Source of the DNA: Alphaproteobacteria bacterium | Lineage (GTDB): Bacteria; Pseudomonadota; Alphaproteobacteria; Bin95 | Reading direction: 5' to 3' | NCBI GenBank assembly: GCA_963665325.3 | Contig: CAXXWS020000004.1 | Coordinates: 224,001-288,000 of the forward strand | DNA length: 64,000 nt | Shown here: positions 1 through 64,000 of the stretch, piece by piece | Position numbering within the stretch: the stretch's first letter is position 1 | Layout: every line of letters starts with the position of its first letter | Notes under the pieces: generated by a model | Database searches by the model: none | What the model was told of the DNA's origin: nothing | The model's input: only the letters and a program-made list of their open reading frames with translations | Program-made: the position numbers and the translations under genes

Positions 1-78
1 CGCTCCGGCCGAAGTCGCCGCCCCCGCCGCGGCCATTGCGAGGCCCGCGCCGAAGAGCAGTTTGTCGAGACGTCTCAT
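1..78 (-). CDS. ABC transporter substrate-binding protein, N-terminal fragment (runs off window)
   Basis: ATG at 78 with GGAGG RBS; MRRLDKLLFGAGLAMAAAGAATSAGA is signal-peptide-like; follows Liv-type permeases. Confidence 0.7.
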   Translation of the reverse strand, partial: MRRLDKLLFGAGLAMAAAGAATSAGA

Positions 79-106
79 TCCACGTCCTCCCTTCGCGTTT
101 TGAGGG

Positions 107-1174
107 CTAGTAGGAGAAAGGCCATACCCGGAAGTAGTTCCGGATATTGAGCCACAGGCGGTTGAGGCCCTCGGGCTCCACCACCAGGAAGAACATGATC
201 AGCGCGCCGAACAGGATAAGCCGGAACTGCGCCGTCACCTGGGCGAGAATCACCGGGTCGAAGAAGAACGCTCCGAACGAATCCATAAAGATACGGATCA
301 CGATCGGAAGCAAGGTGATGAATATGGCGCCGAAGACAGAGCCCAGCACCGAGCCCAGCCCGCCGATGATGACCATCGCCAGATAATCGATGGAGACAAC
401 GATCAGGAACTGCTCGTAGTTGGCGATACTGAGATAGTAGGTGTAGAGCACGCCCGCCACGCCGGCGTAGAAGGACGAGATGGCGAAGGCGTAGAGCTTG
501 TAGCGGAAGACGTTGATGCCGATGATCTCGGCTGCAATGTCCTGGTCGCGAATGGCGATGAAGGCGCGCCCGACGCGCGAGCGCACGAGGTTCATCGTCG
601 CGACGATGGCGATGACCGCGAAGGCCATCAGGAAGTAGTAGAGCTCGATTTCGGTGTTCATCGCCTCGCCGAAGACGACCGGGCGCGGCACCTCGATGGA
701 CGCCTGCACACCGCCGGAAATCGCCGGCGTGTGGTTGATGACCCATTCGATGATGAACTGCGCGGCGAGCGTGGCGATGGCGAGGTAAAGGCCCTTGATG
801 CGCAGCGACGGGATACCGACCAGAACGCCCACGGCGGCCGCCATGATGCCGCCCGACGGCACCGCCAGCCAGAAGGGCCAGTCGAGCTTGGTAATCAGGT
901 TCGCGGCCGTATAGGCGCCCACCGACATGAATGCCGCATGGCCGATGGAGATCTGCCCCGTGTAGCCCAGCAGGATGTTCAGCCCGAGCGCGCCGACGAC
1001 GGCGATGGAAATCAGGCAGAGGATCGACAGGTAATAGGGGTCGAGGAACAGCGGTATCACGACCAGGAAGATAAATCCGACAAGTGCCACCGACCACCGT
1101 CCGACGGGCAGCGGGTAGAAGGCCATGTCCCCCTTGTAGGTCGTCTTGTAGTAACCGCTCTCGCGATGGAACAT
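107..1174 (-). CDS. Branched-chain amino acid ABC transporter permease (LivM-like)
   Basis: Hydrophobic; LNILLGYTGQISIGHAAF, LRIKGLYLAIATLA and GGLGSVLG motifs. Confidence 0.92.
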   Translation of the reverse strand: MFHRESGYYKTTYKGDMAFYPLPVGRWSVALVGFIFLVVIPLFLDPYYLSILCLISIAVVGALGLNILLGYTGQISIGHAAFMSVGAYTAANLITKLDWPFWLAVPSGGIMAAAVGVLVGIPSLRIKGLYLAIATLAAQFIIEWVINHTPAISGGVQASIEVPRPVVFGEAMNTEIELYYFLMAFAVIAIVATMNLVRSRVGRAFIAIRDQDIAAEIIGINVFRYKLYAFAISSFYAGVAGVLYTYYLSIANYEQFLIVVSIDYLAMVIIGGLGSVLGSVFGAIFITLLPIVIRIFMDSFGAFFFDPVILAQVTAQFRLILFGALIMFFLVVEPEGLNRLWLNIRNYFRVWPFSY

Positions 1175-1180
1175 GGGAGA

Positions 1181-2086
1181 TCAGATCCTCTCGATGATCG
1201 GCTTGCCGAACAGCCCGTAGGGCTTGAACATCAGCATCAGGATCATGAGCACATAGGGCGTGAAGTCCTTGGTGCCGCCCCCCACCATTGGGTCGAGATA
1301 GCCGGCAGCCAGATTCTCTACGACGCCGACGATGATGCCGCCGACGATCACGCCGACGATCGAGTCCAGGCCGCCCAGGATCACCACCGGGAACACCTTG
1401 AGGCCGATGATCGCAAGCTGCGTGTCGACGCCCAGCAGGCTGCCCCAGATGACCCCGCCGAGCGCGGCCACGACGCCGGCCATCACCCAGGCGAGCGCGA
1501 AATAGCGCTGCACATTGATGCCCATCGCCATCGACACCTGGTGGCTGTCGGCAACCGCGCGCATGGCGACGCCCTTGCGGCTCTTGAGGAAGAACCAGCC
1601 GAAACCGAGCAGGAAGATCACAGCCGCCGCGGCGCCGAGCAGGTGGATCGGGTTCAGGTAGATGAAGTGGTCGCCGATGATGATCGGCGCGTCGTCGATC
1701 GGCAGGTTCAGCGGGCGCGTCTCGGCGCCGAAGAAGAACGGCCCGGCGCCGCGCAACAGCGCCGCAAGGCCGATGGTCGCCATGATGATCGCCACAATCG
1801 GGCGTCCGATCATCGGCCGCAGCACGGTGCGCTCGAGCCCGACATTGAAGAGCACCATGAACGCGACCGAGAGCGAGATCGCCAGCCAGAGCGGCAAGCC
1901 GTAGGAGGCCGCGCTGGCGCCGACGATGATGCCCGCGATCATGACGAATTCGCCCTGGGCGAAGTTGATCGCGTCAGTGGACTTGTAGATCAGCACGAAA
2001 CCCAGCGCGATCAGCGAATACATCAGGCCGATCAGGACGCCGGAGACCAGCAGCTCCAGGAAAAAGCCCCAATTGAAGTCTTCCAT
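1181..2086 (-). CDS. Branched-chain amino acid ABC transporter permease (LivH-like)
   Basis: YSLIALGFVLIYK..INFAQGE, GVAMRAVAD and VILGGLDS motifs. Confidence 0.92.
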   Translation of the reverse strand: MEDFNWGFFLELLVSGVLIGLMYSLIALGFVLIYKSTDAINFAQGEFVMIAGIIVGASAASYGLPLWLAISLSVAFMVLFNVGLERTVLRPMIGRPIVAIIMATIGLAALLRGAGPFFFGAETRPLNLPIDDAPIIIGDHFIYLNPIHLLGAAAAVIFLLGFGWFFLKSRKGVAMRAVADSHQVSMAMGINVQRYFALAWVMAGVVAALGGVIWGSLLGVDTQLAIIGLKVFPVVILGGLDSIVGVIVGGIIVGVVENLAAGYLDPMVGGGTKDFTPYVLMILMLMFKPYGLFGKPIIERI

Positions 2087-2102
2087 GGGAGATGCGTTCC
2101 TC

Positions 2103-3989
2103 TCAGGCCGCGTCTTGGATCTGCATGCGATTGTCGATGAAGGCTTCCCGGCCGTCTTCGAATGTAACCGCCGTGCGAAGCTCGACAGACGTTCCGCCGG
2201 AGTAGAACGCCTCGATCACGTCAGCATATTTGTCGGCGATGAAGGACCGGCGCAGCTTGCGGGTGCGCGTGATCTCCGCGTCGTCCGCGTCCAGGTCCTT
2301 GCCCAGCAGCAGGAACCGCTTCACGCGCCCGGCTTCCGGCAGGCCGCGGTTGATCCGCTCAATCTCGCTGCACACGAGTTCGTAGATTTCCGGCTTCTGG
2401 CTCAGGTCCATGTAGTTGGTGTAGGCGAGCGCCTGGCGCTCCGCCCAGTTGCCGACCGTGTTGGGGTCGATCGCCACCATCGCGCAGATGAAGGGGCGCT
2501 TGTCCCCGAAGGAAACCACCTCGCTGATGTAGGGGGAGAATTTCAGCTTATTTTCAATAAATTGAGGTGCATAGGCGGACCCGTCGGAGAGCTGGCCGAC
2601 ATCCTTGGCCCGGTCGATCACGACGATATGGCCGCGGTCGTCCATGAGGCCGGCATCGCCCGTGCGGAACCATCCTTCTTCGTCGAACGCCTCCTGCGTC
2701 GCCTCCTCGGCCTTGTAGTAGCCGGTGAACACGCCGGGGCTCTTGACGAGGATTTCGCCGGTGTCGGCGATGCGTACCGTCACCCCGTCGCAGACCGGCC
2801 CCACAGTGTCCGGGTTGGCCTGATCGTCCGGCTGCACGGAGATGACGCCCGTGACTTCGGTCGAACCGTAAACCTGCTTCAGGTTCACGCCGAAAGACCG
2901 GAAGAAGCGGAACGTGTCGGGCCCGAGCGGCGCGCCGCCGGTCAGCGCCCAGCGGGTGCGGCGAAAGCCGAACTGGTCGCGCACCGGCCCATAGACCAGG
3001 AACTCGCCCAGCCGGTAGCGCAGTCCGAGGCCCGCAGGTATCGGCTTCCCCTCGACCCGGCAGGTCTCCGCCTGCTCCGCGACACTGCGGAAATACTCGA
3101 AAACCCGCCGCTTCAGGGCGGATGAGTCGTTCGCGCGCACCAGGATGTCGGAAAGCATCGTCTCCCAGAGCCGCGGAGGCGCGATAATTCCCATTGGGCT
3201 GAGTTCGCGGAGGTCCCGGCGCAGGGTTTCGGGGCTCTCGGGGCAGTTGATCGTCGAACCCACCATCAGGGCGGCGCAGAGCCCGTAAAGCGAATCGCCG
3301 ACCCAGGCCATCGGCAGATAGGCCAGATAGTCGTCGCCCTCCCGCACATCCTCCACTTTGCAATAGATTTCCGCCGTCCGGACAAGGTTGTCATGGCTCA
3401 GCATGACGCCCTTCGGCCTCCCGGTCGTGCCCGACGTGTAGCAGATGAGGCCGATATCCCCGGGCGCCACTTCCTTGCAGAGCGCTTCGAAATCGCCTCC
3501 GGCGGCGCGGCCTTCCTCCTGCAGGTCGGAAAACGAGGCCAGGATTTCCTCGTCGTAATCCACCATGCCGCGGGGGTCGGAATAGACGAGCAGCTCCAGC
3601 GTCGGCAGCTCGTCGCGAATGGAGAGGATCTTGTCCGCCTGCTCCTGGTCCTCGGCGACGACGACCTTGACCTCGGCATGGTTGAGAACGAAGGCGAGTT
3701 CGCGCGCGATCGAGTCCTGATAGACCGGCACGGCCGAGCCGCCGAGGCACATGGCGGCCAGCTGCGACCAGTAGAGATGCGGGCGGTTGTCGCCGATCAC
3801 GGCGAGCTTGTCGCCCTCGGTGAAACCGCGCGCCTTGAGGCCGAGGGCGCAGGCGCGGACATTGTCCGCATAGCCCTGCCAGTCCCAGGTCTCCCAAATG
3901 CCGTAAAGCTTTTCGCGGATGGCGGGCTTCTGCGGCCGCGTCTCGACATTGCCGAGCAGCAGCGCGGGAACCGTTTTTGCGTCTGCCAT
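2103..3989 (-). CDS. Long-chain fatty acid-CoA ligase (AMP-binding)
   Basis: YTSGTTGRPKG, YGSTE, GWFRTGDAG and IDRAKD motifs. Confidence 0.92.
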   Translation of the reverse strand: MADAKTVPALLLGNVETRPQKPAIREKLYGIWETWDWQGYADNVRACALGLKARGFTEGDKLAVIGDNRPHLYWSQLAAMCLGGSAVPVYQDSIARELAFVLNHAEVKVVVAEDQEQADKILSIRDELPTLELLVYSDPRGMVDYDEEILASFSDLQEEGRAAGGDFEALCKEVAPGDIGLICYTSGTTGRPKGVMLSHDNLVRTAEIYCKVEDVREGDDYLAYLPMAWVGDSLYGLCAALMVGSTINCPESPETLRRDLRELSPMGIIAPPRLWETMLSDILVRANDSSALKRRVFEYFRSVAEQAETCRVEGKPIPAGLGLRYRLGEFLVYGPVRDQFGFRRTRWALTGGAPLGPDTFRFFRSFGVNLKQVYGSTEVTGVISVQPDDQANPDTVGPVCDGVTVRIADTGEILVKSPGVFTGYYKAEEATQEAFDEEGWFRTGDAGLMDDRGHIVVIDRAKDVGQLSDGSAYAPQFIENKLKFSPYISEVVSFGDKRPFICAMVAIDPNTVGNWAERQALAYTNYMDLSQKPEIYELVCSEIERINRGLPEAGRVKRFLLLGKDLDADDAEITRTRKLRRSFIADKYADVIEAFYSGGTSVELRTAVTFEDGREAFIDNRMQIQDAA

Positions 3990-4002
3990 GGCCCCGTCCT
4001 CC

Positions 4003-4797
4003 CTAATGCGCAGTGCCGAGATAGGCCTGGATGACCTTGGGGTCCGCGCGCACCTGGTCCGGCGTGCCCTCGGCGATCTTCTCGCCCATGTCCAGCACGG
4101 CGACCCGGTCCGAGATGTCCATCACCACGCCCATATCGTGCTCTATCAGAACGATAGTCGTGCCCCACTCGGCGGAGACATCGAGGACATAGCGGACCAT
4201 GTCCTCCTTCTCCTCCTGGTTCATGCCCGCCATCGGCTCGTCCAGCAGCAGCAGGGTCGGGTCCGAAGCGAGCGCGCGGCCGAGCTCGACGCGCTTCTGG
4301 AGGCCGTAGGCAAGGGCACCGGCCGGCGTCTTGCGCAGGTCGGACAGCTTCAGGAAGTCGATGATCTCCTCGCAGCGACGCCGATGGAGGATTTCCTCCC
4401 TCTGCGCCGGGCCCCAATAGAGAAGCGACGCAAACACACCGGACTTCAGCCGCACATGGCGCCCGAGCATCAGATTGTCGAGCACCGTGAGGCCGCGGAA
4501 CAGGGCTATGTTCTGGAATGTGCGGGCTATGCCGAGTTCGGCGATCTCGTTCGGCTTCAACCGGCCGATGTCCCTGTCCCGGAAGAGGATTGCGCCCTCG
4601 TCCGGTTTGTAGAAGCCCGACACCATATTGAGCAATGTGGTCTTGCCGGCGCCGTTGGGGCCGATAATGGCGAAGATTTCGCCTTTCGTAACGGCAGTGG
4701 ACACGCCGGCAACAGCGCGCACGCCGCCGAAATGCTTGCTGACCCCTTCTACCGAGAGGGTCGGGCCTCCGTCCGCCTCCCCAAGCGTGCTATCGGG
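4003..4797 (-). CDS. ABC transporter ATP-binding protein (LivG-like)
   Basis: GPNGAGKTT Walker A, LLLLDEP, IEHDM and C-terminal VIQAYLG; start chosen at ATG 4797. Confidence 0.92.
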   Translation of the reverse strand, partial: PDSTLGEADGGPTLSVEGVSKHFGGVRAVAGVSTAVTKGEIFAIIGPNGAGKTTLLNMVSGFYKPDEGAILFRDRDIGRLKPNEIAELGIARTFQNIALFRGLTVLDNLMLGRHVRLKSGVFASLLYWGPAQREEILHRRRCEEIIDFLKLSDLRKTPAGALAYGLQKRVELGRALASDPTLLLLDEPMAGMNQEEKEDMVRYVLDVSAEWGTTIVLIEHDMGVVMDISDRVAVLDMGEKIAEGTPDQVRADPKVIQAYLGTAH

Positions 4798-4899
4798 CAT
4801 CCTCCCCCCTCGCAGCACATTTCTGTCGCACAGACGCTAGACAGTTCCAGGGGAAACCGGAAGCCAAAAAAACAGGCGTCCGTCCAAAGGGGCGCCGGG

Positions 4900-5640
4900 T
4901 CACGCCAGGCAGCGGCGATAGAGGGCGAGCAGCCGCTCCCAGTGGCGCTCCGCCGCCGGCACGTCGTAGCACCAGCGCTCCGGGAAGGCGAAGCCGTGAT
5001 GCACGCCCGGATAGATCTCCATTTCGCCCCCGTTGCCCGAGGCGTCGAACAGCGTGCGAAGCTCCGCCACCATGTCCGGCGGCGCGAGGTCGTCATGCTC
5101 GGCGCAGGCGATGTAAAGCTCGCCCCTCGCCTTTCCGAGCGACAGATGAGGGCTCTCCTCGGCGTCCGAGACCAGCCAGGTGCCGTAGAAAGACGCCGCC
5201 GCGGCGACCCGGTCCGGATAGCGGGCCGCGGCGGCCAGCGAATAGGGACCGCTCATGCAGTAGCCGTGCGTGCCGACGGGGCCCGGCGCGGCGTCGGCCT
5301 GCCCGTCCAGCCAGGCCAGCATATCGCCGACATCCTCCATGACTGGAGGGATCGTCATGCGCGTGCGCACGGCCCGCATCGCGGCCTGTTCCGCGCTTCC
5401 CTTCTCGAGCACGTCCGGGCCGTACTTCGTTTCCCGGCCAGCGCGGTAATAAAGGTTCGGCAACAACACGAAATAGCCGACCGACGCCAGCCGTCGGGCC
5501 ATCTGGTAAAGTTCCTCGCGGATGCCCGGCGCGTCCATAAGGAACAGCACGGGCGGGAACGGGCCGCCCCGCTCCGGCCGGCAGGTAAAGGTCTCCATCG
5601 CGCCGGCGCGCGTCTCGATATCGACGATTTTCTCGATCAT
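4900..5640 (-). CDS. Dienelactone hydrolase family protein
   Basis: GYCMSG nucleophile elbow and YPGVHHGFAF. Confidence 0.88.
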   Translation of the reverse strand: MIEKIVDIETRAGAMETFTCRPERGGPFPPVLFLMDAPGIREELYQMARRLASVGYFVLLPNLYYRAGRETKYGPDVLEKGSAEQAAMRAVRTRMTIPPVMEDVGDMLAWLDGQADAAPGPVGTHGYCMSGPYSLAAAARYPDRVAAAASFYGTWLVSDAEESPHLSLGKARGELYIACAEHDDLAPPDMVAELRTLFDASGNGGEMEIYPGVHHGFAFPERWCYDVPAAERHWERLLALYRRCLA

Positions 5641-5735
5641 GGCGTTCCTTCTTCCCGCAGTCCCGCCGCACTATACAGCGGCGGGGAAATGGGCCACCAT
5701 TTTCTCGAGAACCGGAAGGACGGAAGGAGCGCCCC

Positions 5736-6293
5736 ATGCATGCCTCGGATATCGTCTTCGCCCTCAAGGAGGCCTCGGACGGCCCGCACGCGCTCCAGAA
5801 TGTTCGCCGCGTGCTGAACGACTGGCGCGAGCGCATCGACGAGGTGTCGGAGGCGTTGGACTACATATCCGGCATCGGCGGCAACGCGAACCAAGCCTTC
5901 TACCGCACGCCGGAGCTCAGCGTGCTGAAGGTATGCTTCCCCTCGGGCAAGCGGACGCCGCCGCACGACCACGGCTCCTGGGCGGCGATCCTGGTGCTTT
6001 CCGGCTCGGAGAAAAACGTAATCTACCGGCAAGGCGGCGACGGCCTCGAATACGCCAACGAGGCTGTGCTGACGCCGGGCACGATCCTGACCATGCCGGC
6101 CGATGCCGCCCATACGGTGGAGAGCCTGGGGGACAAGCCGGCAATCGGCCTGCATGTCTATGGCGGCGACGTGCTGGGCGTCGAACGCAGCATGTGGGAC
6201 CCGGATACGCTCGAAGAGCATCCGCTGGAATGGGACCACTATGAAGTTCTGGCCGAGAGGGCTTCCAAAGCCGACAAGGCGCCGCTGACCTGA
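5736..6293 (+). CDS. Cupin / cysteine dioxygenase-like metal-binding protein
   Basis: TPPHDHG, AHTVE and LHVYGG motifs; RBS GGAAGGAG. Confidence 0.75.
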   Translation: MHASDIVFALKEASDGPHALQNVRRVLNDWRERIDEVSEALDYISGIGGNANQAFYRTPELSVLKVCFPSGKRTPPHDHGSWAAILVLSGSEKNVIYRQGGDGLEYANEAVLTPGTILTMPADAAHTVESLGDKPAIGLHVYGGDVLGVERSMWDPDTLEEHPLEWDHYEVLAERASKADKAPLT

Positions 6294-6352
6294 TACGCGC
6301 TTCCCGCGCCTTTCCATTTTCCAGTTCCGACGCAGAAGGAGAAGCCATACCC

Positions 6353-6793
6353 ATGGCTGAAATCGGCAAACCGGCCCCGGCATTCCGGGCCGTCAACCAG
6401 GACGGCGCGTCCGTCGCGCTGGAGGACTTCAGGGGGCGGAATGTCCTGATCTGGTGGTATCCGAAGGCCGACACGCGCGGTTGAACCATCGAAGGCAACG
6501 GGTTCCGTGACCGAATCCAGGACTTCGAGGCAAAGAACACCGCAATCGTCGGGTGCAGTTTCGACACGCCGGCAGACAACAAGGCCTTCCGGGACAAGGC
6601 CTCCTTCCCGTTCGACCTGCTGAGCGATTCCGACAGGGCGATGTCGGTCGCCTACGGGGCGGCGGCGGACGCCGAAGCCGAGCGGCCGAAGCGCATCTCG
6701 GTGCTGGTCGGCCCGGACGGCAAGGTCGTCAGGCGCTATGACGCGGTGACGCCGGCGGACCATCCGGACGAGGTGCTCGCCGACCTGGGCTGA
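6353..6793 (+). CDS. bcp: Peroxiredoxin BCP/PrxQ, selenocysteine-containing (in-frame TGA 6482-6484)
   Basis: Manual translation gives MAEIGKPAPAFRAVNQDG..WWYPKADTRG-[TGA]-TIEGNGFRD..FDLLSD..RISVLVGPDGKV; TGA occupies the peroxidatic Cys of YPKxxTPGCT; RBS AAGGAG. Confidence 0.88.
6500..6518 (+). promoter_or_regulatory. Candidate bacterial SECIS hairpin
   Basis: GGGTTC-CGTGACC-GAATCC stem-loop starting 16 nt after the in-frame TGA. Confidence 0.5.
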
Positions 6794-6795
6794 CA

Positions 6796-6829
6796 GGCGC
6801 GCGTCAGTCCAGGATGAAGTGCGGGACGA
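6796..6829 (+). repeat. 34-bp direct repeat, copy 1 (duplicate of the gsp-like gene 3' end)
   Basis: GGCGCGCGTCAGTCCAGGATGAAGTGCGGGACGA; 33/34 identical to 7938-7971. Confidence 0.9.
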
Positions 6830-6831
6830 GT

Positions 6832-6879
6832 CGCCGGCCCCACTCATCGGTTCGGCCGGAGCTATGAGTGGGGCCGGCG
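6832..6879. repeat. Perfect 16-bp inverted repeat hairpin
   Basis: CGCCGGCCCCACTCAT (6832-6847) / ATGAGTGGGGCCGGCG (6864-6879), 16-nt loop. Confidence 0.85.
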
Positions 6880-6912
6880 GTCCAAATCGACTCGTTGAAA
6901 GTGCTTTCTCGT

Positions 6913-7773
6913 ATGCATCCGCCTATCATTTATTTTGGAGAGATAATCAAACGCCGCGGAGTGTCGTTAAAGCGGTCGCGATTGGTGCGTCACGACAAAA
7001 GAGGCGCGGAAGAATGGGGAAGGAGTAAGGAGGCGTTCGGCCATTTTGCGAGTTATCAGTCGACAAGTCCTGGCCCGTACAACAAATGTCGATATGCGTT
7101 CCACTTTATCCCCGACCGTCCGCTCGACGCTGAAACACATACGGCGTTATTCGTCGGCGCCACCGAGGTTTTGGGCGAGTGGAAGTGTGACGGAAATCGA
7201 CAGGCATGCATGACGACCGACATTGCGCTGCAAGCATCAACCTTTAGGCCCCAGCTCGGTGAGCGTGCATATGACTTGGTATGGATACCCACGTTTGATG
7301 ATCTTGTTGAGCGTATTGTAATCGCTTGGGGGCCGCGCTCAAGCACACGATCATGGTCGCAGTGGCCGGAACGGCAAGATAAGAAAGTAATCGAGATTCG
7401 CCGAGAAGCCCAAGAGCCGCCATTCCCAGGCTTTCAGGCTTTCATCACGACACTTGAGGAAATTCCATTTCTACCACGTTCATGGTGTGAAGTACTCGCG
7501 TCAGTGAACGGAGTGTATTTGCTTGTACATCCCGAAGGCAAGCAATATGTCGGCTCAGCTTATGGTGAAGGAGGTTTTCTTGGGCGCTGGAACGACTATG
7601 TCAAAACCGGAGACGGAGGAAATCAATTGCTCAAACAACGAGGACAGGCGGACTATACCGTGTCTATCTTGGAGATAGTGTCGTCCGCAATGTCACAATC
7701 TGATATCATTGAGCGTGAAAATATCTGGAAAGAAAAACTCGGCTCTCGGGTACACGGATTGAATGCGAATTGA
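6913..7773 (+). CDS. GIY-YIG nuclease family protein
   Basis: C-terminal GVYLL..QYVGSAYG..FLGRW..SILE..RENIWK..GLNAN; visibly lower GC than the flanks; start could be GTG 6868. Confidence 0.82.
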   Translation: MHPPIIYFGEIIKRRGVSLKRSRLVRHDKRGAEEWGRSKEAFGHFASYQSTSPGPYNKCRYAFHFIPDRPLDAETHTALFVGATEVLGEWKCDGNRQACMTTDIALQASTFRPQLGERAYDLVWIPTFDDLVERIVIAWGPRSSTRSWSQWPERQDKKVIEIRREAQEPPFPGFQAFITTLEEIPFLPRSWCEVLASVNGVYLLVHPEGKQYVGSAYGEGGFLGRWNDYVKTGDGGNQLLKQRGQADYTVSILEIVSSAMSQSDIIERENIWKEKLGSRVHGLNAN

Positions 7774-7937
7774 TTGGCGGAACTGCCGGGAGAGGGCATG
7801 AGGTGGACGTCAGTTAGGAGTACGCATCATGCTCGGGCCGGATCCTATTGAAGTGTAACGGTAGTGAAAGCGCCGTTGAGCCGGCGTTCCCGGCGGCTCA
7901 TGGATTGTAGTTCCCGCCTAACCGGCGATCTGGTTCT

Positions 7938-7971
7938 GGCGCGCCTCAGTCCAGGATGAAGTGCGGGACGA
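7938..7971 (+). repeat. 34-bp direct repeat, copy 2
   Basis: GGCGCGCCTCAGTCCAGGATGAAGTGCGGGACGA, includes the stop codon of 7946-9106. Confidence 0.9.
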
Positions 7972-9106
7972 AACAGGCGTCGTCCGTGGTGATGTCGCCT
8001 TCGTCCTCGCGGATGCACATGCCGGCTGGCTCGCTCGCCACCAGCCAGACGCCGCACATCGGCCGCCGGCCCTCGAAGGAGGGGAGCGGCGCAACGGCCT
8101 GGCGCACGAACCCCTCCGCGCCGTAAGGCCCGTCGAAGTCCAACACCGTGCGCCCGTTCTCCACGAAGGCGATATTCGCGCCTTCGCGGGAGAGCAGCGG
8201 CTTGCGGACATAGCGCCCGCCCAGCGATGCCGCCTTTGGGTCGTCCTCGAAGAATGTCGGCAACAGGTTCGGATGCCCCTCGAACATCTCCCAGAGCAGC
8301 GCCAGCAGGCCCTTGTTCGACAGCACCGCCTTCCAGCCGGGCTCGATGAACTGCGTATCCGAGCCCGGTATGCGGCTGCCGAACTCCTCCTCCATCAGCC
8401 ATTCCCACGGATAGAGCTTGAAGAGCCAGCGGACCGGATCGTCATCGGTATCGGTGAAGCGCCCGTCGTCGGACAGGCCGATGTCCTCGATGAACATCCG
8501 CCGCGTGGCGAGCCCGGCCTGCCGGGCACAGTCCTCCAGATATTCGATGGTGCCGAGGTCCTCGTCGGTGTCGCGCGCGCAGGCGAGATGCAATGGCCCG
8601 TCCATGCCGAAACGGCCGATGGCGTCGATCAGCCGTTCATGGAGGGAGTTGAACTGGTCCGCGCCTTTGGGGACGAGGCCCTGCTCCATCGCCTGTTCCA
8701 GCCATACCCACTGGAATATGGCGCTTTCGTAGAGGGCCGTCGGCGTGTCCGCATTGTATTCATAGAGCTTCGCCGGGCCGTTCCCGTCATAGCGGAAGTC
8801 CATGCGGCCGTAGAGGTTGCGCTCGCCGTTCCGCCAACTGTCCGCGACATAGCCCCGGAACATCTCCGGGACCGCCAGGCGCCGCAGCACTTCCTCGTCC
8901 GCCACTGCCCGCTCGACGACCTCGAAGCACATCTGCTCCAGCTCTTCCGCAGGGTCTTCGAGGTTCTCCTCAATTTCCCGGAGCGTGAAACGGTAGGCGT
9001 GGGACTCGTCCCAATAGCGTTCGCCATCGGGCGTGTGGAAGGTGAAGCCGTGCTCGGCCGCGACCTGCTGCCAGTTGTCGCGCGGCCTGACCGCCCTGCG
9101 CTCCAT
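7946..9106 (-). CDS. Glutathionylspermidine synthase family protein (YgiC/YjfC-like)
   Basis: YGRMDF, LYEYNADTPT, FKLYPWEW, SNKGLL, KPLLSREGANI and FVPH motifs; TGATG overlap with upstream gene. Confidence 0.92.
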   Translation of the reverse strand: MERRAVRPRDNWQQVAAEHGFTFHTPDGERYWDESHAYRFTLREIEENLEDPAEELEQMCFEVVERAVADEEVLRRLAVPEMFRGYVADSWRNGERNLYGRMDFRYDGNGPAKLYEYNADTPTALYESAIFQWVWLEQAMEQGLVPKGADQFNSLHERLIDAIGRFGMDGPLHLACARDTDEDLGTIEYLEDCARQAGLATRRMFIEDIGLSDDGRFTDTDDDPVRWLFKLYPWEWLMEEEFGSRIPGSDTQFIEPGWKAVLSNKGLLALLWEMFEGHPNLLPTFFEDDPKAASLGGRYVRKPLLSREGANIAFVENGRTVLDFDGPYGAEGFVRQAVAPLPSFEGRRPMCGVWLVASEPAGMCIREDEGDITTDDACFVPHFILD

Positions 9107-9642
9107 CAGCCCCCGCCGCCGAAACCCGTAGCGCGGGCGCGCGCGCCGAAACCGCCGCGCCGCTGCGTGTAGAGCTTCTTCGCCGGACGGGCCGCGGCAC
9201 GCTCGGAGACCTGCGTGCGGCCGACCTTGTCGCCGACCGAACGGTTGTCCGCCGTGCGGAAGGCCTTGCGGTCGTCCCCCGAACGATATAGCGGCTGCGT
9301 ATAGCCCCGCCCGCCCATCATCTGCCCCATCATGAAACCCGCCATGAGGGGCATGAAGACGCTGCCGCCGGTACTGCCCCGGTAGGGCGAGACCTCGCAG
9401 CCCTCGGCGCCGAAATCGGCTTCGCAATCGGCGCGCGAGTTGTATTTGGGCGAGACCTCGGCGTGTTGCGTCTTCGCCGCATCGAACTCGCCATAACATT
9501 GTTCGGCAGTCAGGCCCTGCTCGGCGACGCACTGCTCGACGGTCTCGAAAATCGCGGTGTCGATCTTCGGTTCCTCGCAGGCCGTCAATGTCAGCGCAGA
9601 AGTGCCCATCATCACGAGAGCGATTTTGCCCGAACGTTTCAT
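9106..9642 (-). CDS. DUF1190 (YgiB-like) lipoprotein
   Basis: LTAC lipobox, PKY..DCEADFG, FMPLMAGFMMG, QPLYR and RGGFG; adjacent to YgiC-like gene. Confidence 0.85.
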   Translation of the reverse strand: MKRSGKIALVMMGTSALTLTACEEPKIDTAIFETVEQCVAEQGLTAEQCYGEFDAAKTQHAEVSPKYNSRADCEADFGAEGCEVSPYRGSTGGSVFMPLMAGFMMGQMMGGRGYTQPLYRSGDDRKAFRTADNRSVGDKVGRTQVSERAAARPAKKLYTQRRGGFGARARATGFGGGG

Positions 9643-9670
9643 GGCGTCTCCTTCCTTCGGTCTCGAAGAC

Positions 9671-10840
9671 TCACCGCGCGAGCCGCATCTCGACCAGATT
9701 GGCGAAATAGCTCGAGCCGATGGGCAGCACATCGTCGTTGAAGTCGTAGCGGGGGTGGTGCAGCCCAGGGTCCTCGCCGGTCACGCCGCCGCCGAGCCAG
9801 ATATAGGCGCCGGGGCGCTCGAGAAGCATGTAGGAAAAGTCTTCCCCGCCCATCACCGGCGGCACGGTGGCGTCCACCTTTGCATCGCCGACCGTGGCGG
9901 CCGCGGCAGCAGCGGCGAACCCTGTCTCGCGGTCGTGATTAACGGTGGGCGGATAGCCGCGCTCGTAGCGGAAGTCCGCGCCGCCGCCCATCGCCGTCGC
10001 CACAGCCTCGGCGATACGCGTCATGCCGGCCTCCATGGCGTCGCGCATATCGGGATCGAATGTCCGTACCGTCCCGTCGAGCGAGGCCGTGTCCGGGATC
10101 ACGTTGAAGGCCGTGCCGGCGTGGAACATGGTCGTGCTGATGACGGCCGACTTGATCGGGTCGGCCGTGCGCGACACAAGTGTCTGCCAGGCCATGACGA
10201 TCTGCGCCCCGATGGCGACCGGATCGATGGAGAGATGCGGCATGGCGGCGTGCCCGCCCTTGCCCTGGACGGTCAGCGAGAACCGGTCCGCCGCTGCCAT
10301 CATCGGACCCGGCACGACGCCGATCGTGCCGGCGGGAAGCATCGGCGCATTGTGCAGGCCGTAAACCTCATCGCAGGGGAAGCGCTCAAACAGGCCCTCC
10401 TCGACCATCTTGAGGCCGCCGGCGCCGCCTTCCTCCGCCGGCTGGAAGATCACATTCACGGTGCCGTCGAAATTGCGTGTCTCGGCGAGGTATTTGGCGG
10501 CGCCGAGCAGCATCGTCGTGTGGCCGTCATGCCCGCAGGCATGCATCCGCCCGGGATGGACCGACTTCCACGGAGAGTCGTTCTCCTCGTCCATAGACAG
10601 GCAATCCATGTCGGCGCGTAGGCCGATGGTGCGCCCGGACGACCCGTTCCCACGGATGACGCCGACCAGGCCGGTGCCGGCGACATTCCGCGTCACCTCG
10701 ACGCCCCAGCTTGCCAGACGCTCCGCGACAAGCTCCGACGTCCGGTGCTCCTCGTAGCCGAGTTCGGGATGCATGTGGATGTCGCGCCGCCATTCGGTCA
10801 ACAGGTCGTGGTCGGCGGCGATGGAATTGACAATCGGCAT
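9671..10840 (-). CDS. M20 amidohydrolase (hippurate hydrolase-like)
   Basis: HMHPELG, LRADMD, MHACGHDGH, FQPAEEG and GEDF motifs. Confidence 0.92.
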   Translation of the reverse strand: MPIVNSIAADHDLLTEWRRDIHMHPELGYEEHRTSELVAERLASWGVEVTRNVAGTGLVGVIRGNGSSGRTIGLRADMDCLSMDEENDSPWKSVHPGRMHACGHDGHTTMLLGAAKYLAETRNFDGTVNVIFQPAEEGGAGGLKMVEEGLFERFPCDEVYGLHNAPMLPAGTIGVVPGPMMAAADRFSLTVQGKGGHAAMPHLSIDPVAIGAQIVMAWQTLVSRTADPIKSAVISTTMFHAGTAFNVIPDTASLDGTVRTFDPDMRDAMEAGMTRIAEAVATAMGGGADFRYERGYPPTVNHDRETGFAAAAAAATVGDAKVDATVPPVMGGEDFSYMLLERPGAYIWLGGGVTGEDPGLHHPRYDFNDDVLPIGSSYFANLVEMRLAR

Positions 10841-10846
10841 GGGCTC

Positions 10847-12241
10847 TCAGGCCTCCCTGGCTGCTTCCGTTCGGGACGGCGCGGCAACTGCCGCTACATC
10901 CTCTGTCTCAAGCTCCTGCTCGATAGCGGCGATCGCGGCTGCCTGGCCGGGCGCCGGCGGGGCCGGCGGCCGCCACTCCAGACTATCGAAAACTCCACAA
11001 TGGGGACAGGTGCCGCTCCATTCGGCAGCCAGGACGCTGCACGCCCGGCAGAACCAGGCCGGATCCCCCGGCGCCTGCCTTGCCCGCGCCAGCCAGCTCC
11101 TGGCGCCTTCCGTGTCGCCCTCGCCGAGCGCGACGCTGGCCATCTGGCGGCAGATGCGCGCGGACGCGCCCTCGCCGACAAGCGGCTCGACCAGCTTGCG
11201 GGCTTCCGCCTGCTGTCCGGCCCCCAGTGCCAGATCTGCCAGCAGCAAGCGCGTGTCGGGCCGCCCCGACTCGCCCTTGAACAGACGCTGGCCCTGACTA
11301 AACCGCACAGCCGGCGTCAGGCGGCTCCACAGCCCTTCCAACGCCTCGGCCAGCATTGGATGGGGGGCCTTCATCCAGCCGTCGCGAAGGACCTTCTCCG
11401 CGCGGCTGCCATGGCCGGCGACGCCTTCCAGACGCGCGGCGCGCGCCGTGGCCGCAGGAAGGGAGGGGTCGAGTTGCCAGGCGGAGCGGGCATGTTTCAA
11501 AGCCGCGGTATTGTCTCCGCGCTCCTCCGCGAGACGGGACCTCTCCACGGCTACAACGGCGCGCCTGCGCTTCAGGTCTTCGCCACGGACGAGTTTCCGG
11601 CCAGCCAGCGCCTCCAGCGCAGCGGACGCACCGTCCCAGTCGCCGTTCGCCGTGCGGAGGTCGAACAGTGCTTCCAGCACCCAGGGCGTGCCCGGCCGCT
11701 CCTTCTGCGCGCGCGCGGTAATCGCGAGCGCCTCGTCCCGGTCTCCGGCGCGGCTGGCCTGCGCCATCAGGCCGCGCAGTCCGAGCAGGCTGGTCTCAGG
11801 CTCGTCCACCATCGCCTCGAAGAACCGCCGGGCCGCACTGTCGTCGCCATCGAGCTGCGCCGCCTGGGCCGCGAGCAGCAGGGTTAACGGCGCGCCGTCG
11901 AGCAGCCGGTCGGCCTCGCGCGCCCGGCGTTTGGCTTCGTCGGCAGCGCCTGCCGCAACCGCCACCATGCCGAGGCTCAACGCCCGGTATCCCCGTTCGC
12001 GGCGTCGCCCCGCCCGCCCGAACCGCATCGCCTGCGGCGTGCGCCGAAGTGCCAGCCAGAACCGATATGAGAAAGCCGCCAGCAGACCGAAGAACAGGAG
12101 CGCCACCAGTAGTCCACCGGTCCGCGCATTGATACGCCAATCCCCCAGGCTGAATTCGCCATCGCCCGGCAGTTGCGCCAGCCAGACGGCGGCGCCAACG
12201 ACGAGGCCGATCTTGAACAGCGTCCAGAGCAGGCGGATCAT
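10847..12241 (-). CDS. hemY: Heme biosynthesis-associated HemY (TPR) protein
   Basis: N-terminal TM segments, TPR-like helices, C-terminal CxxC..CPxC; hemC-hemD synteny. Confidence 0.8.
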   Translation of the reverse strand: MIRLLWTLFKIGLVVGAAVWLAQLPGDGEFSLGDWRINARTGGLLVALLFFGLLAAFSYRFWLALRRTPQAMRFGRAGRRRERGYRALSLGMVAVAAGAADEAKRRAREADRLLDGAPLTLLLAAQAAQLDGDDSAARRFFEAMVDEPETSLLGLRGLMAQASRAGDRDEALAITARAQKERPGTPWVLEALFDLRTANGDWDGASAALEALAGRKLVRGEDLKRRRAVVAVERSRLAEERGDNTAALKHARSAWQLDPSLPAATARAARLEGVAGHGSRAEKVLRDGWMKAPHPMLAEALEGLWSRLTPAVRFSQGQRLFKGESGRPDTRLLLADLALGAGQQAEARKLVEPLVGEGASARICRQMASVALGEGDTEGARSWLARARQAPGDPAWFCRACSVLAAEWSGTCPHCGVFDSLEWRPPAPPAPGQAAAIAAIEQELETEDVAAVAAPSRTEAAREA

Positions 12242-13503
12242 CTGCTGTCCCTGGCAGTCAACGCCTCCAGCTCGGCGTCGGCCGCCAGCCTGTCCGTGGC
12301 GACAGCGAGCCAGCCGTCGAAAGGCGGCGGCAGGTCGCCGCCGAGTTCCGCGACCGCGCCAGCGAGGTCGCCGTCCTCGATATGGGCTTCCGCTCGCCCG
12401 AGAGCCGCGTCGGGACCGTCGCCCGGCAAGTCCTTGGCTACCTCGCGAACGCTCACGACATCGGAGAGCCGGCCGATCACGTCATCGAGCCAGGGCCTGC
12501 CGGTGACCCCTTCCGGCCGGACGGTGCGGGCACGCGCCAATTGCTTGAATTGCCTTGCCAACCCGTTCGGGGTCGGCAGGCCCTGTTCGGCGCGCGCCGT
12601 CCACGAGCCGAAGCCGGGATCGCCGGTCGCCCGCAGCGCCTCCAGTTCCTTCTTGAACGGAGTGCCGGAATCGACGGCGAACCTGAGACGCGCAACCGCC
12701 AGCTTCGCCGTCTCGCCGGCCTCGTCCGACCGGGCCAAGCTCCCGACAGCGTTGCGAAGCGCGGCCAGTTCCGCAAGCGCCTTGTCCGCCGCTGCGCCGG
12801 CTTCGACCGCCGCGCGGTCCGCCGCCGCCAGCTGCGCCTCCAGACCGTCCGCCCGGTCGCCTCCCTCGAGCCCTTCCAGACGCATTTCCAGCCCCGTAAC
12901 CGCAGCCTTGAGGGATGCCAGCGCCGGGTCGGCAACCGGCTCTGCCGTACCTTCGCCCGCCGGCCGCGCCTCCAGGACGGCGAGCCGTTCTTCCAACCCG
13001 CCCATTTGCGCGGCGACGGCGGGATCGACTGGCGGCTCCGCCTGCTCAAGGTTGGCAATCCGCTCTTCCAGTGTCTCCAGCCGCGCATCCAGTCGTTGTT
13101 CGAACCCCTCCAGGGCGCTCCGCAGGGCGGTCGCCTCCCCGGCTACCGCTTCGCTTTTCTCCCGGTTCGCCGCTATCGCGGCCGAGTGCGCGTCCACCTG
13201 CGCCCGATCGGCCGCCTTGCCCTCCACTTGCGACAACCGGCCGGCAAGGCGCTCGATATCGCCCGCTGTCGCCATGTCCGGCGGCTTGCCGGCGAGGAAG
13301 AGGGCAAGGCGCTCCGGCTGGCCCGCGACCAGGTAGCCGAGCGCCGCGATGAGGACGACCGGCAGGAGCCAGAGCAACAGGAACAGCCGTCCGCGCCGCC
13401 GGCGACGGGCGGCCGGTTCACCGGCCGTGGAGTCGTCCGCGACCGCTTCGACCTCTATCGGCTCCGCCTCGAGGACCGCCTCGTCTCCCGGTCGATCCGT
13501 CAT
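12238..13503 (-). CDS. COG4223 / mitofilin-like coiled-coil membrane protein
   Basis: Single TM plus coiled coil, G.PF..EL motif; lies between hemD and hemY. Confidence 0.75.
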   Translation of the reverse strand: MTDRPGDEAVLEAEPIEVEAVADDSTAGEPAARRRRRGRLFLLLWLLPVVLIAALGYLVAGQPERLALFLAGKPPDMATAGDIERLAGRLSQVEGKAADRAQVDAHSAAIAANREKSEAVAGEATALRSALEGFEQRLDARLETLEERIANLEQAEPPVDPAVAAQMGGLEERLAVLEARPAGEGTAEPVADPALASLKAAVTGLEMRLEGLEGGDRADGLEAQLAAADRAAVEAGAAADKALAELAALRNAVGSLARSDEAGETAKLAVARLRFAVDSGTPFKKELEALRATGDPGFGSWTARAEQGLPTPNGLARQFKQLARARTVRPEGVTGRPWLDDVIGRLSDVVSVREVAKDLPGDGPDAALGRAEAHIEDGDLAGAVAELGGDLPPPFDGWLAVATDRLAADAELEALTARDSR

Positions 13504-14246
13504 TGCCGTCCTTCGCCAGTGACGCCGGGCGTTTCCAGGATACGGTCCACTTCCGCCATCATCGCCTCGTGATCCGGTCGGCCGGCGATGCGGACCTCGC
13601 GCCACGCAACGCCTTCCAGAGCCCGGCCCACGGCCTCGCTGAGGACGCAGGCATGAACGGAACGGCAGGACTCTTCGATGCCGCTTCGCAGCGCCAATTT
13701 AGCAAACACCGCCGCCGTCCGGGGAGAGAAAAACAGGGCGAGGCAAAGACGCCCGGCCGCCAGTTCCCCGACGAGCGCCGGGCTGAACGCCTCCGCGGCG
13801 CGGGCACGGTAAAGCACCTCCCGCCGCACCGCGAACCCCGCCGCCGCCAGGCTGCCGGCAAGGTCTCCCGCAACGGCCTCGCCCGACGCATGGAGCAGGG
13901 GTCCCGCCGAGGGCTTGCAATGCGCCGCCGCCAGCCTCGCCAGTGCGCGGGCATCGCCAGCCGCGCTCTCGACCCGAAGGAAGCCCGCCACGCGCGCTTC
14001 TCGCGCCGTTGCATCTCCCGCCGCAAAGGACGGCAAGCCCCGCTCCGGCGAGGCCGCCGCAAAGGCGCGCACGCCGTTCGCGCTGGTGAAAAGCAGGGTC
14101 TGCACTCCCGCGAGGTCGAGGGCCGGCGCCGGCAGGAACTCGATCTTGAGCATCGGCTCCACAAGGGCGCTGATGCCGCGCGCCGCCAGCGCGTCGACGG
14201 TGCGGCCGGCATCGCGCAACGGCCGGGTGACGAGGGCCCGGTTCAC
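13500..14246 (-). CDS. hemD: Uroporphyrinogen-III synthase
   Basis: LVTRP, FTSANGV, GDATA and FFSPRTA motifs; GTG start overlapping the hemC stop. Confidence 0.88.
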
Positions 14247-15148
14247 GCCTCCAGCGCCCCCGGCGGCGCATCCGCGCGGAGCGCTTCCCCGGCGTCGAGC
14301 CCGATTGTCCGCGCGTCCGCAGCAGGGCCAGCGCGGCAAATCTCCCGCATCTCCGTCCCGTCCGGCGTGAGCAGACGGCCCCGAAGGACGAGCTCACCGT
14401 CCTGGAGGTTGGCATGGGCAGCAATGGGCGTCCTGCAGGACCCGTCGAGCGACGCGAGCAGGGCGCGCTCGGCTGCAACGCAACAGGAGGTGGGTTCGTG
14501 GTCGATGGCGGCCAGCCGTGCATGCAAAACACTGTCCCCGGCACGGCATTCGATGCCGATTGCGCCCTGCCCCGCCGCCGGCAGCATCTCCTCCGGTGCG
14601 ATGGGGGCGGCGCGCTCCGTCATGTCGAGCCGCGCGAGGCCCGCCATGGCGAGGAAGGTCGCATCGAACTCCCCGACGCGCACCCGCTCCAGCCGCGTTT
14701 GGACATTGCCGCGGATGAGCGCCGGCACAAGGTCCGGGCGCCGGGCCAACATCTGCGCCTGCCGGCGGAGCGAGGCCGTGCCGATGCGCGCGCCGGGCGG
14801 CAATTCGGCCAGCGTCCGCGCGCCTCCCGCCAGACCGTCGCGGGGATCTTCGCGCTCCAGCATGGCGGCCAGGACGAAGCCCTCCGGAAGAACGGTCTCC
14901 AGGTCCTTCACCGAGTGGACGGCGGCGTCGATTCGCCCCTCCGCCAGCGCCGCCTCGATTTCCTTCGCGAACAGGCCCTTGCCGCCGATGTCAGCCAGCC
15001 GGCGGTCGCGTATCCGGTCGCCGGTCGTGCGGATCGTGACGATCTCGATATCGAGGTCCGGCTCGCGAGCCCGCAATGCGGCGGCGGCCTGCTCCGCCTG
15101 CCGGAGAGCGAGCGGACTGCCCCGCGTGCCGAGACGGATCTTCGCCAT
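14243..15148 (-). CDS. hemC: Hydroxymethylbilane synthase
   Basis: [41 protein letters not shown] and GSCRTPI motifs. Confidence 0.95.
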
Positions 15149-15175
15149 GCGCTGCGAGTTACCCCTTCCGGCCGC

Positions 15176-15245
15176 CGGGCGCAATCCGCCGCGCCCGCCA
15201 ACGGGCGCAATCAACCGCCGCGCCCGCCAACGGGCGCAATCCGCC
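15176..15245. repeat. Tandem palindromic repeat (~2.5 units)
   Basis: Two full units of 26 and 29 bp (CGGGCGCAATC..CGCCGCGCCCGCCAA) plus a partial unit; each full unit has a CGGGCGC/GCGCCCG stem. Confidence 0.8.
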
Positions 15246-15283
15246 ATTGCACAGGGACACGGGGCCTGTATCGTCCTGCCGCC

Positions 15284-16300
15284 ATGCGGGTCCTCGGCAT
15301 CGAAACGAGTTGCGACGAGACGGCGGCGGCCGTGGTGGACGCCGACCGGCGCATTCTCGCCGAGCGGCTGCTGTCCCAGACCCGCGAACACGCACCCTAT
15401 GGCGGCGTCGTGCCCGAAATCGCGGCCCGCGCCCATCTCGACCATCTCGACCGGCTCGTGGCGGAGACGATGGCGGAGGCCGGCCTCGGTTTCGCCGACC
15501 TTGACGGAATCGCGGCAGCCGCCGGGCCCGGCCTGATCGGCGGCCTGCTGGTCGGGGCGACCACGGCGAAGGTGATGGCTCTTGCGAGCGGCCGGCCCTT
15601 CCTGGCCGTCAATCATCTGGAGGCGCATGCCCTCACAGCGCGCCTCACGGACGGCCTCGACTTCCCCTATCTGCTTCTGCTGGTATCCGGCGGGCACACG
15701 CAACTGCTGGGGGTCGAGGACGTCGGGCGCTACCGGCTTTATGGCGAGACCGAGGACGACGCGCTGGGCGAGGCCTTCGACAAGACTGCCCGGCTGCTCG
15801 GGCTGGGCTTTCCCGGCGGGCCGGCAGTCGAGAAGGCGGCGGAGACCGGCGATCCGGCGCGGTTCCGCCTGCCTCGGCCGCTCGCCGGACGGCCGGGCGC
15901 GGGCTTCTCCTTTTCCGGCCTCAAGACCGCACTGCGCCGCGCCGTCGAGGCGCTGCCCGCGCCGGACGAGCAGGACATTGCCGATCTCGCCGCCTCATTC
16001 CAGGCCGCCGCCGCCGACACGCTAGCCGACCGTACCGCCAATGCCGCCGCCATGTTCCGGCAGGACTGCCCGGCGGGCTGCGTGCTGGTGGCCGCAGGGG
16101 GCGTCGCCGCAAATCGCAGCCTCAGGGCGCGCCTGGAACGAGTGGCGGAGGAGCACGGCTTCGACTTCTTCGCCCCGCCGGCCCGCCTCTGCACCGACAA
16201 TGCCGCCATGATCGCCTGGGCGGGACTGGAGCGGCTGCGCCTCGGCGAGCGCGACGGCCTCGACTTCCGGCCGCGCCCCCGCTGGCCGCTCGCTTCGTGA
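15284..16300 (+). CDS. tsaD: tRNA t6A37 threonylcarbamoyltransferase subunit TsaD
   Basis: [40 protein letters not shown] and TDNAAMIA motifs. Confidence 0.96.
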
Positions 16301-16310
16301 ACGCGCCGGC

Positions 16311-17165
16311 ATGAAGGTCGGCGTGCTGGGCGCGGGCGCATGGGGACGGGCGCTCGCGAAAACGGCGGAGCGCGCCGGGCACGAGGTTGCGCTCTGGAGC
16401 CGGGCCAGTAGCGGCCGCCGCTTCGAGGCTGCCGCTTCGGCCGATGTCGTGGTTTTGGCAGTGCCGGCCCAGGCCATGGCCGAACTGGCCGCCCGGCTCG
16501 ACCCCGAAAAGACACGCGGCGCGCTCGTAATCGCCGCCAAGGGGCTGGAGCGCGGCACGGGCCGGCTGATGAGCGAGGTGCTCGGCCCCGGCTTCGCCGC
16601 CGGCGCGTTGTCCGGCCCTAATTTCGCGGCCGAGATTGCCGCCGGCCTGCCGGCGGCAGCAGTGCTGGCGGGCGCGCCGCAGGCCGCCTTTGCGACCAGC
16701 GGCTTTCGTGTCTATGAAAGCCGTGATGTCGTCGGAGTGCAGCTTTGCGGGGCGCTGAAGAATGTCATCGCCATCGCGGCGGGGATCACCGAAGGACGCC
16801 GGCTCGGCGAGAACGCCCGCGCCGCGCTGGTTACACGCGGGCTCGCGGAAATCCGCCGCCTCGTGATTGCCGAGGGCGGCGAGGCGGAGACGGTTGCGGG
16901 GCTCGCCGGACTCGGCGACCTGATGCTGACCGCGACCGGCCCCACATCGCGCAACTACGCCTACGGGATGGCGCTCGGCCAGGGCGAACCGCCGCCCGAC
17001 GCGCTCGCCGAAGGCGCGTCCACGGCTGAACCCGCGCTCCTCCGCGCGGCGCGCGCCGGCGTGGAACTGCCGATTGCAGCGGCCGTCGCGGATATTGTCG
17101 CCGGGCGCGTCGATATCGAATCCGCTATGAAGCGATTGCTTGCCCGCCGCGCCGGCCGCGAATGA
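16311..17165 (+). CDS. gpsA: NAD(P)H-dependent glycerol-3-phosphate dehydrogenase (short form)
   Basis: GAGAWG, KGLE, LSGPNFA, GALKNVIAIA, GLGDL and SRN motifs. Confidence 0.88.
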   Translation: MKVGVLGAGAWGRALAKTAERAGHEVALWSRASSGRRFEAAASADVVVLAVPAQAMAELAARLDPEKTRGALVIAAKGLERGTGRLMSEVLGPGFAAGALSGPNFAAEIAAGLPAAAVLAGAPQAAFATSGFRVYESRDVVGVQLCGALKNVIAIAAGITEGRRLGENARAALVTRGLAEIRRLVIAEGGEAETVAGLAGLGDLMLTATGPTSRNYAYGMALGQGEPPPDALAEGASTAEPALLRAARAGVELPIAAAVADIVAGRVDIESAMKRLLARRAGRE

Positions 17166-17190
17166 CCGGAGAGGAAGAGGAAACCGCCCG

Positions 17191-17604
17191 ATGAATTACT
17201 GGCTGTTCAAGAGCGAGCCCGGCGCCTGGTCCTGGCAAAACCAGCTGGACGCCGGCACGGCGGAATGGGACGGCGTGCGCAACCACCAGGCCGCCAACAA
17301 CATGAGAGCGATGCGCGTCGGCGACCGGGGCTTCTTCTACCATTCGGTCGGCGAACGCATGATCGTCGGCACGGTCGAGGTAGTGAAGGAATACTACCCC
17401 GACCCGACCGATGCCTCGGGTCGCTTCGGCATGGTGGATGTACGCGCCGTCGAGAGCGCGGTCCGCCCGGTGAGCCTCGCCGAGATTAAGGCCGACCCGG
17501 ATTTCGCCGAACTCCCGCTCGTCCGCCAGTCGCGGCTCTCCGTCTCGCCGGTGCCGGCCCCGCTCTGGGCCAAGCTCTGCGCGATGGCCGGCGTCGCCGG
17601 CTGA
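17191..17604 (+). CDS. EVE domain protein
   Basis: YWLFKSEP, WDGVRNHQA, FYHS and RLSVSPV motifs. Confidence 0.93.
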   Translation: MNYWLFKSEPGAWSWQNQLDAGTAEWDGVRNHQAANNMRAMRVGDRGFFYHSVGERMIVGTVEVVKEYYPDPTDASGRFGMVDVRAVESAVRPVSLAEIKADPDFAELPLVRQSRLSVSPVPAPLWAKLCAMAGVAG

Positions 17605-17616
17605 CTCGCCCGGCGC

Positions 17617-18492
17617 ATGGGCTGGCTCGATCGAATCGCAGAGTGCAATAGGCACAACCTTTCAGGCTTCCTGCCCTTCGAGGTCGGTGAGACAAGGATC
17701 GGCTGGGTCCGCCGCAGTCTGGCGGAGCGGCTTGCCGAACGGCCGGAAGTCTTCGCCGTCGGGGCCGAGCGGGTCGATTTCGCGCCCGCCCTCGACACGC
17801 CCGAGCAGCGGACCGCCGGGCTCGCCGAAGTCGTCGATGAATGGCACCGGAGCGGCCTGCTGCGCCGGGTCAGCGGGGAGTTGCTCGCGGTCGGAGCGGG
17901 AATAGGGGAAACGCCGCTTTTCCTGATCGACCGCTCGGCCGTGCAGGCCTTCGGCTTCAGCGCGGTGGGCGTGCATGTCAACGGCTATGTGCGCGGCGAT
18001 GACGGGCTGCATGTCTGGACCGCGGAGCGCGCCGCCGGGCGCCACAGCTATCCGGGCATGCTCGACAATGTGGTGGCCGGGGGGCAGCCAGCCGGCCTTT
18101 CGCTCCGGGAGAATGTCGTCAAGGAAGCTGCGGAGGAAGCCGGCATTCCACAGGCGCTCGCGGAGCGCGCCCGGCCCGCCGGCGCCGTCACCTATTGCCT
18201 CGAAACCGAAGCGGGCCTGCGCCCCGACATCCTCTATGTATACGACCTCGAGCTTCCCGCCGGCTTCCAGCCCCGCAATGTCGATGGCGAGGTCGCGCAT
18301 TTCGAGCTCTGGCCGGTGGAGCGCCTGGCGGAAGCGGTCCGGGACACAAGGCGGTTCAAGTTCAACTGCAATCTCGTGATTATCGACTTCCTCATCCGCC
18401 GCGGCGTTCTCGGTCCGGAAGACCCGGACTATCTGGCCATCCTGGCGGGCCTCCGCCCGGCGCTCCCCATCGATCCCTGGCGGTTGTGGTAG
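17617..18492 (+). CDS. NUDIX hydrolase with DUF4743-like N-terminus
   Basis: GVHVNGY, DNVVAGG..KEAAEEAG (Nudix box), DGEV and KFNC. Confidence 0.85.
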   Translation: MGWLDRIAECNRHNLSGFLPFEVGETRIGWVRRSLAERLAERPEVFAVGAERVDFAPALDTPEQRTAGLAEVVDEWHRSGLLRRVSGELLAVGAGIGETPLFLIDRSAVQAFGFSAVGVHVNGYVRGDDGLHVWTAERAAGRHSYPGMLDNVVAGGQPAGLSLRENVVKEAAEEAGIPQALAERARPAGAVTYCLETEAGLRPDILYVYDLELPAGFQPRNVDGEVAHFELWPVERLAEAVRDTRRFKFNCNLVIIDFLIRRGVLGPEDPDYLAILAGLRPALPIDPWRLW

Positions 18493-18525
18493 GCTTTTCC
18501 GGCACGGGCGAGGCAGGAGGCTCCT

Positions 18526-19419
18526 ATGGTCCACGATGTCCTGAATGACGGTTTCCTGGAGATAATCGACCCGGATACGGCGCCGGAGCAGATCGGCAGC
18601 GGCTTCGATTTCACCGAGGGGCCGGTCTGGCATCCGCGCGAGAAGACGGTGATTTTCAGCGACATGCCGGGCAACCATATGCGCGTTTGGACCGAAGCCG
18701 GCGGCGTCAACACCTTCCGCAAGCCGAGCGATATGGCGAACGGCAATGCCTACGATCTGGAAGGCCGGCTCGTCACCTGCGAGCACGCTACCAGCCGGGT
18801 GACGCGCACCGGCCATGACGGCGGGATCGAGGTGCTCGCCAGCCACTATGACGGCAAGGAGCTCAACAGCCCGAACGACGTCATCGTGGCCTCGGACGGC
18901 GCAATTATCTTCACCGATCCGGGCTTCGGCCGCATGGCCTATTACGGCGTCGAGCGCGAGCCCGAACTCGGCTTCCGCGGCGTTTACCGCCTGGATGCCG
19001 GCGGCGGCGAAGCGCGCCTGCTCGCGTCGGACTTCGACCAGCCGAACGGCCTCTGCCTCTCGCTCGACGAAAAGCGGCTCTGGATCAATGACACCATGCG
19101 CGGCCATATCCGCGTTTTCGACGTCGACGCAGACGGCTCGCTCGCTTCCGGCCGCATCTGGGCCGAGGTTGCGGGCGAGGGGCCGGGCGCGCCCGACGGC
19201 ATGAAGATCGATGCGGAGGAGCGCATCTACTGCACAGGCCCCGGCCCCGGCATCCATGTGTTCGCCCGCGACGCCACGCCCCTCGGCATCATCCGTATCC
19301 CGGAAGGCGTCGCCAATTTCTGTTTCGGCGGCGCCGACATGCGCACCCTCTTCGTAACCGCCTCAACCTCGCTCTACCGCGTCCCCCTGCACGCCGCCGG
19401 GCCGGCATTGCGGTTCTGA
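18526..19419 (+). CDS. SMP-30/gluconolactonase family protein
   Basis: FTEGPVW, LNSPND, PNGLCLS and PDGMKID motifs. Confidence 0.92.
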   Translation: MVHDVLNDGFLEIIDPDTAPEQIGSGFDFTEGPVWHPREKTVIFSDMPGNHMRVWTEAGGVNTFRKPSDMANGNAYDLEGRLVTCEHATSRVTRTGHDGGIEVLASHYDGKELNSPNDVIVASDGAIIFTDPGFGRMAYYGVEREPELGFRGVYRLDAGGGEARLLASDFDQPNGLCLSLDEKRLWINDTMRGHIRVFDVDADGSLASGRIWAEVAGEGPGAPDGMKIDAEERIYCTGPGPGIHVFARDATPLGIIRIPEGVANFCFGGADMRTLFVTASTSLYRVPLHAAGPALRF

Positions 19420-19503
19420 ACTTCCGGAAACCGGAAATGGCGAGTTGGAAACCCGACTCGTCGCTCCAGGTGTCCGCCAGCGGGGCGGCAACCGGAGCAC
19501 AAC

Positions 19504-19605
19504 CGTCACCCTGGCCGGAGCCAAGCGAAGGGCCGGGGGCCATTTCCCGACCTTCCCACCGAACGCAACCGGTCAGGGACGGACCCGCGCCTTTGCTGGG
19601 TGACG
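19504..19605. repeat. Degenerate intergenic palindromic (REP/MITE-like) element
   Basis: CGTCACCC...GGGTGACG terminal IR with an internal CCTGGCC..GGCCGGG stem, between convergent genes. Confidence 0.5.
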
Positions 19606-19621
19606 AAAAGGGCCGGGGCCT

Positions 19622-20017
19622 CTATGCAGCAGTGCCCAGGCCCGTGGGCGGCCCCTTCAGTTCGACGGTGTTGCCGTCCGGATCACGGATATAGATCGAC
19701 GGGCCGGTGCCTTCGGCGCCGTAGCGCGGAAGCGCCGCCTCCGTCTCGATACCGTGCTCCGCAAGCCAGGCTCGAAGGCCCGGCTCGTCGAACGGCGTAA
19801 TTCGCAGCGCGAAATGGTCCATATTGGCGCCGGAGGGCTCCGGTTCGCCCGGCACCAGATCGATCAGGCTCGCCCCGGCGCGCAACTGCACCAGGCCGAT
19901 CTCCTCCAGCCGCCGCTCCTCCCGGCAGCCGAGCACGCCGGTATAGAAAGCCAGCGCCGCCTCCATGTCGCGGACCCGGAGCACGACATGGTCCAGGTTG
20001 CGGATGCGAAAACTCAT
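19622..20017 (-). CDS. VOC/glyoxalase family protein
   Basis: LDHVVLRV, FYTGVLG, DHFAL and YIRDPDGNTVEL motifs. Confidence 0.9.
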   Translation of the reverse strand: MSFRIRNLDHVVLRVRDMEAALAFYTGVLGCREERRLEEIGLVQLRAGASLIDLVPGEPEPSGANMDHFALRITPFDEPGLRAWLAEHGIETEAALPRYGAEGTGPSIYIRDPDGNTVELKGPPTGLGTAA

Positions 20018-20413
20018 CGTTCCGCCCTCCCCTTGCTCGGTGTAACACAAAACAACCATTTTTCATGATTGCTTCATGTTTGGCCACAGCGTCATCGTTC
20101 TCCCATTTCGATCATGAATACAGTGTCTTAAAATGCATGTCAAGATACAATCCGAGTTATCTTGCGAACTAATCAGCAGCATTTCCGAGAGCCATTCTGT
20201 TGCATTCGGGGAACTGGATGTGTATTCCGGAGGCAACAGTTCAAGTGAATGGATCTACATTGGCTCATAGGGGATTTGGACCGAAATCTGCCATGCATGG
20301 AATATATGTCGATAATTTTGCCTATGGCTTACTATGGGTAATTTCGTTGGAAATATGGGCCAATTGTTGTGCTGTGGCGGGCGCCACTGGAGCAATATGC
20401 TGCCGCCCGCGGC

Positions 20414-21097
20414 TCACCGGCTCCACTGCGGCGGGCCATCGGCGCTCCAGCGCGGCGCGGGGTCGGTCGGCCAGGTCGTCTCCCAAGGCGGGCAGAGATA
20501 CGCGGCGGTGACGTCCCTTGTCTTGGGCCGGGGACAATCGGGGCCGTCTGTTGTGAAATTGATCTGGCAGACAAAGGGCTGCGGCCCTTTCGTCTTGCGG
20601 GCCTCGTTGATGCACCAGATGGCGGCGCCGCCGTACCGGTTCCAGACATGGGCGCGCCAGGGCCAGGTGCCCCGAAACCAGTCGTCCTGCATGGGGAAGG
20701 CCGGGAGGTATGTGGCGGCGGCGATAACAGCGGACATGAGTGCGACGATCGTTGCCCACACCAGGTTGGTCCGGAGGCGGGTTCCGAGGAGTTCCTTGCG
20801 GTGGCTGACTTTCTGGCGGTCGAGGGTTTCCTGCATGGCGCGCAGCCGGGCGGCGTTCACGGTCTGCGGCTCCGGTCCAGTTTGGGGTTGTTCGTCGCGG
20901 GCGATCAACGGCGTCTCCGGCATCCGTGGCGCCGGCTCGTCGATGGGGGCCGGCTCGACCGGCGGCGGTGCGGCGGCGACCGGTTTCGAGGGGCCCGGGG
21001 AGGATTCAGGAACCGGCGTGGGGGACGGCGGATCGTTCCGGCGGTTCAGCCCCGCCCTCAGGCGGTCGAGAGCGGTTTCGGGCGGTTTGTCGGTCAT
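20414..21097 (-). CDS. Hypothetical Pro-rich membrane protein
   Basis: ATG 21097 with GGGGG RBS; Pro-rich N-terminus, one TM (LVWATIVALMSAVIAAATYL), Cys/Trp-rich C-terminus. Confidence 0.65.
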   Translation of the reverse strand: MTDKPPETALDRLRAGLNRRNDPPSPTPVPESSPGPSKPVAAAPPPVEPAPIDEPAPRMPETPLIARDEQPQTGPEPQTVNAARLRAMQETLDRQKVSHRKELLGTRLRTNLVWATIVALMSAVIAAATYLPAFPMQDDWFRGTWPWRAHVWNRYGGAAIWCINEARKTKGPQPFVCQINFTTDGPDCPRPKTRDVTAAYLCPPWETTWPTDPAPRWSADGPPQWSR

Positions 21098-21160
21098 GGC
21101 ATTCCCCCAGCGGCGGCACCGTTGACAAAATACAGGCGATGACGGGAAAGGACGAAGGTC

Positions 21161-21490
21161 ATGACGAGGGACAGGGAGGACCGGCGGCGCCAGCACGCCA
21201 TTACAGTGACCGACAGCGAGTGGCTCCGGCTGAAGACGCGGGCGAAGGAGGCGGGCATGCCGGTCTCGCGCTTCATCGTCCACCGGCTGGTGGAGGCGGA
21301 CCCGGGCCCGCCGCCGGACCGGGGGCCGGGCGGGCTGCCGGCGCAGATCTGGCGGCAGGTGGCGCGTGAGGTGCTGCTGCTCGGCCGCATCGAAGAACAG
21401 CGTATGGCCGGCCAGCATGTGTCGGAGGAGCGCGCGGCGCTGGCGGCCGAAGTGGACGCCTGGCTGGACCGGCAGGAGGAACTGGCATGA
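21161..21490 (+). CDS. Ribbon-helix-helix / MobC-like mobilization protein 1
   Basis: HAITVTDSEWLRLKTRAKEAGMPVSRFI, an RHH pattern. Confidence 0.7.
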   Translation: MTRDREDRRRQHAITVTDSEWLRLKTRAKEAGMPVSRFIVHRLVEADPGPPPDRGPGGLPAQIWRQVAREVLLLGRIEEQRMAGQHVSEERAALAAEVDAWLDRQEELA

Positions 21491-21807
21491 AGCAGGCGAA
21501 GTCGCGCTGCCTCTATCCGACGCCGGCGGAGTGGTCGCGCATCCAGGCGCGGGCGAAGACGGCGGGCATGAAGGTCTCGCCGTTCCTGGTCGCCTGCGCG
21601 CTGAAGAGCGATGCGGAGCCCCGTACGGGACAGGCTCTCGTGCTGACGGGGGAGGAACAGCGGGAACTCCACGACCGGGTAGCGCGGCTCGACCTTTGCA
21701 GCCGGACCATGCTGGCGCCGCTGCCGGGCATGGACATGTCCGCCTTCGAGGCGGTCGCGCTCCTCTGCCGACTGCTGGCGTCCGAAGAACCGGGAGAGGC
21801 GGCATGA
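21487..21807 (+). CDS. Ribbon-helix-helix / MobC-like protein 2
   Basis: LYPTPAEWSRIQARAKTAGMKVSPFL; ATGA overlaps on both sides. Confidence 0.7.
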   Translation: MKQAKSRCLYPTPAEWSRIQARAKTAGMKVSPFLVACALKSDAEPRTGQALVLTGEEQRELHDRVARLDLCSRTMLAPLPGMDMSAFEAVALLCRLLASEEPGEAA

Positions 21808-22256
21808 GGCGTCCGCGCTCCGGGCCGAAGAAGATCGTGCGCTCCTTCTCCTGCACCGACTGGCAGAGGGAGGAAATCGGCAAGCGCGCGGCGGAAGCCG
21901 GCATGAACCTCTCGCCCTTCGTCATCGAGCGCGGCCTGACGGTCGACCTCGATGCTGCCGAAGACGAGGCTGCCTCGCCGCCCTCCCTCATCCTCGGACA
22001 GGAAGAACAGCGGCAACTGCACGACCGCGTTGCGGGCATCGCCGAGCGGTGGCTGGGTCCGGCCCCGCCCGATCCGGCGGGCATGGCGGAACTGCCGGCG
22101 GTGCTCGGCGTGCTGCTCGAACGGCTCATGACCGACATGATCGAGATGGGCCAGGAAGAGCGGATGCGCGGCCTGCTCCGGGACGCCTTCGGCGAGGCCC
22201 GGGGTTCGGAGCTCGCCCGGCAATACGCCGCAAAGGCGCGCCGGCCGGACAGCTGA
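21804..22256 (+). CDS. Ribbon-helix-helix / MobC-like protein 3
   Basis: SFSCTDWQREEIGKRAAEAGMNLSPFV; ATGA overlap, RBS GGAGAGG. Confidence 0.7.
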   Translation: MRRPRSGPKKIVRSFSCTDWQREEIGKRAAEAGMNLSPFVIERGLTVDLDAAEDEAASPPSLILGQEEQRQLHDRVAGIAERWLGPAPPDPAGMAELPAVLGVLLERLMTDMIEMGQEERMRGLLRDAFGEARGSELARQYAAKARRPDS

Positions 22257-22259
22257 CCC

Positions 22260-25200
22260 TCAGGGCGTCATGCCGCCGCCGATATCGCGGCTGCGGTCCC
22301 GTCGACGGGCCGCATCGTCGATGCCGACCTGCCGTTCGAGCCTCTTGCGGGCGCCGGGGTCCAGTTCCGGGCGCGTCAGCAGACGCCGGGCCTCCCCGGC
22401 GACCCTTCTCAGTTCGGGGCCGCCCAGATCGTAGCGGGCGAGCTTCGGGGCGATCTTGCCGTAAGCCGTGTCGGTCTCCAGCGCCTGCGAGAGCCTCTTC
22501 CCGTCCCGTCCGATGGCCTCGCGCGCGCCCTCGATACGGTCCAGGTGAACGGCATACCGCTCCTCTCCGAGAATCCGCTCTGCCGTCCTGCAGAGCTGCC
22601 GCGCCACCTCCGACCAGATCCGGTAGCTCGCCCCGTCCTCCGTCAGGCTCCTGCCGCGCGGCGCGGTGACGTCCGACAGCTGCTCACGCGCCTCCAGGGC
22701 GGAGCCGAGGTCCCGGACGAGGCCCTCCACCTCCGAGCGTGCCGCCGCCTCCCTGTCATGCTCCGCGACCAGCCGGCCGAGGAGCGCGCGCGTGTCCCCG
22801 TTCAGCTCCGGCTCCATCGCCATCAGCCGCATGCGCAGCACGACCTCCTCATTGCCCTCGCGGTAGAAGAGCGGCGTACCGGTCTCCCGACGCATGACCT
22901 CCCGCCTCTCCAGCAGGCAGGCCGCAAGGCGCCTGTCCAGCCAGACCGCGTCCGTCAGCAACCTGCGGTCCGCCGCAATGCCGTCGCGCAGGTCCGGCAG
23001 AGCGCCGGCATGGCCGAACGAGCCGTCTGCATCCAGAAGGTCCCGCGCCTCGTCCAGCAGGCGGCCCGCCTCCTCACGCCAGGTCTCAAGTCGCGAATCG
23101 AGCGAATATGTCGCCCTGAGTTCCCCGGTCCTCTCGATCAGGCGCTGGCGCTTCTCCACGCAGTCGCGGAGCCTCTTTGCGAGCGGCCTGAACCTGTCTT
23201 CCGCGGCGGCGATGCCGCGTCCCTCCGCGACAATGGCGGCAAGGCCCGTGCGCAGGGCGGCGTCCATGTGCGGCAGTTCCGGCACCGTTTCAATGCGGCT
23301 GAGCACGTCCTCGCGGCCGTCTTCGTGGAACCAGTGCGTTCCGGCCTCCCTCGCGCGCCCGTCCAGCGCCCTCCAGTCATCCAGGATGGGGAGCACGGCC
23401 TTGTCCGCTTCGAGGATGCCCTTCAGCTTCTCGCAAGCTTCTGCGATGCCGTCGCGAATCGCCGGCAAGGCGTTGAGATGCGGCCGGTAGCGTTCCTCCT
23501 CTCCGGCGATCCCGTCCGCCTCGGCCCGGAGCTTCAGCTCCCCCGCGCACCAGAGCTCGTAGTCGCGCCCGCGGTCGCCGGTCCTGTCGGTAAGGCCGGT
23601 CCGCCCGGCGATTTCGGCCTCGAGTTTCTCATGCAGCCGGTCGAGGGCGGCGCGGGCCGCGGCTGCCGCTTCGTGCGTCTCGGCCGCGCGTTTCGCCTCG
23701 GCGGCGATACCTGCCGATATGCCGGGGGCGCGGCCAAGCTCGGCAAGCCGTTCGACCGCCTCCGCGCATCCCTCCATATAATACGGGATCGTGCCCTGCT
23801 GCCGCGCCTCCTCCTCCAGCGCGCGCCAGGCGGAAAGCTCCGGCCACACCGCCTCGTGCTCCGGGATAGGCAAGGGCACAGGCGGGGCGATCTCCTCGCC
23901 CACCGCCTCCAGCGCCGTCATCGGCAGGCCCGCATGTTCCTCCAGCGCCTCGACAAGGTCCTCGCGGTTGTCGGTCAGCACCACCGCATTGTCGCGCGCC
24001 CGGCTGATCCCGACATAGAACGCCGCCCGGTCCACAGGCGCGTCATGGCCCGAGTCCAGCACTGCGATGACATTGTCGCGGGTCGTGCCCTGCGCCGCAT
24101 GCAGGGTCGCGCTCCAGGCATGGTCGACATGGCGCAGCTGCGGATCGTCCCGGCGCAGTGACAGGGTGAGGCCGTCATCCGTCTCCAGCTTCACGAACCG
24201 GTAGCCAATGGAGAGGATCTCCGCCTCGTCGCCATTGACCAGGCCGCGCTTCCCGTCATTGCGCGTCCACCGGATGCGGTCGCCCGCCTGAAGGCGGATC
24301 GGGCGCGTCTCGTAGACTTCGTAGCGGTAGCGGATCGGGTCCGAGGGATCGATCCGGCGCGGCCGCCCGTCGGGATGATGCAGCGATACCTGTCCACGAT
24401 CGGTTTCCGTCACCGTGCAGGCATCGTCCGTCTTCACCCGGAACTGATAAATGTCGTTGTGGAAGACCAGCACGTCGCCGGGGCGGTAGCTGGCGATATC
24501 GGCCTTCTGCGCGCGCGTGAGCCCTAGGCCGACCAGCCGCTCGATCTCCAGAACCCGCCCGTGCAGCACGCCCTCGTCGCGAAGCCCCTCGCGCACCGCC
24601 TCGTTGATGTCCTCCCTGAGCGCATGGGTCGGCGCCAGGATCGCCGTCCGGGCGCGCGCCTCGGGATGGAGCGAGAGCCAGAGCCGGGCCGCCGCCTCGC
24701 CGAGCTCGTCCGCTTCCGCCTCGTGGACATTGTCGCCGAGGCGGCCCATGGCCTCGGCAGGCTCCCCCTCCCGTATGGCCACGACCGCTTCGTGCAGGTC
24801 CGGGTCGCGCTGGCGCAGGATCTCGTCCATGCGCGCCGTCGCCATGCCCGCCTGCTGAAGTTGCCGGAAGGGCTGACCGGCCTCGACCGAACGCAGCTGC
24901 CCGCTGTCGCCGACAAGTGCCAGGCGCGCGATCCCGATCCGCTCGGCAATGCGCATCGTCTGGCGCATCTGCGCCGCGCTCACCATGGACGCCTCGTCCA
25001 CCACCAGCACCGCACCGCCGAACGCGAGCCGCGCCTCGGCCAGCCGCTCCGGGCTCGCCATCCGGTCGCCGATATCCCGGTGGCGCGCCAGGAACCATTG
25101 CAGCGTCCGCGCCGGAATGCCCGCCTCCCGCTCCAGCGCCCGCACCGCCGCCTTCGACGGCGCGAGACCCACCACCTTTCGCTCGCCCGCGAGTCGCGCC

Positions 25201-26588
25201 ATTTCGCGCAGCATGGTCGTCTTGCCCGTGCCCGCATGGCCCTGCACGCCCACCACACGGTCGCACGACAGCAGGATCGTGCGCACCGCCTCGCGCTGGC
25301 CTTCCGTCAGCAGGCCGGCCGCCAGTTCCGTCTCCACCGCCGCCCCGTCCGCCGCCGCCTGCCCGGCGCCGGCGCCGTCGCGCATCCAGCCGATATTGCC
25401 GCGCTCGGCCCTGAGCGCCCGGTCGGTGACGAAGGCCCGGTCCGCCCCGCGCAGTACCGCTTCAACCAGATGACCGTCACGGCGCAATGCTTCGATCGCC
25501 GCTTCCGCCTCCTCGACCGAATACCGCCCGGGCGCCTGGCCGAGCGCATGCGCCGCAATGTCGCCCGCCGCGAATACCGACGACCGCTCCTCCAGATGTT
25601 CCACCGCCCGCCAGACCGCTTCAAGCACCGGCAGAACGGGGCGCGCGTCTGCCTGCCGCCTGTCCCGCCGCTCGCGCCTTGCCCGTGCTGCCGCCTCGCG
25701 GGGCAGCAGGCCGGCCTCGCGGGCACGCCGCCGCCATATCCGCCGCAGCAGATGCATGGCCGGCTCCGCCTTGCGCCGCCGCGTGAAGAGCGCCGCCTGC
25801 TGCGCCCTGGCCGCGCTGTAGGGGCCGCCCCGTTTCTTTATGTCCTCAAGGATGTCGCGGCGCCGGGTCGAGAACGCGTCGCGCATTTCCCGGTCATAGC
25901 CCGCAAGCTCGAAGCCCGGCACCGGCCCGATCATCGTCGGCACGGTCTCGTAGCCCATCTCCTGAAGCCGCCGCGCCAGCTCGTTGCGGTAATGCGCCCC
26001 GATCAGCTTCCTGTTGCGCCGGATCGCCGTCGCCTCGATGCTCCGCCACTCCCCGGCGCCGTTCCGGGTCATGTTCGCCACCACGCAATGCGTGTGCAGC
26101 TGCGGGTCCAGGTTGCGGCTCGCCAGATGCCGGAAGGTCGCCGCCACCATGCCGTGCGCCTTCACGCGCGGGCGGCGCCGCGTTGCGGGGTCCCAGCCCC
26201 GCGTCTTCAACAGCTCCGCCTCCACCCGGTCCAGCGCCGCCCGCACCGCCTTGTCATGCGCGCGGATCACTCGCTTGTCGCCGTGCAGCAGAGCCGCCAG
26301 CGACACCGACTTCGGTGCCGACAGCGTGACGTCCAATCCCGGACGGTGCTGGTGCCCGCCGTCGCGCATGCGGCCGAGGCGCAGCCCCGTCCCCGGCACA
26401 TGGCCCTCAAGGATCGCATTGAAGCGCTTCGGCGACACGTGCCGCCCCAGGCCCAGCGCCTGCGCCGCCTCCCCGTGCCAGAAGCTCGCCTTGCGGTGCT
26501 CCGGGTCCCCCTTCGCGTAGTAGCCGTCCTGCTCGAAATAGTGGACCGTCGAACTCGCCGAGCCGATATTCGTCACCGTCGCGACCAT
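22260..26588 (-). CDS. MobF-family relaxase-helicase (TrwC/TraI-like) with extended C-terminus
   Basis: HYFEQDGYY, DVTLSAPKSVS, HLASRNLDPQLHTH, GHAGTGKTT, VVDEASM, LVGDSGQL, HAAQGTT and YVGISRAR motifs. Confidence 0.93.
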   Translation of the reverse strand: MVATVTNIGSASSTVHYFEQDGYYAKGDPEHRKASFWHGEAAQALGLGRHVSPKRFNAILEGHVPGTGLRLGRMRDGGHQHRPGLDVTLSAPKSVSLAALLHGDKRVIRAHDKAVRAALDRVEAELLKTRGWDPATRRRPRVKAHGMVAATFRHLASRNLDPQLHTHCVVANMTRNGAGEWRSIEATAIRRNRKLIGAHYRNELARRLQEMGYETVPTMIGPVPGFELAGYDREMRDAFSTRRRDILEDIKKRGGPYSAARAQQAALFTRRRKAEPAMHLLRRIWRRRAREAGLLPREAAARARRERRDRRQADARPVLPVLEAVWRAVEHLEERSSVFAAGDIAAHALGQAPGRYSVEEAEAAIEALRRDGHLVEAVLRGADRAFVTDRALRAERGNIGWMRDGAGAGQAAADGAAVETELAAGLLTEGQREAVRTILLSCDRVVGVQGHAGTGKTTMLREMARLAGERKVVGLAPSKAAVRALEREAGIPARTLQWFLARHRDIGDRMASPERLAEARLAFGGAVLVVDEASMVSAAQMRQTMRIAERIGIARLALVGDSGQLRSVEAGQPFRQLQQAGMATARMDEILRQRDPDLHEAVVAIREGEPAEAMGRLGDNVHEAEADELGEAAARLWLSLHPEARARTAILAPTHALREDINEAVREGLRDEGVLHGRVLEIERLVGLGLTRAQKADIASYRPGDVLVFHNDIYQFRVKTDDACTVTETDRGQVSLHHPDGRPRRIDPSDPIRYRYEVYETRPIRLQAGDRIRWTRNDGKRGLVNGDEAEILSIGYRFVKLETDDGLTLSLRRDDPQLRHVDHAWSATLHAAQGTTRDNVIAVLDSGHDAPVDRAAFYVGISRARDNAVVLTDNREDLVEALEEHAGLPMTALEAVGEEIAPPVPLPIPEHEAVWPELSAWRALEEEARQQGTIPYYMEGCAEAVERLAELGRAPGISAGIAAEAKRAAETHEAAAAARAALDRLHEKLEAEIAGRTGLTDRTGDRGRDYELWCAGELKLRAEADGIAGEEERYRPHLNALPAIRDGIAEACEKLKGILEADKAVLPILDDWRALDGRAREAGTHWFHEDGREDVLSRIETVPELPHMDAALRTGLAAIVAEGRGIAAAEDRFRPLAKRLRDCVEKRQRLIERTGELRATYSLDSRLETWREEAGRLLDEARDLLDADGSFGHAGALPDLRDGIAADRRLLTDAVWLDRRLAACLLERREVMRRETGTPLFYREGNEEVVLRMRLMAMEPELNGDTRALLGRLVAEHDREAAARSEVEGLVRDLGSALEAREQLSDVTAPRGRSLTEDGASYRIWSEVARQLCRTAERILGEERYAVHLDRIEGAREAIGRDGKRLSQALETDTAYGKIAPKLARYDLGGPELRRVAGEARRLLTRPELDPGARKRLERQVGIDDAARRRDRSRDIGGGMTP

Positions 26589-26661
26589 GAAGGCAGTCTA
26601 GCTGCACGGGCCGCGAAATAGCACATCGCCGCATGCGAATTCGCAGCCAGGCGACAACCGG

Positions 26662-26691
26662 TTGCCCTTCCAGCGCCGGCAGGACCATAAT
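26662..26691 (+). promoter_or_regulatory. Putative sigma70 promoter outside the left inverted repeat
   Basis: TTGCCC-N18-CATAAT. Confidence 0.45.
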
Positions 26692-26717
26692 CACTCCTGC
26701 AATCGTCCATGAGGCTT

Positions 26718-26740
26718 CCCGCTCTGTCGGGTCGCCCGCT
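26718..26740 (+). repeat. 23-bp inverted repeat, left copy
   Basis: CCCGCTCTGTCGGGTCGCCCGCT is the exact reverse complement of 36546-36568. Confidence 0.92.
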
Positions 26741-26807
26741 TCATGATTCCGATCCTTCAAACGAGTCCCGTCCGGCTACAACGCTACTCTCGACAAGTGA
26801 GTCCACG

Positions 26808-28400
26808 ATGAACGCGCTCAAGAGGCTCCCCTTTGCCGCCGTCGCTCTTGCCGTAGCCGCGTGCGGAGGTGGGGGAAGCGGATCGGGGCCGCAAACGGCG
26901 GTTCGCGTCGAGCCGCCGCCTCCCTCGAAACCCGTTGTCCAGCCTCAGGGGAATTCCAATACGCGGTTTGGCACGACCAAGCGAGACTACTATCCGCTGA
27001 ACGCCAGGTTTCAGAAGATCAGGAAACCGACTCGACAGGAATACAATCGAGAATTCTACGAAGCTGCATTGGTAGAATATGAGGCCGGAACATGCTGTTG
27101 GGAAATGGCAGAAGGAAGCTCCGATATTGCCTCGCGCGAAGAAGTCCTGTCTATGCTGCGAGAAAACATCTATTCCTTTGAGAACCTTGTTAGAAAGGAC
27201 GCCGATCCCGATACTCCTCCCGGAATAGTGGCTTCCATCAAGGGACACAGTTCGCCTCCGGAAGTTCGCATTGTTTCCGGGTCCGAGCCAAAGGCTGCAC
27301 TCACAAGGGCCGTTGACAACATCAATGCTTGGCTCCCGTACAGATTGCATATCACCGTCGGAAACGACATATCCGCGAGCGCCGATCCCGGCACAAATGT
27401 TATCAGAGCAAACTTGAACCAAGTCCGTGATGATGAATTTGACGGGGATGGTGGATTTTACGAAATAAACATCACTGAAAAACACAATGAAAATGTGAGT
27501 CTTATACAGCATGAGCTATTGCACGCTTTGGGGATGAGTGGAGGCAGGTCTTGCTACGAAACATTCGGGGCAGATTGCGACACCGCGAGCCTTTCTGGCC
27601 CACAGAATGCCTATAGTCATGTGCCGATCTCTGAGTTCCCCGAAAGCACTATGTCCTATGTATCTCCCTATGATGATGAACACGGTTTGTCGCAGATAGA
27701 TGGCGAGACGATACAGACTATCTATACCAGACTTCACACCAAGCGAGAAACTTATTTGGAACGACCGGGAGCATTTTATATTGAAGACGAGACCATATCT
27801 GCGGAAGATTTGGGGCCGTGGGACGACTCGGTAATCCGCTACAGTGGAAGTTTTGACCGGCCCATCGACACAGATTTTCACGCTCGCGGCCACTCTGTCC
27901 ATGGAGGTGGCAGGGTATTCTGGCATAGTTCCGGCAGCGACCCGCTTTCAATGAGCGCGGCGTTCGGCGTTGATTGGCGCAATGGTATTGCAAGGCCGTG
28001 GACAGTCGGGCAACCGCCGGAGGCAACCTTTGCTGATTCGGGTCTTGTAGGGAATGCGGCCTGGCGCGGTGAGCTTGTGGGCTTCACGCCGATCAGGGAA
28101 GCCGTTTATGGCAACAGCGCGATCTCGGTGAACTTGGCGACAATGGCGGGCAGTGCGGCATTCACCGCACTTGAGCACTGGAATGCCGGTGCAGCGCCAG
28201 GCGAGCCGGGAACGGGAATGCAGTGGAACGATGGCGACTTGCATTACTCCATCGGCTTGGGCGGGAATTACCTTCGCAGCAATGGAGGCGACGAGGGTTA
28301 TGTCTCCGGGCGCTTCGTTGGTGGCAGGCACGAAGGGGCGGTTGGAATTCTGGAGCGCCCTGATTTGACGGCCGCGTTCGGTGCCTCCCGGAAAGAGTAG
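26808..28400 (+). CDS. Surface lipoprotein with zinc-metalloprotease (HExxH) domain and TbpB-like C-terminal barrel
   Basis: VAAC lipobox plus GGGGSGSG linker; HELLHALG...SH..ESTMSY; C-terminus A.WRG..GRFVG..AVG..AAFGASR. Confidence 0.72.
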   Translation: MNALKRLPFAAVALAVAACGGGGSGSGPQTAVRVEPPPPSKPVVQPQGNSNTRFGTTKRDYYPLNARFQKIRKPTRQEYNREFYEAALVEYEAGTCCWEMAEGSSDIASREEVLSMLRENIYSFENLVRKDADPDTPPGIVASIKGHSSPPEVRIVSGSEPKAALTRAVDNINAWLPYRLHITVGNDISASADPGTNVIRANLNQVRDDEFDGDGGFYEINITEKHNENVSLIQHELLHALGMSGGRSCYETFGADCDTASLSGPQNAYSHVPISEFPESTMSYVSPYDDEHGLSQIDGETIQTIYTRLHTKRETYLERPGAFYIEDETISAEDLGPWDDSVIRYSGSFDRPIDTDFHARGHSVHGGGRVFWHSSGSDPLSMSAAFGVDWRNGIARPWTVGQPPEATFADSGLVGNAAWRGELVGFTPIREAVYGNSAISVNLATMAGSAAFTALEHWNAGAAPGEPGTGMQWNDGDLHYSIGLGGNYLRSNGGDEGYVSGRFVGGRHEGAVGILERPDLTAAFGASRKE

Positions 28401-28521
28401 GGTCATGGCCAGAGACAGCGGTCGAGGCACGTCCGCCTGCGGTCTCTGCCCCGTCACTGCCTCATCTGGACCGTCGCCGAACCTCTCCTTGATCGTCGCG
28501 CCGCAACTGCCACAGCGCTAG

Positions 28522-30591
28522 CCCAAGTTTAACGTTTTGGTGGCCGATTTTGTCGAGGTTGGCCGGCGCGGTGTCATCAAGCCATTGATATTGCTGGATT
28601 GAGGTTTCCGGGGGCGCAATGTAGTGCCATAATATTTTCACTTGGGGATTTCGAGACCTTGCGCCCGCTCCTATGCTGTGCGCCATGTTCATTCGCCGCA
28701 CCAGGACCGGAACCGGCGAGCGCGGCGAGGTCTATTATTCCCATCGCCTTGTTCGCTCGGAGCGCGACGGCGGGAAGATCCGCCAGCGCACCCTGCTCAA
28801 CCTGGGGAGCGACTTCCCTGTCGAGCGGCGGCACTGGGCGGTGCTGTGCAGCCGGATCCAGCAGCAGCTCGACCGCCAGGCCGAGCTGGTTTCGCTGTCC
28901 TGTCCGGAGGAGGTCGAGCGGCACGCCCAGCGCATCGCCGCGCAATTGCTCAACAGCGCGCCGTCCGGCGGGACCGGGCGCCCTGACCTGCAGACGGTGG
29001 ATGTCGGCTCCCTGGAGCTGATCCGCCCGCGTTCGGTCGGCGTCGAGCATGTCGGGCTGTGGGCCATGGAGCGGCTCGGCCTGGAGGCTTTGCTGGAGCG
29101 CCTGGGCTTCAACGGCACGCAGCGCGCGCTCGCCATGGCCACCGTGATCGCGCGCATGGCGGCGCCGGGCTCGGAGCGCGCCTCCTGGCGCTGGCTGTGC
29201 GAGCGTTCGGCGCTCGGCGAGTTGCTGGGGGTGGACTTCGAGCGCATGAGCATGATGCGCCTGTACCGCGCCTCCGACGCCCTGATGGCGCAGCGCGCGG
29301 CGATCGAGGCGCATCTGTTCGATCGGGCGACGGATCTGTTCGGCCTGCGCCACACGGTGACGCTGTACGACCTGACCAACACCTTCTTCGAGGGCGCGGC
29401 GGCGGCCCAGGCCAAGGCCGAACGCGGCCATTCCAAGGAGAAGCGCTCGGATTGCCCGCTCTTGACCCTGGGGCTGGTGCTCGACGGCTCGGGCTTCGTG
29501 CGCCGCTCCGAGGTGTTCTCGGGCGCGGTCAACGAAGACAGGACCCTGGCGTCGATGCTCGGCGCCCTGGGCGCGCCGGCGGACGCGCTGGTGGTGATGG
29601 ATGCGGGGATCGCCACCGAGGCCAACATCGCCTGGCTGCGCGCGAACGGCTACCGCTATCTCGCGGTCAGCCGGGAACGCACCCGCCGCTTCGATCCCGA
29701 GCTGGCGCTGGCCATCGAGACCCGGTCGCGCCAGACGGTCCATGTCCACAAGGCGGTCGACGCCGAAGCTGGAGAGGCGCGGCTCTACTGCTACTCCGAG
29801 GCGCGGGCGAAGAAGGAACAGGGCATCGCAAACCGCTTCGCCGCGCGCTTCGAGGGCGAGATGCAGAAGCTCCACGACGGCCTCAAGCGGCCGCGCACCC
29901 GCAAGCGGCTCGACCATGTCTGGCAGCGGATCGGCCGGATCAGGGAGAAGAGCCGCGGCGCCGCGGCCCACTACGACATCGACGTCATCGCCGACGAAAG
30001 CGGCGAGAAGGCCCGGGCCGTCACATGGGAGCGCCGCCCGCTCGCCGGCACCATGGCCACCCATCCCGGCGTTTACTGCCTGCGCACCAACGTCGAGGAC
30101 TGGGACGAGGAGGCGCTGTGGCGGACCTATACCTCGCTCACCGATGTGGAGGCGGTGTTCCGATCGCTCAAGTCGGAACTCGGCCTGCGCCCCATCTTCC
30201 ACCAGACCCAGAGGCGCTCCGACGGCCACCTGTTCATCACCGTGATCGCCTACCAGATGGTGCAGACCATCCGCCGGCGCCTCGCCGAGCACGGCGAACA
30301 CGCCAGCTGGGCCAGCCTGCGAGCCATCCTCGAAGGCCAGCAGCGGGTCACCGCGACCTTCAGGCGCAAGGACGGACGCACCTTGCATGTCCGCAAGGCC
30401 ACACGGGCCGAGCCCGAACAGCAAGAAATCTATCGCGCGCTCGGCATCGACCCCGCCCCTGGAGGCATCAGGAAAATGATCGTCTGATCCCGAACCGGGC
30501 GAAATAACCGAAATGTAGTGCCAGACGCGAAATTATTGCTCCGTAAGGCATTGATAATCAATGATCTTCAAAATGCTCTGTTAAACTTGGG
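28522..30591 (+). mobile_element. IS1634-family insertion sequence
   Basis: 12-bp TIR CCCAAGTTTAAC / GTTAAACTTGGG, flanked by CTAG on both sides (28518-28521, 30592-30595). Confidence 0.88.
28685..30487 (+). CDS. IS1634-family DDE transposase
   Basis: RQRTLLNLG, LYDLTNTFFEG, GHSKEKRSD, VMDAG and VEAVFRSLKSELGLRPIFH motifs. Confidence 0.92.
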   Translation: MFIRRTRTGTGERGEVYYSHRLVRSERDGGKIRQRTLLNLGSDFPVERRHWAVLCSRIQQQLDRQAELVSLSCPEEVERHAQRIAAQLLNSAPSGGTGRPDLQTVDVGSLELIRPRSVGVEHVGLWAMERLGLEALLERLGFNGTQRALAMATVIARMAAPGSERASWRWLCERSALGELLGVDFERMSMMRLYRASDALMAQRAAIEAHLFDRATDLFGLRHTVTLYDLTNTFFEGAAAAQAKAERGHSKEKRSDCPLLTLGLVLDGSGFVRRSEVFSGAVNEDRTLASMLGALGAPADALVVMDAGIATEANIAWLRANGYRYLAVSRERTRRFDPELALAIETRSRQTVHVHKAVDAEAGEARLYCYSEARAKKEQGIANRFAARFEGEMQKLHDGLKRPRTRKRLDHVWQRIGRIREKSRGAAAHYDIDVIADESGEKARAVTWERRPLAGTMATHPGVYCLRTNVEDWDEEALWRTYTSLTDVEAVFRSLKSELGLRPIFHQTQRRSDGHLFITVIAYQMVQTIRRRLAEHGEHASWASLRAILEGQQRVTATFRRKDGRTLHVRKATRAEPEQQEIYRALGIDPAPGGIRKMIV

Positions 30592-31123
30592 CTAGGCATG
30601 TGGCCGCTCGGTTCGACACTGCAAGTAGCGAAAAGCTCGGTGCAGCCGGCCGCGTCTTCGAAGTACTGCAGTCGATGATGTTCCGGGCCGCCGGCTCGCA
30701 ATATAGTCCCCCGTGCCGTCAGGCGGATTCGGTCGGCCGGGCGAACGGTGGCGCTTTCCCAGCGGGAGAGCGCGGTGTCGACCTGCGGGCCAAGGGGGCC
30801 GTCGACGCGACCAGAGCAAGACATAGCGGCGTGGCGGACGAACGACAGGGTGCTCTGCTTGTCGAGGCGGACACCGAGGACGTGGGCTCCGCCTGACAGA
30901 TCCCTTGGAAACGCCCGTGTTTCGGAACTACCAGAAAAGCCCGGTGGCGGAAGAACGCAGACACCGCCGTGTCGGCCGCCGCATGCTCCTTCACCCCCTC
31001 AACACCTTGCCGTGACGACTGTCGGCCGACAGGACGCCCCCACCGCCCTCCGCCGCCGGCTTGGCTGGCCAGAGATGGGTACGCATACCAATCTTCAGCG
31101 CGTGCCGAGTGAAGGAAGGCGAG

Positions 31124-31384
31124 ATGTCTCGACCCAACGCAGTTCTAACTATGGCGAGAGCCGCAGCCGAACGAAATGCCATTGATTTGCTCGCATATTC
31201 TAACACCATATTTCCTGATGGGGATAAAGATCTAGTTTCCGTCAAACTTATCGAAATCGGCGTGGCATTTACAGTCAATGCCCGTCGGTGCTTTGAAGTC
31301 GACGGCCAGCCTGTGGAAATAACGGCGAAGCGTTGGAATTACACTATGAATGAGATGCAAAATACGGCTACGTTATCGAGATGA
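31124..31384 (+). CDS. Small hypothetical protein (low GC, possibly truncated)
   Basis: ATG with GAAGGAAGG RBS, AT-rich codons, ends 5 bp before the Slam stop codon. Confidence 0.4.
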   Translation: MSRPNAVLTMARAAAERNAIDLLAYSNTIFPDGDKDLVSVKLIEIGVAFTVNARRCFEVDGQPVEITAKRWNYTMNEMQNTATLSR

Positions 31385-31389
31385 AATCG

Positions 31390-32787
31390 TCAGAACATCC
31401 GGGAAATTCCGAAGACGGCGCCGTGATTGCTGTAGGCATTGATCGGGATATTGGAGCGGTTTCGTTCGTAGAAATAGCCGACATAAGGAGCGAAACCCTG
31501 AAATTGTAGCGTACGGTAAAGCAGGTTTACCGACACACGCATCTGCCGGTCGAAGCGCGTTTTCCGAAACAGCGCGTCCTTGTCTCCATAGCGCCGCCAA
31601 CGGGTGGAAATCCGGGGCGAAATGGAAAAACCCCCATGGAAGGCATGAGAGAATGCAAGCGCCAGTCCGCCCATGCGGTTTCCGAAGCGGTCCTCCTTGG
31701 CTCCGACATGCTCCAGGTCGAGTTCGACACGCAACGTCGTTCCAGAGTTCAGCGCATAGTTGAGGCCGGGACGCAGGTTGACGACCCATCCGTCCAGGCC
31801 GGACTGTTCCGGGTGAGCGCGACGTTCGGCACCGAGCGCGGCATCGAACCTCAGGACCGGCGAGAGCCTCAGGCGGCCGCGCGTCCAAGGGCCGACGCCG
31901 GTGCTGTGATGGTCCCCGCCAAGCCAACGCTGGGCGATGCGAAGGCCGCCCGAGGTACTGCCCCGGTCGAACAGCCGGGCGGTTCCGACATCGCCCTGTA
32001 CGGAGATATCGTTCCAGTCCGACTGTTCATAAAGCTTTAATGCCGCCGAGGCGGCCAGCACACCGCGCCAGGGGCCGGAAATCACCGGCGAGTATTGCAC
32101 GCCCGTGCTGACAAGCATGCCCGTGCCCGAGGCCTCGCGCGCGTCCTCGCTCAGCCGGAACGGCGCGCCGCCGATGCGTACCTCTTCCCGGTCCGTGCGC
32201 TTGACCGGATTGCTCTCCGGCAGCGCGGCCAGCGATAGCGAGACCGACCATCGCTTGCGCGCATCGATCCGATCAAGCCAAGCCTCGACGGCGTCCTCGA
32301 CCGAGGACGGCAGTTCATCGGCGAGCGAGGCTTCGAAATGGAACCGGGCTTTCTCATTGCGCCCGAGCATGCCAAAGACGCGGGCCAGTTCCAGCCTGAC
32401 CCGCGTCAGGCCGGGCCGAATGGCCAGGATCGCCTCGAACCGTTCCACCGCCTCTGACAACATGCCGACCCGCGACTCCGCAATGCCGAGCAGGAACAGC
32501 CGCTCGATCCGCTCCTCCTCGTCGCGGGACGTCCAACGTTCCAGAATATCCCGGGCCTCGCGCCACCGCTCTGCGCTCATCAGCGCCCGCACAACCTGCA
32601 GGACCGGAACATGGAACGGCTTCGGCCTCGACCCGGCCTCCTTTCCAGCGGCAACCGGGACGGCCGTGTCGGGAACGGCAGGACCTCCGATGACCGTCAG
32701 AACAAGCGCCAGAACCGCGACACCAAGCATACGCAAGAGATCAAGCCTCGGGTCAGCAGGGCTACTGCCCTGCTGACCCGTCGTCAT
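31390..32787 (-). CDS. Surface lipoprotein assembly modifier (Slam / DUF560, type XI secretion translocon)
   Basis: Signal-like N-terminus, TPR (RVRLELAR..ARFHFE), amphipathic beta strands, SNIPINAY motif, terminal Phe; next to TbpB-barrel lipoproteins. Confidence 0.82.
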   Translation of the reverse strand: MTTGQQGSSPADPRLDLLRMLGVAVLALVLTVIGGPAVPDTAVPVAAGKEAGSRPKPFHVPVLQVVRALMSAERWREARDILERWTSRDEEERIERLFLLGIAESRVGMLSEAVERFEAILAIRPGLTRVRLELARVFGMLGRNEKARFHFEASLADELPSSVEDAVEAWLDRIDARKRWSVSLSLAALPESNPVKRTDREEVRIGGAPFRLSEDAREASGTGMLVSTGVQYSPVISGPWRGVLAASAALKLYEQSDWNDISVQGDVGTARLFDRGSTSGGLRIAQRWLGGDHHSTGVGPWTRGRLRLSPVLRFDAALGAERRAHPEQSGLDGWVVNLRPGLNYALNSGTTLRVELDLEHVGAKEDRFGNRMGGLALAFSHAFHGGFSISPRISTRWRRYGDKDALFRKTRFDRQMRVSVNLLYRTLQFQGFAPYVGYFYERNRSNIPINAYSNHGAVFGISRMF

Positions 32788-32799
32788 GCAAGAGGGCAA

Positions 32800-34644
32800 C
32801 TATTGCTTGTCGGCACCGAAATATCCCATGAGCAGGCGATCATTTGGCGTGTCGGATACGCTCAACACGCCACCGACCTCATCTGCGTCCGGACCGAAAA
32901 ACGCTCCCTCAACCGACCCGTTCCGGAAACCGGACAAAGCACCGGTTCCCGCGAGGTCGCTGGCCGCCAGCCGATTGCCGGAGATCGTGGCATTGAATGT
33001 AGCTCCGCCCGTTACCGGCGCATACGTGGATGTACCGACCGGGCCAGGTCGGCTCATCAGCTCGCTGACCCTGCCCGAAATGCCTGCTTCGGCGAAATCG
33101 GCCGTTAACGTCATTTCGCCTCTGAACCAGTCCGAGTCGCCCTTAAGCGTCGTATCGTCGCTACGCCACGAGTAGGCGAACATTCGTCCGTCGTAGCTTG
33201 CGGTCCCTGTGGTTGGCATCGACCCTTCCGGTGTCCGGTCTCCATGCACAGCAAGAAAGACTTTGCTCGAAACGTAGTCTTCCAATTCGATAGTGGAGAC
33301 GTCCGCTTCGGCTACGAGGTTTGCATGTACCCAATGTTTTACGTCGAAGTAATCGAATTCCGGACGCCCCCCGAACCCCCTTGCGCCGGACCAGATACTT
33401 GCAGCTTCATCGGTTGCTGGCTCGCTAGTGTATGCGTTCGTCACCTGTGGGTGTGCGTTGAAGTCAGCATTCGTGAACACGATTGTCTGTCCATCCACGG
33501 TCGCGGTCCAACCGGCGGCCGTCCTTTCGATCCGAGCCATGCCGTCATCGGCGATCGCCACTGTCCTTCCTTCTGTAACGAGACGATTCACGCCTGTCAC
33601 GACCGCCTCCGCGCCGACAGCCTTGTTGCCTCCGAATCTCCCGACCAGCTCCTGATCCAAACCGCCTCCGACACGCTTGGCGTTGAGCACGCCCGCCACT
33701 TCCGCCGCATCGGGACCGTAGAACTGTCCCAGCATGTCTCCTTCGAAACCTCGGGCTGTGTTCGCGACGGAAACGGCCCCGTCGGGATCGACTCCTGTCA
33801 ACTCCGCAGTGAACTGCCCCTTGTCGGTCAGGCGGCCGCCGTCGATGTCGATCCTCGATGTCACCGAGATTCCGCTGTAGCTGGACTCTCCGGGTCTTTG
33901 CACCCGAAGATTAAAAATGCGCCCGCCAAGGGACCCGTCTGCAAAATTGGCCGTTAGCGTCAAATAACCGAAGGCGTGCGTTCGTGATCGAGAGTAAGAA
34001 AGACTGCCGACAGTGTTGTCGAACAACTCTCCATACATCTCGGCGTTGTAGGTCGCAGAGCCGCCCGGAAAATCGTTCGGTCCGGTTCCTATTCCGTGAG
34101 TGATGTAAGCCCTGACGCCACCCGGCAACCAGTTGGAAAAACGGTATTGCGTATAGTGGTCGCCGGTCCAGCTCTTGTTGTCCGGATAAGATCGAAGCCA
34201 AAATTGACTCCCATCCGACGTCCGCTTGTAGTACGAATTCGGGCTATTCGTATCTGTCCCGTGGTCGGTGCCGCTGAAGTCGATACGGTGCTCTTGGCCT
34301 TCTATAACGTAGGTTACCTGGAAACCATCGCCGCCGTACCCTCCACTCTCCTCGCGGGAAAGCGACGCGACGTAGCTGTCGTCCATGATCGAGGCACGAT
34401 TCGTACTATTGTCTCGGCGCAGCGCCGACGACAGCGTCGTAACTCCGGTAACCGGGTCGGCGGCGCCGATATGCAGGCCAGCCGCAGCGGCGAGAGGTGT
34501 AACGGCGGGTGGTTTGACGGTTTGGTTGCCATCCATGGAGGTTCGCGGGCCGGAACCCGAGCCGCCTCCGCCACAGCCGACAAGGGCAAGCACGGCAATT
34601 GCCGGCAGAGCCGTCGAGGCCCTCATGAGCGAAGCGATCTTCAT
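32800..34644 (-). CDS. Bilobed TbpB-like (transferrin-binding-like) surface lipoprotein
   Basis: LVGC lipobox plus GGGGSGSG; two lobes each with P.G.ATY.. LTA(N/D)FA.. G.F(Y/F)GPDA.EV.GV.. FG. Confidence 0.8.
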   Translation of the reverse strand: MKIASLMRASTALPAIAVLALVGCGGGGSGSGPRTSMDGNQTVKPPAVTPLAAAAGLHIGAADPVTGVTTLSSALRRDNSTNRASIMDDSYVASLSREESGGYGGDGFQVTYVIEGQEHRIDFSGTDHGTDTNSPNSYYKRTSDGSQFWLRSYPDNKSWTGDHYTQYRFSNWLPGGVRAYITHGIGTGPNDFPGGSATYNAEMYGELFDNTVGSLSYSRSRTHAFGYLTLTANFADGSLGGRIFNLRVQRPGESSYSGISVTSRIDIDGGRLTDKGQFTAELTGVDPDGAVSVANTARGFEGDMLGQFYGPDAAEVAGVLNAKRVGGGLDQELVGRFGGNKAVGAEAVVTGVNRLVTEGRTVAIADDGMARIERTAAGWTATVDGQTIVFTNADFNAHPQVTNAYTSEPATDEAASIWSGARGFGGRPEFDYFDVKHWVHANLVAEADVSTIELEDYVSSKVFLAVHGDRTPEGSMPTTGTASYDGRMFAYSWRSDDTTLKGDSDWFRGEMTLTADFAEAGISGRVSELMSRPGPVGTSTYAPVTGGATFNATISGNRLAASDLAGTGALSGFRNGSVEGAFFGPDADEVGGVLSVSDTPNDRLLMGYFGADKQ

Positions 34645-34767
34645 TGAGCTGTCTCCTGTTTGCGATCGGTGAACCAACGAATGACGCACGGTGCGGGTCT
34701 AGCCGGACACTGCTGAGCGCGTGCAGCGGTCGGGGCCGCAGCGACGTCGACAGGATCGGGCGGACGC

Positions 34768-36306
34768 TCACCGTTTTCCCCCGAATCCTGCGAGCAGTCC
34801 GGCGTCGGGGTCGTTCACGATGCCGGCCATTTCTTCGTGCGCAGGACCGAAGAAGCGGGCGCTAACGCGCTTCTGTTCGTCGGAGAAGGTGTTGCCGACA
34901 ATGGTTCCCTCATATTCCAGGCTGGGCGAACGGAAGGCGCCGGTCGCGCCCCCGCCCCGGCTCACGGTGAGGTTGTCGAACCGTGCCGAGCCAACGAGGG
35001 TCGCGAGTACCACCTGAAGCCTCGCGTTGCCGAATACGGGAGGGAGAGCTGCATCGCCGATATCGACTCCGAGTAGGGACCCGGTCCAGACGGCAGAGCC
35101 GGAAAGCGCCCGGTTGTCGGCCAAGCCGGTCGCGGGCTCGACCCCGAACGCGTGCGCGCCGGCTCCGAGGCGGTCGGCGCCCGGATCGAGAACCCGCTCG
35201 ACGCCAGCGCCCCATGCGGTATAGCGGGCCCAGGCACCATATCCATAGAGTTCCGGCTGCGAGGCTGTCGCTTCGTCAAGGAGGTCGTATCCGATGTCGT
35301 CGAGGATCGCGAAATCGAGCGCTGACGGGTCGGTTACCCTGTTCCTGCTGCAATAGGCCATGACGGAGGTGCACACTGCGGGATGACCGTAATCGACCAT
35401 CGCACCGGAGGTTCCCGGGGCGACCTCCCGACCGTCGGCGTTGACCCATTGATAAGGCACAGACCTGCCGCCATTGGCGCTCACGGCCTTGGGGCCCGTG
35501 AAGGCGTGGTTCTGACGGTCGACGTAGCGGACGATTGCAGGGTGATTGCTGCTGCCGATGCCGAGCACATGGCCGATCTCATGCATCATGACGCGGCGGG
35601 AATCGTGATGCTTCCGGTTAAGGAGAATCTTTCCGGCCCGGGGCTCGACGCCGTCGGTGTCGAAATCGAGGCGCGACGGCCCTGCCGAAGAAAAATTGTC
35701 GGTGCTTGGCCCCTTGTCGAAGACGAATATAACGATGCCGTCCGTAGTGACGACCCGGTGGAGCGTTCTCTCGATATCGCCGATACTGATCTCGGTGCCG
35801 GCGGGAACGGTATGGATTCCCAGATCGTCCGTCAGACGCCGTGACCATGCCTTGCCGGCGCGTTCCATCAGAGCGCGGGATTGTGCATCGACATTGGGAG
35901 CGAAGCGCCAGTCAAACTCGATGTTGATCGTGCCGGCAGGACCGCCCTTCCACTGCCCGTAAACGATGCCATCACGTTCGCCGAGGACCTCTATGCCCTC
36001 GGATTCGACCCTGTCCAGCAGGGTGCGCGTGCCGATGGTCCTGTTCCCGGTAGTGCGGTGGAGCGCGTTGATCGCAGCGGCCTGGCTGGCAGGGTCTGTC
36101 ACCGGCGAAAGACCGAGAGCGGCGCGGAGCCCTCTGGGGTCGTTCCAGCGGTCGCGCGGATCCTCGGCAGTGGGGTTGGCGCGGGCGTAGGTACCGGGTG
36201 AGGCTGGTCCGCCAGTGCTCCCACTACCAGCGCCGGTCCCGCCGCCGCAGGCGGCCAGGCTCAGAACAGTGACCCCGACGGCCGCCAGCTTCATCATTTC
36301 TTGCAT
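34768..36306 (-). CDS. Surface lipoprotein with metzincin/leishmanolysin-like protease domain and TbpB-like C-terminal barrel
   Basis: LAAC lipobox; HEIGHVLGIG..FTGPKAV..GH..SVMAY; C-terminus FFGPAHEEMAG..AGFGGKR. Confidence 0.75.
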   Translation of the reverse strand: MQEMMKLAAVGVTVLSLAACGGGTGAGSGSTGGPASPGTYARANPTAEDPRDRWNDPRGLRAALGLSPVTDPASQAAAINALHRTTGNRTIGTRTLLDRVESEGIEVLGERDGIVYGQWKGGPAGTINIEFDWRFAPNVDAQSRALMERAGKAWSRRLTDDLGIHTVPAGTEISIGDIERTLHRVVTTDGIVIFVFDKGPSTDNFSSAGPSRLDFDTDGVEPRAGKILLNRKHHDSRRVMMHEIGHVLGIGSSNHPAIVRYVDRQNHAFTGPKAVSANGGRSVPYQWVNADGREVAPGTSGAMVDYGHPAVCTSVMAYCSRNRVTDPSALDFAILDDIGYDLLDEATASQPELYGYGAWARYTAWGAGVERVLDPGADRLGAGAHAFGVEPATGLADNRALSGSAVWTGSLLGVDIGDAALPPVFGNARLQVVLATLVGSARFDNLTVSRGGGATGAFRSPSLEYEGTIVGNTFSDEQKRVSARFFGPAHEEMAGIVNDPDAGLLAGFGGKR

Positions 36307-36545
36307 CTGGAGTTTTCCGCTCTTTGGCAGTCCCGCCCACCCCAAAACGGCTGACGAGAAATCCGACTAATGCCAACGCGGCGATAACTCGGGAAGAAAA
36401 CAAGTCATTAGAGCCCCCTCTCAAGCCAATGCGGAACGGTCCCGGGTGGCCGGGCCGTTGCACCTATCCAAAGCCATGGAGAGTCCCGCCTGTTCGCCGG
36501 GCGTCGAGGAGCTACCCCATCGCCGGGATGTCGGCTGTTCTATTC

Positions 36546-36568
36546 AGCGGGCGACCCGACAGAGCGGG
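36546..36568 (-). repeat. 23-bp inverted repeat, right copy
   Basis: AGCGGGCGACCCGACAGAGCGGG. Confidence 0.92.
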
Positions 36569-36591
36569 TGCTTTGGATTAGGTGCAAGGCC

Positions 36592-36620
36592 AGTTTGGAA
36601 GAATCACCGCCGACGCGCAA
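36592..36620 (-). promoter_or_regulatory. Putative sigma70 promoter outside the right inverted repeat
   Basis: Minus strand TTGCGC-N17-CAAACT, 23 nt before the repeat. Confidence 0.35.
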
Positions 36621-36687
36621 GCCGTATGCTCGGCAGTCCTGAACTCGGCTGCCTTGTTCGTCATCAATGTCGACACGGTCTGCGCGC

Positions 36688-37839
36688 TTACGTTTTGCCT
36701 GCCATAGCTCGGGACATTGCCTGTCCGACGCGCTCTGCTGCCGCCTCGATGTCGCGGTCGGCGAGATGGGCGTAGCGCAGTGTCATCTGAACATTGGAGT
36801 GCCCGAGCAGCCGCGAGACCACCGGCACCGGCACGCCGTTCATGACGGCATGGCTGGCCATGGTATGACGCAGGTCATGAAGACGCACGTCCTCGATGCC
36901 GGCTTCGTGGCGGACCCGGTCCCACAGCCCGAGGGTCGAACAGCGCGGGCGCGCCGGATCGCGCGGCGAAGGGAACACGAACGGGCTACCCGTGTGCGGC
37001 TGCCGGTCGAGAATGGCACGGGCCCGGCTGCTGAGCGGCACCGTCCTCGGCCCCGTCTTGGCATCGGCGAGCGCCAGCATTCCGTCACGGACTTCCGACT
37101 GGCGCAGATTGACGATCTCGCCCTTGCGGCATCCGGTGAGCAGCAGCAACCGGATGATGTCGGCCTGCGGACGCCTGTCCTTGCGGGTCTGCGCATCCAG
37201 CGCGGCATGCAGGCGTCCGAGCTCCTCCGTGGACAGGAACCGCGTGAGCTTCGCCCGCCGGTTGAATGCGATGCCCTGTGCGGGATTGCGTTCGATATGG
37301 CCGCAGGCGACGGCGAAGTTCAGGATCTGCCGGAGGCGGCCGAGAACATGATTGGCGTTGCCGGGCGCGGTGCGGCTGAAGCGGTCGAACCAGCGCCCGA
37401 TCCGGGCCTCGCTTATGCGGTCCAGCGGCTTCGACCCGAAAACGGGAAGAAGCTGGCTCGCCAGCGCATACCGGGCGGTCTTCTTCGTCGAAGGCTTGTA
37501 GCGGTCGTAGTGCGCCGCCATCCACGGCCCCGCGACGAACTCCCGGAACAGCGGGACCGGACAACCCGTTCCGATCCTTGTTTCGGGCGCCGGATTCGCA
37601 CGACGGGCGTGGCATTCCTTGCGGACCTCCTCAAGGCTCTTCACGCCGACCGGGCCGAGCGAGATGCGTTTCGTGTGCCCGCCAGCGTCCAGAAGCAACA
37701 CATAGCTGCGCCCGCCGGTGGGCCGCACCCGGACGCCGAGGCCGGCAATGCGGCTGTCCCAGACCGTGTATTCCCGCTCGCGGGGCCGGAGCCGGGCAAT
37801 GGCGGCGTCGGTGAGTTTCATCCTCTCCCTGACCGACAT
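36688..37839 (-). CDS. Tyrosine recombinase/integrase with N-terminal arm-binding domain (copy 2)
   Basis: WDSRIAGLGVRV, TGCRKGEI, DAKTG, HDLRHT, LLGH and RYAHL motifs. Confidence 0.93.
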   Translation of the reverse strand: MSVRERMKLTDAAIARLRPREREYTVWDSRIAGLGVRVRPTGGRSYVLLLDAGGHTKRISLGPVGVKSLEEVRKECHARRANPAPETRIGTGCPVPLFREFVAGPWMAAHYDRYKPSTKKTARYALASQLLPVFGSKPLDRISEARIGRWFDRFSRTAPGNANHVLGRLRQILNFAVACGHIERNPAQGIAFNRRAKLTRFLSTEELGRLHAALDAQTRKDRRPQADIIRLLLLTGCRKGEIVNLRQSEVRDGMLALADAKTGPRTVPLSSRARAILDRQPHTGSPFVFPSPRDPARPRCSTLGLWDRVRHEAGIEDVRLHDLRHTMASHAVMNGVPVPVVSRLLGHSNVQMTLRYAHLADRDIEAAAERVGQAMSRAMAGKT

Positions 37840-37842
37840 GGC

Positions 37843-38967
37843 TTATTCGCGTCCCAGCGCGGCGCTGACCGTCTCGGCGGCGTCCCGCACCATGGCGTCG
37901 GCAAGGTGGATGTATTTCAGCGTGGTCTCCGGCCTGCTGTGCCCGAGTATCCGACCAATCGCCAGCACGGTCTCGCCCTGCCTGAGCGCCAGACTGGCTG
38001 TGGTATGGCGCAGGTCGTGAAGATGCACGTCTTCGAGCTCCGCCTCGGCGCGGACCCGTTTCCAGAAACGCTCCAGCCAGTTGATGCTCCGGGGGCGGTC
38101 GCCCCGCGACGCCGGGAACACCCAGCGCCCCTCCCGCTCAAGGCCGTCGAGAACGGCGCGCGCCGGCCCGGAGAGCCACACTGTCCTCGGCCCCGTCTTG
38201 CCGTCGCGCAGGAACAGGTGGCCGTCCCGGTAGTCGGACCAGCTGAGCGTCAGGATTTCGCTCTTGCGGCACCCGGTGAGCAGCAACAGGCGGATGAGCG
38301 CGGCCTGACCGGGCCATCGGGCCTCATGCGCAGTCAGCCTTTCCGACAGGCGGCGGATTTCGTCGTCGGAGAGGAACCGCTCCCGGCCCTTGCGGCGGTA
38401 GCGCCGGATGCCCCGGCAGGGATTGGAGCCCTCGGGCCGCAGGCCCATGCGCTCCGCCTCCCTCATGATGACGGAGAGGACCGGCATGGACCTGTCCGCC
38501 GCCACCGGCGTGGCGCGCAGGCGGGCGAACCAGTTCCTCACCTCCTGCCGGTCGATGGCGGCAATCGGCCGCCCTGTGAAATGCGGCAGCAGCTGGTTGT
38601 GAAGATAGTAGCGATTGACGGACAGCGTCCCCGGCTTCCAGAGCCGCTCGTAATGCCCGAACGTCGCCTCGGCGACGGCTTCGAAGACAGTCTCGCCGGG
38701 CGCGTGGAGCATGTCCTCGCCGCGCCGGACGGCGGCAAGCATTTCAGTAGCCGAAGCCCGCGCCTCCGTGACGTTCATGCTCTCGGCGTCGCCGACGATC
38801 CTCCAGGTCCGTTCGCCCCGATGCTGGCACTGGATGAAGAACTGCTTGCGACCCGACGGCGACACGCGCACGCCGAAGCCCCTGAGCTTCACGTCACGGA
38901 AGTCTCGGACTGTCTTGCGCGATTTGAGCGCCCCCACGCGGGCGTCGGTGAGGATGGTTGCAGGCAT
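37843..38967 (-). CDS. Tyrosine recombinase/integrase with N-terminal arm-binding domain (copy 1)
   Basis: GFGVRVSPSG, TGCRKSEI, DGKTG, HDLRHT, ILGH and KYIHL motifs. Confidence 0.93.
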   Translation of the reverse strand: MPATILTDARVGALKSRKTVRDFRDVKLRGFGVRVSPSGRKQFFIQCQHRGERTWRIVGDAESMNVTEARASATEMLAAVRRGEDMLHAPGETVFEAVAEATFGHYERLWKPGTLSVNRYYLHNQLLPHFTGRPIAAIDRQEVRNWFARLRATPVAADRSMPVLSVIMREAERMGLRPEGSNPCRGIRRYRRKGRERFLSDDEIRRLSERLTAHEARWPGQAALIRLLLLTGCRKSEILTLSWSDYRDGHLFLRDGKTGPRTVWLSGPARAVLDGLEREGRWVFPASRGDRPRSINWLERFWKRVRAEAELEDVHLHDLRHTTASLALRQGETVLAIGRILGHSRPETTLKYIHLADAMVRDAAETVSAALGRE

Positions 38968-39132
38968 GCCTTTCTCCCGGCTCCGGTGGCAGCCGGGGAA
39001 CAGGCAGTTGTGAACTGCTTATCCGACCGCTATATTTTCGGGAGAAAAAACGACACTAAATCAGATAGTTAGCACCCACCGGTGCGCTGCTCGGTGTCGT
39101 GCCCCATATTGCGCCCAGAAGGAGGACGTGTC

Positions 39133-39690
39133 ATGGACGCCGACACTATTCTCGACTCCGCACTGGCTGTTTCCGCCGAGCACGGCTGGGGGCGGGCGAC
39201 ATTTACCGATATTGCGGCGCACGCGGAATGCAGTCTCGCGGACATCTATCGCCACTTCCCGTCGAAATGTGCGCTGGCGACGGCAGCGGTTGCACGGATC
39301 GATGCGGCCGTGCTGGCCGAGACCGAACCGAATGGAGAGATGTCCTTTCGCGACCGGCTGTTCGATTTGTTGATGCGCCGATATGACGCGCTCAAGCCGC
39401 ATCGCAGAGCCATCGAGGCACTTTGGCGCGAATTGCCCCGCGACCCGTGGGCCGGCGCGCCGCTGGCGCCGGCTCTGGCCCGTTCCATGGCCTGGATGCT
39501 CGAAGCCGCGGGCGCGCCGCCACGCCTGCCGTTCGGCCTGTTGCGGGTGAAGTTGCTCGCCGGGATACACCTTTCCGTCATGCGCGTCTGGCTCAGGGAC
39601 GACAGCGAGGATCTGGGCCAGACCATGGCGAGGCTCGACAAGGCGTTGAAGCGGTGGGGGCCCGTTCTGGAAGGCCGGCGCCGCCAATAA
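39133..39690 (+). CDS. TetR/AcrR family regulator
   Basis: HTH TFTDIAAHAECSLADIYRHFPSK, RDRLFDLLMRR; RBS GGAGG. Confidence 0.85.
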   Translation: MDADTILDSALAVSAEHGWGRATFTDIAAHAECSLADIYRHFPSKCALATAAVARIDAAVLAETEPNGEMSFRDRLFDLLMRRYDALKPHRRAIEALWRELPRDPWAGAPLAPALARSMAWMLEAAGAPPRLPFGLLRVKLLAGIHLSVMRVWLRDDSEDLGQTMARLDKALKRWGPVLEGRRRQ

Positions 39691-39696
39691 AATTGT

Positions 39697-39753
39697 TGCG
39701 GCGCACAAAAAAATACTTGACGCTGCATCGCAGCATAGCGATATTGCACTGCG
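39697..39753 (+). promoter_or_regulatory. Phasin promoter with TGC-N3-GCA (PhaR-type) boxes
   Basis: TGCGGCGCA, CTGCATCGCAG and TGCACTGCG around TTGACG-N17-GATATT. Confidence 0.6.
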
Positions 39754-39817
39754 AGACAACGCCCGCGGCCTTTTGCGGCAGCCGGCTCCCGAGACAGGAA
39801 CGGAGACCAAAAGAGCG

Positions 39818-40273
39818 ATGTACAAGATGCCCTTTACCGATTTCGACCCGGCCCGGTTCATGGCCGACTTCAAGATTCCGGCCTTCGATGCCGAGGGCGC
39901 GATGGCGCTGCACCGCAAGAATGTCGAGGCCATGACTGCCGCCGGCCAGACGGCGTTCGAGGGCGCGGGCGCCGTCATGCGCCGCCAGGGCGAACTGGCG
40001 CGCGAGGCAGTTGAGGCTTCCGCCGCCAACATGAACATGTTCTTCGGCGATGCGAGCTTCGAGGACAAGGCGGAACGCAGCGCAGCGCTCGTCAAGGGCG
40101 CCTGGGAGTCTGCGGTCGCCGGAGCCGGGGAACTTGCGGAAATGTCGACCAGGACCGGACGCGACGTATTCGGCATGCTCGACAAGCGCGTCCGCGATGC
40201 CATGGACGAGACGGCAGCGATGGTCGTTCCGGCGGCCAAACCCGCGGAAAAGGCGGTCCCTGCCAAGTCATAA
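39818..40273 (+). CDS. Phasin family protein
   Basis: FKIPAFD..HRKNVEAMTAAGQ..EG..RRQ, amphipathic Ala-rich helices. Confidence 0.82.
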   Translation: MYKMPFTDFDPARFMADFKIPAFDAEGAMALHRKNVEAMTAAGQTAFEGAGAVMRRQGELAREAVEASAANMNMFFGDASFEDKAERSAALVKGAWESAVAGAGELAEMSTRTGRDVFGMLDKRVRDAMDETAAMVVPAAKPAEKAVPAKS

Positions 40274-40299
40274 GGCGCGTTGTTCCTCCCCTTCGCGCC

Positions 40300-40334
40300 A
40301 GGCCGCTCCTGCAATGCGGGGGCGGCCTTTTCTT
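40300..40334 (+). terminator. Rho-independent terminator
   Basis: AGGCCGCTCCTGC-AAT-GCGGGGGCGGCCT followed by TTTCTT. Confidence 0.75.
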
Positions 40335-40422
40335 GTCCGGCCCCGGTGCTTCCCCGCTGCGCCGCGCCCGCGCATGCCGGCGACAAGACGCGTCCGTCCC
40401 CATCGGCTATGGTCGCCACGCC

Positions 40423-41760
40423 ATGACGAACGATGTCCTGAATTTCCTGGGCGACCTCGTGCGCGAAGCGCGCGCGCAGGGAGCCGACGAAGCCGATGCC
40501 GTCGATATCGACAGCCGCTCGCTCGAAGCGGCGGTGCGGTTCGGCAAGATCGAACATATGGAGCGCTCCGAACTCCGCAAGACCGGCCTGCGGGTTCTGG
40601 TGGGGCGGCGCCAGGCAGTGGTCGCAACTGCCGACCGGCAGCGGGAAACGGCGACTGCACTGGTCGAGCGGGCGGTCGCCATGGCGCGCGCCGCGCCGGA
40701 AGATCCCCATGCCGGACTGGCGGACCCGGCGCTTCTGGCGTCGGACTGGCCCGACCTGGACCTCTATGACGCAGACGTACCGGCTTCGGAGGACTTTGTC
40801 CGGAAGGCCGCGGAAGCCGAGGCAGCGGCACTCGATGTGCCGGGCGTCACCAATTCGGAAGGCGCCGGCGCGGGCCGCACCGAAACCCATGTCGCGCTCG
40901 TATCGAGCAACGGGTTCGCCGGCGGCTACAGGAGGTCCGGATGCGGGCTGTCCGTATCGGTCCTGGCCGGCGAGGGCACCGCGATGGAGAGCGAATACGA
41001 CTGGTCCCAGGCCGTCCACGCTTCCGATCTCGCGGAGCCTGCGGCCCTGGGCCGGAGCGCAGGAGAGCGCGCGGTGCGCCGGCTCGGTCCCGTCAAGCCG
41101 GAGACGGCGGTCATGCCGGTGGTCTTCGAGCAGCGCCTCGCGGGAAGGCTCGTCGGCGCACTCGCCGGAGCCATCAACGGCGCTGCCGTCGCGCGCGGCA
41201 CCAGCTTTCTCAAGGACGCGATGGGGGAGGCGGTGCTGAAGGAAGGCATGATGCTGATCGACGATCCCGGCCGCCGGCGCGGTCCCGGATCGCATCCGTT
41301 CGACGCCGAAGGGCTGTCCTGCGCACGCCGCGCCCTGGTCGAAAACGGTGTGCTCCGCTCCTGGCTGCTGGACTTGCGCTCCGCCCGGCAGCTGGGCCTG
41401 CCGCCGACGGGCAATGCCGCACGCAGCGCCGGCTCGGCGCCCGGCCCTGCATCCTCCAATCTCTATCTGGAGCCGGGGCGCGTTCCCCCGGAAGAGCTGA
41501 TCGGCGAGATCGAGTCCGGCCTGTTCGTTACGTCGGTCATGGGACCCGGCGTCGATCTGGTCGCCGGGCGTTACAGCCAGGGCGCGGCGGGCTTCGCGAT
41601 TCGCGGCGGCAAGATCGCTGAACCGGCCAACGAAATCACGATAGCGGGGGACTTGCGCGATATGCTGCTCGGCATCGACGCCGCCGACGACCTGGTAATC
41701 CGGGGCAGCGTCAACGCGCCGACCCTGCGGATCGATGCCATGACAGTGGGAGGACGCTGA
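40423..41760 (+). CDS. pmbA: TldD/PmbA family protein (PmbA/TldE)
   Basis: GLRVLVG, VTNSEG, RGTSFL, FDAEG, TGNA.R and EITIAG motifs. Confidence 0.85.
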   Translation: MTNDVLNFLGDLVREARAQGADEADAVDIDSRSLEAAVRFGKIEHMERSELRKTGLRVLVGRRQAVVATADRQRETATALVERAVAMARAAPEDPHAGLADPALLASDWPDLDLYDADVPASEDFVRKAAEAEAAALDVPGVTNSEGAGAGRTETHVALVSSNGFAGGYRRSGCGLSVSVLAGEGTAMESEYDWSQAVHASDLAEPAALGRSAGERAVRRLGPVKPETAVMPVVFEQRLAGRLVGALAGAINGAAVARGTSFLKDAMGEAVLKEGMMLIDDPGRRRGPGSHPFDAEGLSCARRALVENGVLRSWLLDLRSARQLGLPPTGNAARSAGSAPGPASSNLYLEPGRVPPEELIGEIESGLFVTSVMGPGVDLVAGRYSQGAAGFAIRGGKIAEPANEITIAGDLRDMLLGIDAADDLVIRGSVNAPTLRIDAMTVGGR

Positions 41761-41782
41761 ACTGCGGTCCGGGTTGCGTCCG

Positions 41783-42205
41783 TCAGCTGTCCAGCCGGGG
41801 CGCCCAGGGGATGCGACCGAATTCTATGCCTTCTTCGGCAAGCGCCTCGGCTTCCCGGGGCGTCGTCTCGCCGTAGATCGCATGGCTGTCCGTCTCGCCG
41901 TAATGGATGCGGCGCGCCTCCTCGGCAAAGCGCGGACCGACATAGTCGCAGTTTTGCTCGACCTTGCGGCGCAGTTCGCGGAGTTCCCGCACAATGGCAG
42001 CCCGGCGCTCCGACGACGCGCCGGACGAGCCTTCCGCCCCCTTGGGCGCGACATTGGGCGTCATCAGGCTCTTGCGCGCCGACGTGTCGCTGCAATGCGG
42101 GCACATCACCTTGCCTTCCGCGATCTGCGCGTCGCAGGCGGCGCTGTCGCGGAACCAAGCCTCGAACTCATGCTCGTTCGTGCAGATGAGCCGGTAAACG
42201 ATCAT
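41783..42205 (-). CDS. DUF1178 family protein
   Basis: MI.Y.L.C...HEFEAWF, CPHC, DYVGPRFAEEARRIHYGE and IYGE motifs. Confidence 0.9.
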   Translation of the reverse strand: MIVYRLICTNEHEFEAWFRDSAACDAQIAEGKVMCPHCSDTSARKSLMTPNVAPKGAEGSSGASSERRAAIVRELRELRRKVEQNCDYVGPRFAEEARRIHYGETDSHAIYGETTPREAEALAEEGIEFGRIPWAPRLDS

Positions 42206-42234
42206 GCTCCACATATAATGTCATAGTCGGTTCG

Positions 42235-42759
42235 ATGCCAGTATCCGCTTGGATCGCGCGCTTCGCCGACCTCGTACCGCCCGCCGCGCCCGTGCTCGAC
42301 CTGGCCGCAGGCGGGGGCCGGCATACCCGGTTCTTCGCAGCCCGAGGCCATCCCGTGCTCTCTGTTGACAGGGATGTCTCCCGCCTGCCGGACGGACTTG
42401 CCTGGGACCTCGAAGACGGCAGCCCGTGGCCGTTCGCAGACCGGCGTTTCGGGGCGGTCGTGGTCGTCAACTACCTCCACCGCCCCACGCTCCCCGCCAC
42501 GGTTTCCCTGGTCGCGCCAGGCGGGCTCCTGCTCTATGAAACATTCGCCGAGGGTCAGGAAGCTTTCGGCCGGCCCCGCAATCCGGATTTCCTTCTGCGG
42601 CCGGGCGAACTTCTCCGGGCGGTGCAGGGCCGTTTCGTGGTGCTGGCCTATGAGCACGGGCAAGTGGAAGGGCCCAGAATGGTTCAGCGCATTGCCGCAA
42701 TCGACCCTGGCCCCGCCGGCCGGCCGGATGTCTCCGTTTCCATTTCGACATCGCGGTAA
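42235..42759 (+). CDS. Class I SAM-dependent methyltransferase
   Basis: VLDLAAGGGRH, VVVNYLHRP, GGLLLYETF and NPDFLL.PGEL motifs. Confidence 0.85.
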   Translation: MPVSAWIARFADLVPPAAPVLDLAAGGGRHTRFFAARGHPVLSVDRDVSRLPDGLAWDLEDGSPWPFADRRFGAVVVVNYLHRPTLPATVSLVAPGGLLLYETFAEGQEAFGRPRNPDFLLRPGELLRAVQGRFVVLAYEHGQVEGPRMVQRIAAIDPGPAGRPDVSVSISTSR

Positions 42760-43859
42760 ACCTTGGCGGAAAGCACCAGGCCGAAGCCGATCTGGAGCGT
42801 CAGCATCGCCGTGCCGCCGTAGGATATGAACGGCAGCGGCACGCCGACCACCGGGATCAGGCCGGCGACCATGGCGATATTGGCGAAGACGAACAGGAAG
42901 AAGGTGAAGGTGACGCCGAAGGCCAGAAGCCGGGCAAAATCGTTCCGCGCCATGAAGCCGATTGCGAAACCGTAGCCCATGATGGCCAGATAGAGCGCGA
43001 GGACGAAGAGGCCGCCGGCAAGCCCGAACTCCTCTGAAACGACCGTGAAAATGAAGTCCGTATGGCTTTCCGGCAGGAAGCCAAGATGGCTCTGCGTTCC
43101 CTCGAGATAGCCTTTCCCGAACTCTCCGCCCGAACCGATGCCAACTTTCGACTGGTAGCCGTGGTAGCCGGCGCCGGCAAGGTCGCGTTCGGAATCGAGG
43201 AAGGTGAGCACCCGGTCGCGCTGATAGTCCTTCAACCTGTACCAGACCGCCGGTATGAGCGCCCCCGCGCCGACGCCGAAGATCGCAAACACCCGCCAGG
43301 AAACGCCACCCAGGAAGAGGAGGGCCACGCCGCCTGCCGCAATCATCGCCGCTGTACCCAGATCCGGCTGCCGCGCGACCAGCAGAGCGGGCGCGGCGGT
43401 CAGCGCCAACGCAAGCAGCAACATGGGCCAGCGATTGGCCTCTCTTTCGTCCCGGACATGGAAGTGGCGGGCGAGCGCCAACACCAGCGAAATCTTCATG
43501 ATTTCGGACGGCTGTATCGACAACGGACCGAGCTTCAGCCAGCGTTGGGCACCCATGCCGACATCGCCGACGAACTCGACTCCGATGACGAGCAGGAGCG
43601 ACGCGGCATAGATCGGATAGGCGCAGCGCAGCCAGAACCGGATGTCGATCAGCGCGACGGCCAGCATGACCGCAAGGCCGACCGCAAATCGCAATGCGTG
43701 CGGACCCGCCCAGGGTTGGATATCGCCGCCGGCGGCCGAATAGAGCATCGCGAAGCCGACAGAGGTAGTGAGGGTCAGAAGGATGACTAGCACCCAATCG
43801 ACCCGGAGCAGCAATCCACCGATTCCCAAGCCCGGCCGGCGGACTTCCCAAGCCTTCAT
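42684..43859 (-). CDS. rodA: Rod shape-determining protein RodA
   Basis: GAQRW, QPSE..K, QPDLGT, IGSGG, LPESHTDFIF and LPFISYGG motifs. Confidence 0.95.
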   Translation of the reverse strand: MKAWEVRRPGLGIGGLLLRVDWVLVILLTLTTSVGFAMLYSAAGGDIQPWAGPHALRFAVGLAVMLAVALIDIRFWLRCAYPIYAASLLLVIGVEFVGDVGMGAQRWLKLGPLSIQPSEIMKISLVLALARHFHVRDEREANRWPMLLLALALTAAPALLVARQPDLGTAAMIAAGGVALLFLGGVSWRVFAIFGVGAGALIPAVWYRLKDYQRDRVLTFLDSERDLAGAGYHGYQSKVGIGSGGEFGKGYLEGTQSHLGFLPESHTDFIFTVVSEEFGLAGGLFVLALYLAIMGYGFAIGFMARNDFARLLAFGVTFTFFLFVFANIAMVAGLIPVVGVPLPFISYGGTAMLTLQIGFGLVLSAKVYRDVEMETETSGRPAGPGSIAAMR

Positions 43860-45667
43860 GATGCGACGGTCCCGGACTTCTGGGCGGCCAGCAGCAGGTC
43901 TCGCGCAAGCGGCGCAGCGGCCTTGGACCCGCTGCCTCCGTGCTCCACGACAACTGCGGCGGCATAGCGCGGCCGCTTTACAGGCGCATAGCCGACAAAC
44001 AGCGCGTGGTCGCGTTCCTTGCGCGGAAGGTCCTCGTTCTTGCGCACGCCGAGCCGCCGCTCCAGCGTGGATATGCGCCGCACCTGCGAAGTTCCGGTCT
44101 TGCCCGCCATCTCGAACCCGTCCTCCTGGATTCGAGCAGCCCAGCCCGTGCCCCGCCGCGAACCCGTAACGGCGGCCAGCCCGGCGCGCACTGCCTGAAG
44201 ATGCCGTTTGTCGATGCCGAGTTCAGGGACGGTCTCACGGGCGAGCAGCCTGGGCAGGACCGCATGCCTGCCATTGGCAAGCCGCGCGGTCATCGTCGCC
44301 AGTTGCAGCGGCGTTGCGAGCACATAGCCCTGGCCGATACCGGCGATCAGTGTCTCTCCGGCCTGCCAGGATTCGTTGCGCACGTCCTGCTTCCACGCCT
44401 TGGTGGGGATGAGCCCGCCACGCTCGCCCGGAATCTCGACACCGGTCGGCTCGCCGAACCCGAGCTTCCTCGCCATTGCCGCGATCCGGTCGATGCCGGT
44501 GCGCTGGGCTATCTCGTAGAAATAGACATCGCAGGACTGCTGAAGCGCTTGGAAGAGATCCATATGTCCATGTCCACCGCGGCGCCAGCAGTGAAATTTT
44601 CCGGTGCCCAGTTCGTGGACGCCGTTACAGAAGAAACGATGTTCCTTTGAAACGACCTTCGCTTCCAGCGCAGCCAGGGCGACCGCGACCTTGAAGGTGG
44701 ACCCGGGCGCATACTGGCCCGATACGACGCGGTTGCTGAGCGGGTGCAGAGGGTGAGAGGCGAGGGCTTGCCACTCGCTCCTGTCTGCGATGCCGTCGTG
44801 AAACGCGCCGGGATCGAAGCTGGGCGACGACGCCATGGCGAGCAGGCCGCCGCTTTCCACGTCGATCAGCACGGCGGCGCCGGTCGCCGGGCCGAACAGT
44901 CCGGCCGCGAATGTCTGGAGGCCGGCGTCGAGCGTGAGGCGAAGCGTTTCTCCGGAAAGACCTTCCCGCCTGCCCAGCTCCCGGCGCTGACGGCCCGTGG
45001 AGGTAATCTCGACCAGGCGCGTGCCGGCAGCTCCTCGCAAGGCTTCGTCCTGGGTACGTTCGACGCCCGTCTTTCCGATACGGAAATCGGGCATGCGAAG
45101 GAGAGAGTCGGCATCGGACCGGTCGAGATCCTTTCTCGAAACCCGACCGACATAGCCGATGGTATGGGCCGCCGCCGCTCCCAGCGGATAGATCCGGCGT
45201 AGCGCTGCGTTGGTGAAAATGCCCTCATGCTCGGCTATTGCCAGCGAGAGCCGGGCCATCTCCTCCCACGAGATGTCGTCCAGCACGACCACCGGCTCGA
45301 ACCCCGGCTGCTTTCGCACCGTTCTCCGGACCCGTTCGCGCGCCGCCGGGCCGAGCGCTGCAACGCGGGCGATTTCGTCCAGCGCAGCGTCGATCGGGCC
45401 CGATTTCTCCGGAACCAGAAGCAGGCGGTATGTCTCCCGGTTGTGGGCCAACGGCCTGCCGCGGCGGTCGAGAATTTCGCCGCGCTGGGGAGCGAGCAGA
45501 CGCTCCGCAGTGCGGTTGTCTTCAGCCCGGCTCGCATAGCGTTCGCCTTCGAACACCTGCAATTGCACCAACCGGCCTCCCAATAGGCCGACCAGACCGA
45601 CCTGGACGCCCCCCAGAAGCAAAGCGCGACGGCGGATCGACTGGGCCCGGTTGCGCGCGCCCGCCAT
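43856..45667 (-). CDS. mrdA: Penicillin-binding protein 2
   Basis: RGEILDR, GSTFK, SCD, GIGQGY and GKTGTSQ motifs. Confidence 0.95.
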   Translation of the reverse strand: MAGARNRAQSIRRRALLLGGVQVGLVGLLGGRLVQLQVFEGERYASRAEDNRTAERLLAPQRGEILDRRGRPLAHNRETYRLLLVPEKSGPIDAALDEIARVAALGPAARERVRRTVRKQPGFEPVVVLDDISWEEMARLSLAIAEHEGIFTNAALRRIYPLGAAAAHTIGYVGRVSRKDLDRSDADSLLRMPDFRIGKTGVERTQDEALRGAAGTRLVEITSTGRQRRELGRREGLSGETLRLTLDAGLQTFAAGLFGPATGAAVLIDVESGGLLAMASSPSFDPGAFHDGIADRSEWQALASHPLHPLSNRVVSGQYAPGSTFKVAVALAALEAKVVSKEHRFFCNGVHELGTGKFHCWRRGGHGHMDLFQALQQSCDVYFYEIAQRTGIDRIAAMARKLGFGEPTGVEIPGERGGLIPTKAWKQDVRNESWQAGETLIAGIGQGYVLATPLQLATMTARLANGRHAVLPRLLARETVPELGIDKRHLQAVRAGLAAVTGSRRGTGWAARIQEDGFEMAGKTGTSQVRRISTLERRLGVRKNEDLPRKERDHALFVGYAPVKRPRYAAAVVVEHGGSGSKAAAPLARDLLLAAQKSGTVAS

Positions 45668-46164
45668 CAGGCGAACCTCCTCAATGCCGTTGTATCGAGA
45701 ACCGCCAACGCCCCGGCCACGACCGGATAGGTCAATGCGGTCAGCAGGAGCACGGCGGCAGGTGCCCCGACCGGCAGTGCTGCGCCGTAATAGAAGGAGG
45801 CGCCGGCCCATGCGATCGCACTGGCCGCAAGCGCCACGACGGCGAATACGGCCCAGCCGACGGCAAACGGCTGTCCAACCACGAGGAAGCGCTGGCTGCG
45901 CGCCGCCCCGAGCACGAACAGATAGACGAGCGCCATGAGGCCGAACGGTGCGTCGGCGACGCTGTCATGCGTGAGGCCAATGGCGAAGACGAACGGCGCC
46001 GGCACGAGGTCCGGGCGCCTTCCGGCCCAATAGTGAACCGCCGCAACGGCGAGAGCCGGTGCGGCCCGGTCGCCGATCCAGGGCACCAGCGAGATGAGCA
46101 GGAGCACTGCAATGCTTGCGCCCGGCACCGCTGCACGCGCGGCACGGTCCAGATGCGCCAGCAT
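45667..46164 (-). CDS. mreD: Rod shape-determining protein MreD
   Basis: Hydrophobic, HYW..RP..VFAIGL.HD; position in the mre operon. Confidence 0.8.
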   Translation of the reverse strand: MLAHLDRAARAAVPGASIAVLLLISLVPWIGDRAAPALAVAAVHYWAGRRPDLVPAPFVFAIGLTHDSVADAPFGLMALVYLFVLGAARSQRFLVVGQPFAVGWAVFAVVALAASAIAWAGASFYYGAALPVGAPAAVLLLTALTYPVVAGALAVLDTTALRRFA

Positions 46165-47031
46165 CTATTCCTCCACCAGCGAAGTAAAGTCGGCCACGCC
46201 CCGATCCACAACCCGGACGAATTCCAGCCGCGTCCAGTCCACATGCGGCACGACTTCGACCCCGCCGCCGGACTTTACCGCAGTGCCGACATCGCCTACG
46301 GGCAGTCCCGGGGGGAACACGCCTCCGCGGCCTGACGTGATGACGACATCCCCGGGCGCCAATGCGGCGTTCCGGGGAAGGAAGCGCAGGTGGGGACGGA
46401 TGCCGTTGTCGCCCACGAGAATGGCGTGGACCCGGTTCGGGCCAGCCAGCACGGGCACATGCGAGCGCCGGTCGGTAATCAGCAGCACACGCGCACTCCG
46501 GACCCCCGCAGACATCACCCGTCCGACCAGCCCCTCGGCCGAGATCACCGCCTGCTCCGGACGAACGCCCTGGCGGCCCCCGGCATCCATCAGCAGGCTG
46601 CGGGCGTAGGGACCGCCAGTGTCGGCGATCACGCGCGCGGCGATCGTGCGGACCTCTTCTCCGGGGTCGAAGCGCAGCAAACGGCGCAATTCGCGATTCT
46701 GGCCGTCGAGCCGCCGCGCGAGCACCTGCCACTGGCGCAGGCGCGCATTCTCCGCCCGGAGCAGGGAATTCTCCTCGGTCAGCGCCGCGACGCGGCCGAG
46801 ATTGCTGCCGATGTCGCGCGCGGCCCGTACGGGCACGGTTACAGCGTGGAGAACGGGGGCCAACAGGTCTCCGACCGCGCCCTTGACCCAGTCGAAAACA
46901 TAGACTTCGGCTTTCCCAATGACGAGCGCGCCCAGGGCAACGGTGACGAGCAGGACGAACATGGCCCGGCGCAGGGTCGCCTGGACTGGCGTTTCGGCCT
47001 TGACCTCCGGTCCCGCGCGGTGCTCCTGCAA
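46165..47031 (-). CDS. mreC: Rod shape-determining protein MreC
   Basis: Coiled coil EN..LR, GLVGRV, VLLITD and TSG.GGVFPPGLPVG motifs. Confidence 0.92.
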   Translation of the reverse strand: MQEHRAGPEVKAETPVQATLRRAMFVLLVTVALGALVIGKAEVYVFDWVKGAVGDLLAPVLHAVTVPVRAARDIGSNLGRVAALTEENSLLRAENARLRQWQVLARRLDGQNRELRRLLRFDPGEEVRTIAARVIADTGGPYARSLLMDAGGRQGVRPEQAVISAEGLVGRVMSAGVRSARVLLITDRRSHVPVLAGPNRVHAILVGDNGIRPHLRFLPRNAALAPGDVVITSGRGGVFPPGLPVGDVGTAVKSGGGVEVVPHVDWTRLEFVRVVDRGVADFTSLVEE

Positions 47032-47043
47032 TAGGCAGCTCCC

Positions 47044-49362
<2,319 letters not shown>

Positions 49363-49366
<4 letters not shown>

Positions 49367-49992
49367 CGATCGAGGCCGTGCTGTGGGACTTCGGCGGGGT
49401 GTTGACGGAGAGCCCATTCGACGCCTTCGCCCGCTACGAGCGCGCCAACGGCCTGCCGAAGGGCGCGGTCCGGCGCATCAACAGCCGCAATCCGGACGGC
49501 AATGCCTGGGCGCTGTTCGAGCGCAGCGAGATCGACCGGGACGGGTTCTGCCGGCGCTTCGAGGCCGAGGCGGCGGCGCTCGGCTACCGGCTGGACGCGG
49601 GCGAAATCCTCGACCTCATCCAGGGCCCGGTGCGGCCGGGGATGGTGGCGGCGCTCCGGGCGGTCGCGGCCCGCTACCGGACCGCCTGCCTCACCAACAA
49701 TATGCGCGCGCCCGGCGGGGACAGCCCGCGCGCGCGCCAGATCGCCGAGGCGATGGCGCTGTTCGACACGGTAGTGGAGTCGCGCGAGGCGGGCATGCGC
49801 AAGCCGGAGCCCGCCTTCTACCGCCTCGCCTGCGAGCGGCTGGGCGTGGCGCCGCAGGCCTGCGTCTTCCTCGACGATCTCGGCATCAACCTGAAGCCGG
49901 CCCGCGCCATGGGCATGGTGACGATCAAGGTCGAGACCGAAGCCCAGGCGCTCGCCGAGCTGGAGGCTGCCCTCGCCCATCCGCTGTCCTGA
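49363..49992 (+). CDS. HAD-superfamily hydrolase
   Basis: WDFGGV, LTNN, RKPEP and FLDD..INL motifs; GTGA overlap. Confidence 0.88.
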
Positions 49993-50129
49993 CGGGAGGC
50001 GGCCGGCACCGCCCGAGTAATACCAGCGGTGCCGGGTTGAGACTCATCGGTTGGCGCCGCCGCGCCGAACGCGGCGAACATTTCGGATGGCGGCGTTGGC
50101 GCCGCCCCGCTCGGCGTCCCGGCCCTCTC

Positions 50130-50232
50130 CTCATCCTGAGTAGCGCCCGCGCCAGCGGGCGCGTATCGAAGGACCGTCCCGCCGGTGGAAACGCCTCCCT
50201 CGATACGCGGCTGGCGCCGCTACTCGGGAGAG
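50130..50232. repeat. Intergenic nested palindromic (REP/RIME/MITE-like) element
   Basis: CCTGAGTAGCG/CGCTACTCGGG and CGCGTATCGAAGG/CCCTCGATACGCG nested stems. Confidence 0.7.
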
Positions 50233-50305
50233 ATACAAGGGGAAAGAGGACCGAGCCGACGGCAGGGGCGCCCTCGCTATCGGTCCCGATCGATCGCCGC
50301 CGGTA

Positions 50306-51148
50306 TTAGCGCCGCGCCAGTTCGCCGAACCATTGCGGGACGTCGCGCGGGTCGCCGTCGGCGGCGCGCACAAGGCCGTCGAAATGCCGCGCCAGGCTGC
50401 GCACGCGGCCGGCCTGGCGGAAAGCGAGCGTCACCGACCCGACATAGATCACACCCAGAAGCGGGCCGAACACGGTTAACGGCGCCGAGAAGATCTGGTG
50501 CGCGTCGTAGATGAAGATGCGCAAGGACGGGTATAGCTGTTCGCAGCTTTCCGCCATGCGCTCCAGCTGCATCTTGCGCGCCCCGGCCCCGAGGCCCGAC
50601 CAGTAGCCTTCGCCGCGGGCAAAACTCTCGATCTCGTGGCGCGGCAGCGCGATTTCGTAGTCGGACATGTTCTGGCGCATCCAGTCCATCCGGTCTTCCA
50701 CCGCCGCGATGGCCTGGCCGGGCGTCTTGCCGACATGGGCGCGGTATTCCCATTCGAGCACCGTGCGGGTCTTCAGCAGCTCGGGCAGGGAAGTCGGCAC
50801 ATGCCGGATCTTGTAGCCTGCGGCTTCCCGGTGCCATTCGAGCAGCCGGTCGTCGGTCGAGGTGCGCGCGGCCGCTTCCATGCGAATCCCGTCCTCCACG
50901 ACATCGCCCGGCCGTTCCATCCGGTCCGTCAACGCGCTCAGCCAGTCCAGGCTGACGCCGAGCGCCGAGGCGCAATTCGCGGCAAGCTGAACATTCGGCA
51001 GTTGCGCGCTGCCTTCGGCCAGAATCTTGCCGATGGTGGAACGCTGGACCCCGGCCGCGCGCGCAAGGTCGCTGCGGTTCATGCCGGCGCCCTCCATGGC
51101 GGCCAGCATCCGTTGACGAAATTGTACAGCGCGGTCCCGTTTGTCCAT
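50306..51148 (-). CDS. XRE-family HTH transcriptional regulator
   Basis: MNRSDLARAAGVQRSTIGK..ALGVSLDWL. Confidence 0.85.
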   Translation of the reverse strand: MDKRDRAVQFRQRMLAAMEGAGMNRSDLARAAGVQRSTIGKILAEGSAQLPNVQLAANCASALGVSLDWLSALTDRMERPGDVVEDGIRMEAAARTSTDDRLLEWHREAAGYKIRHVPTSLPELLKTRTVLEWEYRAHVGKTPGQAIAAVEDRMDWMRQNMSDYEIALPRHEIESFARGEGYWSGLGAGARKMQLERMAESCEQLYPSLRIFIYDAHQIFSAPLTVFGPLLGVIYVGSVTLAFRQAGRVRSLARHFDGLVRAADGDPRDVPQWFGELARR

Positions 51149-51265
51149 AATTACAACATAATGGCTTTTATTCTCCAGGTAAGCAGTAAGTGTTTCCTAT
51201 ATCCTTAATTCAACACAACGCCCGAACTCCTACATCGTCCGCAGAAGGCATGGAGGAGAACGGGT

Positions 51266-51484
51266 TTGGAGACGAAGCGGCGCACTCTGGTGAAGGCGGC
51301 GATCTGGCAGTTCATGGGCCTCGCGTCGATGTCGCTGATCGGCCTGATGTTCACCGGCTCGGCCGTGCAGGGCGGCGCAATCGCCGTTACGGGAACGGTT
51401 TCCGGCTTTGTCGTGTATTTCGTTTACGAGCGCGTCTGGTCGCGGGTGCGCTGGGGGCGGCTTCAACAGTTCGACGGCAGATAG
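51266..51484 (+). CDS. DUF2061-like small membrane protein
   Basis: ET..RTLVKA..W and Y..YERVW..VRWG; TTG start with GGAGGAG RBS. Confidence 0.75.
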   Translation: METKRRTLVKAAIWQFMGLASMSLIGLMFTGSAVQGGAIAVTGTVSGFVVYFVYERVWSRVRWGRLQQFDGR

Positions 51485-51589
51485 CGCGGCTTGCAGCAGC
51501 CGGCCAATTGCGATCTCGCCGCGCAACAGGCAGGATCGGGACTTGCGGTCGTCGTCCGCACGGCCGGCAGGCAAAGCAGGGAGGAGGCG

Positions 51590-52879
51590 ATGTCGCGAAT
51601 AGCAATAACCGATGCGCAAGTGTGGGACGGCGAGGCCGACGGACCGGTTCCTGCAACCGTTGTGGTGGAGGGCAACCGCATTGCTGCGGTGGCGCCCGCA
51701 GGCGAAGCGGTCGGCGATCTACCGGACGAGCGGATCGACGGCGCCGGCATGACCCTGATGCCCGGCATGGTCGAAGGCCACTGCCACCCGAGCTTCACCG
51801 GCATCATGGCCCCGCCGGACCTGGGCCGGATAGGCCCCGAACGGCACATGCTGCTGACGGCCCAGAACCTCCGCCTGTTGCTGGAGCACGGCTTCACCTC
51901 GATCTTCGAGGCGGCTTCCGCCAAGCCGATGCTCGGCGTCAATGCGCGCGACGCCATCGAGGAAGGGATGCTGGCGGGCCCCCGCATGCGCGCCGGCTCG
52001 CCCGAGATCACCACCACGGCCGGGCTCGGCGACGAGCGCCAGCGCCACATCCACCAGGAGAGCTTCGGGCTTGTCGCCGACGGGCCGGAAGAGATGCGCA
52101 AGGTGGCGCGCGAATGCGTCCGCGATGGCGTGGACCAGCTCAAAATCAACCTCTCCGGCGACGATTTCGTTGAGTTCGCCAAGGGCGAAGTGACGCCGAC
52201 CAACGATGACGAAGTGGCCGCGCTCGTCGGGGTCGCGCGCGATTTCGGCAAGATGGTGGCCTGCCACGCCCGCTCGTCCAAGAGCGTGATGATGGCGGTC
52301 AGGCACGGTATCGAGTGCATCTACCACTGCGACTATGCGAACGAGGAGGCGCTCGACGCGCTGGAGAGCGTCAAGGACACGGCCTTTGTCGGCCCGGCTT
52401 TCGGTCTCGTCCACAACTCCACCCGGGAGGGCGAAAAATACGGGCTGGACCGCCAGACCGCCGAATCCATCGGCCTCTTCCGGATGTTCGACCTCACCTG
52501 CGAGACCTATCACGAGATCCGCAAGCGCGGCATCCGGGTCGTGGTCGGCGGCGACTACGGCTTCGCCATGACACCGATGGGCCAGAACGCGCGGGATATC
52601 GAACATTTCGTGCGCTATTTCGGCTACTCGCCGGTCGAGGCGCTCAAATGCGCCACGGTCGTCGGCGCGGAGCTGATGGGCATGGCGGGCGAAACCGGCA
52701 AGGTGAAGCAAGGCTATCTGGCCGACCTGCTGCTGGTCCGCGGCGACCCGACGAAAGACGTCTCTCTGGTCCAGCATCGCGACAATCTCGCCATGATCAT
52801 GAAGGACGGCGCGCTCTACAAGGACCCGCGCCTCGGCACCGCGCCCATGGACGACTATCTGGTCCAGGCCGCCGAATAG
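51590..52879 (+). CDS. Metal-dependent amidohydrolase (Xaa-Pro dipeptidase-like)
   Basis: MPGMVEGHCH, DQLK, ACHAR, IYH, GGDYG and ADLLLVRGDP motifs. Confidence 0.88.
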   Translation: MSRIAITDAQVWDGEADGPVPATVVVEGNRIAAVAPAGEAVGDLPDERIDGAGMTLMPGMVEGHCHPSFTGIMAPPDLGRIGPERHMLLTAQNLRLLLEHGFTSIFEAASAKPMLGVNARDAIEEGMLAGPRMRAGSPEITTTAGLGDERQRHIHQESFGLVADGPEEMRKVARECVRDGVDQLKINLSGDDFVEFAKGEVTPTNDDEVAALVGVARDFGKMVACHARSSKSVMMAVRHGIECIYHCDYANEEALDALESVKDTAFVGPAFGLVHNSTREGEKYGLDRQTAESIGLFRMFDLTCETYHEIRKRGIRVVVGGDYGFAMTPMGQNARDIEHFVRYFGYSPVEALKCATVVGAELMGMAGETGKVKQGYLADLLLVRGDPTKDVSLVQHRDNLAMIMKDGALYKDPRLGTAPMDDYLVQAAE

Positions 52880-52891
52880 GGAGGAACCGCC

Positions 52892-53764
52892 ATGGCGTCG
52901 ATTACCCCGCTCAATGCCGCGTTCGGCGCGGAAATTCGCGGCGTCGATCTGGGCGCCGGAGCCGACGATGCGCTCATGCGCTGGCTCACCGGCGCGCTCT
53001 ACGAGCACCGCGTCATCGTCATCCGCGACCAGTCGCTCGACAAGGAGAGCTATCTCGGCTTCGGGCGGCAATGGGGCAAGCCCATCCCCCATGTGCTCGA
53101 CCACATGCGCATGCCCGGATATCCCGAGCTGCTGACGGTGGGCAACACCGAGAAGCGCGACGAGGACCCGAAGATCCGCAACGGCGCCGCGCTCTGGCAC
53201 ACCGACCAGTCTTACGAGAAGACGCCGGCGAGCGCGACCATGCTCTACTCGCTGATCGCGCCCGAGCAAGGCGGCGAGACGCAGTTCTGCGACATGGCCG
53301 CCGCTTACGACAATCTGGGCGAAGCGGTGAAGCGGCGGATCGACGGCATCCGGGTCGCGCACAAATACGGGCGCGGCAAGCGGCGCGCGGACGAACCGCC
53401 GGCGAACCCGATCGTCAATGACGACCAGGACCAGCGCGTGCCGCCTGTCTATCACCCGCTGGTCATGCCCCACCCGGTGACGGGCCGCAGGGCTCTCTAT
53501 GCCTTGGGCCACGGCGCCTACGCCATCGAGGGCATGGACGACAGCGAGGCGGAGGCGCTGCTCGACGGGTTGAAGGACCACGCGCTGGAGGAGCGGCATA
53601 TCTACCGCCACAAATATTCCGTCGGCGATCTGGTGGTGTGGGACACGCTGCAGACCATGCACGCCGCCACGCCCATCGGCGTCGCGACCGCGAAGGAGGA
53701 TTCGCGCCTCCTCTGGCGCATCAGCGTGCGCGGCCGCCCCGCGATCCACGCAGCGGCGGCCTGA
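52892..53764 (+). CDS. TauD/TfdA family 2-oxoglutarate dioxygenase
   Basis: WHTDQSY, GGETQF, HPLV..HPVTG and WD...MH motifs. Confidence 0.92.
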   Translation: MASITPLNAAFGAEIRGVDLGAGADDALMRWLTGALYEHRVIVIRDQSLDKESYLGFGRQWGKPIPHVLDHMRMPGYPELLTVGNTEKRDEDPKIRNGAALWHTDQSYEKTPASATMLYSLIAPEQGGETQFCDMAAAYDNLGEAVKRRIDGIRVAHKYGRGKRRADEPPANPIVNDDQDQRVPPVYHPLVMPHPVTGRRALYALGHGAYAIEGMDDSEAEALLDGLKDHALEERHIYRHKYSVGDLVVWDTLQTMHAATPIGVATAKEDSRLLWRISVRGRPAIHAAAA

Positions 53765-53769
53765 GCGCC

Positions 53770-54189
53770 GTGGCCGACGCGACGCTCGAAGGCGGCTGCC
53801 TCTGCGGGGCGGTGCGTTACCGGATCGACGCCCCACCGCTCTGGACCGGCTATTGCCACTGCACAAGCTGCCGGCGCAGCACCGGCGCGCCGGTCACCAT
53901 GTTCATCGGCGCGCGCGCAGACTCCGTGACCTTCACGAAAGGCGAGCGGACCGCGTTCGCCTCCTCGCCCGGCGTCGAGCGCGGCTTCTGCGCCGCCTGC
54001 GGCACCCCGCTCACCTACGAGTCGGACCGTTTCCCGGGCGAGACCCACTTCTACATCAGCACCCTCGACGACCCGCAGTCGCTGCCGCCCACCTTCCACG
54101 TCTTCTACGAGGAGCGGCTGCGCTGGCTCGAAATCGCCGACGACCTGCCCCGCCATCCGACGGTGACGGGACGGGTGGACGGGGAGTAG
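53770..54189 (+). CDS. GFA (glutathione-dependent formaldehyde-activating) family protein
   Basis: GGCLCGAVRY, CHCTSCRR and FCAACGTPL motifs; GTG start. Confidence 0.9.
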   Translation: MADATLEGGCLCGAVRYRIDAPPLWTGYCHCTSCRRSTGAPVTMFIGARADSVTFTKGERTAFASSPGVERGFCAACGTPLTYESDRFPGETHFYISTLDDPQSLPPTFHVFYEERLRWLEIADDLPRHPTVTGRVDGE

Positions 54190-54394
54190 CCGGAGCGGGC
54201 GCGTGAATGGCCAGCCCTGAATTCATGTCGGAAGCCACCTTTTCCGAAACCCGGATGGGCCGTCGGAACACCGTTGCCCCATCGCTTTTCCTTGCCCCAA
54301 TCGCGGTCGAGTGATAGGCGTGAAAGATCGTTCTGCCGCACTCCCCGCGAGGTTGCCGGCGGTTCGACCGGACGGATTTCACGGGAGAGAGAAC

Positions 54395-55231
54395 ATGAAA
54401 AAGCTGCTTCTCGCCGCGGCAGGGGTCGCCTTTGCGCTCGGCTCGACTTCCGCCATTGCGGCGCAGTGCGAGAACGAGGTGTGGAACCGGGTCATGGAGC
54501 GCGGCAAGGTCGTGGTTGGCGTCAAGGCCGACTACAAGCCATGGGGCTACCGCGATTCTGACGGCACGATCGTCGGCATGGAAGCCGACATGGCGCAGGA
54601 CGTGGCCGACGCCATGGGCGTGGAGCTGGAGCTGGTCGCGGTGCAATCGTCAAACCGCATGCAGTTCCTGCAGCAGGGCAAGATCGACATGATGATCGCC
54701 ACGATGTCGGACCGCGTGGACCGGCGCAAGATCGTGGGCATTACCCAGCCCAACTACTACACCTCGGGCACCAACATCATGTCGCCGAAGGCGCTCAAGA
54801 TCGCCCAATGGTCCGAACTGGAGGGCAAGCCCGTTTGCGGCAAGCAGGGTGCCTTCTATAACAAGATCGTCTCCAAGCGCTATGGCGCCGAGATCATCGC
54901 CTTCACCGGCAATGCCGAAGCCAAGCAGGCGCTGCGCGACCGCAAGTGCATCGCCTGGGTCTATGACGATTCGTCGATCATGTCCGACCTGTCGTCCGGC
55001 CAGTACGACGACTTCGAGATGCCGCTGAACAGCGAGGACGACAACCCCTGGGGCCTGGCCGTGCCGCTCGAAGAGAGGAGTTGCGTCTTCGGCAACTTCA
55101 TGTCCGGCATGACGTTCAACTGGCACCAGTCCGGCCGATTGATCGAGCTGGAAAAGAAGTGGGGCATCCAGGCGACCCAGTATCTGGTCGACAAGCACGA
55201 GCAGTACGGCGACTGGCTCGCGGGCAAGTAG
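54395..55231 (+). CDS. Polar amino acid ABC transporter substrate-binding protein
   Basis: Signal peptide, GVKADYKPWG and NRMQFLQQGKID motifs. Confidence 0.9.
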   Translation: MKKLLLAAAGVAFALGSTSAIAAQCENEVWNRVMERGKVVVGVKADYKPWGYRDSDGTIVGMEADMAQDVADAMGVELELVAVQSSNRMQFLQQGKIDMMIATMSDRVDRRKIVGITQPNYYTSGTNIMSPKALKIAQWSELEGKPVCGKQGAFYNKIVSKRYGAEIIAFTGNAEAKQALRDRKCIAWVYDDSSIMSDLSSGQYDDFEMPLNSEDDNPWGLAVPLEERSCVFGNFMSGMTFNWHQSGRLIELEKKWGIQATQYLVDKHEQYGDWLAGK

Positions 55232-55350
55232 CCCGCGGGCTCACGGAGTCCCGGCCGGCCATTCCGGGGGCTTGTCCCGGCGGCGGGCGTCCGGCGTGTC
55301 GGCGCCGGACGCCTCTCTGGCCGCGCGCCGGGTGAGCGGGGCCGCATTCC

Positions 55351-56106
55351 ATGTGGGACTCGATTCAGAAATACTTCCTCGATCTCGCTGAGCGGGACCC
55401 GACCTGGAATTTCATCTACATCTACGATGACAAGGAGCTGGAGCGCGTCCTCGACGGCATTTGGGTGACGCTCGAACTCGCGGTCGTCTGCGTCCTGTTC
55501 AGTGTCGCCATCGGCATCGTCGGGGCCTGGTTGCAGGGCGCCCGCTCACGGCTCGTGCAGATCGTCGTCCAGGGCTATATCCAGTTCTTCCGCAATACGC
55601 CGCCGCTGGTCCAACTGCTGTTCTTCTATTTTGCGCTCGGCCAGTTCACGCCGACCTTTTCGCCTGACGGCTATCTCCAGCAGCCGATCATCTCCAATGT
55701 CGGCTGGGCGATCATCTCGCTGTCCTTCTTCGCCGGCGCCTTCAACATCGAGATTTTCCGCGCCGGTATCGAGGCGGTGCCGCAATCAACCCAGGAGGCC
55801 GCCGAGTCGCTCGGGATGAACCGGTTCCAGGCCTATGTCTACATCGTCCTGCCACTCGCCTTCCGGGTCAGCCTGCCGTCGCTGAACAACAATCTGGTCA
55901 ATCTGGTCAAGACCACGACGCAGGCGCTGGCCATCGCCGTGCCGGAGCTGCTCTACCAGCTTGTCAGCATCTACAACGACTACTCCACGTCCCAGAACGC
56001 CTGCATGGTGCTGATGTTCGTCGTCTATATCACGCTGGTCGGCGTGCTGGTTCTCGGCATGAACCGCTGGGAGCGCCGGATGCAGATCCCGGGTTACGGC
56101 GGATGA
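55351..56106 (+). CDS. Amino acid ABC transporter permease
   Basis: FFRNTPPLVQL and EIFRAGIEAVP..EAAESLG motifs. Confidence 0.9.
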   Translation: MWDSIQKYFLDLAERDPTWNFIYIYDDKELERVLDGIWVTLELAVVCVLFSVAIGIVGAWLQGARSRLVQIVVQGYIQFFRNTPPLVQLLFFYFALGQFTPTFSPDGYLQQPIISNVGWAIISLSFFAGAFNIEIFRAGIEAVPQSTQEAAESLGMNRFQAYVYIVLPLAFRVSLPSLNNNLVNLVKTTTQALAIAVPELLYQLVSIYNDYSTSQNACMVLMFVVYITLVGVLVLGMNRWERRMQIPGYGG

Positions 56107-57014
56107 TACGCCAGCGGGCAATCCCCGGTGTCGATGCGCCGGCGGCCGGCGGCTTCGCCGTGCTCATGCCGGCCAGGGCCCGGGCAGCGGGCGAGGCCGA
56201 CGACCTGCTGTTCAGCCGCTGGCTGGCGCGCTCCGGGGGGTGGATAACGCTCGGCGCGGTCGCGCTTCTGGCGGCCATTGTCACGGTCTGGCCGATGGCG
56301 GCTTCCGCGCAGGGAAAATACAGCTTCGGCGATGCCTTCGACGCGCTGATCCGCTGGCTGCCATTTCTTGTCTCCAGCGGCTTCCTGCTCAACGTGCTGA
56401 TCTCGATTACCACCATGGCGGTCGGCACCGTCCTGGGGGTGCTACTGGGCCTGGGCCAGATTTCGACCAGCCGGGCGATCCGCCGCCTGTGCTGGTTCCT
56501 CACCCAGACCTTCCGCAATTCGCCCTGGCTGGTCCTGCTGTTCATCGTGATGCTGACCTTCCCCTTCGAGATCGTGCTCGGCGGTTTCGTCGTGAAGATT
56601 CCGGACTGGCTGAAGGCCGTGTTCGGCCTGTCGCTGCCGGTCATGGCCAACATTTCGGAGGTTGTGCGCGGAGCGGTGCAGTCGGTGCCGACAGGACAGT
56701 GGGAAGCCGCAGAATCCCTGGCCTATTCACGCCGGCAAACCTTGTGGCGGATCATCCTGCCGCAATGCTTCAAGCGCATGATCCCGCCCTGGATGAACTG
56801 GTATGCCATCCTGACCATGGCGACGCCGCTGGTCTCCCTGCTCGGCGTGGAGGAACTGATCACCCTGTCCCGCCAGGCGATGGAGTCTGAGAACAATCAT
56901 CCCGAGCTGCTGATCCCGTTCTACGGGTTCGCGTTGGTGATCTTCTTCGCCTATTGCTACCCCATCGCCCGCTTGACCCTGCGGCTGGAGCGCCGGTTTG
57001 CCGTCAAGCTCTAG
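56103..57014 (+). CDS. Amino acid ABC transporter permease
   Basis: FRNSPWLV and EVVRGAVQSVPTGQWEAAESL motifs. Confidence 0.88.
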   Translation: MIRQRAIPGVDAPAAGGFAVLMPARARAAGEADDLLFSRWLARSGGWITLGAVALLAAIVTVWPMAASAQGKYSFGDAFDALIRWLPFLVSSGFLLNVLISITTMAVGTVLGVLLGLGQISTSRAIRRLCWFLTQTFRNSPWLVLLFIVMLTFPFEIVLGGFVVKIPDWLKAVFGLSLPVMANISEVVRGAVQSVPTGQWEAAESLAYSRRQTLWRIILPQCFKRMIPPWMNWYAILTMATPLVSLLGVEELITLSRQAMESENNHPELLIPFYGFALVIFFAYCYPIARLTLRLERRFAVKL

Positions 57015-57030
57015 CCCGGAGGACCGAGGC

Positions 57031-57795
57031 ATGACCGACGCCATCGACGGAGACTGGACGCCCGACCGGCCGATCGTTTCTCTGATGGACGTGCGCAAGT
57101 CCTTCGGCGATCTTGAGGTCCTGAAAGGCATCTCGTTCGATGTGATGAAGGGCGAAGTCATCTGCATCATCGGGCCGTCCGGCTCCGGCAAGTCCACACT
57201 CATCCGCTGCATCAACGCGCTGAATCCAATCGACTCCGGTTCGATCACCGTAGAGGGGCAGGAGGTCAACGATCCCAGGCTCGACAAGCTGGAGCTGCGC
57301 AAGAAGGTCGGCATGGTGTTCCAACAGTACAACCTGTTTCCGCACAAGACGGCGCTGGAGAATGTCATGATGGCGCCCGTCCTGGTGCTGAAGGAAGACA
57401 AGGCGAGCGTCGAACGGCGGGCCCGGGCGCTGGTGCGCAAGGTGCGCCTGGAGGGCAAGGAGGACAGCTTCCCCGGCGAGCTGTCCGGCGGTCAGCAGCA
57501 GCGCGTTGCAATCGCCCGGTCGCTCGCCATGCAGCCGGACATCATGCTGTTCGACGAAGTCACCGCCGCGCTCGACCCGGAGACGGTCAAGGAAGTGCTG
57601 GTCACGATCCGCGAGCTGGCCGAAGAGGGCATGACCTGCATGCTGGTGACCCACGAGATGGGCTTCGCCCGCGAGATCGCCGACCACATCTATTTCACGG
57701 ACCGGGGCGTAATCGTCGAACACGGCCCTCCGGCCACATTCTTCGACGAAGCGCAGGACCCACGCACCCAGGAATTCCTCAGCCAGATCCTGTAG
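57031..57795 (+). CDS. Amino acid ABC transporter ATP-binding protein
   Basis: GPSGSGKST, LSGGQQQRVAIAR, FDE.T.ALDPE and VTHEMGFA motifs. Confidence 0.94.
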   Translation: MTDAIDGDWTPDRPIVSLMDVRKSFGDLEVLKGISFDVMKGEVICIIGPSGSGKSTLIRCINALNPIDSGSITVEGQEVNDPRLDKLELRKKVGMVFQQYNLFPHKTALENVMMAPVLVLKEDKASVERRARALVRKVRLEGKEDSFPGELSGGQQQRVAIARSLAMQPDIMLFDEVTAALDPETVKEVLVTIRELAEEGMTCMLVTHEMGFAREIADHIYFTDRGVIVEHGPPATFFDEAQDPRTQEFLSQIL

Positions 57796-57869
57796 CCGCG
57801 CAACGGGCCCGCCCAAGCGGAACCCGGTCGTATCGGGTCACGGCCGGGACCCTGCCCAACCTGCCGCCC

Positions 57870-58991
57870 TCACCCCAGCAAACCCCGCCCGGCGAGGTTC
57901 GCCATGAGCGCGCGGGCGCCGAAGGTCCAGCGGGGGGCTTCCTCGCAGGTGGTGACGCGGTTTGTGAGCGTGCCGAGGCGCGGGCTTGAGATCGAGACGA
58001 GGTCGCCTGTCTTGTGGGTGAAGCCCTGGCCGGGCGCGTCGCGGTCCTGGATCGGGGCGAACAGGGTGCCGGTGAAGAGCACCAGCCCGTCGGGATAGTC
58101 ATGCGCGGCGCCGATGGTCTGCGCCGCCAGATCCTCGATGTCGCGGCTGATCGCGGCCATCGAGCTGGCGCCCTCCAGCACAAACCCGTCCTCGCCCGCC
58201 ACATGCAGCGCGATCTCCGCACTTCGCATGTCGCCCAGGCCGAACTCCGCGTCCACGAGGCGGATGAAGGGGCCAAGCGCGGTCGAGGCGTTGTTGTCCT
58301 TGGCCTTACCCAGCAGCAGGGCGCTCCGCCCCTCGATATCGCGGAGGTTGACGTCATTGCCGAGCGTGGCGCCCACGATCCGCCCCGAGGGCGCGATGAC
58401 GAGCACCAGCTCCGGCTCGGGATTGTTCCAGACCGAGTCGGAGCGCACGCCGATCTCCATGCCGGCACCGACGGCGGACATGGGCTGCGCCTTGGTGAAC
58501 ACCTCCGCGTCCGGCCCGATGCCGACCTCCAGATAGGCCGACCAGAGCCCGCGCTCCGCCAGCGCCTGCTTGAGCCGCGCCGCCTCCGCCGAGCCGGGCG
58601 CGATGCTGGCGAGGTCCGCGCCGATCTCCTTCGCCAGCACACCCCGGATGCCTTCGGCGGCGGCAGGGTCGCCGCGCGCCTGTTCCTCGATCACGCGCTC
58701 CAACATGCTGGCTGCGAAGGTGACGCCGCAGGCCTTGACCGCCTGCAGATCGACCGGCGCCAGCAGCGAGTCCCGCCCATCCAACGGCCCCAGATCCTCG
58801 CCCGGAGCCGCGCGGAGCGCCGCCGCCGGATCGGTGGCCGCCAAGAGGTCCGTCATCGTCGGGAAGGCGCCGGTCACATCGAACAGCCGGCCCTCGCGGA
58901 GCGCGATGACGGACGGCCCCCCGGCATCGTCCCTCCAGACCCGCCCGGCAAGCGCGGCGCAGTCTGCGTCTTCAGGCGGGCGGATGCTCAT
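57870..58991 (-). CDS. Fumarylacetoacetate hydrolase family protein
   Basis: KACGVTF, AEVFTK, WNNPEPE, GNDVNLRD.EGRSALLLGKAKDN and GPFI motifs. Confidence 0.88.
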   Translation of the reverse strand: MSIRPPEDADCAALAGRVWRDDAGGPSVIALREGRLFDVTGAFPTMTDLLAATDPAAALRAAPGEDLGPLDGRDSLLAPVDLQAVKACGVTFAASMLERVIEEQARGDPAAAEGIRGVLAKEIGADLASIAPGSAEAARLKQALAERGLWSAYLEVGIGPDAEVFTKAQPMSAVGAGMEIGVRSDSVWNNPEPELVLVIAPSGRIVGATLGNDVNLRDIEGRSALLLGKAKDNNASTALGPFIRLVDAEFGLGDMRSAEIALHVAGEDGFVLEGASSMAAISRDIEDLAAQTIGAAHDYPDGLVLFTGTLFAPIQDRDAPGQGFTHKTGDLVSISSPRLGTLTNRVTTCEEAPRWTFGARALMANLAGRGLLG

Positions 58992-59042
58992 TCCGGCTCC
59001 TCCGGCAGCGTTCGCGGCCATCATAGCGCGCGGATGGCAGCG

Positions 59043-59282
59043 TCAATTCTTGCCCGAAAATGTGGCTCGGACTTCGTCCGCCCCCATGCCGCCGAAATCG
59101 TCGGGAACCGATATTTCGCCTGCCATGAACCCGATCCGGGAACGCGGTTCCGGCGCGTCGAGCGCGACCACCTTGACGAGTGGTTTGCCTGCGCGGGCGA
59201 TGACGAACGGCTCGCCTTCGGCGGCGGCCCGGACGAGGTGCGAGAGATGGGTCCTGGCTTCGCCGATATTGACGACGCGCAT
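59043..59282 (-). CDS. Phd/YefM family antitoxin (orphan)
   Basis: MRVVNIGEARTHLSHLV..GEPFVIARAGKP..RIGFMAG.ISVPDDF; RBS AAGGAGG. Confidence 0.85.
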   Translation of the reverse strand: MRVVNIGEARTHLSHLVRAAAEGEPFVIARAGKPLVKVVALDAPEPRSRIGFMAGEISVPDDFGGMGADEVRATFSGKN

Positions 59283-59417
59283 GGGCCGCCTCCTTACCGT
59301 CAGGAGTGTTCTACTTGGCGGAACAGGAACCTTCGCGCAAGCCTGCAACCGCCCTACCCTCCGCTGCCAGCCGAGGCTAAACTTGCCGGTGTTGCGAATC
59401 GTCGAGGAGGTTGTGCC

Positions 59418-60275
59418 ATGCCGTTCGAAGCCGTTCCGCTGTCCGGGTCCCTCGGTGCGGAGATTCGGGGTGTCGATCTCGGCAGCCTCGACGACGCCGG
59501 TTTCGCGGCGGTGCATGCCGCGCTGCTGGAATACGGGGTGGTCGCCTTCCGGGGCCAGGAACTCGATCCCGACGCCTATCTCGCCTTTGCGAAGCGCTGG
59601 GGCGACATCCACCTGCATCCCCACCTGAAGGGGCTCGACGACCGGCCGGAGATCATCGAGATCGTGCGCGAGGCGGACGACCCGACGGGCTTCGCCGACC
59701 ACTGGCACACGGACCAGAGCTTCACGAAGACGCCCGCCATGGCGACCCTGCTCTATGCGAAGGAAGTACCGGCGGCCGGCGGCGACACGCTGTTCGCCAA
59801 TCTTTACGCCTCCTATGACGCGCTCTCCGGCGGCATGAAGGCGACGGCAGCCCGCCTGCGCACGCACAATCTCTACAACAAGCAGGCGCCGCGTTCGGAA
59901 AAGATGCAGATGCGCGTGACCGAGAAGGACAAGCCCGCCGAGCCGGCATACCACCCGCTTGTGCGCGTCCATCCCGAGACCGGGCGCCCGGCGCTCTATC
60001 TGAGCGATTCCCGCAGCACGAGGCGCTTCGAAGGCATGACCGAGGAGGAGAGCCTGCCGCTGCTCGACTGGCTGATGAGCCATGCGACGAGGCCGGAATT
60101 CACCTGCCGGTTGCGCTGGGAAAAGGGCACGCTCGCCATCTGGGACAATCGCCGCCTGATGCACATGGCCGTGAACGACTATTTCGGCCAGCGGCGGGTC
60201 ATGCAGCGCATCACCATCAAGGGCGGACCCACCGTCGGCATCCTCGACGCGGCGGCAGCCCGGCAGGCGGCTTAG
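59418..60275 (+). CDS. TauD/TfdA family dioxygenase
   Basis: WHTDQSF, GGDTLFA, HPLVRVHPETG and WDNRRLMH motifs. Confidence 0.92.
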   Translation: MPFEAVPLSGSLGAEIRGVDLGSLDDAGFAAVHAALLEYGVVAFRGQELDPDAYLAFAKRWGDIHLHPHLKGLDDRPEIIEIVREADDPTGFADHWHTDQSFTKTPAMATLLYAKEVPAAGGDTLFANLYASYDALSGGMKATAARLRTHNLYNKQAPRSEKMQMRVTEKDKPAEPAYHPLVRVHPETGRPALYLSDSRSTRRFEGMTEEESLPLLDWLMSHATRPEFTCRLRWEKGTLAIWDNRRLMHMAVNDYFGQRRVMQRITIKGGPTVGILDAAAARQAA

Positions 60276-60394
60276 GGCGGGCTCTCGGAGCCGCGAGCCA
60301 CGCGGCGGCTGAGCGGGGCCGGCTTAGGCCGGCGCCCGCAGTACAGGCGTCGCCTCATGGGCAACCGAACCGGCGACTTGTCACCAAATATCTT

Positions 60395-60423
60395 TTGACC
60401 ACTGTCGGCATGCACGGTACACT
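60395..60423 (+). promoter_or_regulatory. sigma70 promoter of higBA (leaderless)
   Basis: TTGACC-N17-TACACT, 6 nt before the GTG start. Confidence 0.7.
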
Positions 60424-60429
60424 CTACAA

Positions 60430-60708
60430 GTGATCGGCACCTTCCGGCATCGCGGCTTGCGAGAGCTCTATGAGCGAGGACATTCGTCAAAGGTGGCGCA
60501 GGGGCATATCGCGAAGCTGTCGCGCATACTGACCGCCCTAGACCGGAGTTCCGGTCCGGAAGGAATGGATATCCCCGGCTTCCGGCTCCATCCTCTCAGG
60601 GGCCGCATGCGTGGACACCATGCGGTGTCCGTCTCCGCCAACTGGCGGGTGACGTTCCGGTTCGAAGATGGCTACGCAGTCGATGTCGACTATCTGGATT
60701 ACCACTAG
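60430..60708 (+). CDS. higB: HigB (RelE/ParE-family) toxin
   Basis: FRHRGL..LY, PGFRLHPL.G and SVSANWRVTFRF..VDYLDYH motifs. Confidence 0.9.
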   Translation: MIGTFRHRGLRELYERGHSSKVAQGHIAKLSRILTALDRSSGPEGMDIPGFRLHPLRGRMRGHHAVSVSANWRVTFRFEDGYAVDVDYLDYH

Positions 60709-60719
60709 GAGGCCCTGGC

Positions 60720-61007
60720 ATGGCTATGAAGAACCCCGTGCATCCCGGCGCAATCCTGCGCGAAGACTGCCTGAAGCCGTTGGGCCTTTCGGTTACCGAA
60801 GGCGCGAGGCGGCTTGGCGTCGGGCGCCAGACGCTGTCCAACCTGGTCAACGAAAAGGCGTCCATCTCGATCGAGATGGCCTATCGTCTCTCCAAGGCGT
60901 TCGGCTCAACCCCCGAGACATGGCTCGGCATGCAACTAGCCTTCGACCTCGCACAGTCGCGCCATCTGGAACGCACGATTACGGTCGAGCGAATCGCGGC
61001 CGCATAG
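60720..61007 (+). CDS. higA: HigA antitoxin
   Basis: NPVHPGAIL, HTH and EMA.RLSKAFGSTPETWL.MQ motifs. Confidence 0.92.
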   Translation: MAMKNPVHPGAILREDCLKPLGLSVTEGARRLGVGRQTLSNLVNEKASISIEMAYRLSKAFGSTPETWLGMQLAFDLAQSRHLERTITVERIAAA

Positions 61008-61056
61008 AGAGCGGCCGACGGCCGGCGCTCACAAGGTCGCGCCAAACCGGCCGCGA

Positions 61057-61461
61057 TCAGCCCAGTTCGGCCAGTTTCGCCTCGGCTACGGCCGCGCGGC
61101 GCAGGGCGGCGGCGCGGCGGCGCTCGTCGTCCGTGTCGGCCGCATCCTCGCGCGCCTCGCGCAGTTCCCGCTCGACTTCCGCCCGGTCGAGCTCGGCGAG
61201 CGGCACGGCCTCTTCCGCCAGCACGGTGCAGCGCTCGGGCGTGACCTCCGCAAAGCCGCCGGCGACGAAAATTTCCGCCGGCTCTCCCCCGCCGTCATGC
61301 AGCCGGATCGTGCCGGGGCGCACGGTGGAGATCAGCGGCGAATGGCGCGGCAGCACGCCAAAATCGCCGGCGCCGCCCGGCACCACCACCATGTCGGCCT
61401 CTTGCGAGAGCAGCAGGCGCTCGGGCGTGACCAGTTCGAATGCGACCTTGCCGTCCGCCAT
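61057..61461 (-). CDS. atpC: ATP synthase F1 epsilon subunit
   Basis: FELVTPE, GDFGVL..H.PL and GGFAEV motifs. Confidence 0.95.
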   Translation of the reverse strand: MADGKVAFELVTPERLLLSQEADMVVVPGGAGDFGVLPRHSPLISTVRPGTIRLHDGGGEPAEIFVAGGFAEVTPERCTVLAEEAVPLAELDRAEVERELREAREDAADTDDERRRAAALRRAAVAEAKLAELG

Positions 61462-61463
61462 CG

Positions 61464-63787
<2,324 letters not shown>

Positions 63788-63799
63788 GGCGGCGTCGGC

Positions 63800-64000
63800 T
63801 CAGGCGAAGGTCTTGGCGAAGGCGGCGACGACGGCGTCCACCTCCTTCTCGGTGTCGTCGTCGAGGTCCCCGGTTGCGTCGATGCGCGCCATCAGTTCGC
63901 CATGCCGGGCCTTGATCTCGCCCAGCAGCCCTTCCTCGAAGCGGGTCACGTCGCGCACACCGATGCCGTCCAGATAGCCGCGCACGCCGGCGAAGATCGC
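63800..64000 (-). CDS. atpA: ATP synthase F1 alpha subunit, C-terminal fragment
   Basis: AIFAGVRGYLD..V.RFE..F.KTF; directly upstream of atpG. Confidence 0.88.
   Translation of the reverse strand, partial: AIFAGVRGYLDGIGVRDVTRFEEGLLGEIKARHGELMARIDATGDLDDDTEKEVDAVVAAFAKTFA

Follow-up and report, generated by a model that had tools for sequence, protein, structure and literature searches.

Genes and features of the locus

The window analysed here is a stretch of 64,000 nt from the 5.58-Mb genome (labelled G000) of an uncultured alphaproteobacterium, and its positions serve as coordinates throughout. It contains a segment bounded by short direct repeats, in which integrase and relaxase genes enclose a Slam gene, three lipoprotein genes and an insertion sequence (Table 1). 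The neighbours named in a preliminary description of this DNA (a MobF relaxase, dual integrases and an IS1634-family transposase) are real by Pfam and NCBIfam matches: the relaxase also matches NCBIfam MobF NF041492 at 264 bits (cut-off 100), the transposase (28673-30487) matches transpos_IS1634 at 296 bits, and integrase B shares 40% identity with integrase A. The TPR plus beta-barrel outer-membrane protein ending in Phe was likewise found as described, as were three lipoproteins with a lipobox and a CGGG(G/T)-Gly/Ser linker. Lipo1 reads MNALKRLPFAAVALAVAAC-GGGGSGSGP... and ends in FGASRKE, Lipo2 reads ...AVLALVGC-GGGGSGSGP... and ends in FGADKQ, and Lipo3 reads ...VLSLAAC-GGGTGAGSGS... and ends in FGGKR. 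The start codons of the Slam, Lipo1 and Lipo3 frames are uncertain: the TTG start of the Slam at 32799 makes it 33 codons longer than its 436-aa relatives, and the open frames extend upstream to 26709 for Lipo1 and to 36345 for Lipo3.

Two smaller features accompany these genes. The low-G+C ORF downstream of the Slam gene has no further copy in the genome. The structured motif upstream of Lipo3 has 13 matches in this genome and is present in 14 of 16 congeners; 92.9% of cells in its alignment are paired versus 87.2% in shuffles, and we regard it as a candidate cis-regulatory leader.

Table 1. Features of the element and its ends, in order of position in the window
Feature	Position	Strand	Basis or remark
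Left direct repeat copy, TGCTCGGTGT	20034..20043		10 bp, element boundary, att core; aligned with right junction and 3 uninterrupted congener sites
Integrative mobilizable element	20044..39097		19,054 bp, one repeat copy counted; flanks contiguous in 15/16 congeners
Overlapping pair of small ORFs, 109 and 106 aa	21161..21807	+	Accompany the relaxase backbone
MobF-family relaxase/helicase, 1442 aa	22260..26588	-	Pfam TrwC 253 bits, AAA_30 167 bits
Lipo1, predicted metzincin-fold HELLH domain and C-terminal TbpB/NHBA-type barrel	26808..28400	+	AlphaFold model, homology to Lipo3
IS1634-family insertion sequence	28517..30594	+	15-bp terminal inverted repeats 28519-28533, 30580-30594
Small low-G+C ORF	31124..31384	+	Inside listed ORF 31061-31384; convergent with Slam
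Slam/type 11 secretion outer-membrane protein, 469 aa	31390..32799	-	TPR N-domain and DUF560 barrel; ends ...GISRMF
Lipo2, predicted two-lobed TbpB-like surface lipoprotein	32800..34644	-	Stop codon abuts Slam frame
Lipo3, predicted leishmanolysin-like HEIGH metzincin domain and C-terminal TbpB/NHBA-type barrel	34768..36306	-	AlphaFold model
Structured motif copy, ~112 nt, upstream of Lipo3	36466..36578	-	Covariance model R1
Tyrosine integrase A, Arm DNA-binding N-domain	36688..37839	-	Phage_integrase 82.7 bits, Arm-DNA-bind_3 32.4 bits
Tyrosine integrase B, tandem with A	37843..38967	-	Phage_integrase 71.1 bits, Arm-DNA-bind_3 42.1 bits
Right direct repeat copy, TGCTCGGTGT	39088..39097		Perfect match to left copy

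Boundaries, relatives and mobility of the element

When coordinates and sequences were compared, the same site was uninterrupted and lacked the element in 15 of 16 congeners. No tRNA gene was found in the window, and the insertion site is intergenic. The earlier claim of a mobilizable element holds up on the direct repeats, this empty site and a relaxase for which neither a coupling protein nor a mating-pore gene was found inside 20044-39097. In its backbone, the two tandem Arm-domain integrases occupy one end, and the relaxase and its pair of small accessory ORFs the opposite end; the cargo between them (about 26602-36700) is a type 11 secretion (Slam) module, laid out as a co-directional string lipo3-lipo2-slam plus a convergent lipo1. 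The G+C content of the cargo is 0.59-0.625, against 0.666-0.678 in the five contigs of the genome.

A second element in the same genome (C1:1508060-1530691) has the same backbone and other cargo, with 99.4% identity over 20033-26601 and 91.6% over 36725-39102; the former figure, which covers the relaxase backbone, indicates a very recent duplication or transfer. Both small ORFs are 100% identical to their copies in this sibling element (G000:C1:1528920-1529581), and their kin are found beside other MobF genes. The family is amplified in this genome: tandem integrase pairs recur at least 10 more times and MobF genes (at least 43% identity) about 17 more times, and several sibling elements carry broken relaxase, integrase or Slam genes. 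Eleven more full-length copies of the insertion sequence, each at least 99.8% identical, are present in the genome; it is a recently active element that has landed in the intergenic space between lipo1 and slam. A public contig from a third study is free of it, joining 28516 to 30591. A run from another study contains the Slam-Lipo2-Lipo3 stretch, showing 4 differences over 5237 bases, and one run labelled sponge metagenome covers the insertion sequence and the backbone and not the cargo. A host-associated lifestyle is only a lead, taken from the record titles of relatives.

The element might instead be a fixed remnant that no longer moves, which would make the Slam module in effect a chromosomal island and not a transferable kit. 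We consider this unlikely, even though the element has neither a coupling protein nor a mating-pore gene, an insertion sequence has entered its cargo and sibling elements have decayed; nor is a helper conjugation system evident, because VirB4 (PF03135, that one family) was not found in a search across the genome. Both integrases and the relaxase have full-length reading frames, the direct repeats match perfectly, the insertion is missing from nearly all congeners, the near-identity of the relaxase backbone to its second copy indicates very recent duplication or transfer, and the insertion sequence sits between genes. For an element that is still mobile, present-day transfer would require a helper conjugation system.

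The Slam gene and its presumed cargo

That the outer-membrane protein is a Slam had been set beforehand as a test, and it was confirmed by PF04575 (SlipAM/DUF560), which residues 184-469 match at 67.2 bits (cut-off 22); the N-terminus matches TPR_19 at 33.2 bits and TPR_14 at 29.4 bits, each exceeding its own cut-off. The genome yields 15 SlipAM matches, of which 12 are intact genes, and a Slam is present in 16 of the 16 congeners searched. The window accounts for a single one of these 12 intact loci, and its module is not a singular acquisition. The Slam of the window falls in clade A, and ten clade-B Slams are encoded elsewhere in the genome. Clade-A Slams adjoin two-lobed TbpB-like proteins in the window, at G000:C3:705641 and in L002 and L005.

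The lipoproteins had also been proposed to end in TbpB-like barrels, which is supported for Lipo2 by Pfam and for Lipo1 and Lipo3 by AlphaFold models. Lipo2 matches PF01298 (TbpB_B_D) at 87.4 bits in two stretches and FHBP_C at 41.6 bits, reaches 74.9 bits for NCBIfam slam_lipo (under the cut-off of 80) and aligns to LbpB 7jrd with an E-value of 9.5e-5; being two-lobed and TbpB-like, it would act as a ligand-binding receptor. Neither Lipo1 nor Lipo3 reached any family at the curated Pfam or NCBIfam cut-offs, Lipo1 having no match in either collection and Lipo3 scoring 22.8 bits for TbpB_B_D, under the cut-off of 26; none of 42 Lipo1-family members matched TbpB_B_D at E <=0.01. The two families align to each other over 320 columns (hhalign probability 99.8%, E 1.1e-29), by which measure Lipo1 and Lipo3 are paralogues.

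The AlphaFold models of Lipo1 and Lipo3 have pLDDT values of 85.0 and 88.3, respectively, and a pTM of 0.85 each. Among the Foldseek matches listed for both models, all are TbpB-class lipoproteins (NHBA, TbpB, LbpB, fHbp, HpuA or a hemophilin), the best being NHBA 6cuj (E 8e-8, TM 0.67-0.75 of target). In VIA-align, the Lipo1 barrel matches NHBA at Z 15.7 (rmsd 2.1, 138 aligned) and PmSLP at Z 10.0, and the Lipo3 barrel matches NHBA at Z 13.3, hemophilin at Z 13.5 and PmSLP at Z 8.5. A profile of 26 C-terminal domains gave 29 matches at E <=1 among PDB sequences (best 3hol, E 1e-6), 28 of which are TbpB, LbpB, NHBA or a TbpB-like protein. Judged from these models and profiles, the C-termini of Lipo1 and Lipo3 are TbpB-type barrels, of the same class as proven Slam cargo. 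The Slam-dependence of NHBA, their best structural match, is unsettled.

To place these features in the whole genome, we scanned 28,440 open frames of at least 100 aa for a lipobox and an F[GS][AGS] tail. Only 27 frames combine both, so the features are more than chance; 12 of the 27 lie directly against a Slam frame, and Lipo1 and Lipo3 are two more, within 4 kb of one. By the pathway of the known family, the three lipoproteins would pass through Sec, receive a lipid at the lipobox Cys and travel on to the outer membrane. There, the barrel of the Slam would recognise their C-terminal eight-stranded TbpB-type barrel and then flip them to the cell surface. By this analogy we infer that the Slam of the window exports all three, the protease-like Lipo1 and Lipo3 included.

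Alternatively, and with a probability that we put low, Lipo2 is the sole cargo of this Slam, while Lipo1 and Lipo3 either use a clade-B Slam or, with no Slam at all, reach the surface or keep facing the periplasm, and are on the island by mere co-carriage of surface-protein genes. Two Slams that neighbour protease-type cargo (in L026, where a Lipo3-family gene lies directly 3' of the Slam gene, and in L017, where one lies inside a Slam gene string) do belong to clade B, a different deep clade from that of the window's Slam with its two-lobed TbpB-like company. Outside the genus, 30 of 32 Lipo3-family loci have no Slam within 7 kb. Within the genus, 40 kb around a Lipo1-like/Lipo3-like pair of congener G013 hold no Slam, and in the window Lipo1 is not part of the lipo3-lipo2-slam string, being encoded on the other strand. 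Lipo3, however, is a member of that string, where it directly precedes Lipo2 and Slam, and both barrels are of the proven cargo class. Co-occurrence with Slam is moreover strict across the 41 related genomes searched: all 17 with a Lipo3-family profile match also carry PF04575, and none of the 21 without Slam has such a match. In other phyla, PF04575 is present in 5 of 5 tested genomes holding the Lipo3 family. Export of all three lipoproteins by the window's Slam is the reading we prefer.

Metzincin-fold domains of Lipo1 and Lipo3

In their models, two of the three island lipoproteins look like zinc proteases. The N-terminal domain of Lipo3 (model residues 125-377) matches leishmanolysin 1lml in VIA-align at Z 15.3 (rmsd 3.0, 201 aligned), followed by MMP-2 at Z 8.9 and snapalysin at Z 8.5; Lipo1 matches serralysin at Z 11.4, astacin at Z 9.6 and MMP-2 at Z 9.5. 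All 42 aligned Lipo1-family homologues and all 58 of the Lipo3 family keep the His, Glu and His of the HExxH motif. A distal His is invariant in the Lipo3 family (H308) and nearly so in the Lipo1 family (H271), and a Met (M316) is nearly invariant in the Lipo3 family. With average column identity at 25-51%, this conservation of HExxH and the distal His is the pattern expected of an active site. Leishmanolysin has an HExxH with a third His far downstream, then a Met-turn, a spacing that the distal His of Lipo3 resembles. Lipo1 and Lipo3 would be zinc endopeptidases of metzincin fold, held at the cell surface by a lipid anchor, with the distal His just before the Met-turn as third zinc ligand, as in leishmanolysin; catalysis and a substrate are presumed for both.

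That these domains are zinc-less or non-catalytic binding modules on a metzincin fold, so that the island displays three binding proteins, seems to us quite improbable. In its favour, Lipo3 has Ser and Lipo1 has Gly at position 11 of HExxHxxGxxH, where metzincins canonically place their third ligand (His or Asp), no peptidase family is reached at its Pfam cut-off (Peptidase_M10 gives 16.5 bits against 24, with a weak match in only 13 of 58 Lipo3-family members) and the experimentally verified T11SS cargo listed in the abstract of Grossman 2025 are all adhesins, haemophores or metal-binding proteins, but the invariant HExxH, the conserved distal His and Met, and leishmanolysin as top structural match with like spacing of the distal His argue against it. 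Overall, we think that 20044-39097 is probably a 19-kb integrative mobilizable element carrying a Slam module with protease-like cargo.

Comparison with known systems

A count of 832 Slams in 638 species has been published (Hooda 2017, PMC5449769). Like Neisseria Slam1 (NMB0313; TbpB/LbpB/fHbp) and Slam2 (HpuA), the island has a protein with a TPR N-domain and DUF560 barrel, adjoined by lipoproteins with a lipobox, a Gly-rich linker and a C-terminal eight-stranded barrel, and Lipo2 is two-lobed like Neisseria TbpB. Unlike those systems, the island has no TonB-dependent receptor partner, two of its three presumed cargo bear an enzyme-like metzincin domain in place of a binding handle, and it resides in an uncultured alphaproteobacterium whose genome encodes 12 intact Slams.

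The island lipoproteins follow the three-part plan of predicted T11SS cargo, namely a variable N-terminal effector, linking beta strands and a C-terminal eight-stranded barrel (Grossman 2025, PMC12282271). About ten cargo architectures are given there (haemophilin-like 1 and 2, TbpB-, fHbp- and LbpB-like, disordered N-terminus 1 and 2, Pls-like, and Sphingomonas and Psychrobacter surface proteins), none with an enzymatic domain, and in the main text of that paper 'protease' and 'peptidase' occur in other contexts only. Cluster-1 T11SS co-occur statistically with transposases and tRNA genes, which is read there as mobile islands; we found in that text no individual T11SS-bearing element with defined ends, and no description of protease-type cargo for a Slam or T11SS in the literature as covered by it.

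The top solved match of both barrels is the C-terminal domain of NHBA (GNA2132; 6cuj/5o1r/2lfu; rmsd 2.1-2.2 Å over 136-138 residues), which the C-terminal sequence profile also matches (E 0.0017), with 19-26% identity to the Lipo1 and Lipo3 barrels. Unlike Lipo1 and Lipo3, NHBA lacks a protease domain; its N-region is long, disordered and heparin-binding. Leishmanolysin/GP63 (peptidase family M8) is a lipid-anchored cell-surface metalloprotease; its identity to the Lipo3 N-domain is 17%, and no Pfam M8 match was found at E <=0.01. GP63 is a eukaryotic protein held by a GPI anchor, and Lipo3 is a predicted bacterial N-acyl lipoprotein. Lipo1 is closer to serralysin, astacin and MMPs, and leishmanolysin is absent among the 50 structural matches listed for it.

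The element resembles integrative mobilizable elements in its integrases, relaxase, short end repeats, empty site in relatives and lack of mating-pore genes; it departs from typical ones in having two tandem P4-like (Arm-domain) integrases instead of one, in its intergenic insertion instead of a tRNA gene, and in the great amplification of its family in one genome. What would be new against these known systems is T11SS cargo that is enzymatic and rides on a mobile element with precisely defined ends.

The Slam protein and the three lipoproteins

Translating the region recovered every feature of the module (frames, lipoboxes, linkers and C-termini) listed in a preliminary description of this DNA, which had proposed a complete type XI secretion system (T11SS) on a mobilizable element. 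The frame from 31390 to 32787, claimed there as a Slam, is one: it matches PF04575 (SlipAM/DUF560) at 67.2 bits against a Pfam cut-off of 22, across the whole model (residues 184-469 on profile positions 1-288 of 288). N-terminal of the barrel, the protein contains TPR repeats (TPR_19 33.2 bits, cut-off 25; TPR_14 29.4 bits, cut-off 23.5), with the Slam-specific model TPR_Slam reaching 20.8 bits, under its cut-off of 35.2. Its frame is abutted by the stop codon of Lipo2, a lipoprotein with two TbpB_B_D stretches (87.4 bits, Pfam) and an FHBP_C match. Slam and Lipo2 are ordinary members of the known T11SS, in which this Slam would translocate its cargo across the outer membrane.

Coordinates of features in the window and of further motif copies in the same genome
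Feature	Position	Strand	Description
Direct repeat TGCTCGGTGT	20034-20043 and 39088-39097		Two perfect copies flanking the insert; from base-level alignment with three empty sites
Lipo1	26808-28400	+	CGGGGSGSGP linker; C-terminus FGASRKE
IS1634-family element	28517-30594		15-bp inverted repeats; between convergent lipo1 and slam
Small ORF	31124-31384	+	Lower G+C; between the IS and the slam 3' end
Slam	31390-32799	-	469-aa frame; C-terminal Phe
Lipo2	32800-34644	-	CGGGGSGSGP linker; C-terminus FGADKQ
Lipo3	34768-36306	-	CGGGTGAGSGS linker; C-terminus FGGKR
Conserved motif of ~112 nt	36466-36578	-	Just upstream of Lipo3
Further motif copies	C1:1189775-1189886, C1:1196099-1196211, C4:890296-890408, C1:1511167-1511278		Elsewhere in the genome

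Each of the three lipoproteins has a lipobox (VAAC, LVGC and LAAC in Lipo1, Lipo2 and Lipo3, respectively) with a Gly-rich linker after it, and the lipobox Cys and the Gly residues that follow are nearly invariant in the homologue alignments of both the Lipo1 and the Lipo3 family. PF01298 (TbpB_B_D) scores 22.8 bits on Lipo3, under its cut-off of 26, and found no match on Lipo1 in the Pfam scan. The NCBIfam model NF041636 for Slam-dependent surface lipoproteins (cut-off 80) stays under cut-off on Lipo2 (74.9 bits) and Lipo3 (21.7 bits) and does not match Lipo1, for which no Pfam or NCBIfam family was found at all. Compared with PDB sequences, the Lipo1-family profile returned chance-level matches only (astacin, E 0.08). 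Scoring of 8000 candidates yielded metagenome relatives without names, 61 for Lipo1 and 307 for Lipo3. Lipo1 and Lipo3 are paralogues: hhalign matched their family profiles across 320 columns with a probability of 99.8% and E 1.1e-29.

When a profile of the C-terminal domain (26 sequences) was compared with PDB sequences, 28 of the 29 matches at E up to 1 were to TbpB, LbpB, NHBA or a TbpB-like protein, with TbpB (3hol, E 1e-6) at the top. Against six Pfam-positive barrels of the genus, hhalign gave E 1.2e-6 for Lipo1 (101 columns) and 5e-9 for Lipo3 (50 columns). AlphaFold models from the family alignments (pLDDT 85.0 for Lipo1 and 88.3 for Lipo3, pTM 0.85 for both) had TbpB-class lipoproteins in every Foldseek match listed, the first being the NHBA C-domain (E 8e-8). 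VIA-align superposed NHBA at Z 15.7 on Lipo1 (rmsd 2.1 Å, 138 residues) and Z 13.3 on Lipo3, followed by hemophilin, fHbp, HphA, LbpB, TbpB, HpuA and PmSLP. As had been anticipated, the lipoprotein C-termini are thus TbpB-like: an eight-stranded barrel of the TbpB/fHbp/NHBA type is identified by Pfam in Lipo2 and predicted by the models in Lipo1 and Lipo3.

A predicted metzincin fold in Lipo1 and Lipo3

Lipo1 and Lipo3 both contain the zinc-binding helix HExxHxxG (HELLHALG and HEIGHVLG, respectively). The His, Glu and His of HExxH are invariant in 42 Lipo1-family and 58 Lipo3-family homologues, as is G249 in the Lipo3 family. At position 11 of HExxHxxGxxH/D, where His or Asp would be expected, Lipo3 has Ser and Lipo1 has Gly. 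A distal His before a conserved Met, invariant in the Lipo3 family (H308) and nearly invariant in the Lipo1 family (H271), is a candidate third zinc ligand, as in peptidase family M8. The aligned segments SVMAY of Lipo3 (M316 nearly invariant) and STMSY of Lipo1 may form a Met-turn.

The model of the Lipo3 N-terminal domain resembles leishmanolysin best (Z 15.3, 201 residues, rmsd 3.0 Å), with MMPs and snapalysin next at Z of about 8.5-8.9 (MMP-2 8.9, snapalysin 8.5). That of Lipo1 is closest to serralysin (Z 11.4), followed by astacin (9.6), MMP-2 (9.5) and snapalysin (9.4). By these models the N-terminal domain of both proteins is predicted to adopt the metzincin fold. For a homologue in a protein atlas (P0119), the neighbours are TbpB_B_D, leishmanolysin and M10; none reaches the bar of that service, which makes them a lead only. 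The proteins are not assigned to a named peptidase family, all family models being under cut-off: Peptidase_M10 scores 16.5 bits against 24, the NCBIfam model metallo_LGF 24.8 against 80, and Pfam M8 has no match at E up to 0.01. Given the Ser or Gly at the third-ligand position and these scores, we call the domains metzincin-fold and leishmanolysin-like. The two proteins are probably enzyme-like cargo.

The integrative element and its cargo

The element, 19,054 bp with one repeat copy counted, is bounded by the TGCTCGGTGT repeats; genes for a MobF relaxase and for two proteins with Phage_integrase domains lie between them. To its left are hemY, hemC, tsaD and gpsA, and to its right rodA-side genes, PBP2, mreC and mreB. 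Window positions 19613-20042 and ~39100-43900 are directly contiguous in 15 of 16 congeners, and in the sixteenth a contig ends there. Named genes cover most of the element (20044-22260 lies outside the protein-family scan), and no coupling protein was found in it; the PF02534 matches of the genome are all elsewhere, some beside other MobF genes. VirB4 (PF03135) was not found in the genome, so that by this one family no helper is evident. The integrases, relaxase, repeats, empty site and lack of a coupling protein confirm the earlier placement of the module on a mobilizable element; with a relaxase present and a coupling protein absent, 'mobilizable' is the right term, and the element may be capable of excision and transfer. 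Among the joints listed for assembled contigs of public sequencing runs there was no excision or circle junction, a result that carries no weight because these are contigs. A tRNA-targeting island is ruled out, since a tRNA scan found no tRNA gene in the window.

A sibling with the same backbone lies at G000:C1:1508060-1530691 of the same genome, in which the window is C5:224001-288000. It is 99.4% identical to the left 6.6 kb of the element (repeat, two small ORFs and MobF relaxase) and 91.6% identical to the right 2.4 kb (the two integrases), and its interior genes are unrelated to the cargo in the window. Because the shared backbone ends there, we place the cargo at about 26602-36700, nearly the extent originally proposed for the module. 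Its G+C is 0.59-0.625, compared with 0.666-0.678 for the five contigs of the genome. The sibling carries a glycosyltransferase-25-like gene after the same upstream motif that precedes Lipo3, together with genes for a membrane protein of 654 aa and another protein of 1221 aa, and about 100 bp next to its integrase end have 8 further copies elsewhere in the genome. Separate from the island is a synteny break at window positions 19420-19612: the flanking segments 17600-19419 and 19613-20042 are widely separated in every congener that has long contigs, and a dispersed repeat of ~100 bp with many copies in the genus lies at the break (19488-19586).

The IS1634-family element within the cargo has 11 further full-length copies in the genome at 99.8% identity or more, 12 in total, and these near-identical copies indicate recent activity; an interrupted copy was also seen on contig C2. 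A contig in the public data of another study runs straight from 28516 to 30591, and an IS-free form therefore exists. A contig of 5237 bases, from a run belonging to a further study, spans slam-lipo2-lipo3 and shows 4 differences. The small ORF between the IS and slam has no further copies in the genome. Scanning 26500-36750 for promoters and terminators gave 4 and 7 sites, which equals the level in shuffled sequence, so that operon boundaries cannot be derived from them.

Slam genes and cargo across the genome and genus

The genome has 15 SlipAM (PF04575) matches, corresponding to 12 intact and 3 broken genes, and about two dozen lipoproteins with an FG tail, of which 12 lie directly beside a Slam. 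Apart from the integrases and relaxase of the element, it carries no fewer than 10 tandem integrase pairs and roughly 17 MobF genes; integrase or MobF genes lie near Slam loci at C1:1199157-1231176, C1:1786989-1790191, C3:694665-709051 and C4:1089484-1101960, and MobF also occurs with Slams on C2 and C5. Two identical blocks (G000:C2:101224-108315 and G000:C4:1094869-1101960), each with two Slam and two lipoprotein genes, reflect either a real duplication or assembly redundancy. At G000:C3:522660-524582 (minus strand; L069) we observed a 641-aa lipoprotein with an SNase domain between two TbpB_B_D barrel stretches, presumably a second kind of enzyme-like Slam cargo.

All 16 congeners contain Slam (1-18 matches each), as do 3 of 16 other families of the class and none of 8 genomes from two sister genera. 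The Lipo3-family profile matched 17 of 41 genomes, all 17 of them Slam-positive, and none of the 21 genomes that lack Slam, in a set where relatives are not independent and three genera carry both. Gene order and this genome-level co-occurrence suggest that surface exposure of the lipoproteins is Slam-dependent. The Slam proteins form two deep clades. Clade A includes the Slam of the window, and in four cases a Slam of this clade has two-lobed TbpB-like genes beside it. Clade B comprises ten copies from the same genome and the Slams beside protease-type genes at two loci elsewhere (L026 and L017). Mainly for this reason, we retain the alternative that Lipo1 and Lipo3 use a Slam other than the one in the window. 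In one congener, a convergent pair of Lipo1-like (32% identity) and Lipo3-like (60%) genes was observed at G013:C3:2795140-2797845, with no Slam, integrase or MobF homologue found in the 40 kb searched.

A candidate leader upstream of Lipo3

The ~112-nt motif upstream of Lipo3 has 13 matches in the genome and occurs in 14 of 16 congeners, with 3-11 copies each. In an inspection of 37 copies with a noisy first-ORF heuristic, the gene that follows was in many cases of the SLP type, encoded another lipoprotein or a protein with a signal peptide, or was glycosyltransferase-25-like. The motif is predicted to fold into several helices with a variable, co-varying hairpin. With the alignment fitted to the model, 92.9% of helix positions are paired compared with 87.2% in shuffles, and 10 pairs have changed on both sides, mainly within the one variable hairpin. 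Identity with sRNA-Xcc1 was rejected (27 bits over five copies, against a gathering score of 53), and Rfam gave no match in window 19000-40000 at E up to 0.1. We consider the motif a candidate for a new cis-regulatory leader of surface-related genes.

The Lipo3 family beyond the genus

Outside the genus, records with the Lipo3 family bear titles that name Binatia, Thermodesulfobacteriota, Nitrospirales, Entotheonella, Porisulfidus, Chloroflexi, Defluviicoccus and others. Gene order carries no claim about cargo there, because a Slam lies within 7 kb of the Lipo3-family gene at just 2 of 32 loci. PF04575 was present above its cut-off in all five non-genus genomes tested that have the family, by title Binatia (4 matches; L009), Thermodesulfobacteriota (1; L011), Nitrospirales (2; L021), Entotheonella (1; L040) and a Chloroflexi bin (4; L035) that is fragmented, which makes mis-binning a possibility. 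A search of 1.84 billion cluster representatives with the Lipo3-family profile gave 1403 proteins at an E cut-off of 1e-3; a limit of 1e-10 left 608 and one of 1e-30 left 167. Many of the proteins have several domains.

The record titles of some relatives name taxa known from sponges: Entotheonella, and Porisulfidus, which is mentioned in the abstract of a sponge genome note. The run X13, whose label is sponge metagenome, covers the IS and the backbone but has very little of the cargo (no bin above 1.8), and is therefore no evidence for the habitat of the module. A host-associated lifestyle, as first suggested for this bacterium, is a lead.

Comparison with known type XI secretion systems

Published accounts of Slam cover 832 proteins in 638 species from all proteobacterial classes, with 185 of 353 Slams adjoining lipoproteins that share a common eight-stranded barrel (Hooda 2017, PMC5449769). 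The name T11SS and the horizontal acquisition of nilB are from Grossman 2021 (PMC8406197). About ten cargo architectures, none of them enzymatic, are given in Grossman 2025 (PMC12282271), where cluster-1 T11SS is reported to co-occur with transposases and with tRNA genes, a pattern interpreted as mobile islands, and verified and predicted cargo consists of adhesins, haemophores and binders of metals or host proteins (PMC12282271, PMC5449769). In the literature searched, supplements and subscription journals aside, we found no prior description of protease cargo of a T11SS or of a dual-integrase/MobF element family.

A broader proposal is that in this lineage the T11SS serves more than binding proteins and displays surface enzymes (metzincin proteases and, at another locus, an SNase-domain lipoprotein), that the family is widespread, that dual-integrase/MobF elements carrying Slam and cargo genes have been greatly amplified in this genus, and that many cargo genes are under control of the ~112-nt leader. 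Its family part refers to the protease-barrel fusion, with 167 to 1403 representatives depending on the E cut-off, and to Binatia, Nitrospirales, Thermodesulfobacteriota, Entotheonella and others that have Slam. We put the proposal forward tentatively, thinking it somewhat more apt to fail as a whole than to hold. A cargo class of surface-anchored proteases (and nucleases), if true, would give the T11SS a wider role, and three cargo proteins with one Slam in 10 kb make a ready test case. Movement of T11SS modules was until now inferred from co-occurrence statistics, and the island is a cleanly delimited example of it, with defined ends, an empty site and a sibling with other cargo. The PF04575 family is presented as proteobacterial in the literature consulted, a framing questioned by chromosome-level assemblies that have Binatia and Nitrospirales in their titles and contain both the Lipo3 family and PF04575.

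The preliminary description was largely right: the module is a known system, the T11SS, on a mobilizable element that has demonstrably inserted, and its cargo appears to be enzyme-like. What is new here is the putative fusion of protease and barrel, the dual-integrase/MobF carrier with its precise limits and exchangeable cargo, the extent of Slam and element amplification in the genus, and the finding of Slam and the Lipo3 family together in non-proteobacterial assemblies. In the literature consulted the cargo of the T11SS is non-enzymatic, whereas Lipo1 and Lipo3 are predicted to join a metzincin-fold domain to the barrel.
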